From contig JBBRTH010000018.1 in the NCBI GenBank assembly GCA_038244615.1, positions 10,461-74,460 on the forward strand: 64,000 nt of DNA. Direction: 5' to 3'. Below the pieces are notes generated by a model that saw nothing but the letters and a program-made list of their open reading frames with translations, was not told where the DNA came from and searched no databases. The DNA is from Mycobacteriales bacterium. Its GTDB lineage: Bacteria; Actinomycetota; Actinomycetes; Mycobacteriales; Mycobacteriaceae. Made by a program: the position numbers and the translations under genes. Shown here one piece after another: positions 1 to 64,000 of the stretch. The number at the start of each line of letters is the position of its first letter. Position 1 is the first letter of the stretch.

Positions 1-96
1 CACATGCGGCTCGGTGAATTGAACGCCGAGCTGAACGAGTTGATCGCCCGCAAGGAGTCCCTCGAGGAGGAGTGGCTCGAATTGGCCGAGGACTAG
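1..96 (+). CDS. 3' end (partial) of a probable ABC-F family ATP-binding protein
   Basis: Frame 1 reads HMRLGELNAELNELIARKESLEEEWLELAED*, a coiled-coil ending in EEEWLEL typical of the ABC-F/Uup C-terminal domain; truncated by the window edge. Confidence 0.6.
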   Translation, partial: HMRLGELNAELNELIARKESLEEEWLELAED

Positions 97-1439
97 CGCC
101 AGCCCTCCGCTGAGGGAAGGGCACCCTCGGATACCGCGGTGGCGAACTGGCGGTGATCGCGCTCGTTCTGGTCGGCGTACGCCGAGGCGAACGTGACGAC
201 CGCCGTCTCCACCCGGTCGCTGGTGCCCAGGTAGTCAGCAATGGCTGCAGCATCGCCGCTGCGGGCGTGCGCCCGCGCGAGCACCTCACCGCACAGCCCC
301 GCGAAGTCAGACAACCGGTCGGCGATCGTCTCCCCCTTGGGAATGACCTTGCCGTCGCGGAACTGCCGGACGTAGTAGTCGTTGCCCTCGATGGTGGTCC
401 AACCGACGAACATGTCGGTGGCGCTCTGAATCAACCTCTGGCCGTTGATGACACGCTGACCGTGGTGGGTGTACTCACTGCGCTCGGCGAACTGCTCGTA
501 CACCGATGGGCCCGCTTGCTTGATCTGCAGGAAGAACGGATCGCGGGTGCGCTGTTCCTCGAGCAGTACGAGGTAGACCCGCATCCCGACGCTGCCCACG
601 CCGACGACCTGCCGGACGGAGTCGGCGAGGTCGAATCGCGTCAACAGGCTCCACACGTGATCCGGCAGCGAGTCACGGTAGGCGAGGAAGATCTCGTCGG
701 GATCGGCATCCGCTTCGCCGAACGCGTGGGTGCGTAACGGTGGATCCTCGACGATCCTGCGACGACCGTCGACGACGGTGGTCATCTTCTTGGACGCCCC
801 ACGGCTGGTGCGCTTTCGCAACTGCGAGTCGAGTTGGCTGCCCACTTCGTGTGCGTCGTCGGGCGCCAGGTACTTCAGTAGGTCGTCGACAACGATCTTG
901 TCGTACCAGATGTCGATCTCCGGCATCGACGCATAGCGGTGCATTCGCGCCGAGTAGCCGCGATAGGACGCAGAGACGGCCTGGCGACCAACGGATTCGG
1001 GCAGCCCGTGCGTGCGGGCCAGCACGACCAGCGATGCCGCCAGTCGTTTGACGTCCCACTCGAAGGGGCCGGGTAGCGTCTCGTCGAAGTCACGAAGATC
1101 GAAGGACACGTTGCGCTCGGGCGTGTTCCACAGGCCGAAGTTGAGGACGTGCGCGTCGCCGCACAGTTGGACGGTGATACCGGTGTTCGGGGTCGAGGCA
1201 AGATCTGCCGCCATCACCGCGGCGGCTCCACGAAAGTACGTCCACGGCGAGGCGGCCATCCGACCGTGCCGGATCGGCAACAGGTCCTGCGCACGAATCG
1301 CGTTCTGCGCCAGAACCGTCGCCAACGCATCGTGCCCGCGAGCGTCGGGATCCCAGGCCGCAATGCCGCGCCGCGGCACCACCTTCCTGGCCGCGCGCCC
1401 ATCTCCGTTGTAGCTGCTGCGACTCGAGAGGGGCGACAT
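93..1439 (-). CDS. DUF2252 family protein
   Basis: Motifs RHGRMAASPWTYFRGAAAVMAADL, CGDAHVLNFG, FDLRDFDE, GPFEWDVKRLAAS, GVGSVG. Confidence 0.85.
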   Translation of the reverse strand: MSPLSSRSSYNGDGRAARKVVPRRGIAAWDPDARGHDALATVLAQNAIRAQDLLPIRHGRMAASPWTYFRGAAAVMAADLASTPNTGITVQLCGDAHVLNFGLWNTPERNVSFDLRDFDETLPGPFEWDVKRLAASLVVLARTHGLPESVGRQAVSASYRGYSARMHRYASMPEIDIWYDKIVVDDLLKYLAPDDAHEVGSQLDSQLRKRTSRGASKKMTTVVDGRRRIVEDPPLRTHAFGEADADPDEIFLAYRDSLPDHVWSLLTRFDLADSVRQVVGVGSVGMRVYLVLLEEQRTRDPFFLQIKQAGPSVYEQFAERSEYTHHGQRVINGQRLIQSATDMFVGWTTIEGNDYYVRQFRDGKVIPKGETIADRLSDFAGLCGEVLARAHARSGDAAAIADYLGTSDRVETAVVTFASAYADQNERDHRQFATAVSEGALPSAEGWR

Positions 1440-1448
1440 CGATCAAGA

Positions 1449-4142
<2,694 letters not shown>

Positions 4143-4155
4143 TGAATCGATCTCC

Positions 4156-6807
<2,652 letters not shown>

Positions 6808-6811
<4 letters not shown>

Positions 6812-7724
6812 ATCCTCACCTTCGTTCCCGATCCTTCGTCTGTGAACAGCTCGACCAACACGCAGTGTTCCACCCGGCCGTCAATCACGTGGGCACTGGG
6901 GACGCCCCCCGCGACGGCGCGCAGACACGCCTCGACCTTGGGCACCATGCCCGACTCCAGCGACGGCAGCAGTCCCGTCAGCGTCGTGACGTCGATCTCG
7001 CTGACCAGCGAGGAGCGGTCGGGCCAGTCGGTGTAGAGACCCTCGACGTCGGTGAGCATCAACAGTTTCTCGGCCGATAGTGCCTCGGCCAGGGCGGCCG
7101 CCGCGGTGTCGGCGTTGATGTTGTGGACCACGCCCGCCACATCGGGCGCGATCGTCGAGATCACCGGAATGCGTTCCGCAGCAATGAGATCCACCACGAC
7201 CCTGGTGTCGACCGTCTCGACATCGCCGACCAGGCCGATGTCGGTGGCCACCCCGTCGACGAGCACACTGCGTCGCACCGCGGTGAACAGCTGGGCGTCC
7301 TCACCGGTGATGCCGACGGCGTAGGGCCCGTGAGCGTTGATGAGGCCGACGAGTTCACGGCCGACCTGACCGAACAGCACCATCCGGGCGACGTCGAGGA
7401 CTTCCGGTGTCGTCACGCGAAATCCGCCCTTGAAGTCCCCGGCGATGTCGAGCTTCTTCAGCATGGCGCTGATCTGCGGGCCGCCCCCGTGCACGACGAC
7501 CGGATGGATGCCGCAGTTGCGCAGGAACACCATGTCCGCGGCGAAGGCCGCCTTGAGGACGTCGTCGGTCATGGCGTTGCCGCCGTACTTGACGACGACG
7601 ATCTTGCCGTGGAGTTGCTTGAGCCACGGCAGAGCCTCGGCGAGCACCTGCGCCGCATTTGGATGCTCTTCGCGCATGCGCTCATCGGCGGTTGGATGCT
7701 CTTCGCGCAAGCGCTCATCGGCAT

Positions 7725-7728
<4 letters not shown>
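6808..7728 (-). CDS. argB: acetylglutamate kinase
   Basis: [24 protein letters not shown]; GTG at 7728 overlaps the argJ TGA; N-terminus made of two 10-aa repeats. Confidence 0.95.
7660..7722. repeat. two tandem 30-bp MIRU-like units inside the argB 5' end
   Basis: Minus strand GCCGATGAGCGC(T/A)TGCGCGAAGAGCATCCA twice, encoding ADER(L/M)REEHP. Confidence 0.85.
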
Positions 7729-13580
<5,852 letters not shown>

Positions 13581-13599
13581 CTACCCTCACGCCGTGATC

Positions 13600-15177
13600 A
13601 TGCGATCCGTGATCGTTGCAGGTGTCTGGATCGTCGCCGTGCTCGCCGTACTGGCGGCCGCGTTCGTGTCCTGGTGGTGGACGGTGCCCGCGCTCGTACT
13701 GGTGGCTCTGGCTGCGCTGGGGACCTGGGACCTCGTGCAGACCAGGCACACGATCCTGCGGGTGTATCCGATCCTCGGTCACGTCCGCTTCCTGATGGAG
13801 ATGCTCCGTCCGGAGATCAGGCAGTACTTCATCGAATCGAACACCGAGGCGACGCCCTTCGACCGGGAAACCCGCGACCTGGTGTACGAACGGGCGAAGG
13901 GCACCAAGGGGGACGAGCCGTTCGGCACCGAGCGCGACGTCAATGCCGTCGGCTACGAGTTCCTTCGCCACTCCATTCGAGCCCGCTTCGCCGAGACCCT
14001 CGATCCCAGGGTGCGCCTCGGCGGACCTGACTGCGCGCAGCCTTATGACATGGCGATGCTCAACGTCTCGGCGATGAGCTTCGGCGCGCTGTCCGCCAAC
14101 GCCATCGAGGCCCTGAGCGCGGGTGCGGCACGCGGCGGGTTCGCCCACGACACCGGCGAGGGCGGCATCAGCCCGTATCACCTGCGCGGCGGGGGCGATC
14201 TGATCTGGGAGATCGGCTCGGGGTACTTCGGATGCCGCGACGCCGACGGCCGCTTCGATCCGGTGGCGTTCGGCGAGAAGTCGAGGATGCCGTCGGTCAA
14301 GGCAATCTCGATCAAGCTGTCCCAAGGCGCCAAACCCGGACTCGGCGGAGTGTTACCCGGTGCCAAGGTCAGCGCCGAGATCGCCGCCACGCGCGGCGTC
14401 CCGATCGGGAAGACGGTCATCTCGCCGCCATCGCACAACGCGTTCAGTACGCCGACGGAGTTCACGGCCTTCATCGCGACCCTGCGACTACTGTCGGGCG
14501 GCAAGCCGGTCGGCTTCAAGCTGTGCATCGGCGCGCGCACGGAGTTCCTGTCCATCTGCAAGGCCATTCTGGCGACCGGAATCGCCCCGGACTTCATCAT
14601 CGTGGACGGTGGCGAGGGTGGCACCGGAGCGGCTCCGCAGGAGTTCGAGGACCACGTGGGGATGCCGCTGACCGAGGGCCTGATGCTGGTGCAGAACAGC
14701 CTGGTCGGCACCGGCCTGCGTGACCGCATCCGCATCGGCGCGTCGGGCAAGGTGGCCAGCGGCGTCGACGTCGTCAGCCGGGTATGCCAAGGCGCTGACT
14801 TCCTGATGTCGGCGCGCGCGATGATGTTCGCCGTCGGGTGCATTCAGGCCCTCAAGTGCAACACCAACCGCTGCCCCACCGGCGTCGCCACGCAGGACCC
14901 GTCCCGGACCCGCGCGCTCGACGTCCCCGACAAGACGACGCGGGTGTTCAACTATCAGCGTGCGACCGTCGCCAGTGCCGCACAGATCGTCGCCTCGATG
15001 GGACTCGACGGATTTCACGAACTCTCGCCGGCGATGCTGAACCGCCGCATCGAGGGCCAGCGCACCCAGACCTACGCCGAGATCTACGACTGGCTGATGC
15101 CCGGTGAACTGCTCGAGGACCCCCCAGAAGCGTGGTGCTCGGACTGGATCGAGGCATCCGCCGATCAATTCCGTTGA
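13600..15177 (+). CDS. FMN-binding glutamate synthase family protein with N-terminal membrane segment
   Basis: DTGEGG, IKLSQGAKPG.GG.LPG.KV, VDGGEGGTGAAP, GCIQALKCNTNRCPTGVATQD (3Fe-4S Cys cluster). Confidence 0.9.
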   Translation: MRSVIVAGVWIVAVLAVLAAAFVSWWWTVPALVLVALAALGTWDLVQTRHTILRVYPILGHVRFLMEMLRPEIRQYFIESNTEATPFDRETRDLVYERAKGTKGDEPFGTERDVNAVGYEFLRHSIRARFAETLDPRVRLGGPDCAQPYDMAMLNVSAMSFGALSANAIEALSAGAARGGFAHDTGEGGISPYHLRGGGDLIWEIGSGYFGCRDADGRFDPVAFGEKSRMPSVKAISIKLSQGAKPGLGGVLPGAKVSAEIAATRGVPIGKTVISPPSHNAFSTPTEFTAFIATLRLLSGGKPVGFKLCIGARTEFLSICKAILATGIAPDFIIVDGGEGGTGAAPQEFEDHVGMPLTEGLMLVQNSLVGTGLRDRIRIGASGKVASGVDVVSRVCQGADFLMSARAMMFAVGCIQALKCNTNRCPTGVATQDPSRTRALDVPDKTTRVFNYQRATVASAAQIVASMGLDGFHELSPAMLNRRIEGQRTQTYAEIYDWLMPGELLEDPPEAWCSDWIEASADQFR

Positions 15178-15614
15178 GGGCGTTGGTGATTGAGGAGACG
15201 TTCGGCGTCTACGCGTCGCGCCTGGGCTTCGGCACGGGTGATGCCCCGCCTTTGGCATGGTCAGGCCGGTGGCCGTTGGAATCGCGCCCTTCGCCGCTGA
15301 CACAGCAGCTGTCGGTGCGCACAACCGCGGGAAGATCAGCAGGCTGCCCGGCCGGGTTGTGTACGTCTGGCCGCCCGGCGCCCACCACGCGACGGTGCCG
15401 TCGGGCTGCTGTTCGTCGTACCGGCCGCCCGGTCCCGACCAAGATGTCGTCAGCAGGTGATGATGGCGACTGGCCGAAGGGCGCTTAGCCTCCGATGGAT
15501 GACTCAGCCGCTGGATCGCCGTGCTGACGTTGTGTCAGGCTGCCAGGTGCCACGACATGCTCAGGCTTGCGATACAGAAGTCGATCCGGTTCTTGATCTA
15601 CCTACGCTCATTCC

Positions 15615-16088
15615 ATGTCGGGTATTCGTGGTCGGGGTTCGTTCGGAGCAAGCCCACTGGCGGTATGGGCGATCAAGCATGTGGTGGCACCCGTGCACCG
15701 CTGGGTCTACCGCCGCACCGGCGGACGGATGTTCCGGTGTGGCGGCCTGAACCGCAACATTCTGTTGTTGACCACCACGGGCCGCAAGACGGGCAGGTCC
15801 CGCACGACTCCGGTGTTCTTCCTTCGCGATTCCGATCGGCTCGTCGTTTGCAACGTCAAGCCCGATTCCGAACGCACGAACCCCTGGGTCTTGAATCTGC
15901 GTGCCAATCCAACGGCCACAGTCCAAGTCGGCTCTGATGTCATCACGTGCGAAGCGTGCGAGCTTCACGGCCCCGAACTAGATCGCTACTGGCCGCAATT
16001 GGTCGAACTGTGGCCCGCCTACCGCGACCATTACCGGCGCAGTGGTGAGCGAGCAATATTCATGCTCGAACCTCGCGGTGAAGCGTAA
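15615..16088 (+). CDS. deazaflavin (F420)-dependent nitroreductase family protein (Ddn-like)
   Basis: LLLTTTGRKTGRSRTTPV, PWVLNLRANP, WPAYRDHYRRS.ER motifs. Confidence 0.85.
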   Translation: MSGIRGRGSFGASPLAVWAIKHVVAPVHRWVYRRTGGRMFRCGGLNRNILLLTTTGRKTGRSRTTPVFFLRDSDRLVVCNVKPDSERTNPWVLNLRANPTATVQVGSDVITCEACELHGPELDRYWPQLVELWPAYRDHYRRSGERAIFMLEPRGEA

Positions 16089-16151
16089 GGAGTAATTGCG
16101 CTGCAATTGTGCTGCCCTGCCGTTGAACTGTTCATGCAGTGATGTCGACGG

Positions 16152-17033
16152 CTAAGCGAAGGACTTCTTTAGGGCGGCCACGGTCGCGCACATGGCTCTC
16201 CGAGATTGCGTCGGCCCCACAATCCTCAGGCTGCTTGCGAACCCCAGGGACCCGGCCTGTGGATGAATCGGCGACTGTGGATAGCCCTGGTCGACCTCGG
16301 GTAGCCCCCGCCGTGCCCTCAGAAGCGTGACGACCGTGCCCTGCAAACCCCCGGCGAGGCCGGAGGCAGCGGCCAGGGGCAGAACGCCATCAGTGCCGGA
16401 GAGCACGACGAACCCGAACGGGGCAGCGACGGCCAACAACAGCGCGAGCGGCCACGTCCACCGCCGCGGCGTCCCGAAGCGCGTCGCCACCACCATGCCC
16501 AGAATCAGTGCCATCAGGTGCCCGACGTCGGTGAAGTCCGTGCCGACGGTGACCACCGCCACCGCTGCGGCGAGCCACCACCCGATCCACGTCAGACGCC
16601 AACTACGGGGGCCGGGGTGAGGGCCCCGAGCACGGCCGTCGCGCCATAGCTCATGCCGACGTCGGTCGCCTTGGCGACGCTGACCGGCAGCCAACCGTTC
16701 GTCACGGCCGCCGTGAGCCCGACGGCTACGAGCAGCGTGGCACCCACGTGCCCACCACGAACGCCACCATCAGCCGCCCGCTGCGCCACAGCAGTTCGCC
16801 CAGGCCGGGCAGCCAGGAGACGACCGGCCCGGCATCGACGACGAATGCGCTGCCGAGCAAGGTGCCGACGTGCCCGTGACTGAGGTTGTGCAGATTGGTA
16901 CTTGCGTGCTGGATCACCCGGTCCTGGAGGCCGGGCCGAGTTTAAGCAATGTGGTCGTGACGGCGACCAGGACGACGGCATAGCTCACCGTGACCCGAAT
17001 GCGGGCCACCCGAGACGACATTGCGAAGAACAT
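16152..17033 (-). pseudogene. frameshifted rhomboid-like membrane protein (Rv1648 position)
   Basis: Consecutive pieces RVTVSYAVVL / HASTNLHNLSHGHVGTLLGSAFV / GHVGATLLVAVGL..DVGMSYG / WIGWWLAAA..DFTDVGH lie in four different frames; breaks near 16929, 16752 and 16610. Confidence 0.75.
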
Positions 17034-17041
17034 CGGGACCA

Positions 17042-17944
17042 CTATGCCCCCGACGCCTCTTCCTCGACGTCCTCTGAACCTGGCAGACCCCTGCGAGGCT
17101 TCACCGAGTACATGGTGAGATCGTCGGGAACGCCGGTCACTCTCGCCGAGAACAGTTGCTTGCGTACGCGTTTGACCGTGATGCCCAATGATTCGAAGTC
17201 CTCGTCCGAGATACCCGCGAGGGTGACGTTGGACACGACCAGCCCGCCCCGGGTGGCGCGGTCCATGACACGCGCGGCCACGTTGACGTCGACTCCGAGC
17301 CAATCCGAACCGATGCGCTGCGGCCGGCCGGTGTGGATGCCTGCCCGCATCATTGGCGTATAGCCGCCCACCTCAACGGATTTGACGGCTTCCAGTGAGT
17401 TCAGAACCGCGCCCACCGCGGTTGCGGGATCGGCGAAGACCGCCATCGCGCCGTCGCCCATCCGTTTGACGATGTGTCCACCGGCCTCCAGAAGCGGCGG
17501 TTCCGTTACCTGGGTGACGCGCCGGACCAGTGTCAGCGCGGCGTCGTCCCCGGCACGAAGCGACCAGTCCGAGAACCCGACGAGATCGGTGAACACCAGC
17601 GTGACCTCAGGGCTCGCCCGTCGACCGGAGACCCGCTCCGTGAGGGCCTGCCACACCTGCAGACCCGCCAGGCTCACCTCCCGCGAGGCCGCGTAGCGGT
17701 CAAGGATGCGGTCGGCGGCACGCGCAACTGCCCGCGGTCCGCCAACGCCGGCCGCGGACAAGGGATCCCCGAAGTCCGGATCACCGGGCAGGGCCCGACG
17801 AGCACGCCTCACGAAGGCGATGAAACCGGGATTGTGGTTGCCGATCTTCAGCCACGATAGCGGGCCCCCGGGACTGTGGCCGGACCGTTCCCCGAACGAT
17901 TCGCCATCCACGACGGCCAGCCTAGGTGTCGCGTCTGAGGGCAA
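17042..17944 (-). CDS. class III adenylate/guanylate cyclase (Rv1647-like)
   Basis: VTLVFTDLVGFS, IVKRMGDGAMAVF, RAGIHTG, DWLGVDVNVAARV; start uncertain (TTG 17944 or a GTG slightly downstream). Confidence 0.9.
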   Translation of the reverse strand: MPSDATPRLAVVDGESFGERSGHSPGGPLSWLKIGNHNPGFIAFVRRARRALPGDPDFGDPLSAAGVGGPRAVARAADRILDRYAASREVSLAGLQVWQALTERVSGRRASPEVTLVFTDLVGFSDWSLRAGDDAALTLVRRVTQVTEPPLLEAGGHIVKRMGDGAMAVFADPATAVGAVLNSLEAVKSVEVGGYTPMMRAGIHTGRPQRIGSDWLGVDVNVAARVMDRATRGGLVVSNVTLAGISDEDFESLGITVKRVRKQLFSARVTGVPDDLTMYSVKPRRGLPGSEDVEEEASGA

Positions 17945-18197
17945 GCAATCACCGCCGCCCGGCCTGGGGGCCCAGCACGACGAAGCCGCTGGTCGGCTGA
18001 CCTTGACCGCAGGTCCTGGGACATTGCTCACAGCAATACCGCTCGACCCGTGGGTGGGCCGATGCCATCGCGTTGCGTCGACAACGCCTGCCGTCGCCCG
18101 TGCCACGTGCACCTGTCCAAATATCTGCAGGTCACGACGGCGTAGCCGGCAGATGCGCGCGGGATACCGATGCGTAGCGCGCCGCCGAACAATGGTG

Positions 18198-18213
18198 GAC
18201 AACGGGTGTTGTC
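18198..18213. promoter_or_regulatory. palindromic operator (TetR-like) upstream of the mpaB-family/acyl-CoA dehydrogenase unit
   Basis: Perfect GACAAC-GGGT-GTTGTC, followed by TACTTT (-10-like) at 18219-18224. Confidence 0.5.
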
Positions 18214-18264
18214 ACGAATACTTTCGGCGGACGACCCGTGGGCTTGAAACTGCGCGAGGACACG

Positions 18265-18972
18265 ATGACCGCGAGATCAACGACGACCGCCGATCCACTC
18301 GGCCCCCATTTTTTGACGTGGAAGTACTTCGGCGACCGCCGCACGGGGATGCTGGGCGTCTGGATCGCGCCATCCAGAACATGTACCCAGAATCGGCGCA
18401 GGCGTCGAAGGACCATTCGATCCTGCTGCGGGAGCCGCTGCAGCGGGTCGCCAGGTCGGTCTGCCGATCATGGGCGTGGCGTATGACGGCGACCGCGTCC
18501 AGCGGTACCGGACTTCTTCTCGATTCGGATCCCCAAGCCGTGGTTCGTCGCGATGCCGACCCCGGTGTGGGACCTGCTGTTCAAGCCGCCAGCGGTCGAT
18601 CGCCGCCGGCCTCGTCGACCCTGCGGTCCGCGAGAAGGCCGGCATGCGCTGGACACCCAGTGACGAGGTGGTGCTGCGGCTGTTCGGAAAGCTGGTGCAG
18701 ATGGCGTTCGTAGCCATTCCCGACGAAATACGGCTCCACCCAGGGGAATTGGCGGCCCACAAGCGATCTTCCGGTCGCTCCCCGTCGATGCCCCACTGGT
18801 CGAGCCGCCGGGCTTCATGGGTCCCCCACGCAATCGTAGGGGATTGCCCGTGCACTATGTGCCTGGTGGCAAGTCGATGATCGAACGTGCCGGATCCCTG
18901 GTGCAACCCACGTTCTCCCTCGCTGGCCTGCGCCCGGCGCGCGGTCGGCACAAGCCCGGAAAGGCAGCCTGA
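18265..18972 (+). pseudogene. degraded oxygenase MpaB / DUF2236 family gene
   Basis: LTWKYFGD.RTG, QNMYP, HSILLREPLQRVARS, GLVDPAVREKAGMRWTPSDE pieces in several frames, with a large internal deletion after YDGDR. Confidence 0.7.
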
Positions 18973-18976
18973 ACAC

Positions 18977-20221
18977 ATGCTCGAATGGTCAGACGTCGAC
19001 ATCGCCGTGCGCGATGCGGTCCGTGAGTTCGTCGACAAGGAGATCCGGCCGCACGTCGACGACCTCGAGAGCGGCGAGATGGCGCCCTATCCGATCATCC
19101 GCAAACTGTTCTCGGCCTTCGGCATCGACGTCATGGCCAAGGAGTCGTTGGAGAGGCGACTGGCCAAGATGCGCGACGGCGGGAGTTCGTCCGATAGTTC
19201 TACGTCCGGTGGCGTGTTCGGTGGTGGCGGCGAACAGGCGGGCATGGGCTTCGTGCTGATCAGCGAGCTGTGCCGGGTCAGCATGGGCGTGGTGACGGGA
19301 ATGGGTGTCAGCCTGGGCCTGACGGTTCCGACGATCGCATCGCGCGGCACGCTGGCACAGCAGGAACGCTGGCTTCCCGGCCTCGTCACCTACGAGAAGG
19401 TCGGCGCATGGGCGATCACCGAGCCGGACTCGGGTTCCGATGCGTTCGGCGGCATGAAGTCCTACGTCGTGCGCGACGGGGACGACTACATCCTCAACGG
19501 GCAGAAGACGTTCATCACCAACGGTCCGGACGCCGACGTGACGGTCATCTATGCGAAGCTGGATGAGGGCGATCCGGCAGTCAGCAAGCGGGACCGCAAG
19601 GTTCTGACGTTCGTCCTCGACAAGGGCATGGACGGATTCGTTCAGTCAAAGCCCCTCCGCAAGATGGGTATTCACAGCTCGCGGACCGGTGAACTGTTCT
19701 TCAACGAGGTACGCCTCGGCCGCGATCGACTGCTGGGCGAGGCCGAGGACAACGAGAAGGGCGACGGCCGCGACAGCGCCCGCTCGAACTTCTCCGCCGA
19801 GCGCATCGGCGTCGCCGCGATGGCGCTCGGGGTGATCGAGGAATGTCTGCGCCTGTCCGTCGACTACGCCAAGTCGCGCACGCTGTGGGGTCGGGAGATC
19901 GGCCAGTTCCAGCTCATCCAGCTCAAACTGGCGAACATGGAAGTGGCACGAATGAATGTGCGCAACATGCTGTTCCGTGTCATCGAAGCTTTGCAAGCGG
20001 GCACGCCGATCTCACTACCCGAGGCGTCGGCGATGAAGTGGTACTGCTCGCAAGCCGCCACCGACGTTGCCATGGAGGCGATCCAGTTATTCGGCGGAAA
20101 CGGTTACATGACCGAGTATCGCATCGAACAACTGGCCCGCGACGCCAAGTCGCTGATGATCTATGCCGGGAGCAACGAAGTCCAGATCACCCACGTCGCA
20201 CGGGGACTACTTAGCGGCTAG
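18977..20221 (+). CDS. acyl-CoA dehydrogenase (FadE family)
   Basis: WAITEPDSGSDA, LNGQKTFITNG, RKMGIHSS.TGEL, QLFGGNGY, IYAGSNEVQ. Confidence 0.95.
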   Translation: MLEWSDVDIAVRDAVREFVDKEIRPHVDDLESGEMAPYPIIRKLFSAFGIDVMAKESLERRLAKMRDGGSSSDSSTSGGVFGGGGEQAGMGFVLISELCRVSMGVVTGMGVSLGLTVPTIASRGTLAQQERWLPGLVTYEKVGAWAITEPDSGSDAFGGMKSYVVRDGDDYILNGQKTFITNGPDADVTVIYAKLDEGDPAVSKRDRKVLTFVLDKGMDGFVQSKPLRKMGIHSSRTGELFFNEVRLGRDRLLGEAEDNEKGDGRDSARSNFSAERIGVAAMALGVIEECLRLSVDYAKSRTLWGREIGQFQLIQLKLANMEVARMNVRNMLFRVIEALQAGTPISLPEASAMKWYCSQAATDVAMEAIQLFGGNGYMTEYRIEQLARDAKSLMIYAGSNEVQITHVARGLLSG

Positions 20222-20951
20222 CGCGCGCACTTTCATACAGGCAGATCGCGGCTGCCGCAGCGACGTTGAGGCTCTCGGCGCTCCCCGACATCGGGATGCG
20301 TACCCGGGCGTCGGCAAGCGCGGCGACATCGGGCGCCAGTCCGTGGGCCTCGGCGCCGAACAGCCAGGCGGTGGGTACCGACAGGTCTGCGTCGTCGAGG
20401 GACAGTTCGCCATCGAGGGTGGTAGCCAAGACACGCAGGCCCGCGGTGCGTAGATCGTCGACCAACGCTGCAGTATCGGCCACTTCGAGTACCGGCAACG
20501 CGAAGATGCTGCCGGCGGACGCGCGCAGGCACTTGCCGTTGTAGGGATCGACACTGTGCCCGGCCAGGACCACAGCATCGGCGCCCATGGCGTCGGCGAG
20601 TCGGATCAGCGTGCCGGCGTTTCCGGGCTCGGAAGTCTCGACGGCCACGGCGACCAGACACGGCGAGTTCGCCAACACGTCGTCCAGGCTCGGCGTCGGC
20701 ATGGCGCATACCGCGACCAGTCCAACGGGAGTCACCGTGTCGGACAACGACTTCGCCGCCTTGTCGGTGACGAAATGAACGGGCGTCGAGCGCAGGAGCC
20801 CGTCGAATCGGCTGTGCGCGGACTCCGTCACATAGACGTCGGTGACCAGTCCGCGTGCCAACGCGGCCTCGACCATGTTCGAGCCTTCGGCCAGGAACAG
20901 GCCGGTACGTTTACGACCCACATGGCGGAGCAGCTTGGCTGCCGCGACCAC
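20211..20951 (-). CDS. tsnR: TrmH/SpoU family RNA methyltransferase (Rv1644-like)
   Basis: FLAEG, EPGNAGTLIRLADAMG, LRASAGS, FGAEAHGL, ESLNVAAA; first canonical start GTG 20951, similarity extends to about 20975. Confidence 0.88.
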   Translation of the reverse strand: MVAAAKLLRHVGRKRTGLFLAEGSNMVEAALARGLVTDVYVTESAHSRFDGLLRSTPVHFVTDKAAKSLSDTVTPVGLVAVCAMPTPSLDDVLANSPCLVAVAVETSEPGNAGTLIRLADAMGADAVVLAGHSVDPYNGKCLRASAGSIFALPVLEVADTAALVDDLRTAGLRVLATTLDGELSLDDADLSVPTAWLFGAEAHGLAPDVAALADARVRIPMSGSAESLNVAAAAAICLYESARASR

Positions 20952-20980
20952 GCGGGCCGAACGTTCGGTGAGCGCTGTCC

Positions 20981-21078
20981 CGATTCCCCGGTCGCTGCGC
21001 TCCTGCTCTCCGTCGGAGCCGATTCCCCGGACGCTGCGCCCTCCCCCGCAAGTGGGGGGACCCCCAGCCCCGCCGGGA
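20981..21078. repeat. composite REP-like cluster between rplT and tsnR
   Basis: Two copies of GATTCCCCGG(T/A)CGCTGCGC and a GC hairpin tcccccgc-aa-gtggggga. Confidence 0.7.
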
Positions 21079-21079
21079 C

Positions 21080-21469
21080 TCAGGCGGCCTCGCCTGACGG
21101 GGCGTTGACGTCCTCGGGAAGAGCGGCCCTGGCGACCTCGACCAGCGCCATGAACGCGGCCTCGTCGCTGATGGCGATCTCGGACAGGTTCTTGCGGTCG
21201 ACCTCGACGCCAGCCAACTTCAGGCCCTGGATCAGCCGATTGTAGGTGATGCCGTTGGCGCGGGCCGCAGCGTTGATCCGGGTGATCCACAGCTTGCGGA
21301 AGTCGCCCTTGCGGGCCTTGCGGTCGCGGTAGGCATAGGTCAACGAATGGAGCTGCTGCTCCTTGGCCTTGCGATAGAGGCGCGACCGCTGGCCGCGGTA
21401 GCCCTTCGAGGCCTTCAGTACGGTACGCCGCTTCTTGTGGGCGTTGAGTGCGCGCTTCACGCGTGCCAT
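21080..21469 (-). CDS. rplT: 50S ribosomal protein L20
   Basis: [40 protein letters not shown]. Confidence 0.99.
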
Positions 21470-21509
21470 GAGTGTTCCTAAAATCTCGTACGGACAGGGA
21501 GAGCTGCGG

Positions 21510-21704
21510 TCAGCCGTTCAGCATCTTGTTCACGCGGCTGGCATCGTTCGCCGCGACGACGGTGCGACCATCGAGACGACGGGTGCGCTTGGTCGCCTTG
21601 TGTTCGAGCAGATGGCGGCGGCCGGCCTTCTGGCGCACGATCTTTCCGGTGCCGGTCTTGCGGAAGCGCTTCGACGCTCCGCTGTGAGTCTTGGCCTTGG
21701 GCAT
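21510..21704 (-). CDS. rpmI: 50S ribosomal protein L35
   Basis: [21 protein letters not shown]. Confidence 0.99.
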
Positions 21705-21733
21705 GAGTCCTCAGTTCTCGTGGTGGATCAGTT

Positions 21734-22363
<630 letters not shown>

Positions 22364-22594
22364 GGGGCCTCCTATGTAGTCTTCGAGGAGTCCACGCCAT
22401 CAGCACCCTGCCCAAAAGAGCAGAGTGGCCCTGCGTATAGCAGGGCCCGATGCCGACCGATCACGACTCGCGTCGCCTGCGTAGAACGCAGAACACACAC
22501 CTGACGGTGTCTGTGACCGGACCGTTGTACCCAGTTGGCCAACGGTGGGAGCGGGACTCCACTTGCTGTCCTGGCGTATGCCGGGACGGTCGCG
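22364..22594 (-). promoter_or_regulatory. long structured 5' leader of the infC-rpmI-rplT operon
   Basis: Five stem-loops (22404-22427, 22427-22447, 22477-22491, 22497-22510, 22521-22546); TAGACT -10-like hexamer at 22601-22606. Confidence 0.6.
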
Positions 22595-22612
22595 CATGAA
22601 AGTCTAGCAGTC

Positions 22613-22975
22613 ATGACCGATGTTCCTGAATCGCTCGACTCGTCGGCGTCGCCGCCCATCCGTGAGCTGGCCGAGATTCCCGCCGTCGAGGTGATCACCA
22701 GGGCGGCCGTGATGCTCATGAGTGCGGCCGCCGAGAAGCTGGGACTGTCCGAGGATGACCCCGACGAGTCTCCGCATCGCGATCTGGATGAGGCACGACG
22801 GCTGATCACGGCACTCGCCGGCCTGGTGAAGGCCTCGGCAGAATATCTGGGACCGCATGCCGGACCGGTCCGCGACGGCTTGAAGCAACTCCAGTTGGCG
22901 TTCCGTGAATCCTCCGCGTTCCCCGACGAACCCGGCCAGGGCCCAGGCGAGAAGTACACCGGGCCGGTCTGGTAG
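22613..22975 (+). CDS. DUF1844-like conserved actinobacterial protein
   Basis: [54 protein letters not shown]; conserved position between infC and lysX. Confidence 0.8.
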
Positions 22976-23046
22976 CCACGCGCCGCGCGCTCCTCCCGCC
23001 CGCAGTCTCAACCATTTCGCGGCTGGAGCGAATATCCTGGTGGTCT

Positions 23047-26361
<3,315 letters not shown>

Positions 26362-26408
26362 GGGGAAACTAACAGCGTGTTACCAGGAACGGCAGTCACC
26401 ATGTCGGC

Positions 26409-27836
26409 GTGACACTGTGGTCGGCTGCCGGAGACTTTCGGCAACAACACCTCTCGTTGATGCACGGCTGGCTGCCGTTGACGATTCAAGCCGTCACGGT
26501 GGTCGTTGTGTTGGCGGCGATCGGGTGGCGGACACGCCGCTGGCGCCTGGTGTGGCTCCCCGTGGCCGCGATCGTCGGTACCGCCGTGGCAGCGGCGTCC
26601 TACCGGTTCATCTCGTCGCAGGGCATGTCGGACGACCCGGCTCCGAGGTTGCTGTGGGTTTGGCTCGCTGTCACGGGTGGTGCCGCCGTGGTATTGGTCG
26701 CCGGCTGGCGCAACGCCCGCTGGGGGCGCCGGGCAGCATCCTCCGTGGGACTGCCGCTGTGCCTCCTGTGCGCGGCGCTGGCGCTGAATCTGTGGGTCGG
26801 CTACTTCCCCACCGTCCAGACCGCGTGGAACCAACTCACGGAGGGCCCACTGCCCGACCAGACCGACCCGGCGACCGTGATCACGATGCAGGCCAAGCAT
26901 CAGATTCCGGCCAAGGGCGTCGTGGTTCCGGTGAACATCGGTTCCACCGCGTCGGGCTTCAAGCACCGCGGTGAGCTGGTGTACCTCCCGCCCGTCTGGT
27001 TCGCGACGAACCCGGCGCCACATCTGCCGACGTTGATGATGATCGGCGGCGAGTTCAACACCCCCGGCGACTGGCTGCGTGCGGGCAATGCGATCACCTC
27101 GGTCGACGACTTCGCAGCGGCGAACGGAGGCAACGCCCCGGTGCTCGTGTTCGTGGACACCGGCGGCGCGTTCAACAACGACACCGAATGCGTCAACGGT
27201 TCGCGTGGCAACTCCGCTGACCACCTCACCAAGGACGTGGTGCCGTTCATGGAGGCCAACTACGGCGTGAGCACCGACCGGGCGAACTGGGGCCTCGTGG
27301 GCTGGTCGATGGGTGGCACGTGCGCGGTGGACCTGGCGACGATGCATCCGGACATGTTCAGCACGTTCGAGGACATCGCGGGCGATCTGGCGCCCAACTC
27401 CGGATCGAAGCAGCAGACGATCGACCGGTTGTTCGGAGGCAATGCCTCGGCCTACGCGGCCTTCGACCCGACCACCGTGATCACCAAGCACGGTCCCTAC
27501 ACCGGGGTCTCCGGGTGGTTTGACATCAACGGATCCGGTTCGACGAGCGGCGCGACGGTCGTGAACGCGGTCAACGACAACGGCACCGGACTGGGCGGCA
27601 AGGACGCCGCGACGCACGTCAGCGATCAGGCGGCCGCCGCGAACTCATTGTGTGCCCTCGGCGCGACCAATGGCATCACGTGCGCGGTAGTGGTACAGCC
27701 GGGCAGGCACGACTGGCCGTTCGCCGACGGCGCATTCGCCGCCGCGCTGCCCTGGCTGGCGGGCCAGGTCCACACACCGGGAACCCCCGTGCAGGAACTG
27801 CCCGGCCCACCGCCGCTGCTGTCGCACATTCAGTAG
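26409..27836 (+). CDS. membrane-anchored putative esterase (alpha/beta hydrolase, Rv1639c-like)
   Basis: Four N-terminal TM segments, VYLPP.WF, GWSMGG nucleophile elbow, GRHDW. Confidence 0.85.
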   Translation: MTLWSAAGDFRQQHLSLMHGWLPLTIQAVTVVVVLAAIGWRTRRWRLVWLPVAAIVGTAVAAASYRFISSQGMSDDPAPRLLWVWLAVTGGAAVVLVAGWRNARWGRRAASSVGLPLCLLCAALALNLWVGYFPTVQTAWNQLTEGPLPDQTDPATVITMQAKHQIPAKGVVVPVNIGSTASGFKHRGELVYLPPVWFATNPAPHLPTLMMIGGEFNTPGDWLRAGNAITSVDDFAAANGGNAPVLVFVDTGGAFNNDTECVNGSRGNSADHLTKDVVPFMEANYGVSTDRANWGLVGWSMGGTCAVDLATMHPDMFSTFEDIAGDLAPNSGSKQQTIDRLFGGNASAYAAFDPTTVITKHGPYTGVSGWFDINGSGSTSGATVVNAVNDNGTGLGGKDAATHVSDQAAAANSLCALGATNGITCAVVVQPGRHDWPFADGAFAAALPWLAGQVHTPGTPVQELPGPPPLLSHIQ

Positions 27837-28924
27837 TCGGACTCGGCGGCGACGATCTCCGCGAGGAACGCATCGGGCCCGCGATGGGTGAGCCGCGCCC
27901 TGGCGAAGTCGCGAACGCGCTGCCGGAGCGCCGCGGCCTCATGTGAGTCACCGGTGTCGAAGCGCTCGTGGCCGACGGCCACGCTGGTCGTCGACCAGTC
28001 GTGGTCCCACGCCTGGTTCTCGGTCAGCTCCCGACCGTCCTCGCCGACCACCGTGATCGCGGCCGTCCCGCGGGCGTCGAGGACGCCGGAACCGCTCAAC
28101 GGGCCGGAGCGCAGTCGCACGTCGATCCCACCCGCCGGCACCTGGCCGGTCAGCGCGACGCGGACCGTGGCGAACACCGACGAGTCGGCGGCCAGGACGG
28201 ACCAGTCGATCGTGCGTTCCGCCGCATCGAACATCCCCTGCGGCACGGCGACCCAGTCGACCGACCCGACACCACGGGCGATCGCACCCTGAACGCGATC
28301 ACCGTCCACGCCGGCTGCCAGCGCGTAGTCGTCGCGGCGCCCGGGGACTGATCCGACGGGTGTTTCGGACGGTTCGGCCGACCAGGCGCCGACCTCGTCA
28401 GCAAGCTCGGCGCAGGCCAGCACCATCTCGACGACGCGAGGATCACCACCCAAATCGTATGCGCGCAGGGCCTTCTGGTGGGGTGCGAGCAGCCCATCGA
28501 CGTCGGAGTCCAACGTGTCTTCGGTGAAGAATTCCTGCGCCGCGCTGACGAGAACCGCCAACTGGCCGTCGAGCAACGCGCGGTCCAGACATGCGATCCC
28601 GTCCCGGCTGCTCTCCGGCCACCACCTGCGCAGCCAGTGCCCGATGGCAAGTCGCCGCAACGGCTCCAACGCTTCGGGCAGCAGGTCGACGTCGGCTGGT
28701 TCAACTCCCGACACGATCGCGGCGTGACCCGTCGGCCCCACGACGCGCCAAAACCAGTCGGCGGCAACCACGTCGGTGATCGTCACCCTGGTCGCCGCCA
28801 CGCCGCCCGGATCATCGACAGTCCACTGCAGAACCGCACCGCTGACTTCGAGCACTGCCACCGCGGGCACAGCGGAGACGGACGGCCCCACGACCCAGAA
28901 ACCGGACTCCGCCACGACCTTCAC
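27830..28924 (-). CDS. hypothetical protein, CHAT-locus gene 4 (candidate substrate/anti-sigma)
   Basis: 364-aa ORF with normal GC3 usage; GTGA overlap with the upstream gene; no family recognised. Confidence 0.8.
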   Translation of the reverse strand: MKVVAESGFWVVGPSVSAVPAVAVLEVSGAVLQWTVDDPGGVAATRVTITDVVAADWFWRVVGPTGHAAIVSGVEPADVDLLPEALEPLRRLAIGHWLRRWWPESSRDGIACLDRALLDGQLAVLVSAAQEFFTEDTLDSDVDGLLAPHQKALRAYDLGGDPRVVEMVLACAELADEVGAWSAEPSETPVGSVPGRRDDYALAAGVDGDRVQGAIARGVGSVDWVAVPQGMFDAAERTIDWSVLAADSSVFATVRVALTGQVPAGGIDVRLRSGPLSGSGVLDARGTAAITVVGEDGRELTENQAWDHDWSTTSVAVGHERFDTGDSHEAAALRQRVRDFARARLTHRGPDAFLAEIVAAESDY

Positions 28925-30270
28925 CGGGCCACCTCGTACTCCTGCAGTTCCAACATCGACTTGATGCGTTGGCGGTGGTCGAGACTGACCGAACGCGCGA
29001 CCCCCTCGAGCAGGGCCCGCAAGTCGTCGACGTCGTCGCAGGGCTCCTGCCAGACGTCGCGTCCGTGCAGGCGGGCCCACAGCCTCCTGAGATACGGCCT
29101 CGAGAAGATCGACAGATCGTCGATCACCTGTCGCTGACGGGGATGAATCGGTCCGCCGTCAACGAGGTAGCGACGCGCGTGCAGGACGTAGGCCTCCTTG
29201 CACAGCCTCGCCTGGATGGCGCTCGCCAACGCGTAGCGGGTAGGGGTGTCATTGCTGAACGGATGGAGATCGACCGCGACCTCGATGCCCGCGATCAGGG
29301 TTGCCTGCTTGTCCTCGGCCAGCAACCCCCAGGGAGCACACGCCCGATCGACCTCCTCGGCGCACAGCAGCGGAATGTCGGGAAGTTCGTCGCGGTCCAA
29401 TGCTCGACGCAACGTCGCCCTGACCCTGTCCGCGACGCTGCGATTCAACGGCAGATCCCCTTCTGATCCCCACAGCACGGGCGGCGGCGGTTGCGGGGCA
29501 ACGGAGCTCAGTCCGATGTCGACGATCGACCAGGGTAATTCGGCGACGTCGACCCGAGCCTTCGCGCCGAAGTTGTACGGCGTCGCATCGGCGATCAGCA
29601 CCGACCACACCCGTTGCCTGGCCATCTCGGCGTTGTGCCCGCCTGCGGCACCGAGCACGGTCGTCAGGCCGGCGAGAAACGGCCCTGCGATGGTGTCTTC
29701 CGGCCGCACGTCGCGCCAGCTGCGCTCGAGTTGGCGGGACAGCTGCGCCACCACCTCCTCACCGTCCACGTAGCGGTTGAGCACCTCGATACCGGTCCGG
29801 TCGCGGTCGTCGTGCACTCCGCGCAGTACCGACTCGGCGGTCACGCGATCGTCGGCAGCCGGTGCCCCTCGGGTTACCGCGAGCTCGAAACACACTGGGA
29901 AGTAAAGTTCTTGGGCGTTGCCGGCCGTGATGCGCAGTCTGCGGCGTTCGAGCTTCAGAACCGCGAACCATGCAGCGGTAGAGCGCAACTGGGATGCCTG
30001 ATCGAGAATCAGGTTCCGCATCGACGCTCCCGTCTCGGGTGTGACTACGGGTGCCGAGTACTGCGGATTGGCGCGGAGGCGAAACACCAACGGGTCGAGG
30101 ATCCGCTTGACGGTACGTCTCAGCGGAGCGCCGTCGGTGCCACTGAGGACCTCCACACCCGGTCCGATCGCGCGCCATGCCTCGTCGATCGCCACGCGTC
30201 GCGGCAACACGACACCCTCTCGGGTGGCGCGGGTGGCGGCGTCGGCCACCAGGCGACGGGCCGTGGTCAT
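28921..30270 (-). CDS. hypothetical protein with a C-terminal sigma-70 region-2-like segment, CHAT-locus gene 3
   Basis: 449-aa ORF; TATCCT 6 nt before the ATG (leaderless); C-terminal LHARRYL..YLRRLWARL..LRALLEGVARSVSLDH. Confidence 0.8.
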   Translation of the reverse strand: MTTARRLVADAATRATREGVVLPRRVAIDEAWRAIGPGVEVLSGTDGAPLRRTVKRILDPLVFRLRANPQYSAPVVTPETGASMRNLILDQASQLRSTAAWFAVLKLERRRLRITAGNAQELYFPVCFELAVTRGAPAADDRVTAESVLRGVHDDRDRTGIEVLNRYVDGEEVVAQLSRQLERSWRDVRPEDTIAGPFLAGLTTVLGAAGGHNAEMARQRVWSVLIADATPYNFGAKARVDVAELPWSIVDIGLSSVAPQPPPPVLWGSEGDLPLNRSVADRVRATLRRALDRDELPDIPLLCAEEVDRACAPWGLLAEDKQATLIAGIEVAVDLHPFSNDTPTRYALASAIQARLCKEAYVLHARRYLVDGGPIHPRQRQVIDDLSIFSRPYLRRLWARLHGRDVWQEPCDDVDDLRALLEGVARSVSLDHRQRIKSMLELQEYEVAR

Positions 30271-30353
30271 CTGCTCAGGATAGGCCGAACCCCGTCAAAC
30301 CCCGCGCCGGAAAGTTGGGTTCGGTAGCAGTCGCACAGACGGACCCTGGTGAC

Positions 30354-30998
30354 ATGTCCGACGTCCTGATGACCGCCGTTGTGTTCCTGCTCTCGGCCGC
30401 GATCGGTGGAATTCTGTGTGCGCACCTGTCGCGCGCCACCCGCGCACCGTCCGAACTCCTCCCCGCCAGACAACCGACCGGGGTCGGCATCGGCACCGTG
30501 CGCGCCGTTGACGGACTCATCACCGTCGACGTGGAGAGCATCTCCGGCCAGCACTTCGTCGGCCGGCTGCGTCGACATGCCGACGAAGCGCCGCTCGGCG
30601 ACTTGCGGCCAGGCGTCCTGCTGTTGGTTACCTTCGATCCGTCTGAACGAGAACGACTTTCGCTCGCCGATGACATGTCGGCGGTACGGACGGCGTTCGA
30701 CCAGATGCTCGTTCGCAAGGGTCTGGTGACACCTCCGCAGATCGAGCTGATCAGGAATGGCACCAGGTCCCGCGGCGTCGTGACCGCGATGAGGACGACC
30801 GGTGCCGCTCGCGAGGATTACCGAGAGGTCGAACTCGACCTCATGGTCCGCCGAGCGGCGGGCGGGCAGTTTCCCGCCCACGAGACCGCACTGGTACCGG
30901 AGTCGGCACTGGCCAAGGTCTCGCCGGGCTCCGTGGTCGACGCCTACTACTGCAGCGGTGACGAATCCTCGGTCGCGGTCTCCGTACCGCCCAGCTGA
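30354..30998 (+). CDS. membrane-anchored hypothetical protein with two small beta-rich repeats
   Basis: N-terminal hydrophobic helix VLMTAVVFLLSAAIGGILCA, then two G.V....V.V..G..F..........L.PG..V...DP-type units. Confidence 0.75.
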   Translation: MSDVLMTAVVFLLSAAIGGILCAHLSRATRAPSELLPARQPTGVGIGTVRAVDGLITVDVESISGQHFVGRLRRHADEAPLGDLRPGVLLLVTFDPSERERLSLADDMSAVRTAFDQMLVRKGLVTPPQIELIRNGTRSRGVVTAMRTTGAAREDYREVELDLMVRRAAGGQFPAHETALVPESALAKVSPGSVVDAYYCSGDESSVAVSVPPS

Positions 30999-31002
30999 CT
31001 GA

Positions 31003-32250
31003 TCAGCGCGCGCCGTCGACCGCGAACGTGACGAGCGCCGCCCAGTACAACGGGCTTGCGGTCACGTCGCCGGAACGCCACTCTCGCATGCGATCCCGCT
31101 GCCATCGATTCACCGCGCGGCCACCCTCGTCGTCGTCGTGAGCATCGTCTACCGCGACGACGAGGTCGGCCATGGGATCGGCGGTGCCGCCGGTGAACTG
31201 CCGGTACCCTGCCGTCGTCGGCAGGGACCACAGCGTGGCCGTCACCAACTGCGCACCGCACAGGACCATCGCCGCGACCAAACCCGTCGCCTCGTCGAAC
31301 CGGTAGTCGCCGCCGGACGCGCACGCGATCAGCGCGACCCGGGGCGGCAGCGGCATTCGGCGGGACATGATGGCCGCCGCGGTGAGCGGACCCTCCTCCG
31401 CCAGATGCAGCGCCGCTTGGTCCGCGCGGCCGGACTGGTCCTCGGCGGCGCTGGCGTGACCGACGTAGAGCAGGCGTCGAGGCTCCTCGACCAACATCGT
31501 GGCGAACCACTCCCGGTCGGCGTCCGTGCGGCGGAACAGTTCGGTCGTCGCGGACACCCTTGGCAGGACCTGCTGCGTGGCGACGTCCTCGGCGAAGTGC
31601 CGAGCCAAGCGCGTTTCCCGAGACGGTCGACCGAGGACCGACCCCAGTGCCGAGTCGGCGCGCTGCCCTGGCACCCGTGGGTCGAGGATCAGCAGGGGCA
31701 AGCGGTGGCGACGCTCGGCCCATGCCGTGCGCGGACGCGGCGCGTTGACGATGTTCGGCGGGATGGCCATCAGCACGTCGACCAGCTCCACCAGTCGGTA
31801 GGCCTCCCCCTCGGAGTCGGCGGGCAGCGCGAGTAGGCCCCACGGCACGCGCCCCAATCTGGCACTGGGCGAGATGAAGAGCACTGCACGTGGCGTGGAA
31901 GCGCGTTCCTCTAGCAGGCGCCAGGCCGCATCGGAGAGGAGTGCCGCCCCGAGACCTCGCGCGAGCGCCAGTTCGGTGTCCGGAGCGGCGAAGGGTCCGG
32001 CCGTCAGCGCCCTGGCCACGGCTTCGGCCACGGACTCCCCCGCCGATGGCTCCGGAAGCGCGCGGGCCAGGTCGTCGAGAACCTCGCGAGTGTGCATCGC
32101 CTGAACGACCCAGGTGACCGTTCGAGACGGATCCCCGACCACCCGCAGACTGGCGTAGGTGGCCACCCCGACGTCTGCGAACCGCAGGACCAGGGCGGGC
32201 GTCTCCGGTGGGCTGGAGCGCAGCGACCCGGGAAGCGTGTTCAGGGCCAC
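31003..32250 (-). CDS. CHAT domain (caspase-like, HetF family) cysteine protease
   Basis: LFISPSARLGRVPWGLL, LLYVGHA (catalytic His), ALIACASG (catalytic Cys), GLVAAMVLCGAQLVTATLWSL, PLYWAAL; GTG start overlaps the upstream stop. Confidence 0.92.
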   Translation of the reverse strand: MALNTLPGSLRSSPPETPALVLRFADVGVATYASLRVVGDPSRTVTWVVQAMHTREVLDDLARALPEPSAGESVAEAVARALTAGPFAAPDTELALARGLGAALLSDAAWRLLEERASTPRAVLFISPSARLGRVPWGLLALPADSEGEAYRLVELVDVLMAIPPNIVNAPRPRTAWAERRHRLPLLILDPRVPGQRADSALGSVLGRPSRETRLARHFAEDVATQQVLPRVSATTELFRRTDADREWFATMLVEEPRRLLYVGHASAAEDQSGRADQAALHLAEEGPLTAAAIMSRRMPLPPRVALIACASGGDYRFDEATGLVAAMVLCGAQLVTATLWSLPTTAGYRQFTGGTADPMADLVVAVDDAHDDDEGGRAVNRWQRDRMREWRSGDVTASPLYWAALVTFAVDGAR

Positions 32251-33974
32251 GTCTCCCACACCGATTCGGCGGCGGTGATGCACTGGCCGTACCGCTGCAG
32301 CGCCAACTCTCGATAGTGATCCAGCACCGGCCCCGTGGTCGGGTCCATGCGCAACGGAGGCAGGGGGCCCAACCGCGTGAGCCCGGTGCCGTCGGTGATC
32401 GGCGGTCCCGCGGCCACCAGGGCCAGCTCGTCGACATCGGTCATCGGAGCGGCCGCCGTGGAGACACTCGACCACTCCATCGCCGCGGCGTCTGCGTGCT
32501 CCGCACTGAACGTCCCTCGCGCACTGTGGTATTCGACCAACTGGCTGACGAGATCTGAGTTCTCCCAATCCGATGCGACGGCAAAGGCACCGGCCAGCAA
32601 CGGCGCCGACACACACGTCGCCCACTGCGCCCGCGCCTCCGCGTCGGCAACCGAGTACCGCACCGAATCGACGGCCAGGGACGCGGGGACCTTGAGTTCC
32701 GCCGCCCGCTCCAGCTTCTCCATCGCCGCGCGATGGTGCGCCGTGCCCGGTTCCGTCCCGGAAATCACACCCGAGCTCTCGCGGTACCTGGCCTCGGCGG
32801 CGTCCCAATCCTCGTTCGGGCGGCCTGCGCCGTCGAAGCCCAAGTCGGCGAGCGCCTCGGCCCGCCATACGTTGCCGAGGTGGTCGTCGAGCCTGGCGTA
32901 GGCCAACCAGCTGCTGCGGGGCGAGGAATCGAGGCACGCGCGCGCCTGCGCGACCATGTCGACGGCTTCGGCGTAACGGCCACGAAAGATGGCGATCCAG
33001 CTGCGCTGCAGCAGAATCCGGTGGATGTGCAACGGCTTTCCGAGCTCGCGCCAGTGACGCTCGGCGTTCTCCCAGCACTCGTCGGCGACCTTGAGTCCAC
33101 CGGCAGACATCCTGGTCAGCCCGAAGAACAGCCAGCACCGGGAGACGTCGTTGGCGCGGGCATACTTGGCGATCACCTGATAGGCCTCGTACATCCGCGC
33201 TTCAGTGGTCACCCGGTCGCCGGCGGACCAGCTCGCGGCCCCGCGTTCCAATTGCGCTCGTGCCGTTGCCAGCTCCCATCCGCGCGCCTCGGCCCGGGCC
33301 TCGGCACGTCGCAGCCAGGGTGCGGCCTGGTGGAGCCTGCCGGTCTCGATGCAAAACCTGGCGTACCCGATGCTGCCGAGCACCCGCAGATTGTCGGCCG
33401 ACTCACCGCTGCCCGAAGACGTCTCGATGTGCTGAATCACGCTGTCCCACAACGATACGGACCGCACATGTAGATCGTCGTCACACAAACCCTCCGCGCA
33501 GACGATCCGCGCGTAGGTCAACAGATAGGCATGCTCCTCGGCGAGATCGGCGAATTCGTCGTCACCGTCGTCCAGCGCGCCGAGCGCGACCGCCGCCCCC
33601 TCGTGGTCGCCGATGGCAGCGGCGAGGCCCGTCTCCAGAAAACCTGCCCGGCGCCCGTACCTGCGAATCAGGTGGCGCACTTCGGCGGTCGTCATGGTCG
33701 ACTTCTCGACCACGTCCGGTGTCGCGGTGCCCGCCAGAATCGACGCGTAGACGGCGAGGCAGTCTCGGATGCGACGAGCACCCTCGCGCACCCCTTCGTA
33801 CGCCGTCCTGACCAGGTACAGCTCACCGAGCTGGGCCAACGCCTCGAGCATCCAATCGTCGCGATCGGCCGCCTCGATCTGCGGCATCAGAGACAGCAAC
33901 AGCTCCTTGGCCGCCGTCTCGTCGGAGGCCAAGGCCAGGTGGCGGGCCCGCTCCAGCTCCCCGGGGATCGACAC
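32241..33974 (-). CDS. alpha-helical repeat (TPR-like) protein, CHAT-locus gene 1
   Basis: Repeated helical hairpins (ALAQLGELYL, LGSIGYARFCIETGRLHQAAPWLRRA, RGRYAEAVDMVAQARACL); TATGAT 6 nt before the GTG (leaderless). Confidence 0.8.
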   Translation of the reverse strand: MSIPGELERARHLALASDETAAKELLLSLMPQIEAADRDDWMLEALAQLGELYLVRTAYEGVREGARRIRDCLAVYASILAGTATPDVVEKSTMTTAEVRHLIRRYGRRAGFLETGLAAAIGDHEGAAVALGALDDGDDEFADLAEEHAYLLTYARIVCAEGLCDDDLHVRSVSLWDSVIQHIETSSGSGESADNLRVLGSIGYARFCIETGRLHQAAPWLRRAEARAEARGWELATARAQLERGAASWSAGDRVTTEARMYEAYQVIAKYARANDVSRCWLFFGLTRMSAGGLKVADECWENAERHWRELGKPLHIHRILLQRSWIAIFRGRYAEAVDMVAQARACLDSSPRSSWLAYARLDDHLGNVWRAEALADLGFDGAGRPNEDWDAAEARYRESSGVISGTEPGTAHHRAAMEKLERAAELKVPASLAVDSVRYSVADAEARAQWATCVSAPLLAGAFAVASDWENSDLVSQLVEYHSARGTFSAEHADAAAMEWSSVSTAAAPMTDVDELALVAAGPPITDGTGLTRLGPLPPLRMDPTTGPVLDHYRELALQRYGQCITAAESVWETWP

Positions 33975-34027
33975 GGCTGCATCATAAGTCCGCGCGGAGC
34001 ATTGGCGTAGCTCCCCGCGGGTGCGAA

Positions 34028-34058
34028 GGCGGCGGACGTGCCAGGCACGTCCACCGCC
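34028..34058. terminator. GC-rich hairpin downstream of lpqH-like gene
   Basis: ggcggcggacgtgc-cag-gcacgtccaccgcc, one mismatch; no long U tract. Confidence 0.5.
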
Positions 34059-34072
34059 CGCGGGATGACCCG

Positions 34073-34567
34073 TCAGTTGCAGGTCACCTTGATCTCGAAC
34101 TTCTTCGTGATCATGCCCGCCCTCGGATTCTTCATGTCGGCGCCCTGTGCCTCACCGGTGATGGTGTAGGTGCTGCCGTCGACCGCCACGTCCGCTGAGC
34201 CGCTCTTCATGCCACCCATCTGGGCGACCGCGAGCGCGCTGCCGTCGACGACCAGACCCAGCGACTCGACGGTCGGTGGCGTCGCGTCGGTCATCACGAC
34301 GGCGACACCCTGCTGGCCGCCGACCGCGCCGCTGGCCACGTTGATCTTGCCCGCCGCCTTGACGCAGCTCACGGAGTTGAGGTCCAGGCCCGCCAGATCC
34401 TGGCCCTCGACCTTGACCTCGGTGTTGCCGCTGGTGCTGACCTGCGTGCTGCTGCCGCTTGCGGCCGGTGTGCTGGACGCAGGCGTCGAGCCCTTGTCGT
34501 CCGAGCAGCCGACCAGAGCCAGTGCGGCCGCCGCGATGCCGATGCCCGCCGTCACGATCTTCTTCAT
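34073..34567 (-). CDS. lpqH: 19-kDa lipoprotein antigen family (LpqH-like)
   Basis: Lipobox LALVGC, Ser/Thr linker, VSCVKAAG, YTITGEAQGADMKNP, FEIKVTC. Confidence 0.85.
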   Translation of the reverse strand: MKKIVTAGIGIAAAALALVGCSDDKGSTPASSTPAASGSSTQVSTSGNTEVKVEGQDLAGLDLNSVSCVKAAGKINVASGAVGGQQGVAVVMTDATPPTVESLGLVVDGSALAVAQMGGMKSGSADVAVDGSTYTITGEAQGADMKNPRAGMITKKFEIKVTCN

Positions 34568-34674
34568 CGAGAGTTCCCTTCGTTCCACTCCGCCCCGATG
34601 GCGTCGTCGTGAGGCAAGTACAGGCCGCCCGAATCGCTACCGATCCCAACAATCGGCGGGGGTACGGTGGCAGC

Positions 34675-34992
34675 GTGGTCGACTCAGCAGTGCCAGATTC
34701 CGGGTCCGACGTGGGAGGTCCCGACGAGATCATCGATGCCGAGGTCGTGCCGGACCCGCTGCCCGTGACGCCGCTGGACACCGGCTACACCGCCGACGGC
34801 GTACCGACCTTCGAGGCGGTCAGGGAAAAGATCGAGAACAGGTACGGCACCGCCATCGGGTCATCTGAACTGGCGTCGGAGACCGCCGAAGGTCGTGACG
34901 TCGAAGAACAGTACGAGGCCCGGCAACGTGCCGCCCATGAGCGCCTCAAGCAGATCAGGGCGTCGATGCGGGACGAATCAGACAAGATCTGA
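34675..34992 (+). CDS. conserved hypothetical protein (Rv1638A-like)
   Basis: GVPTFEAVREKIENRYGTAIG, QYEARQRAAHERLKQIRASM; TACGGT 6 nt before the GTG. Confidence 0.8.
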   Translation: MVDSAVPDSGSDVGGPDEIIDAEVVPDPLPVTPLDTGYTADGVPTFEAVREKIENRYGTAIGSSELASETAEGRDVEEQYEARQRAAHERLKQIRASMRDESDKI

Positions 34993-34996
34993 CGCG

Positions 34997-36169
34997 GTGC
35001 GTTCCTTCACCGTGGAGGAGCGGCGAACGCGGCTGGCGCGCCGTCACTTCCTCGCCGAACCCACCGACCAACGCGTCGCCGAGGTCGCCGGTTCGTTCGT
35101 CGGCCTGCACGCCACCGACCCGGCCACGCCCTACCTGTCGCTGTGGGCGCGCCGCCACGGTTTTCGCGTCGCGGACCTCGACGCCTCGCTGTACGAGGAC
35201 CGGACGGTGGTCAAACACCTCGCCATGAGGCGCACGTTGTGGGTGTTCGACGCCGGCGACCTGCCTGCCGTGCAGTCCGCGGCGAGCGATCGGGTGGCCG
35301 CCAACGAGCGCCGGAAGTTGATGGCCGACGTCGTGAAGGCCGGCATCGCCGCAGACGGCGAGGCGTGGATGAAGGAGGCGTCGGGGGCCGTCCTCGCGCA
35401 TCTGCGCGAACACCGTTACGCCAGCGCCCGAGAACTGCGGGCGGCGCTCCCCCAGCTAGCGGGCACCTACGACGCGGCACCCGGAAAACCCTGGGGCGGG
35501 GAGGGTCCCATTTCACCGCGGGTGCTCACGGTGTTGGGGGTCGAGGGGCACACCGTCCGCGGCCCCAACGAGGGGACCTGGACGACGTCGCGCCCGAAGT
35601 GGACCGCCATGGCGCAGTGGCTCGGCAAAACCCCCGACCCCGTGGACCACGACGCCGCCCGGGCGCGTCTGATCAGAACGTGGCTGCGGACGTTCGGACC
35701 CGCCAGCGTCCACGACGTGAAGTGGTACTTCGGCCACACGCTGACGTGGGCGCGGGACGGCCTGCGTGACGTCTGCGCCGTCGAGGTGGACGTGGGTGGG
35801 ACCCCCGGCTTCGTCCTGCCCGACGATCTGGAACCCGAACCCGCGTGCGACCGGTGGTGCGCCCTGCTCCCCGGCCTGGATGTGACGACGATGGGCTGGC
35901 AAGACAAGGACTGGTATCTCGGCCAGCACAGGACGTTGGTATTCGACCGCAACGGCAACGGCGGACCGACGGCATGGTGCGACGGTCGGATCGTGGGCGG
36001 CTGGACTCAGGACGCCGACGGCCGTGTCGTCCTGCAGCTCGTCGAGAAGGTCGACACCAGGGCGTCGAAGGCGTTGGTGCGCAAGGCAACAGAACTCACC
36101 GACTGGCTCGGCGGGACAAGGATCACCGCCCGTTTCCCGTCGCCGCTATCGAAGGCCAGTTCCGGCTAG
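34997..36169 (+). CDS. AlkZ/YcaQ-like (HTH_42) DNA glycosylase family protein
   Basis: GLHATDPATPYLSLWAR, HLAMRRTLW, WLRTFGPAS..DVKW, LLPGLD...MG, DGRIVGGW. Confidence 0.85.
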   Translation: MRSFTVEERRTRLARRHFLAEPTDQRVAEVAGSFVGLHATDPATPYLSLWARRHGFRVADLDASLYEDRTVVKHLAMRRTLWVFDAGDLPAVQSAASDRVAANERRKLMADVVKAGIAADGEAWMKEASGAVLAHLREHRYASARELRAALPQLAGTYDAAPGKPWGGEGPISPRVLTVLGVEGHTVRGPNEGTWTTSRPKWTAMAQWLGKTPDPVDHDAARARLIRTWLRTFGPASVHDVKWYFGHTLTWARDGLRDVCAVEVDVGGTPGFVLPDDLEPEPACDRWCALLPGLDVTTMGWQDKDWYLGQHRTLVFDRNGNGGPTAWCDGRIVGGWTQDADGRVVLQLVEKVDTRASKALVRKATELTDWLGGTRITARFPSPLSKASSG

Positions 36170-36175
36170 GGCGGT

Positions 36176-39070
<2,895 letters not shown>

Positions 39071-39127
39071 CTGATATCTCTCCTGGTTCCATACCACGCC
39101 TCAACCCGCACAAAGTGGGCCACGCTC

Positions 39128-39150
39128 ATGTTATGTCCACCCTCCGACAA
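39128..39150 (-). promoter_or_regulatory. RecA-NDp (PafBC-type) promoter of uvrA
   Basis: Minus strand TTGTCGGAG-8nt-TAACAT matches tTGTCRgtg-N8-TAnnnT. Confidence 0.8.
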
Positions 39151-39169
39151 GCCCGGTACCGTGGCAGTC

Positions 39170-39859
39170 ATGACGGGTCAGAAATCCTCCGTCGATGACA
39201 ACTACACGGGTCATGTCGAGTCCGGTTCGGCCGCGCGCCGCACGCTTCCGGGCGCGACGATCGTGAAGGCGTCCGTCGGCCCCATGGACAACAACGCCTA
39301 CTTGATCACGTGTTCCCACACCGGCGAGACGCTACTCATCGACGCAGCGAACGACGCTTCGATCCTGCTCGACCTGGTGGAGCGCTACGCCCCCACGCTG
39401 TCGCTCATCGTGACCAGCCATCAGCACGGCGACCACTGGATGGCGCTCGAGGAGGTCGCCAAGGCCACTGGCGCGCCCACGGCCGCGCATCGACTCGACG
39501 CCGAGCCGTTGCCCGTCAAGCCCGACCGCATCCTGGCCCACGGTGACACCGTCACGATCGGTGACTTGACCTTCGACGTGATCCACCTCCAAGGGCATAC
39601 GGAGGGTTCGATCGCACTCGCCCTCAGCGGGCCTGTGGCAGGCGACGCCGTCCAGTTGTTCACCGGTGACTGCCTGTTCCCCGGCGGCGTCGGCAAGACC
39701 TGGAAGGACGGCGACTTCGAGCGGTTGCTCGGCGACGTCACGCGGCGCCTGTTCGACGTCTATCCCGACTCGACCGTCGTCTACCCCGGCCACGGTGACG
39801 ACACCACGCTCGCGAACGAGCGGCCGCACCTCGCAGAGTGGCGCCAGCGCGGTTGGTGA
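39170..39859 (+). CDS. MBL-fold metallo-hydrolase (Rv1637c-like)
   Basis: VGPMDNNAY, TSHQHGDHW (HxHxDH), GHTEGS, LFTGD, PGHG; TACCGT 7 nt before the ATG. Confidence 0.9.
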   Translation: MTGQKSSVDDNYTGHVESGSAARRTLPGATIVKASVGPMDNNAYLITCSHTGETLLIDAANDASILLDLVERYAPTLSLIVTSHQHGDHWMALEEVAKATGAPTAAHRLDAEPLPVKPDRILAHGDTVTIGDLTFDVIHLQGHTEGSIALALSGPVAGDAVQLFTGDCLFPGGVGKTWKDGDFERLLGDVTRRLFDVYPDSTVVYPGHGDDTTLANERPHLAEWRQRGW

Positions 39860-39915
39860 CGCCAGGCCCGCCTCCCGTGCGGTCGATCAGCCGAGTGACA
39901 CGTACCGTCGATCCC

Positions 39916-40416
39916 ATGAACCCATGGCCCAAGCCCGATAAGCCCGACCCCGGACAGGAGTCGGTCTGGGACTATCCGCGACCGCCGAGGCTGGAGACGT
40001 TCGCCGGCTCGATCACGATCGAACTGGGCGGTCGGACCATCGCGTCCACCGATCGCGCGTGGCGGGTGCTGGAGACCAGTCACCCGCCCACGTACTACCT
40101 GCCGCCGTCCTCGTTCGACGACGGCGTGCTGCGCGAGGCACCCGGGTCGTCGTGGTGCGAATGGAAGGGCGTGGCGTCCTACTATGACCTCGTCACCGAC
40201 ACACACGTCGCCGAACGCGCCGGCTGGACCTACCTCGAGCCGACGGCCGGCTTCGATGCGATCACCGGCGCGATCGCGGTGATGGCCGCAGAGGTCGACC
40301 GCTGCACCGTCAACGGCGAGCAGGTCGAGCCGCAACCGGGCGGCTTCTACGGCGGTTGGGTCACCAGTTGGGCAAGGGGCCCGTTCAAGGGCATCCCGGG
40401 GTCGAGGGGCTGGTAG
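39916..40416 (+). CDS. DUF427 family protein
   Basis: ESVWDYPRPP, LETSHPPTYYLP, CEWKGVASY, FYGGWVT. Confidence 0.85.
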   Translation: MNPWPKPDKPDPGQESVWDYPRPPRLETFAGSITIELGGRTIASTDRAWRVLETSHPPTYYLPPSSFDDGVLREAPGSSWCEWKGVASYYDLVTDTHVAERAGWTYLEPTAGFDAITGAIAVMAAEVDRCTVNGEQVEPQPGGFYGGWVTSWARGPFKGIPGSRGW

Positions 40417-40511
40417 CCAGGGATCTCAGCTGAAGATGATTGGTGCCCCGGCCAAGGCGGCCCGCGGTGCATGTCGTGCCCGCGCTGCCCGAGATCCGCT
40501 TCAGCGGTTGC

Positions 40512-41540
40512 TCAGGGCCGGTAGCCGTTGGGATTGCGCTGTTGGAAGCGCCAGGCGTCGCGGCACATGTCCGCGAGAGTGAGGCGGGCCTGCCAGCCCC
40601 AGTTGTCCCGTGCCGCGGTCGCATCGGCGACCAGCTCCGGCACGTCACCGGAGCGCCGTGGACAGATGGTGAAGGGGATGTCGCACCCGCAGGCCTCGGC
40701 GAATGCATCCCGAAGCTCGAGCACGGAGGTCCCGACACCGGTACCGAGATTGAGTACCTGGATGTCGTCGGTGTCGGCGAAGTGGTCAAGGGCCACGATA
40801 TGGCCGTCGACCACGTCGAGGACGTGGATGTAGTCGCGGATGGCGGTGCCGTCGGGGGTCGGGTAGTCACCGCCGAAGATCGACAGCTTGTCGAGGCGGC
40901 CCACGGCGACCTGGGCCAGGAACGGCATCACGTTCTTGGGTACTCCGGTGGGGTCTTCACCCAGCAGCCCGGACGGGTGTGCGCCCACGGGATTGAAGTA
41001 GCGCAGGCTGATCGCCTGCAGTTCCGGGTGGTAGCGAACCGCCTGGCCGATCATCTGTTCGCACGTCCACTTCGACCAGGCATAGGGGTTCGTGGGTTGT
41101 GCCGGTGCGTTCTCGTCGAGCGGTCCGCCCTCGACGTCGCCGTAGATCGAGCAGGAGGAGGAGAACACCAGTCGGTTGACGTTGGCGTCCCTCATCGCGC
41201 GAAGTAGACTAGCCGTCCCACCGATGTTGACGTCGAAGTACTCCAGCGGAATCTGTGTTGATTCGCCGACCGCCTTGCGGGCAGCGAAATGAATCACCGC
41301 GTCCACATGGTGGTCGGACATCACCTCGGTGACGCGGGCCCGGTCGGCGACGTCGAGCGTGTAAGTGGTGATCGGACGTTCGGCCAGCCGTCGGATCCGG
41401 TCGATGGAGTGGGGTGAACTGGTCGAGTGGTCATCGACGATGACGACGTCGTAGCCACTGTTTGCCAGCGCGACGCTGGCATGGCTGCCGATGAAGCCGC
41501 CGCCGCCCGTGACCATGATCGTCGACGGGCTCCTCACCAT
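40512..41540 (-). CDS. galE: UDP-sugar 4-epimerase, GalE family (possibly UDP-xylose 4-epimerase)
   Basis: GGGGFIGSH, IHFAARKAVGES, FSSSCSIYG, YAWSK (YxxxK), LRYFNPVGAH. Confidence 0.85.
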   Translation of the reverse strand: MVRSPSTIMVTGGGGFIGSHASVALANSGYDVVIVDDHSTSSPHSIDRIRRLAERPITTYTLDVADRARVTEVMSDHHVDAVIHFAARKAVGESTQIPLEYFDVNIGGTASLLRAMRDANVNRLVFSSSCSIYGDVEGGPLDENAPAQPTNPYAWSKWTCEQMIGQAVRYHPELQAISLRYFNPVGAHPSGLLGEDPTGVPKNVMPFLAQVAVGRLDKLSIFGGDYPTPDGTAIRDYIHVLDVVDGHIVALDHFADTDDIQVLNLGTGVGTSVLELRDAFAEACGCDIPFTICPRRSGDVPELVADATAARDNWGWQARLTLADMCRDAWRFQQRNPNGYRP

Positions 41541-43369
41541 CTGAACTCCTCGAAGAAGTAGGCGGGGTATTGACTGGCGGCGAGGACGAAGAGACCGACG
41601 ACCAGGACGTTCAGCAGAAGCGTCCCGCCCACCAGAGCCAGGAACCTGCGAGCGGGCGAAGGCTGTGACCGGACCGCTTCATAGCCGTGCAGGAACGGGA
41701 CCATGACGCTCACTGCGACGTAGGCGGCCGCGTTCAGCAGGCATAGAAAGATGTAACCCACCGGCCCACGGTGGTTGATACCCACCAGCGCGGCAATCGA
41801 GAGCACCGCGGCGATGACCATGTAGGGCAAGACCGTTCGCACTGGAAGCGGGACGACGGCCTTGACGTTCTTCGGGGTGACCTTCAGTTCGAGCGGTCGC
41901 GGTGCCACGATTTGGATCAGCGCGGCAAGCAGGCCCCACCCGTTGTAGACCCATCTCGTCAGGACGTAGAACGTGCCTTCCCAGCTCAACGCGGGCGCGT
42001 CATTCGGCCGTAGCAGCCGGTGAGCGCGCAGTACCCCGTAGATTGCCAACAGCCAGCAACTCAGTGCACCGACCAGGACGACGAACTCGAAGTAGTTCAC
42101 CCGCACCCACTGGATGTTGAACACAGCGGCGGCGGCGGTGAGAGAGAGACCCGCTGCGAACGTCGCTACCAGCATCGGGTACCAGGCGAGCGCGAACCCG
42201 AACCGGATCCTTTTGCGAAAAGGAAGGCGCGACAATGTGCGCGGCATGAGGTTCAACATGATCACGCCCAGGCTGCGCGACCACTGGAACTCCTGGGTGA
42301 TCTCTGCGGGGAAATCCGTCGGGCCGTCGCCGTCGGCGTGCGCGTCGACGGCGAACGCGCCGCACCAACCCGCCACGTTCATCAGATAGGAAGTCGAGAA
42401 GTCTTCGGCCAGTTCCGGCCCGATGCCCCCGATCGACGCGAGCGCGGTGGTGCGAACTGCGTAATGCGACCCGATGCAGACGGGAGCAAGATCACCCTTG
42501 TGGCCGTTGTGGCCGAGTTGGTGAGCGCCGTGGAATGTTGCCTCGACGAAGAGACGGCCCCTTACCGCCCAGGATTGGTGGCGGTTCTTTCCGCAGACAC
42601 TCGGCGCCCCTACATAGCCGATGGCCGGGTCGGCGAACGGGCGGACCATCTCCGCCAGGTAGGTCGGCTCGGGGACGTGGTCGCAGTCCAGTTGCGAGAC
42701 GACGTCGTAGTCGCGGTAACCGAAGCGATCGTAAAAGTAGGCCAGGTTGCCTTCTTTGCAGCGTCGTCGGCGAGGCCAGGTTTCGCGTTGATACTCCTGC
42801 ACTCCGCGGCGGGTGGAGACGCGCACGCGGTTTCGGTGGCACCATGCCAGGGTCTCGTCGGTAGGGTCCTCGTCGCAGAGCCAGACATCGTAGGCGTACG
42901 GGAAGTCCTGACACAACATGGCTTCGATAGTGGTGCGAGTCAGGGGCCACGGCTCCGATGGCGCCTTCGTGACAACCATGGCGACCCTCACTTGCGGGAT
43001 CTCCAGCGTGGGTGAGACGCGTTGCAGCCGGTTGGCAGTGAGGAGGAAGTACACCGGCACCGTGGACACCCAGGCGAGGATCACGGTGTTGACCGTGAAC
43101 GGTAACGCGTCGGTGCGGTGCTGCGGCAGTAGCCACCAGATCCAGAAGATGACGTACGTTGCAACCCATGCCACGGTCAGCGCAGCGACCGCTACCCTGG
43201 CACGACGCGGTAAGGCCGGTACGAAGGTACCCGGCCGACTGCACCGCCGCCGCGGCCGGCCACGGGCGAAGACCGGACCCGAAGGGCGTATCGCGACGAT
43301 GCCGCCCTTCGACAGCGCGCGGATGAAGTCTTCCTCTCGAGAGACCGCGGGCCTCTCGAGAGTGGTCAC
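41534..43369 (-). CDS. processive GT2 polysaccharide synthase (cellulose-synthase-like)
   Basis: CDED, CKEGNL, QLDCDH, LAEDF, QEFQW; two N-terminal and about six C-terminal TM helices; no PilZ domain visible. Confidence 0.9.
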
Positions 43370-44313
43370 GACGCCAATTCCGTCGACATCGCTTCGATGC
43401 ACGCCTCGACGGTGCGGGCGATTCCGTCTCGCACCGGCATCTGCGGATTCCATCCGAGCTTGGTCTGGGCCACCGCGATGTCAGGCTGACGGCGGGTCGG
43501 ATCGTCCTGGGGCAGTGGGCATAACAGGATCTCGGATGTCGAGTCCGTCAACTCCAGGACCAATTCGGCAATCTCGCGAACGGTCAGTTCGACCGGGTTG
43601 CCGAGGTTGATCGGTCCGGACTCATCGGAGTCCAGCATGAGAACCAGGCCCCGGACGAGATCGTTGACGTAGCACAGGCTGCGAGTCTGGCTGCCGTCGC
43701 CGAACAGCGTCAGCGGTTCGCCTCGGAGAGCCTGGTCGATGAAGTTGGACACGACCCGCCCGTCGTCAGGACGCATCCGCGGGCCGTAAGTGTTGAAGAT
43801 CCGCACGATGCCGATGTCGACACCTTCTTCGTTGCGGTAGGCCATCGTGATCGCCTCGGCGAAGCGCTTGGCCTCGTCGTAGACGCTGCGCGGACCGATC
43901 GGGTTGACGTTGCCCCAATACGATTCGGTCTGGGGATGCACCAGCGGGTCACCGTAGACCTCGCTGGTGGAGGCCAAAACGAATCTCGCCCCCTTGGATC
44001 GCGCGAACTCCAACGCGTTGAGCGTGCCCTCGGAACCGGTACGCAGGGTGAAGATGGGCCGCCGTAGATACTCCGGCGGTGAGGCGGGGCTGGCCAGGTG
44101 CACGACCCCGTCGAAGACGCCCGGAAACCTGATCGATTCCAGGACACTGCCCTTGGCGAACGTGAATCGAGGTGAAGCGATGAGGTGTTCGAGGTTCTCG
44201 GGCCGGCCGGTCGACAGGTCGTCGAGGCAAACCACGTTGTCCCCGCGACCGATGAGCAGATCACAGACGTGTGAACCCAGGAAGCCGGCACCACCCGTCA
44301 CCAGAACACGCAC
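43366..44313 (-). CDS. uxs: UDP-glucuronate decarboxylase (UDP-xylose synthase)
   Basis: [71 protein letters not shown]. Confidence 0.9.
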
Positions 44314-44360
44314 TTACTTACTCCTTTAGTGACATGAGGTCGTTTGATCTCGGGAAGTCG

Positions 44361-45677
44361 TCACGGACGCGCAAACCCCCGATACGTCCAGCCCGCTTCG
44401 CGCCACAACCGCGGTTCCAGGCAGTTGCGGGCGTCGATGATCTGTTTCGAGCCGGTCACGGCGGCCAAGTCGGCGGGCTGCAACTTGCGGAACTCATCCC
44501 ATTCGGTCAGAACCAGCACCACATCGGCATCCCGGCAAGCCTCACCGGTCGAGTCGGCGTAGCGCAGGGCCGGATAGCGTCGGCGGGCGTTGTCCATGGC
44601 CTTGGGGTCGTAGACGGTCGGGTGAGCGCCCTGCAGTTGGAGTTCACCGGCGACGTCCAGAGCCGGCGAGTCGCGGACATCGTCGGAGTCCGGCTTGAAT
44701 GCGGCGCCCAACACGGCCACCCGGGCCCCGGCGAGTGAACCGCACAACTCCCGTGCCACGTCGACGACACGGCCGCGCTGACGCACGTTGATGTTCTCGA
44801 CTTCTCGGAGGAAGGCCAGTGAGTCACCGACGCCGAGTTCGTCGGCGCGGGCCACGAACGCCCGGATGTCTTTCGGCAGGCAGCCGCCGCCGAAGCCAAG
44901 CCCGGCATTGAGGAACTTCCGCCCGATCCGCGCGTCGTACCCGATGGCGTCCGCGATCGTTGTGACGTCGGCCGAGGTCACCTCACAGACCTCGGCGACC
45001 GCGTTGATGAACGAGATCTTGGTGGCGAGGAACGCGTTGGCCGAAACCTTGACCAGCTCAGCGGTCGGGAGGTTGGTGACGATGAAGGGAACATCGTGCT
45101 GGATCGGGGCATAGAGGTCGCGCAGCGTCGCCTCGGCGACATTGCACGGGCGGTTCTCGATGCCGACCACGATTCGGTCGGGGCGCAGAGTGTCCTGGAC
45201 CGCGTACCCCTCGCGCAGGAACTCCGGGTTCCAGGCAAGTTCGACGCCATCGCCGGCCGGGGCGATGGCGCGGACGCGCTCAGCGAGGTCTTGGGCCGTT
45301 CCCACCGGGACCGTTGACTTGCCGACGATAAGTGTCCGGCGATGCAGATGAGGTGCCAGAGCGTCGACTGCCGCATGCAAGAAGGACAGATCGGCACCTG
45401 GGTTGTCCGCTCGCTGCGGGGTCCCGACCGCGAGAAAGTGCACGTCGGCAGAGGCGGCGATGTCTTCGTAGCTGTCGGTGAATCGGAGGCGCCCTCGAGA
45501 AAGATTGCTCTTCAGCAGACTGTCGAGCTCAGGTTCGAAGAATGGCAGTTCGCCGGCCTGCAGTTTCGTGATCTTGTCGGTGTCCACGTCGACTGCGACA
45601 ACTTCGTGGCCGATCTCTGCCATGCAGACAGCATGGGTGGCGCCGAGGTACCCGCTGCCGATGACGGAGATCAGCAT
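44361..45677 (-). CDS. ugd: UDP-glucose 6-dehydrogenase
   Basis: VIGSGYLG, KSTVPVGT, WNPEFLREG, GFGGGCLPKD, FKPDSDDVRDSP. Confidence 0.96.
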   Translation of the reverse strand: MLISVIGSGYLGATHAVCMAEIGHEVVAVDVDTDKITKLQAGELPFFEPELDSLLKSNLSRGRLRFTDSYEDIAASADVHFLAVGTPQRADNPGADLSFLHAAVDALAPHLHRRTLIVGKSTVPVGTAQDLAERVRAIAPAGDGVELAWNPEFLREGYAVQDTLRPDRIVVGIENRPCNVAEATLRDLYAPIQHDVPFIVTNLPTAELVKVSANAFLATKISFINAVAEVCEVTSADVTTIADAIGYDARIGRKFLNAGLGFGGGCLPKDIRAFVARADELGVGDSLAFLREVENINVRQRGRVVDVARELCGSLAGARVAVLGAAFKPDSDDVRDSPALDVAGELQLQGAHPTVYDPKAMDNARRRYPALRYADSTGEACRDADVVLVLTEWDEFRKLQPADLAAVTGSKQIIDARNCLEPRLWREAGWTYRGFARP

Positions 45678-46011
45678 GGATCTGCCCCTTACTGGCTCGA
45701 TCAGGATCAGGTGTAGTTCTTTGCTGTTCACGTACAACGTTCACCTGAACGTGCTTCAGACAAATTTCTAGACAATTGCCGGCAGTCTGCAACGGGTGAG
45801 TACACCCACATCAGTGGGCATCTAATCATTCCGCCCATGATAGCAACCATTTGATGGTAACCGATAAACATCCAAACAGTATGATCTCGATCATATTGCT
45901 AAGATCGCGTGTCGCCATGGAGTAGGTCCAGGCGGCGAGCCGGTAACCGGCTGACGGTAGGGCGCAGTGAACCCGATGAGCCTGCGGATGCCGCCCGGCG
46001 ATGGGCCGCGA

Positions 46012-47667
46012 TCAGCCGGTGATGGCGCCGATGCCGGAGCGAGCCGAGTCGACGACGGTGCCAAGGAAGTCTCGGCCGCCTGGATCGGTGACGCCGGCGG
46101 CGGGCAGCGCAACACCGCCGTCGATCAGGGCGGAACCGGCCTGCGGCGCGAAACCGGTGGCCTTGTCGAGCTGTGTGGCGCGCCCGATGGCCGTAGGCAG
46201 CGAGGGGGCCACAAGTTGCGGGCTGCCCTGAAGGCCGGTTGCTGTGCCGTTCAGCCGTTCGGACTCCGTGGCCGCACGGAACTGCTCGAGGGTGGCGAAA
46301 TCCGTGTCGCCCCACTGAACGAGTTTTGCACCCCAGGAGTAGTAGAAGTTGCCGGCGAGAGTGACGTCAGTGGCGGGTTGCCGGTTGACCAGGGCCACCG
46401 GCCCGGCGAGGATGTTGTTGGCCACCTTGGTCCGCTCCACTGCGCCGATCACCAGCAGCGCGGGTGTTGGCGGGGTTGGGTCGTTGATGACTACGGTGTT
46501 TTGGTAGATGACGGCGTCGGAGATTCGGCCGTCGTCATCGCCGATTCCGCTACCGCCCACCAGCGTTATCGCGCCCATGTACCCGTTTCGCGAGTCGTTG
46601 ACGGAAATGTTGTAACGCACTGCGTTTCGGGTGTTGGACCCGTTCGTGCGCTGGCCGAACAGGAGAAATCCCTCACCCGAGTTGTCGTAGGACAGGTTGT
46701 ACTGGATCATCGAGTCGGTTGTGCTCTGGTCGAGGCCGAACCCACCGCCGTCGGCCCCGAGTGTCCTGTTGCTGTACGACACGCTGTGCTCGATGATCAC
46801 CCGCGTGGAGTCGTAGGCCCAGATCCCCAAGGGTCCTTCACGCATGTTGCCCGCCTGCTTTCCATTCGAGTACGCGGTTGACAGGGCGATGCGGCCGGTG
46901 TCCACGCTACCGATGACGATGCCGCTGCCGGTGTTGTGGTCGGTGTTGTTTCGACTGCCGGTGTTGTCATAGGCCATCACCCCGGTGATCGTCACGCGGG
47001 TGTGCGCGTAGGACGGGTGCGCATAGTCAGGTGTGGCGCCGAACACAGCCACCCCGTTGTTGCGGTTGTTATGCGAGGCCAAGTTCGACATCACCACGTC
47101 GGCGAATCCGGCGGATCCGTCGGCACCTACCGCGATGCCGTTCTCGAACCCGCTGACATCGAGGTTCTCCAACGTGATTCCAGCGAGTCGGCTCTTGATT
47201 GCAGCGGAGGCGTTCAGCCGGACACCGGTGTCCTGGGCTCCGTTACTGGAGCCGAAGATTCCGAGATTCCGAATCGTAATTCCTGCGGTGTCGCGCACCT
47301 CGATACCGAGGTCGGAGACGATGGCTGCGCGAGCCTGGCCGTAAGAGTCGATGACCACCGGGTTGGCGGCATCACCGGCCTCGCCAAGACCGATTGACAG
47401 TGTGCCGGTCAGCCGGCCGCCCAAGAGCACCCGGTCGCCGGGCACAAGTCGTTGCTTCGACACCCGGTCCAGGGTCCGCCACGCCCGATCGGTGGATGTG
47501 CCGTCGGACGCATCGTTTCCGTCGGGATTCACGTAGAAGGTGTGGCCGCGCAGGTCGTCACTGCCCAGCCCGCCGACCCGGGCGATCGTGATGCCGAGAG
47601 CGAAAGCGGTGGCGATCCCGACAGCCGTCAGTAAACCGATGATCAGCGACCTGCGGCGACGCGGCAT
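46012..47667 (-). CDS. exported/anchored right-handed beta-helix (pectin-lyase fold) protein
   Basis: N-terminal RRRRS plus hydrophobic helix; FYVNPDGNDASDGTSTDRAWRTL; repeated IxNxxxxN / GGGFGLD / N.SYDN.G.G coils; alternative GTG start at 47745. Confidence 0.8.
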   Translation of the reverse strand: MPRRRRSLIIGLLTAVGIATAFALGITIARVGGLGSDDLRGHTFYVNPDGNDASDGTSTDRAWRTLDRVSKQRLVPGDRVLLGGRLTGTLSIGLGEAGDAANPVVIDSYGQARAAIVSDLGIEVRDTAGITIRNLGIFGSSNGAQDTGVRLNASAAIKSRLAGITLENLDVSGFENGIAVGADGSAGFADVVMSNLASHNNRNNGVAVFGATPDYAHPSYAHTRVTITGVMAYDNTGSRNNTDHNTGSGIVIGSVDTGRIALSTAYSNGKQAGNMREGPLGIWAYDSTRVIIEHSVSYSNRTLGADGGGFGLDQSTTDSMIQYNLSYDNSGEGFLLFGQRTNGSNTRNAVRYNISVNDSRNGYMGAITLVGGSGIGDDDGRISDAVIYQNTVVINDPTPPTPALLVIGAVERTKVANNILAGPVALVNRQPATDVTLAGNFYYSWGAKLVQWGDTDFATLEQFRAATESERLNGTATGLQGSPQLVAPSLPTAIGRATQLDKATGFAPQAGSALIDGGVALPAAGVTDPGGRDFLGTVVDSARSGIGAITG

Positions 47668-47745
47668 CGATGTGGCCCCCAATGTTCGTGTGCAGCTGCC
47701 CCGCACCCGGCGCCCGAATACTAGTCGGCGTCGGCGGTGATTCAC

Positions 47746-48330
47746 CTAGCGCCAGCTAGGCAGCCAGATCTCCATGGTCCACGTCGACGGGGAAACCGGA
47801 ATGCCGATGAGTATCGGGTGCAACCAGGCGAAGTTGGTGATCACCAGAGCGATGTAGCCGCACGCCACGAGAAGGCCCAGCGTTCGGCGTTCGGCGTTCG
47901 GCATCGCGCGTCGGGGCGTGCACGATGTCGCAGCGGATCAGCGCGATCGCAATGATCAGGAAAGGCGTCATCGGCACCGCATAGAAAGAGTACATCTGCC
48001 GGTTGATGTCGGCGAACCACGGCAGGAACCCTGCGCGATATCCAACCACCGACGGATCCAACCACCGTCGGCAGACCGCAAGTCGCGCCAAACGAACGCC
48101 CGCCATGCCGCTTAGAACAGGACGGGCACTGCCAACCACCACAGCACCGGCCGCAGCGACATCGGCCAGTCCACGGTTTGGATTCCCAGGGGTGGTGGTT
48201 GCTCGGGGATTTCGTCAGCGTGGAATGGAAGTGATAGGCCTTGTAGGTGTATTGCCATAGTGAACGGATCGCGTCCGGCGGCTGGAAACCACTGCCGTTC
48301 GGCGATCGACTGGTCGGCTGTGGCGGTGTC
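47746..48330 (-). pseudogene. 3' fragment of a protein O-mannosyltransferase (PMT/GT39, Rv1002c-like)
   Basis: RSLWQYTYKAYHFH, NHHPWESKPW, WPMSLRPVL, WWLAVPVL, GFLPWFADINRQMYSFYA, ITNFAWLHP, EIWLPSWR*; frameshifts, in-frame stop, deletion, 5' part missing. Confidence 0.85.
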
Positions 48331-48332
48331 GA

Positions 48333-50333
48333 TCAGTCCAGCTCGGCGGATTCTCGATGCGCCGCGGCGGAGGATCGCCGAGAAACCACGAGACTGATCA
48401 CGGCGCTCAGGGCCGCGAGGGCGACTACACCGCCGGCCACCCACCACTGCCACGAGAACCCGCGTTGAGGGCTCTTCATCTCCGCCTGCCCAGCGGGGTT
48501 CGGAACAACGACCGGCTCGCGACCCGGCACCGAGATCACCGCACCACCCTCGAGGTCCGCCCAGCCGCCCGGGTCGGCGGCCAGTGTGCCCAGCAAGTCA
48601 TCGAGTTGCTGGGGCTGGCCATTGGAGGTGGCAATCAGCACAGAGCGTTGCTTGTCGAACACGGTCTGCAATGACGCGAAGGTTATCGGCGCCCCCAGCG
48701 CCAGGGTGGTCGGCTTTCCATCGGCGTCCACGCCCTTCACTTTGACGTTGTTTCCGGAACCTTCGATCGGAAGCGTGATCTCTTTGTCGGACCATCCGTC
48801 GGCCGCAATGAGAATCGCCGGGTCGGCGCTTTTCGCCGCCTGCGCCAAGCTCGTCACAGTGGCATCGACCGGGACCGAACTAAGACGCTGTAGCCCCACC
48901 AGAATCGAGACAGCACGCACCGTGTCAAGAAATGCATCGGTACCGATTCCCACCTGTACCCGGGGCATCAGGGTCTGCGGCAGCGACTGAAACCCCAGCG
49001 GAACGGGTGGTGTGGCCGGAGTGGTTGCCACCTGGCTTCGGCTGTCGATGATCAGCGTGATCGGTTGGAAGTCCCCGCAATTGCCGGCATTGCCCGTGAC
49101 ATTCAGCTTCACCGCCAAGTTGGTGTTGCGCTCGAGCAGTTGATCGGGGATGTTCACCCATCGGTCGATTACGCCGGTGTCGTCAGTCGTCCACTGGTCG
49201 AGGGTGTCTTTGCCGATCATCACAACGATCTGGCCACCGAAGTCGCGCGGCACCACAGAGTACGAGCCCATCAGGTGGACGCGGACGTTCCGAATCGAGT
49301 GGCCGAAACGGGTCTGGTCGATCCCCACCGTCACCTGAGGCGATAACCAGGCCGCACTGAGATCGGACTGACCCAGGCCCCCCAGCGTCGCGGTATCGCC
49401 GGGCAGCTTGGTCGCGCTGGCCAGCGCCGGCGCAACCGCCGCCCTGCTCACGGCCAGCGGAAGCAGCAGGTCATTCGTGAGGAGCCGGATCTGGTTCGTG
49501 AGGGCGTCACCCGATCCCGTGATGGACAGTGCCGGAATGCCGGCCCCACCCTGGAGCGCCAGCCCGGCGGTGGGGCCCTCAGTGATGACGATTTGCCGTT
49601 CCAGCGCGGCCGACGGTATAGCCGGGGCGGTTGTTCCCTCCTCGAGTGGAACGACGGCCACCTGCGGATTCTGAACGCCGTAGTGGGAGACCACGGCCGT
49701 GGCAAGGCGCACCGCCGCGTTCGACTCGGCCCGTGTCGGTGTGGCCGGCACCCCGATTGTCAGTTTGCGCAGCACCGGCGGGAGGAAGTCGGCAACAGTC
49801 GTTGGCGGTACCTCGACGCCCGCATAGGAAATCGATCCATCGACGAAACGCACGGGATCCAACGAGTCGACGCAATAGCCCTCGAGCGGCGCAAATGTCA
49901 TGGTCAGAGTGACGGTTGCGTAGTGGTCGACGACCTTGACACCCGGAAGCGGAATGACCACCGGAGCCATGTCGGCCGGCGGCAACTCCACTCTGGATAT
50001 CGTCCGACTGTCTTGGGTGACGGTCACCAGCACAGTGCGCACATTGAGCGGAACTTGGAGCACCGCGTTCAGCGCTACCGGCGCGAGACCGGCCGGCACG
50101 GGAATGCCCACCGAGGTGGTGCCCCGTGGTCCGTAGAACGTTGGCGGTGAGCCGACGCCCAAGTCGGTCAGCGACAGCGTCGGCGAGTCGACAACGGAGG
50201 ACGCCGGGGGGGCTGGTGCCGCCGTTTCGTTGCCGATGTCATCCGGTTCGGCGTGTGCGAACGGTGCGATCCAGTAAAGCACTGAGGCGACGACGGCAAC
50301 GGTAACGATGCGTCGTGACAAGGTTGAGTTCAT
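48333..50333 (-). CDS. BcsB-like secreted protein with C-terminal membrane anchor
   Basis: Signal peptide ending AHA; two-fold beta-sandwich plus alpha/beta repeat (TLSLTDLG / TATLGGLG); C-terminal TM WWVAGGVVALAALSAVISLVV. Confidence 0.65.
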   Translation of the reverse strand: MNSTLSRRIVTVAVVASVLYWIAPFAHAEPDDIGNETAAPAPPASSVVDSPTLSLTDLGVGSPPTFYGPRGTTSVGIPVPAGLAPVALNAVLQVPLNVRTVLVTVTQDSRTISRVELPPADMAPVVIPLPGVKVVDHYATVTLTMTFAPLEGYCVDSLDPVRFVDGSISYAGVEVPPTTVADFLPPVLRKLTIGVPATPTRAESNAAVRLATAVVSHYGVQNPQVAVVPLEEGTTAPAIPSAALERQIVITEGPTAGLALQGGAGIPALSITGSGDALTNQIRLLTNDLLLPLAVSRAAVAPALASATKLPGDTATLGGLGQSDLSAAWLSPQVTVGIDQTRFGHSIRNVRVHLMGSYSVVPRDFGGQIVVMIGKDTLDQWTTDDTGVIDRWVNIPDQLLERNTNLAVKLNVTGNAGNCGDFQPITLIIDSRSQVATTPATPPVPLGFQSLPQTLMPRVQVGIGTDAFLDTVRAVSILVGLQRLSSVPVDATVTSLAQAAKSADPAILIAADGWSDKEITLPIEGSGNNVKVKGVDADGKPTTLALGAPITFASLQTVFDKQRSVLIATSNGQPQQLDDLLGTLAADPGGWADLEGGAVISVPGREPVVVPNPAGQAEMKSPQRGFSWQWWVAGGVVALAALSAVISLVVSRRSSAAAHRESAELD

Positions 50334-50399
50334 CGACGCATATCGTAACCAGCTACCGTCGCTACGTGGGCCACTTTGTGCACCCGCTCCGGCTCCTGA

Positions 50400-50560
50400 T
50401 CACCCTGGGCCGCGACTGTCGATGGCCTGCTGGACCTCGGTGACCGCGATGTCGATCGGCATCGCGCTGAGGCGCTGCAAGCCCACGATGATCTGCGTTG
50501 CACCCACCGAGTCGACGAACGCCCCGACTCCCACATCGATCTGGGCCGGGGGTCGGCGGG
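50400..50560 (-). pseudogene. remnant of a paralog of the BcsB-like gene
   Basis: IDVGVGAFVDSVGATQIIVGLQRLSAMPIDIAVTEVQQA aligns by eye with VQVGIGTDAFLDTVRAVSILVGLQRLSSVPVDATVTSLAQA of 48333-50333. Confidence 0.75.
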
Positions 50561-50614
50561 AGGGCACCCGCGACGGGAGCGGCGCGGCCGGTGGGAGCGA
50601 CCCCCAGGCGTCGC

Positions 50615-50885
50615 CGGTCGGTAGCTGACGGACGGGTGGACGTGTTGGTGGAGCATCCGGGCCGGACCCGGTTCGCCTGCCCGGACTGGGATGCGTCGCT
50701 GTCGGTCGATGACCACTCGGCCGAGCGGGTGTGGCGGCATCTGGACTCGCGGGCGTACTTGACCTTGCTGCACGCGAGTCCGCCGCGGGTGGCTTGCCTC
50801 GAGAACGAGTTGCGTCAGGTCCAGCTGCCGCGGGCCGAGCCACCCTCTCGCGCTTCACGCCCTTGTTCGAGCGGCTTGTGCCGGT
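50615..50885 (+). mobile_element. degraded ISL3-family transposase fragment (zinc-finger/HTH N-terminus)
   Basis: VEHPGRTRFACPDW..DDHSAERVWRHLD..LHASPPRVACLENELRQVQLPRAEP, then RFTPLFERL in another frame. Confidence 0.75.
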
Positions 50886-51329
50886 CTAGCTCGTGTGAAC
50901 GATCAGGACGTCGGACTTGGACCGACGCGCGACGTTGGCCGGCACCGATCCGAGCAGCCGACCGGCGATCGTGCTCAGCCCGACGTTGCCCACGACGAGA
51001 AGGTCGGCCTTGATCTCTTCCACCAGATCGACCAGGGCGTCGACCGGGGCGCCGACGACGGCCTTCTCCTCGACGTCCTTGGCTCCCGCCGTGTGGGCCC
51101 GCTCCTTGGCCTCGCGAAGGATCGCGTAGATGGGAGCGTTGCCCGCCATCTTGTAACCCTCGTCCTTGAGGACGTCGGCAGCCCGAGCATCCTCACTCTG
51201 GGGGAAGTACGCGGTCGCCACGATCAGCTTTGCGCCCGCTCCCCCGGCGATCTGGGCGGCCCGGTCTACCGCACGCAGCGATGAATCCGAACCGTCAGTG
51301 CCGACCAAAACGGTCTGATAGGCGCCCAT
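50886..51329 (-). CDS. universal stress protein (Rv1636-like)
   Basis: VGTDGS.SS.RAVDRAA, DLLVVGNVGL, LLGSVPANVARRSK.DVLIVHT. Confidence 0.95.
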   Translation of the reverse strand: MGAYQTVLVGTDGSDSSLRAVDRAAQIAGGAGAKLIVATAYFPQSEDARAADVLKDEGYKMAGNAPIYAILREAKERAHTAGAKDVEEKAVVGAPVDALVDLVEEIKADLLVVGNVGLSTIAGRLLGSVPANVARRSKSDVLIVHTS

Positions 51330-51810
51330 TCATGCCCTCCAGTTTCGATTGCCAAGCCACCCCAGACAGTAACCCGTCGTTCAACGCACAGGGGCCAATT
51401 CGCTCGGATGACATGCGTATTGCCGGGACTGATCGTAACCGCAGGCCAGTCCGTGAACGCGACCTTGGTGAGCAACGGTACGCGCGTCGCCCCGACGCGT
51501 GACGGCTCGCTTCGACGGGCCCAATGTGACCTGCGTCATTGACAGCGCCATCCAAGGTATTGAAGGTGTTCTCCCACAAAGGCTTTTATCGTGCTGCTGA
51601 GTTGATCCCGATGCCTCGGATCGAAGTTGGACGGCTGGGATTCCTTGACGCCCAGCGCAAATAGTTACACCCGAGGTAGCTGGCACGGAGTCGGTGCGAG
51701 GAAGGCCTGCCCGTCGAAGTCGTGGGAGAACCGGACAATCTTCGTGCCGGCTTGTTCCGGCGTCCAGGCATGCAACGGTGGGTCGGCAGGTCGGTAAGGA
51801 TCGACCTGGC

Positions 51811-52671
51811 TTAGCTGCTGCGTGAGCGGCCGAAGTACAACTCCTGGGTGGCGATGCACACCACCTGGCCCGTGCAGTTGTACATCGTGGCCGTCGCCAG
51901 TCCGCGTCCACCGATTCCACTGGGCGAGAACTGATCCGACAGCACCCAGTCGGACAGGTCGACCGGTCGATGGAACCAAAGGGCATGGTCGATTAAAGCG
52001 TTGTAGGTCGTGAGCGGCGTGGCGCGCCGCATGGTGATGGCGGCCTCCAGCATCGTAGTGCCCGACAGATACGTCAGCAGGCAGCTGTGCAGGACCTCGT
52101 CATCGGGCACGGATTCGGTTGGCCGCCACCACATCCGGATGCGCGGTGAGGGCTCGGATAGCTCCAGAGCGAGCCGGGGCGGCGGGTCGACGTAACGCAA
52201 CTCGAAGGGCTGCGGACGGATCCAGTAACCGCCGAGTTCGTCGGCGTAGTCCGCCAACTGCTCCACGACGGGTGGCACCGACTCCGGGTCGGGTACGTCC
52301 GGCATCGGGGCGTGGTAGTCGAGACTGTCCACCGGGGTGCTGAACGACGCGAGTGCCTCCAACAGCACCTCGCCGTCCTGCCGTGCGGTGACCTGCCTGG
52401 TGGACAGCGTCCCTCCGTCGCGGAGCCGGACGACCTGGAAGTCGACTGGCCGCTTTGCGTCACCGGCGCGTAGGTAATACACGTGCACGCTGTGCGGTGC
52501 GCGTCCGGGCGCTGTGCGACTCGCGGCCATGAGCGCCTGTCCGGCGATGTGCCCACCGACGATGTGGTGCGCCGGGTTGTCGAGCTGGGTGGCCACGAAG
52601 GTGTCGTCGTCGATCTGGTCGACCTGCAAGGTGGCGACGATGTCGGCCAGCGACGGCGAGTGGAAGGTCAC
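51811..52671 (-). CDS. tesB: acyl-CoA thioesterase II (TesB family)
   Basis: GGHIAGQAL, HSVHVYYLRAGD, DGGTLSTRQV, LLTYLSG, DHALWFHRP. Confidence 0.88.
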   Translation of the reverse strand: MTFHSPSLADIVATLQVDQIDDDTFVATQLDNPAHHIVGGHIAGQALMAASRTAPGRAPHSVHVYYLRAGDAKRPVDFQVVRLRDGGTLSTRQVTARQDGEVLLEALASFSTPVDSLDYHAPMPDVPDPESVPPVVEQLADYADELGGYWIRPQPFELRYVDPPPRLALELSEPSPRIRMWWRPTESVPDDEVLHSCLLTYLSGTTMLEAAITMRRATPLTTYNALIDHALWFHRPVDLSDWVLSDQFSPSGIGGRGLATATMYNCTGQVVCIATQELYFGRSRSS

Positions 52672-52918
52672 CCCGGCATCATGCCGCAGCGCACGCAGTC
52701 ACCACTGATTGCGTCGGCCGGCACGGGTTGACGAAAAAACCTCCATGTCCAACGGCCGTCTCCTCGGCTGCCAGCCGGCCGAAGGGAGGACCTCAACCGC
52801 TTCAGGAAGAAACTCTTGCAAAAAACCCTTGAAAAAAAGTGTGCGAATCCCGGTGGCTCGCGCCCCCTAGCTGTTGAACGCGGCCCAGCCGGGCGGCGAC
52901 ACCTCGAAGGAGTACGAC

Positions 52919-53302
52919 ATGACCACCACTCTCAGGACCCGCCGCGGCCGGACGCTCGCCGCGACGATGCTCGCTGCGGCGGCCGTCACGGGCGCCATCG
53001 GCACGGCGGTGCCTGCCAATGCCGCCCCCGCCAAGTACATCGCCATCGCGTACTCGACGGCGAGCGGGCATATCGGCACTGGTCAACACACCAACCTCGA
53101 CACCGCCCTCGCTAGCGCGCTCAGCCAGTGCGGCGGCCACTGTGCGGTCGAGACCTGGTCCAAGAACGGATGCGTCGCAATTGCCGTCAGCGGTCAGTAC
53201 CACTTCGGCTGGTATGGCTCGAACCTGCGGGATGCGCAGATTGGCGCGATGCAACGAACCGGGCCCGGCTCTTACGTCGCGTGGTCGGGCTGCGCGAAGT
53301 GA
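52919..53302 (+). CDS. secreted DUF4189-like protein
   Basis: AAGGAG SD; signal peptide ending ANA; YIAIAYS, ALSQCGGHCAVETWSKNGCVAIA, C-terminal Cys. Confidence 0.8.
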   Translation: MTTTLRTRRGRTLAATMLAAAAVTGAIGTAVPANAAPAKYIAIAYSTASGHIGTGQHTNLDTALASALSQCGGHCAVETWSKNGCVAIAVSGQYHFGWYGSNLRDAQIGAMQRTGPGSYVAWSGCAK

Positions 53303-53423
53303 TCAGCTGGTCGGCCCGTCATCGTTCTGATGGCGGGCCGATCAGTTCGGGTGAACGACTCACCCTGTGATTACGTGATGTAGCGAAGAAGTATTCTCAC
53401 AGCAGTTCAACAGGAAGAGTCGT

Positions 53424-54788
53424 ATGACAATCGCTCCGCCCGAGTTTGGTGGCGCGCTCGACGATGCTGAACTCGCGACGGCTGCCGCAGACGGAGACCG
53501 TGCGGCCTTCGCGGCGATCTATGACAGGTATGCCAACCGGCTGTACGACTTCTGCGCGGGCATGTTGCGCGATACCGACGCGGCGGCCGATTGCGTGCAG
53601 GACGTGTTCGTCGACGCCGTGACCCAACTCGGTGCGCTGCGTGACCCGAGCAGACTGCGGCCTTGGCTGTATGCGATCGCGCGCAATCAGGCGTTGGCAC
53701 GCATTCGGGCTCGTCGTCGCGAAATGCCGACGGACGAACTGCCCGAGTTCGACAGTGGAGAGCCGGATTTGGCGACGTTGGCGGCCCGCAGCGAACTCGC
53801 CGACCTCATCGCCGATGCCTGCGGCGGACTATCGGAGCGGGACCGTACCGTCTTCGAACTCACGTACCGGCACGGTCTCGACGGTACCGAACTGGCCACT
53901 GCGCTCGGGGTCAGCCATACAAATGCCAACACTCTGGCCGTGCGGTTGCGCGACGGCGTCGAGCGCTCTCTAGGGGCTCTGTTGGTGTGTCGCGGGGTGA
54001 AGGCCGACCCCGCATGCTGCCCCGAACTGGCTGCGCTCGTTGATGACTGGGATGGCACGTTCACCGTGCTGATGCGCAAGCGCGCCGCTCGCCACATCGA
54101 CGGCTGCTCGGTTTGCGAAGAGGAGCGGCGTCGCAGGGTCAACCCCGTCGCGCTGCTCGGCGGTGTTCCGGTGTTCCTACCCGCGCCCGCGTCCTTGCGC
54201 GAACGGACACTGACCGCGGCCTCCCGGAGCCTGCCCGCGGCCTCTCGGGGCCTGCTCGCGGCTTCTCGACCGCCGCAAGCACTCCCCACGCCGCACCTTT
54301 CGACGACGCAGGGGCACCATGCGCGGGCGGCGCTGATCGCGGTGTTCGTCATCCTCGGCATTGCAGGAGTGGCACAGCTGTCGACGCCGTTGCTCTTCCA
54401 AGAACAACGCGTCGATCCGGTCAGTGAGGTCGTTGAGCCGACCACGGAGGCGCCGGGCAGCATGACGGCTTTTACCGGGCCTGCGTCCCTTGCCCCCAAC
54501 ATGCCGTCGACCACGGCCGCGCCAAGTGAACCCGTCCGGGGTCCGACCACGGCCGTGATCACCACCGCGTCCACCACCATCGCTCCGACGCGCACGACCA
54601 CGCAAACCCCGACGATGTCCACGAAGCCCAGCAACTCGTTCAGCCCGAGCCGCGCCGCGTCCTCGACGGAGCGGACCACCCAAACCCAAACGCGCACCTC
54701 GACGCCCACGACGTCGCCCTCGACCAGCTCTAGTTCAAGCCCGCCACCGCCAACCACCACCACCACGACCAGCGACCCGATCGAATGA
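53424..54788 (+). CDS. ECF sigma factor fused to a ZAS motif, TM helix and Thr/Ser/Pro-rich tail
   Basis: Region 2 AADCVQDVF..LRPWLYAIARNQAL, region 4 LSERDRTVFELTYRHGL, HIDGCSVC (HxxxCxxC), TM AALIAVFVILGIAGV. Confidence 0.9.
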   Translation: MTIAPPEFGGALDDAELATAAADGDRAAFAAIYDRYANRLYDFCAGMLRDTDAAADCVQDVFVDAVTQLGALRDPSRLRPWLYAIARNQALARIRARRREMPTDELPEFDSGEPDLATLAARSELADLIADACGGLSERDRTVFELTYRHGLDGTELATALGVSHTNANTLAVRLRDGVERSLGALLVCRGVKADPACCPELAALVDDWDGTFTVLMRKRAARHIDGCSVCEEERRRRVNPVALLGGVPVFLPAPASLRERTLTAASRSLPAASRGLLAASRPPQALPTPHLSTTQGHHARAALIAVFVILGIAGVAQLSTPLLFQEQRVDPVSEVVEPTTEAPGSMTAFTGPASLAPNMPSTTAAPSEPVRGPTTAVITTASTTIAPTRTTTQTPTMSTKPSNSFSPSRAASSTERTTQTQTRTSTPTTSPSTSSSSSPPPPTTTTTTSDPIE

Positions 54789-54858
54789 GCTGAGTAGCGT
54801 CCCCACCAGTCCGATTGCGAGCCGGTGACGGGATTCACTCTTTCGATCGGCGTGATCG

Positions 54859-55459
54859 CTAGCGCAGAAGCACACCGGCAGCCAATCCGCTGCGCGGCCA
54901 ACCGGCGGGGAAACTCTCCCACTCCTCCTGACGACCGTATGGCGTCAGGTCCAGGAACGGGTAGCCGACCGAGGTGTGGTCGAGCCCTCGGGCGTAGGTC
55001 GAGTAGGTGTGGAACACCTCGTCGCCGCGGCGCAGGAACACACTGGCGCCCGGCATGTCGCCACGCAGGTCATCGTCGACGAATCCGTCGGCACGCAACT
55101 CGTCGAGCGACCTGTAGTTGTACTCGACCGGGATCCGCTCCGGGTCGAGAGTCGCCCGATAGTCGTAGGTGAAGTCGCCGTCACGCGACGAGTAGCACGG
55201 AAACGTCCAGCCGTGCTGGTCTCGGGTGCACGTAGAGCTGCGGCCTGCCCTCGAACAAGTCGACGAGGCGCAGCTTGTCTGCAGGCCCCTCGAATGCATA
55301 GTCCTTGTCCACCTTGACCATTGGCATCCGCGGTCGCTCGGCGTTGACCTCATCTCGTAGGTGCGTGACCTCACGCTCGCGGGCCAACAACCGTCGGCGC
55401 GCAGTCAGCCATTCTCCTCCGGTGGCGACGTCTGGGTAGGCGGCAGGGAACGGGGGCAT
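54859..55459 (-). pseudogene. DUF899 family (thioredoxin-like) pseudogene
   Basis: EWLTARRRLLAREREVT..DLFEGRPQLYVH joined out of frame to GWTFPCYSS.DGDF..YSTYARG..LDLTPYGRQE; central segment missing. Confidence 0.75.
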
Positions 55460-55551
55460 GGGCACATCCTCTCGGTTCGGCGTATGCGGTATCGACTCGC
55501 CGACCGGCCAAGACTCATCGCGGCACCCACGGGTCGCGCTACCTTGTCCGC

Positions 55552-56256
55552 ATGTATCACTTGCTGGCCGATCCGCCCTTCTTCGGCGGTCCGGGTCAAG
55601 GCACCCGTCAGATCATCGAATTGTTCGTCGCGTTCGGCCTCACGGCGCTGATCGGCCTCGAGCGCGAGATTCAGGGTAAGAGCGCAGGCCTTCGGACGCA
55701 GACCATCGTGGGTACGGCGGCTGCGCTCATCCTGCTGGTTAGCAAGTACGGGTTCCAGGACGTGTTGGTCGACGGGCTAGTCATCGTCGACCCGTCGCGT
55801 GTCGCGGCCCAAATCGTCTCGGGCATAGGCTTTCTCGGCGCAGGCATCATCATCTTCCGCCGCGGCTCGGTCCATGGACTGACGACTGCGGCTGCAGTCT
55901 GGGAGTCCGCGGCCATCGGCATGGCTGCCGGCTCGGGCCTGCTGCTGCTCGCGTGCACCGTGACGGCGATGCACTTCCTCATCATCTTGGGGTTCATGCC
56001 GTTGGCCAAGCGTTTGGCCGCCCGTTTGAGCGGCTCGATCCGAATGCACCTCACCTACGAGGAAGGCCGCGGCGTGATGTCGGCTCTGCTACAGGCATGC
56101 GACCGACGCAACTGGCAGCTTGCGGAGCTGGAATCGGATCCGACCGGCGGCGTGCTGCTCACGTTGTCGGGCAACGGCATCCTGAACGCACCGACCCTGC
56201 TTGCGGGCATAGACGGCGTCACCGCGATCCGCCAGCTCGACGACGATCCCGACTAA
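55552..56256 (+). CDS. MgtC/SapB family membrane protein
   Basis: IGLERE..GKSAGLRT, DPSRVAAQIVSGIGFLGAG, GLTTAA. Confidence 0.92.
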   Translation: MYHLLADPPFFGGPGQGTRQIIELFVAFGLTALIGLEREIQGKSAGLRTQTIVGTAAALILLVSKYGFQDVLVDGLVIVDPSRVAAQIVSGIGFLGAGIIIFRRGSVHGLTTAAAVWESAAIGMAAGSGLLLLACTVTAMHFLIILGFMPLAKRLAARLSGSIRMHLTYEEGRGVMSALLQACDRRNWQLAELESDPTGGVLLTLSGNGILNAPTLLAGIDGVTAIRQLDDDPD

Positions 56257-57656
56257 GGGGCCAGTTGGTCGCGGCTCGCACGATACGAGGCGATGCACCC
56301 TACGGCGGCCAGGACTGCCATCACCGTGAACATCCACCTGGCAGCGGTCGCGTCGCCCCGATCGGTGAGGTTGACGACGACGCCCGCAAGCCCGGCACCG
56401 AACGCGCCGCTGATCAACTGCACGGTGTTGATGGCCGCGGCTGCGGTGCGCCCCTCGGCTGGGTCGTCACTGCTGCCCATCGCCCATGCGGAGAGGTGGG
56501 GCCACGCGACGCCCACGCCGGTACCGGTGATCAGCAAAGCCACCACCCACACCGCGATCACCAGCCCGGCGGCGTCTTCGATCTGGCTCACCGCGGCGAT
56601 CCCCAAGCCGACCGCCATGACCAGCGGCGCTGCCGCGACGACTCGCACGATGACACGGGTCCTGGTCAGGGACGCACTGACGATCTCGCTGATGGTCCAT
56701 CCCACCGCCAATGAGACGCTGAGGAAGCCCGCGGCGACCGGCACCAGGTGCGCCAGCCGCTGACCGAACAACGGCACGTACATGTCCGCCATCGTCGCCG
56801 CCATCAACACACCGAGCGTGAGGTAGATCCACTTCAACGGGCCAGGCCGAATGGCCTTTGGCGGCAGAACCGACGCGGCGGTGCGCCGGTCCACGCCGAG
56901 GAACACCGCCACCAGAGCCAGGCCCGCGACGAGGAAGCCACCGGTCACGGCGAGGTTACGCGCGATGCCCGCGACGCTGACCGCCAGCGCGGCAACGCCC
57001 AGCAGCATCAACGACCACACGGGGATGCGGTCGGCGATGGGCCGATCCTCGTCAGCCGTCCGACCGGGCAGCGCGAACGGCACCAATGCCGCCATGGCGG
57101 CCGTCAGCAATGCGAGTACGCCGAATGCCCAACGCCAAGAACCGAATTGCGCAAACAGCCCACCAGCGGCCGGCCCGACCAGGGTGCCGACGCCCCACAT
57201 CGCCGATACGAGCGCCGACGCCTTGGTCCACAGCGATCGAGGCAGGGCAGCGTTGATGACGGCATATCCCAAGCCGGCGAGCAGGCCACCGGCCGCGCCC
57301 TGCACCAGGCGACCCAGCAGTAGGAACTCCATGGTCGGCGCCACTGCGCACAGCACGCTACCGATCCCGAACACGCCGAGGCCGGACACGTAGGCCCATC
57401 TCGGCCCGAGCTTCGTCAGCACCGAGCTCACGGTGGTGGCCGCCACCACCGACGCGACTAGGTAGACGGTCGTCACCCATGCGTAGAGACGCTCGCCGCC
57501 GATCTCGGCGACGGTGCTGGGAAGCAGGCTGACGGTGAGGAACTCGTTGGTGGCGTACAGCGCCACGCCACCAGCCAAAACGGTCGAGGCGCCGAGGTTC
57601 TTGGGCCCCAGCAGTTCTGCCCACCCACCGCCCGGGGGGCTTTCGGTCCGTGTCAC
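56253..57656 (-). CDS. MFS drug-efflux-type transporter (Rv1634-like)
   Basis: About 14 hydrophobic segments, GRLVQGAAGG, GPAAGGLFA..GSWRWAF; conserved position downstream of uvrB. Confidence 0.9.
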   Translation of the reverse strand: MTRTESPPGGGWAELLGPKNLGASTVLAGGVALYATNEFLTVSLLPSTVAEIGGERLYAWVTTVYLVASVVAATTVSSVLTKLGPRWAYVSGLGVFGIGSVLCAVAPTMEFLLLGRLVQGAAGGLLAGLGYAVINAALPRSLWTKASALVSAMWGVGTLVGPAAGGLFAQFGSWRWAFGVLALLTAAMAALVPFALPGRTADEDRPIADRIPVWSLMLLGVAALAVSVAGIARNLAVTGGFLVAGLALVAVFLGVDRRTAASVLPPKAIRPGPLKWIYLTLGVLMAATMADMYVPLFGQRLAHLVPVAAGFLSVSLAVGWTISEIVSASLTRTRVIVRVVAAAPLVMAVGLGIAAVSQIEDAAGLVIAVWVVALLITGTGVGVAWPHLSAWAMGSSDDPAEGRTAAAAINTVQLISGAFGAGLAGVVVNLTDRGDATAARWMFTVMAVLAAVGCIASYRASRDQLAP

Positions 57657-57713
57657 GGGAACAACCGTACGAGCTCAACCATGGTTGAGATCAAGACGTC
57701 TTCGGGCAGCGTC

Positions 57714-59876
<2,163 letters not shown>

Positions 59877-59883
59877 GTTCACC

Positions 59884-59906
59884 AGATTAGAACCAACCAC
59901 CGACAA
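59884..59906 (-). promoter_or_regulatory. RecA-NDp (PafBC-type) promoter of uvrB, leaderless
   Basis: Minus strand TTGTCGGTG-8nt-TAATCT, 7 nt before the ATG. Confidence 0.88.
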
Positions 59907-59971
59907 GCGAACCCCCGGTCGCGCCGCTCCTGCCCACCGGCAAGCTGATCGGTTCCCATTAGGCTGTCCGA

Positions 59972-60478
59972 ATCCATCCTCCGAAGCACGAGATCTTTGA
60001 CCTCGCCGCCCGCACCAACACCGATCCCAAGGGCATCGTGCGGGACGTCGACGTATTCACCGTGCACCCCTGGGGCCTCTACATGGCCAGGCCGACGCCA
60101 GGCCGAGCCCAGTTCCATTACCTCGAGTCGTGGCTGCTTCCGTTGCTCGGCCTGCGGGTCTCGGTCTTCCACTTCAATCCCGGCCATGAACGCGATCAGG
60201 ACTTCTACCTCGACGTCGGCCGGTACACCGTAGACGGCGATGTCTGGCACGCCGAGGACCACTACCTCGACCTCGTCCTTCGGACCGGTGCAGAAGTCGA
60301 GCTCATCGACGTCGACGAGCTGTTCGAGGCGGTACGACAAGGCCTGATGACGCCGGAGTCCGCGAGCGCGGCGGTGCAGACCGCCGTCGTCGCCATCGAC
60401 GGTCTCGCCCGCCACGGGTACCACCTCGGACAGTGGCTTGCGGACCACGAAATGGTCCTCACCTGGCGGGCAGCGTAA
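59972..60478 (+). CDS. DUF402 family protein (Rv1632c-like), probable non-canonical ATC start
   Basis: [41 protein letters not shown]; in-frame TAG at 59960-59962; first canonical start GTG 60038. Confidence 0.85.
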
Positions 60479-60489
60479 AGTCTGCATTC

Positions 60490-61071
60490 ATGAGCTTGAC
60501 TAAGCGTGGACTGGCGGCGGGCGCTGCGGCAACCGTTCTGCTGTTCGGCGCCCAGTTGCTCCCCGCGATCGCACTGGCGGACCCCAGTGGTACACCGGGA
60601 CCCGACGCCACCGAGCAGTCGGCCGACACACCACCACCGCCGGACGCGCAGGCCGATTTCGGGCCTGGCCCCTACAACGTGGTCTACCGCGCCCGGGTCG
60701 ACGGCGTGTCACGCGGCGCGACCATCAGCTACGCGATGGCCGACGACCAGGTGAACACCGCGGACCCGACGATGGTGCCCGGGCGGACATTCGAGGCGAC
60801 GGGCGTGGTCAGCCAGACGCAGAAGGCCGGCATGCAGGTGTCCATCCAGTGGCCGTACTCGGCCAGCTTGCACTGCGAGATCCTGGTCAACGACCAGATC
60901 ATCGCGGAGGCCGATCAGTTCGTCGCGCCACGGCTCACACCCCAACACAACGATCCGGGCTACGGCGTGCTCAGTTGCGGATCGGTGACCAACTTCCCGA
61001 CCGGCAACACGGCACCGATCGATGCGCCGGCACCCGTCGACCCCGCCACGGCTGCCGCTCCGGCGGCCTGA
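60490..61071 (+). CDS. secreted hypothetical protein with an MmpS-like beta domain
   Basis: Signal peptide ending ALA, Pro-rich linker, VVYRARVDG..ISY..LHCEILVNDQIIAE, second Cys in VLSCG. Confidence 0.7.
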   Translation: MSLTKRGLAAGAAATVLLFGAQLLPAIALADPSGTPGPDATEQSADTPPPPDAQADFGPGPYNVVYRARVDGVSRGATISYAMADDQVNTADPTMVPGRTFEATGVVSQTQKAGMQVSIQWPYSASLHCEILVNDQIIAEADQFVAPRLTPQHNDPGYGVLSCGSVTNFPTGNTAPIDAPAPVDPATAAAPAA

Positions 61072-61080
61072 GCCCTCGCC

Positions 61081-62292
61081 TCATGGGCGCCAGCCCGTCG
61101 CGTCCGCCCAGGCCCACGCGCGGCGGTAGGCATCGACGAACCAGGGCTCCTTCGCGTCCGCGTAGTCAGCCGTCGTCCGGTGTCCTGCGGCCTCCACGTC
61201 CCGTTTCACCGCGAGGTACTCGTTTCGGACACTCGGCTCGGCGATGAGCCAGTCGACGAACAGCAGAGCGAACTGCTGCCCCGGCCAGCCGTCGACCCGC
61301 AGATGCACGTTGGTCGGCCGACCAGGGTCGGCGGAGCCGTGAAACCGCTTGCGCCACAACGACGGATCATCGGAATGGTCGAATACCTCTACGGTGCTGC
61401 GAGCATCGGGCTTGCCCACGTCGGTAGTGACGCCCACGCGGGGATAGCCCGCAGACAGCAGCGCGTCCGCGAGCTCGTCCGCCACGGCGAGGGACGGCAC
61501 GGTTATCTGAACGTCGATGACGTTCTTGGCGTCGAGCCCAGGCACCGCCGTCGAACCGATGTGGTCGATGCGCACGGCCCGATGACCACACGTCGTGTTG
61601 AGACGGTTGACGATGCGCCTGGCCTGATCGGCCCATGTCGGATCCGACGGCACCAACCGCGGCGAGGTGTGGGCCGGTTCTGCGGCTTGGACGTTGTGGG
61701 CGAACGGCAGGATCCGCTGATGCCAGAGAGTGCGGGCGACCGCCGCCAGTTCCTCGGTGGTACCGGTGTTTTCGAGCCACACGTCGGCGACCTCGCGGCG
61801 CTGATCCTCGGATGCTTGCGCCGCGATACGTGCCCGTGCATCGGACTCAGGCATGCCCCGCTGCTGGGTCAGCCGCGTCAGTCGCACTTCTACGTCGGCG
61901 TGCACGATCACGACCAGTGGGAACATCGGCGCCATCTGTGACTCCACCAGCAGTGGAATGTCCTCGACGATCACGGCATCCGACGGCGCCGCGTCGATCA
62001 GCTCGGCACGCCGCTTGCCCACCAGCGGATGCACGATGCCGTTCAGCGTCGCTCGCTTGTCGTCGTCGCTGAAGGCCACCGCCGCCAACGCCGGGCGATT
62101 CAGTGCGCCATCGGGAAGGAGGATCTCGGATCCGAACGCCTCGACCAGCGCCGCCAACCCCTCGGTGCCGGGTTGGACCACCTCACGCGAGATGACGTCG
62201 CCGTCGACGATGATCCCGCCGAGCTCGTGGAATGTCGCGGACACCGTTGACTTCCCGGCGCCAATACCACCGGTCAACCCGATACGAAGCAT
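61081..62292 (-). CDS. coaE: dephospho-CoA kinase with C-terminal GrpB/UPF0157 domain
   Basis: IGLTGGIGAGKST, LNGIVHP, DIPLLVE; C-terminal IDHIGSTAVPGL.AK.VIDVQ. Confidence 0.96.
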   Translation of the reverse strand: MLRIGLTGGIGAGKSTVSATFHELGGIIVDGDVISREVVQPGTEGLAALVEAFGSEILLPDGALNRPALAAVAFSDDDKRATLNGIVHPLVGKRRAELIDAAPSDAVIVEDIPLLVESQMAPMFPLVVIVHADVEVRLTRLTQQRGMPESDARARIAAQASEDQRREVADVWLENTGTTEELAAVARTLWHQRILPFAHNVQAAEPAHTSPRLVPSDPTWADQARRIVNRLNTTCGHRAVRIDHIGSTAVPGLDAKNVIDVQITVPSLAVADELADALLSAGYPRVGVTTDVGKPDARSTVEVFDHSDDPSLWRKRFHGSADPGRPTNVHLRVDGWPGQQFALLFVDWLIAEPSVRNEYLAVKRDVEAAGHRTTADYADAKEPWFVDAYRRAWAWADATGWRP

Positions 62293-62311
62293 GAATGTGT
62301 CCTCACAAAAT

Positions 62312-62350
62312 AAACCACGCAGGAAGTCGCGAGGACTTCCTGCGTGGTTT
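62312..62350 (-). terminator. intrinsic terminator between rpsA and coaE
   Basis: Perfect 17-bp inverted repeat aaaccacgcaggaagtc / gacttcctgcgtggttt with a 5-nt loop, followed by atttt on the minus strand. Confidence 0.85.
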
Positions 62351-62399
62351 CACTCGATCCAAACTCGGCGAATGAGTGGTCTTGTAGGCGTTGCTTGTG

Positions 62400-63866
62400 T
62401 TAAGCGTTGCCCGCGAGCTTCTCCCGCAGCGCTGCCAGCTGAGCGTCGCTCGCCAGCGTTCCGCCGGTGGAGGGCTCACCCGAGCTGGACGACGACGTAG
62501 AGGAGGACGAGGTGCCGTTGGCGGTGGCAGGCCGGCTGGCCGCCTCCGCGTCGGCTGCCGCGAACTTCTCCATCTGCGCGGTGTGCATCTTGTGACGGCG
62601 CTCGGCCTCAGCGTACCGGGCCTCCCACTCGTCACGCTGCTTCTCGAAGCCCTCGAGCCATTCGTTGGTCTCGGAGTCGAAGCCCTCGGGGAAGATGTAG
62701 TTGCCCGCCTCGTCGTAGCTGTCGGCCATGCCGTACTTCGACGGGTCGAACTCCTCGGTGTAGTCCTCGTTGGCCTGCTTGAGCGACAGCGAGATACGAC
62801 GGCGATCGAGATCGATGTCGATGACCTTGACCATGGCGTCGTCGCCGACCTGAACCACCTGGTCCGGGACCTCGACGTGGCGCTCGGACAGCTCCGAGAT
62901 GTGCACCAGGCCCTCGATGCCCTCCTCGACGCGGACGAACGCACCGAACGGCACCAGCTTGGTGACCTTGCCGGGCACGATCTGGCCGATGGCATGGGTG
63001 CGCGCGAAGTGGCGCCACGGATCTTCCTGAGTCGCCTTGAGCGACAACGAAACCCGCTCGCGATCCATGTCGACGTCGAGCACCTCGACGGTGACCTCGT
63101 CGCCCACCGTGACGACCTCGGACGGGTGGTCGATGTGCTTCCAGGACAGCTCGGAGACGTGCACCAGGCCGTCGACGCCACCCAGGTCCACGAAGGCACC
63201 GAAGTTGACGATCGACGAGACGACGCCCTTGCGGACGGCGCCCTTCTGCAGCTGGTTGAGAAACTCGCTGCGCACCTCGGACTGGGTCTGCTCCAGCCAG
63301 GCACGGCGGCTCAGCACCACGTTGTTGCGGTTCTTGTCGAGCTCGATGATCTTGGCCTCGATCTCTTTGCCGATGTACGGCTGGAGATCGCGGACGCGAC
63401 GCATTTCGACCAGAGACGCGGGCAGGAAGCCACGCAGGCCGATGTCGAGGATGAGCCCGCCCTTGACGACCTCGATGACGGTGCCCTTGACGGCCTCGTC
63501 CTTTTCCTTGAGTTCCTCGATGGTGCCCCAGGCGCGCTCGTACTGGGCACGCTTCTTGGACAGGATCAGACGGCCTTCCTTGTCCTCCTTGGTGAGGACC
63601 AACGCTTCGACCTCGTCGCCGACGGACACAACCTCTGAGGGGTCGACGTCGTGCTTGATCGAGAGTTCGCGGGAAGGGATGACCCCTTCGGTCTTGTAAC
63701 CGATGTCGAGCAAGACTTCGTCACGGTCAACCTTGACGATGGTGCCTTCGACGATGTCGCCATCGTTGAAGTATTTGATGGTCTTGTCGATTGCGGCCAT
63801 AAAATCCTCGGCCGAGCCGATGTCGTTAATGGCTACTTGCGGCGAGGTGATGGACGGACTTGGCAT
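62400..63866 (-). CDS. rpsA: 30S ribosomal protein S1
   Basis: Four S1 repeats (DIGYKTEG, DIGLRGFLP, DLGGVDGLVHVSELSW, EGIEGLVHISEL), LASDAQLAALREKL. Confidence 0.99.
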   Translation of the reverse strand: MPSPSITSPQVAINDIGSAEDFMAAIDKTIKYFNDGDIVEGTIVKVDRDEVLLDIGYKTEGVIPSRELSIKHDVDPSEVVSVGDEVEALVLTKEDKEGRLILSKKRAQYERAWGTIEELKEKDEAVKGTVIEVVKGGLILDIGLRGFLPASLVEMRRVRDLQPYIGKEIEAKIIELDKNRNNVVLSRRAWLEQTQSEVRSEFLNQLQKGAVRKGVVSSIVNFGAFVDLGGVDGLVHVSELSWKHIDHPSEVVTVGDEVTVEVLDVDMDRERVSLSLKATQEDPWRHFARTHAIGQIVPGKVTKLVPFGAFVRVEEGIEGLVHISELSERHVEVPDQVVQVGDDAMVKVIDIDLDRRRISLSLKQANEDYTEEFDPSKYGMADSYDEAGNYIFPEGFDSETNEWLEGFEKQRDEWEARYAEAERRHKMHTAQMEKFAAADAEAASRPATANGTSSSSTSSSSSGEPSTGGTLASDAQLAALREKLAGNA

Positions 63867-64000
63867 GTGGTGGGTGGCTCCGGACAGGTTTTATCGTAGG
63901 GACAGATGGTGTTGGTGTGTACTGGTGTTACACGCGATCGAGCGCGCCCACGAGTACTCGAAAAGACTACTCGACTGGGTACACGCTGGACAAACCTGGT

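Follow-up and report, generated by a model that had tools for sequence, protein, structure and literature searches.

A probable arabinose/xylose-polymer cassette beside a BcsB-fold gene at a rearrangement breakpoint in an environmental mycobacterium

Introduction

A run of genes of 9.8 kb in an environmental mycobacterium combines enzymes of nucleotide-sugar synthesis with a membrane glycosyltransferase of family GT2 and an exported protein with the fold of BcsB, which raises the question as to what polymer the locus may direct and whether all of its genes form part of a single machine. The original prediction proposed a pentose-containing glycan produced through a BcsA/BcsB-like machine. The point of comparison is the APS system of Sinorhizobium meliloti, uxs1-uxe-apsS-apsH1-apsE-apsH2 on pSymB (Schaeper et al. 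2017, 2019, as summarised in PMC7902896 and PMC12560781), an operon responsible for an arabinose-containing polysaccharide that binds Congo red (PMC7902896, PMC12560781).

Results

Host and organisation of the locus

The DNA analysed (64,000 nt, hereafter the window) derives from a mycobacterium. Its UvrA matches that of M. tuberculosis with 1903 bits, M. smegmatis 5AHW and Rv1636 are orthologues of its Usp, and the backbone genes are arranged as rpsA-coaE-uvrB-...-Usp-(locus)-uvrA-...-lysX-...-pheT. Every gene of the predicted same-strand run was found at 40512-50333, on the minus strand throughout, in the order BcsB-fold protein, pmt scrap, beta-helix protein, ugd, uxs, membrane GT2 and GalE-family epimerase (Table 1). 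The last five of these constitute an intact cassette (40512-47667), which is the core of the locus. The G+C content of the locus is approximately 63-65%, as against 66-69% across much of the window.

The predicted overlaps were read directly from the sequence, the uxs stop and GT2 start sharing GTGA (4 nt) and the GT2 stop and epimerase start sharing ATGGTGA (7 nt). These overlaps indicate co-translation, and would thus couple the genes of the UDP-pentose pathway (Ugd, Uxs and the 4-epimerase) to the synthase at the translational level. The likely start of ugd is the ATG at 45677, based on alignment with the orthologue of locus L009 (77% identical) and an upstream AAGGGG motif. The intergenic region preceding it, which contains the palindrome ATGATCGAGATCAT at 45881-45894, is probably the promoter region of ugd-uxs-GT2-epimerase; a consensus promoter scan upstream of ugd returned no match, and the region exhibits little conservation in relatives except in the stretch adjoining the start codon.

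Table 1. Features of the locus, in window coordinates
Feature	Position	Strand	Evidence
GalE-family UDP-sugar 4-epimerase	40512..41540	-	TIGR01179 galE, 383 bits
ApsS-like membrane GT2 synthase, 611 aa, GTG start	41534..43369	-	PF13632/PF13641/PF13506; TIGR03030 CelA weakly
Uxs, UDP-glucuronate decarboxylase (UDP-xylose synthase)	43366..44313	-	352 bits vs human UXS1
Ugd, UDP-glucose 6-dehydrogenase	44361..45677	-	TIGR03026, 427 bits; all three UDPG_MGDP_dh domains
Intergenic region upstream of ugd	45678..46011	-	AT-richer; read from sequence
Right-handed beta-helix protein, 551 aa, putative GH136-like glycanase	46012..47667	-	homologues carry PF13229
pmt pseudogene, 3' third of protein O-mannosyltransferase gene	47746..48332	-	NF058602 positions 423-468 of 530, E 1e-11
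BcsB-fold exported protein, 666 aa, intact (system membership uncertain)	48333..50333	-	AlphaFold model vs PDB
Remnant of second BcsB-like paralogue, ~65 aa	50406..50600	-	tblastn: 64% over 47 aa vs 642-aa paralogue of L020, E 1e-11

Nucleotide-sugar enzymes

All three genes of the predicted Ugd/Uxs/4-epimerase route to UDP-pentoses are present. For Uxs, the next-best family scores 141 bits, far below human UXS1, and identity to S. meliloti Uxs1 is 54%. The epimerase was matched to E. coli GalE with 358 bits, is 41% identical to S. meliloti Uxe and is 56-82% identical to the epimerases of actinobacterial cassettes; in sequence it is nearer to the classical E. coli enzyme than to Uxe. Since it is of the generic GalE type, the UDP-xylose 4-epimerase activity that we propose for it, interconverting UDP-xylose and UDP-L-arabinose, is inferred from context only.

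The proximity to GalE means that UDP-galactose may be supplied instead, and that the GT2 might polymerise a hexose (for example into a beta-glucan or galactan) with the pentose genes serving another purpose. Such a role would fit the score of the epimerase as a GalE equivalog, the glucan synthases that are the nearest solved folds to the GT2, and the S. meliloti Uxe itself, which is reportedly bifunctional on UDP-Glc/Gal (Schaeper 2019, as cited in PMC12560781 and PMC7902896). It is nevertheless improbable given that uxs and ugd are conserved beside the GT2 across two phyla, that uxs is translationally coupled to the GT2 in the window and that the product of the characterised relative is a polymer that contains arabinose (PMC7902896).

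The GT2 synthase

The predicted kinship to the S. meliloti ApsS set is borne out: alignment of the GT2 with ApsS gives 45% identity across 573 aa (E 1e-160), and in both organisms the synthase is accompanied by uxs and a GalE-family epimerase. A single-sequence search of the PDB with the GT2 gave no match; the family profile matched BcsA (5e-18) with the DxD, ED and Q..W motifs aligned, and the AlphaFold model (pLDDT 88.6, pTM 0.88) retrieved BcsA as best fold in the PDB, followed by CesA, CslF6 and the hyaluronan and chitin synthases. Modelling thus supports a membrane-integrated synthase fold of BcsA type, and we propose that the GT2 both polymerises and translocates a glycan. It differs from BcsA in that a domain search revealed no PilZ domain, in its low identity (approximately 18%) and in the neighbouring nucleotide-sugar genes, which point to pentoses and not to glucose.

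Were the GT2 non-processive, the cassette might merely supply UDP-xylose or UDP-arabinose for decoration of glycolipids or glycoproteins, such as xylose of the lipooligosaccharide type. Xylose is already known in mycobacteria, being present in the lipooligosaccharides of M. marinum (PMC12507525), and in relatives the cassette adjoins pmt, a protein-glycosylation gene. However, the GT2 has both the motifs and the multi-helix channel of a processive synthase and is orthologous to a polysaccharide synthase, and none of the genes for lipooligosaccharides (pks, pap, mmpL) occurs nearby in the window, which makes this the least credible of the alternatives considered, with a very small probability.

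Distribution of the cassette

Of 80 metagenome loci with this GT2, 69 have galE next to it, 56 ugd, 46 uxs and 36 the beta-helix gene; as many of the contigs are short, these counts are lower bounds. The combination of uxs, galE and GT2 was present in five proteobacterial loci as well as in actinobacterial loci, where the beta-helix gene accompanies it; the gene neighbourhood is found again in proteobacteria and is widespread among actinobacteria. In one actinobacterial cassette (L018) no epimerase gene adjoins the others, so that arabinose is perhaps not universal and the sugar polymerised could instead be xylose.

The beta-helix protein

A Pfam search with the beta-helix protein itself gave no match. 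Its N-terminus carries an arginine-rich signal or anchor, and its gene adjoins the GT2 in actinobacterial loci L001, L009, L018, L019 and L021. The family profile matches the GH136 lacto-N-biosidases (LnbX, ErLnb136) with an E value of 4e-32, the match spanning the N-terminal cap and the turns of the catalytic core of the right-handed beta-helix. In GH136 the acid/base and nucleophile are spaced by seven residues, and the beta-helix family likewise has two invariant aspartates seven apart (PMC7335108), although HMMER aligns these with an offset of two residues, so that the catalytic aspartates do not line up cleanly. Moreover, the window lacks a GH136-I/LnbY chaperone domain or gene, and GH136 enzymes occur in a catabolic context whereas the present gene lies in a biosynthetic one. 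A glycanase role would be consistent with this resemblance and gene context.

The BcsB-fold gene and the rearrangement

The 666-aa protein returned no match in a Pfam search. It has a signal peptide at its N-terminus and a membrane helix at its C-terminus, and its AlphaFold model (pLDDT 86, pTM 0.80) matched BcsB chains exclusively in its top 22 PDB hits (E 2.7e-28, TM approximately 0.6, approximately 660 columns), with the next fold at only E 1e-6; it thus shares the whole fold and topology of BcsB. All 44 of 44 family-invariant residues are retained. The protein could accordingly be imagined as a periplasmic partner that the GT2 requires, in the way that BcsA requires BcsB, with the entire 9.8-kb run acting as one machine: the BcsA-type fold of the GT2 would suit such a pairing, the gene is intact, adjacent and on the same strand (5 synonymous versus 3 non-synonymous polymorphisms between populations), its juxtaposition with the cassette persists in two sampled populations, and its family adjoins a GT2 in two other mycobacterial genomes (L011 and L020) among those examined. 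Against this, no BcsB-like gene was detected in any of the 80 metagenome loci or approximately 15 other cassette loci with this GT2, and the ApsS operon contains none (PMC7902896). The GT2 of L011 and L020 is, in addition, a different 491-aa enzyme (22% identity, E 0.08 to the ApsS-like GT2). Such a partnership is hence unlikely, and of the BcsA/BcsB-like machine originally envisaged the two folds hold, whereas the association between them is not supported.

Homologues of the 666-aa protein are mycobacterial, and all other members, including those 62-73% identical, lie between rpsQ and atsA. This uncharacterised BcsB-like/GT2 locus (Mycobacterium sp. DL592 and metagenome genomes; 50-73% identity) represents the source family. 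Relatives carry two BcsB-like paralogues in tandem there, as the window would once have done judging from its second remnant; the partners are the 491-aa GT2, unrelated to ApsS, and proteins of 505 and 557 aa of unknown family, and there is no ugd, uxs or galE. The second remnant, at 50406-50600, had been overlooked in the first sequence reading.

The BcsB-fold gene is flanked by two pseudogene scraps and lies precisely at a rearrangement breakpoint, with 590 nt of pmt pseudogene between it and the cassette. This pseudogene, whose presence had been predicted, contains at least three frameshifts and a premature stop, and is 86% identical in nucleotide sequence to the 3' end of pmt in the relative L021, in which the beta-helix gene immediately follows pmt. 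Window positions 48316-42306 are colinear with L021 (rsmI-pmt-beta-helix-ugd-uxs-GT2), and homology ends 17 nt from the bcsB-like stop codon. The junction is considered real because independent contigs from two metagenome studies contain it. From these comparisons, the pmt fragment is a scar of the earlier position of the cassette, just downstream of pmt as in L021. A segment starting inside pmt and carrying the cassette would have been joined to an rpsQ-atsA-region segment with two BcsB-like genes, one of which would since have decayed; the composite is now situated between usp and uvrA. Most probably the BcsB-fold gene came to adjoin the cassette recently and does not encode a built-in subunit.

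Maintenance of the genes

A mosaic setting with two scraps and the lower G+C content could also signify silent or decaying acquired DNA with no present function. The sequence is absent from the RNA runs searched, and the counterpart in rhizobia is a cryptic system that is silenced in the laboratory (PMC12560781). Yet the five cassette genes and the BcsB-fold gene are all full length with family-invariant residues kept, and the polymorphisms that distinguish populations are mostly synonymous in ugd, uxs, GT2 and galE (11 versus 2 non-synonymous), the indels accumulating instead in the two scraps, including a 1-nt indel at 48286 in pmt that is polymorphic between populations. The beta-helix gene has 5 non-synonymous versus 3 synonymous changes, a small sample. 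Loss of function thus has little probability, much as for the hexose polymer.

Discussion

Comparison with the APS system, read here as AraC-SDR-galE-GT-DUF995-GH26-DUF995, reveals a shared single-synthase design, with an orthologous full-length synthase, an orthologous UDP-xylose synthase, a GalE-family epimerase beside both and a glycanase gene (putative in the window). The window differs in lacking the DUF995 proteins ApsH1/H2, the GH26 enzyme ApsE (a GH136-like beta-helix protein being the candidate in its place) and the AraC-type, c-di-GMP-responsive regulator CuxR, in having ugd built into the cassette and a BcsB-fold gene adjoining it, and in belonging to a host with a mycolate outer membrane.

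In the proposed mechanism, Ugd would convert UDP-glucose to UDP-glucuronate, from which Uxs would form UDP-xylose, part of this being converted to UDP-L-arabinopyranose by the epimerase. The ApsS-like GT2 would polymerise the pentose and conduct the chain across the plasma membrane through a channel of its own; outside, the exported beta-helix protein may trim or release the chain, by analogy with BcsZ in cellulose synthesis and ApsE in Sinorhizobium. The polymer would in addition have to pass the arabinogalactan and mycolate layers of the host.

The literature searched contains no description of this cassette in actinobacteria or mycobacteria, in keeping with the original prediction of an undescribed glycan. 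From sequence and modelled structure, the five-gene cassette probably makes and exports an arabinose/xylose polymer. With a probability of roughly two in three, the locus as a whole is best explained as an APS-type pentose-polymer cassette, the actinobacterial counterpart of the S. meliloti uxs1-uxe-apsS system, which a rearrangement has placed beside a BcsB-fold gene.

Gene content of the locus and its host

Six intact genes and a pseudogene occupy the minus strand between 40512 and 50333; the five genes encoding a beta-helix protein, Ugd, Uxs, a GT2 synthase and an epimerase are here termed the cassette. The uxs stop and the GT2 start share the sequence GTGA, a 4-nt overlap, while the GT2 stop and the epimerase start overlap in ATGGTGA. 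Gene calls, family models and these two motifs as read from the sequence bear out every item of the gene list and the overlaps put forward in the original prediction.

Features of the putative exopolysaccharide locus and the evidence on which each assignment is based
Feature	Position	Strand	Evidence
GalE-family epimerase	40512-41540	-	TIGR01179 equivalog model, 383 bits; E. coli GalE, 358 bits
GT2 synthase, 611 aa, GTG start	41534-43369	-	GT2 Pfam models; CelA model weakly
Uxs	43366-44313	-	human UDP-glucuronate decarboxylase (UXS1), 352 bits; next SDR family, 141 bits
Ugd, standard UDP-glucose 6-dehydrogenase	44361-45677	-	family models
Beta-helix protein, 551 aa	46012-47667	-	no Pfam match of its own; Beta_helix domain in homologues
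pmt pseudogene, 3' third of a protein O-mannosyltransferase gene	47746-48332	-	frameshifts and a stop
BcsB-like protein, 666 aa	48333-50333	-	signal peptide, C-terminal membrane helix; no Pfam match

The genomic backbone is mycobacterial, with UvrA scoring 1903 bits against its M. tuberculosis counterpart and the Usp adjoining the locus being the orthologue of M. smegmatis 5AHW and Rv1636. The gene order of the window (rpsA, coaE, uvrB, an MFS gene, usp, the locus, uvrA, lysX, pheT) corresponds to that of Rv1630-Rv1650. The host organism is rare: no 90%-identical relatives of its Usp and thioesterase were present in the protein collection, and near-identical DNA was confined to two metagenomes, one from sediment and the other from a microbial mat. 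The G+C content of the locus is 63-65% as against 66-69% over much of the window, some other stretches of which are equally low. Three sizeable ORFs with high GC3 (416, 449 and 577 aa) and no Pfam match are located at 27830-30270 and 32241-33974, all on the minus strand.

The GT2 synthase is an orthologue of ApsS

The GT2 aligns with ApsS of Sinorhizobium meliloti at 45% identity across 573 of its 611 aa (E 1e-160), and a tblastn search of plasmids located a match with 48% identity and 80% coverage on the pSymB replicons of Sinorhizobium, in one place per record. Actinobacteria contain many members of the family, with 52-57% identity, among them Streptomyces, Nocardia, Rhodococcus, Pseudonocardia and Arthrobacter, while named Mycobacterium are absent from the best 120 matches. 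Membership of the GT2 in the Streptomyces CslA family was also considered; its orthologue in Streptomyces resides in a uxs-GT2-epimerase-ugd context.

A search of PDB sequences with the single GT2 sequence returned no match, and a family profile retrieved BcsA at 5e-18 and 1e-12. The FDADHVP, TED and QxxRW motifs of the GT2 line up with LDCDHVP, AED and QEFQW of BcsA (the DxD, ED and Q..W motifs). Foldseek analysis of the AlphaFold model (pLDDT 88.6, pTM 0.88) ranked BcsA first (TM 0.54-0.59), followed by plant CesA, CslF6, hyaluronan synthases and chitin synthases, all of which are membrane-integrated processive synthases. The GT2 thus resembles the Bcs cellulose synthase in its BcsA-type membrane architecture, translocation channel and catalytic motifs, but differs from it in lacking the PilZ domain through which BcsA is subject to c-di-GMP control: family-model searches detected no C-terminal PilZ domain, the profile alignment with E. 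coli BcsA extends no further than residue 681, ahead of that domain, and the model ends in membrane helices. Residues 20-51 of the GT2 (window about 43310-43217, minus strand) constitute a conserved cytoplasmic N-terminal segment with the family consensus LSxGxVVxxxPSGPVF, modelled as a small beta-sheet before the first membrane helix; the ApsS alignment begins at residue 42.

Conservation of the cassette across bacteria

The closest relative, a 71% identical metagenome sequence, carries the beta-helix, ugd, uxs, GT2 and epimerase genes in the same order as the window, while a Streptomyces genome, another actinobacterial genome and one MAG contain the same genes in shuffled order. Five proteobacterial loci combine uxs, galE and GT2, with ugd also present in two of the five. 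Scanning with the GT2 family alignment yielded 80 metagenome loci. Next to the GT2, 69 of these have the epimerase, 56 ugd, 46 uxs and 36 the beta-helix gene, these counts being lower bounds since many of the contigs span only a few kb. A scan of genome contigs with the single GT2 produced only five loci, because it relies on exact peptide patterns. Given this conserved neighbourhood across relatives, proteobacteria and the metagenome loci, the association of the synthase with a UDP-pentose pathway is a property of the family and not a chance feature of one genome. On one relative contig, L021, pmt (8572-9897) and ugd (11964-12948) are each called as two genes, probably owing to assembly frameshift errors as opposed to being genuine pseudogenes.

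Comparison with the rhizobial APS system

The annotated pSymB neighbourhood of the GT2 match (AraC regulator, SDR, galE, glycosyltransferase, DUF995, GH26, DUF995) is the cuxR / uxs1-uxe-apsS-apsH1-apsE-apsH2 locus. The polysaccharide of this APS system is reportedly composed mainly of arabinose. According to two reports, the S. meliloti locus directs the production of a Congo-red-binding, arabinose-containing polysaccharide (PMC7902896, PMC12560781). The window shares with the APS system an ApsS-orthologous GT2, an adjoining Uxs1-type uxs and an adjoining GalE-family epimerase. Uxs is 54% identical to S. meliloti Uxs1, and the epimerase is 41% identical to Uxe, with E. coli GalE scoring higher than Uxe. 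The two systems differ in that the window possesses ugd and a GH136-like beta-helix gene where the APS system has DUF995 and GH26 proteins, no gene of the locus matching apsH1 or apsH2 (DUF995) or apsE (GH26). They also differ in host, which here is actinobacterial, and in regulation, as the genes flanking the locus (DUF427, uvrA, usp and acyl-CoA thioesterase) include no AraC-type gene that could represent a divergent, c-di-GMP-responsive activator such as CuxR. We conclude that the two loci represent systems of the same kind, of which the window locus is a separate variant. No description of the cassette was found in the literature searched; a paper on Actinoplanes EPS clusters was consulted and proved unrelated.

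The AT-rich spacer upstream of ugd recalls the MucR-silenced uxs1 promoter of Sinorhizobium. A perfect palindrome, ATGATCGAGATCAT, at 45881-45894 (minus strand) within this AT-richer spacer (45678-46011) could be an operator; it is not conserved in two relatives, and the spacer shows too little conservation among three relatives to define an operator. A promoter and terminator scan revealed nothing exceeding chance, and none of the RNA sequencing runs searched contains the locus sequence.

The beta-helix protein resembles GH136 enzymes

When the beta-helix family profile was compared with the PDB, it matched five GH136 lacto-N-biosidase structures (4e-32 to 2.5e-16) and no other family below 0.01. 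The family possesses two invariant aspartates, D306 and D313, seven residues apart. In ErLnb136, the GH136 acid/base and nucleophile aspartates are D568/D575 (PMC7335108), a pair with identical spacing, although the HMMER alignment sets D306/D313 two positions off it. The beta-helix cap, aligned with the beginning of the LnbX catalytic construct, directly follows the signal or anchor of the protein, and neither a GH136-I/LnbY chaperone domain nor a partner gene was observed, there being no extra gene adjoining the beta-helix gene. The N-terminus is arginine-rich and hydrophobic, which suggests that the protein is exported or anchored outside the membrane.

The BcsB-fold protein: partner or bystander

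The AlphaFold model of the 666-aa protein (pLDDT 86, pTM 0.80) was employed in a fold search in which the best 22 PDB matches were all BcsB, with E values down to 2.7e-28, the next fold appearing at 1e-6. The alignments extend over approximately 660 columns, the whole length of the protein, at 10-14% identity. The Pfam BcsB model gave no match in the 666-aa query and only faint matches in two homologues, and the features of a BcsB subunit (export, two CBD/flavodoxin-like repeats and a C-terminal anchor) are recognisable at fold level only. The BcsB-like label of the original prediction therefore stands as regards the fold, while the built-in partnership with the GT2 that it implied runs counter to the genomic evidence.

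The approximately 470 detectable homologues of this protein belong, where named, to Mycobacterium or Mycolicibacterium. In five of the six contexts opened, including those of relatives with 63% and 62% identity, the gene occupies the gap immediately downstream of rpsQ and ahead of atsA/rplN, sometimes as two tandem paralogues; the sixth, on a short contig of a 73% identical relative that ends short of rpsQ, is a tandem pair with a sulfatase gene directly after it. In two genomes three further genes follow the BcsB-like gene, with products of 505 aa, 491 aa (a GT2) and 557 aa. These loci (L011, 10001-16612, and L020, 10001-18407) form a candidate synthase locus of some environmental mycobacteria in the rpsQ to atsA/rplN gap, comprising one or two BcsB-fold genes and the 505-aa, 491-aa (PF13641/PF13632) and 557-aa products, for the last three of which GT2 is the only family assignment; in other species the BcsB-like gene alone remains beside the sulfatase. 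BcsA and BcsB are missing from M. tuberculosis, whereas genes of this kind occur in certain environmental mycobacteria (PMC7952908). The 491-aa GT2 is 22% identical to the ApsS-type GT2 (E 0.08), consistent with shared superfamily membership only.

The BcsB-like gene was observed in none of the 80 metagenome loci, in none of the other loci carrying the cassette GT2 (L001-L010, L018, L019 and L021) and not in the rhizobial APS system, and the BcsB-like loci examined do not contain the cassette GT2. The synthase and BcsB genes are thus not conserved together in either direction, which speaks against the BcsA/BcsB-like machine originally proposed. Recruitment of the BcsB-fold protein as a periplasmic helper has roughly one chance in five. 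Also unlikely is a hybrid exporter built by recombination, in which the ApsS-type pentose synthase and the rpsQ-linked BcsB-fold periplasmic subunit would jointly deliver an L-arabinopyranose/xylose polymer to the capsule. We know of no precedent for such polymer chemistry in the mycobacterial envelope, the arabinan of which consists of D-arabinofuranose derived from decaprenyl-phospho-arabinose. It is more likely that the BcsB-fold protein is a bystander.

Rearrangement and polymorphism of the locus

A 68-kb contig of a relative, the beta-helix protein of which is 65% identical, has the order rpfB, tatD, metG, ..., rsmI, pmt, beta-helix, ugd, uxs, GT2, and the window is colinear with it from 48316 down to 42306 at 71-86% identity. 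This colinearity begins within the 3' part of pmt and ends 17 nt from the stop codon of the bcsB-like gene. An approximately 65-aa remnant of a second BcsB-like paralogue, recognised by 64% identity over 47 aa (E 1e-11), is situated at 50406-50600 (minus strand), a short distance upstream of the intact BcsB-like gene. From the pmt-side colinearity and the paralogue remnant it follows that the region is a join of two relocated segments, one cut from beside pmt and the other from the rpsQ-atsA region, the composite being situated between usp and uvrA. An assembly chimera at the bcsB-like/pmt junction was ruled out, as two studies provide independent contigs across it: a 12.5-kb contig of one run covers 45009-52000, and 48046-48446 is covered by a contig of the other study.

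Both scraps contain indel polymorphisms, at 48286 and 50545. The former is a 1-nt deletion in the pmt scrap in the microbial-mat population, which is consistent with this scrap being non-coding. Microbial-mat contigs depart from the window sequence beyond 48167 and 48837, and may represent a related strain with another arrangement. Coverage by the second metagenome falls to zero across 50450-50677 and the first metagenome carries a 1-nt insertion after 50545, so that the stretch bearing the paralogue remnant differs between populations. In a partial list of single-base differences, in which numbers are small, ugd, uxs, GT2 and epimerase together presented 11 synonymous and two non-synonymous changes, the bcsB-like gene five and three, and the beta-helix gene three and five, respectively.

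Proposed pathway and significance

The analysis establishes what the genes are, their folds, the orthology and the conservation of the neighbourhood. In the proposed pathway, Ugd, Uxs and the epimerase would convert UDP-glucose to UDP-glucuronate, UDP-xylose and finally UDP-L-arabinopyranose, the last step presuming that the epimerase acts on pentoses. The ApsS-like synthase would then polymerise the pentose and export the chain via its own channel, and the exported GH136-like protein may act as a glycanase that trims or releases the chain; the composition of the polymer and its passage across the mycobacterial envelope are likewise predictions. Lipooligosaccharides of M. marinum contain xylose (PMC12507525), and the use of UDP-xylose is therefore not new to the genus, while a polymer derived from UDP-L-arabinose would be new for mycobacteria.

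Synthase-dependent pentose polysaccharide chemistry in bacteria is, to our knowledge, so far represented by one rhizobial system only. If the proposed pathway is correct, a large actinobacterial locus family spanning Streptomyces, Nocardia, Rhodococcus, Pseudonocardia and some environmental mycobacteria would make such polysaccharides, and since cassette hosts such as Streptomyces sp. CdTB01, Nocardia inohanensis and Rhodococcus sp. OK302 are culturable this prediction is directly testable. The history of the locus indicates that mycobacterial envelope loci are shuffled among core-genome sites, the cassette having come from beside pmt and the BcsB-like gene from the rpsQ region. For mycobacteria, the pathway would represent a second route to surface glycans that contain arabinose, one based on UDP-sugars and separate from the D-arabinofuranose pathway via decaprenyl-phosphate, and would provide a candidate matrix polymer for environmental biofilms.
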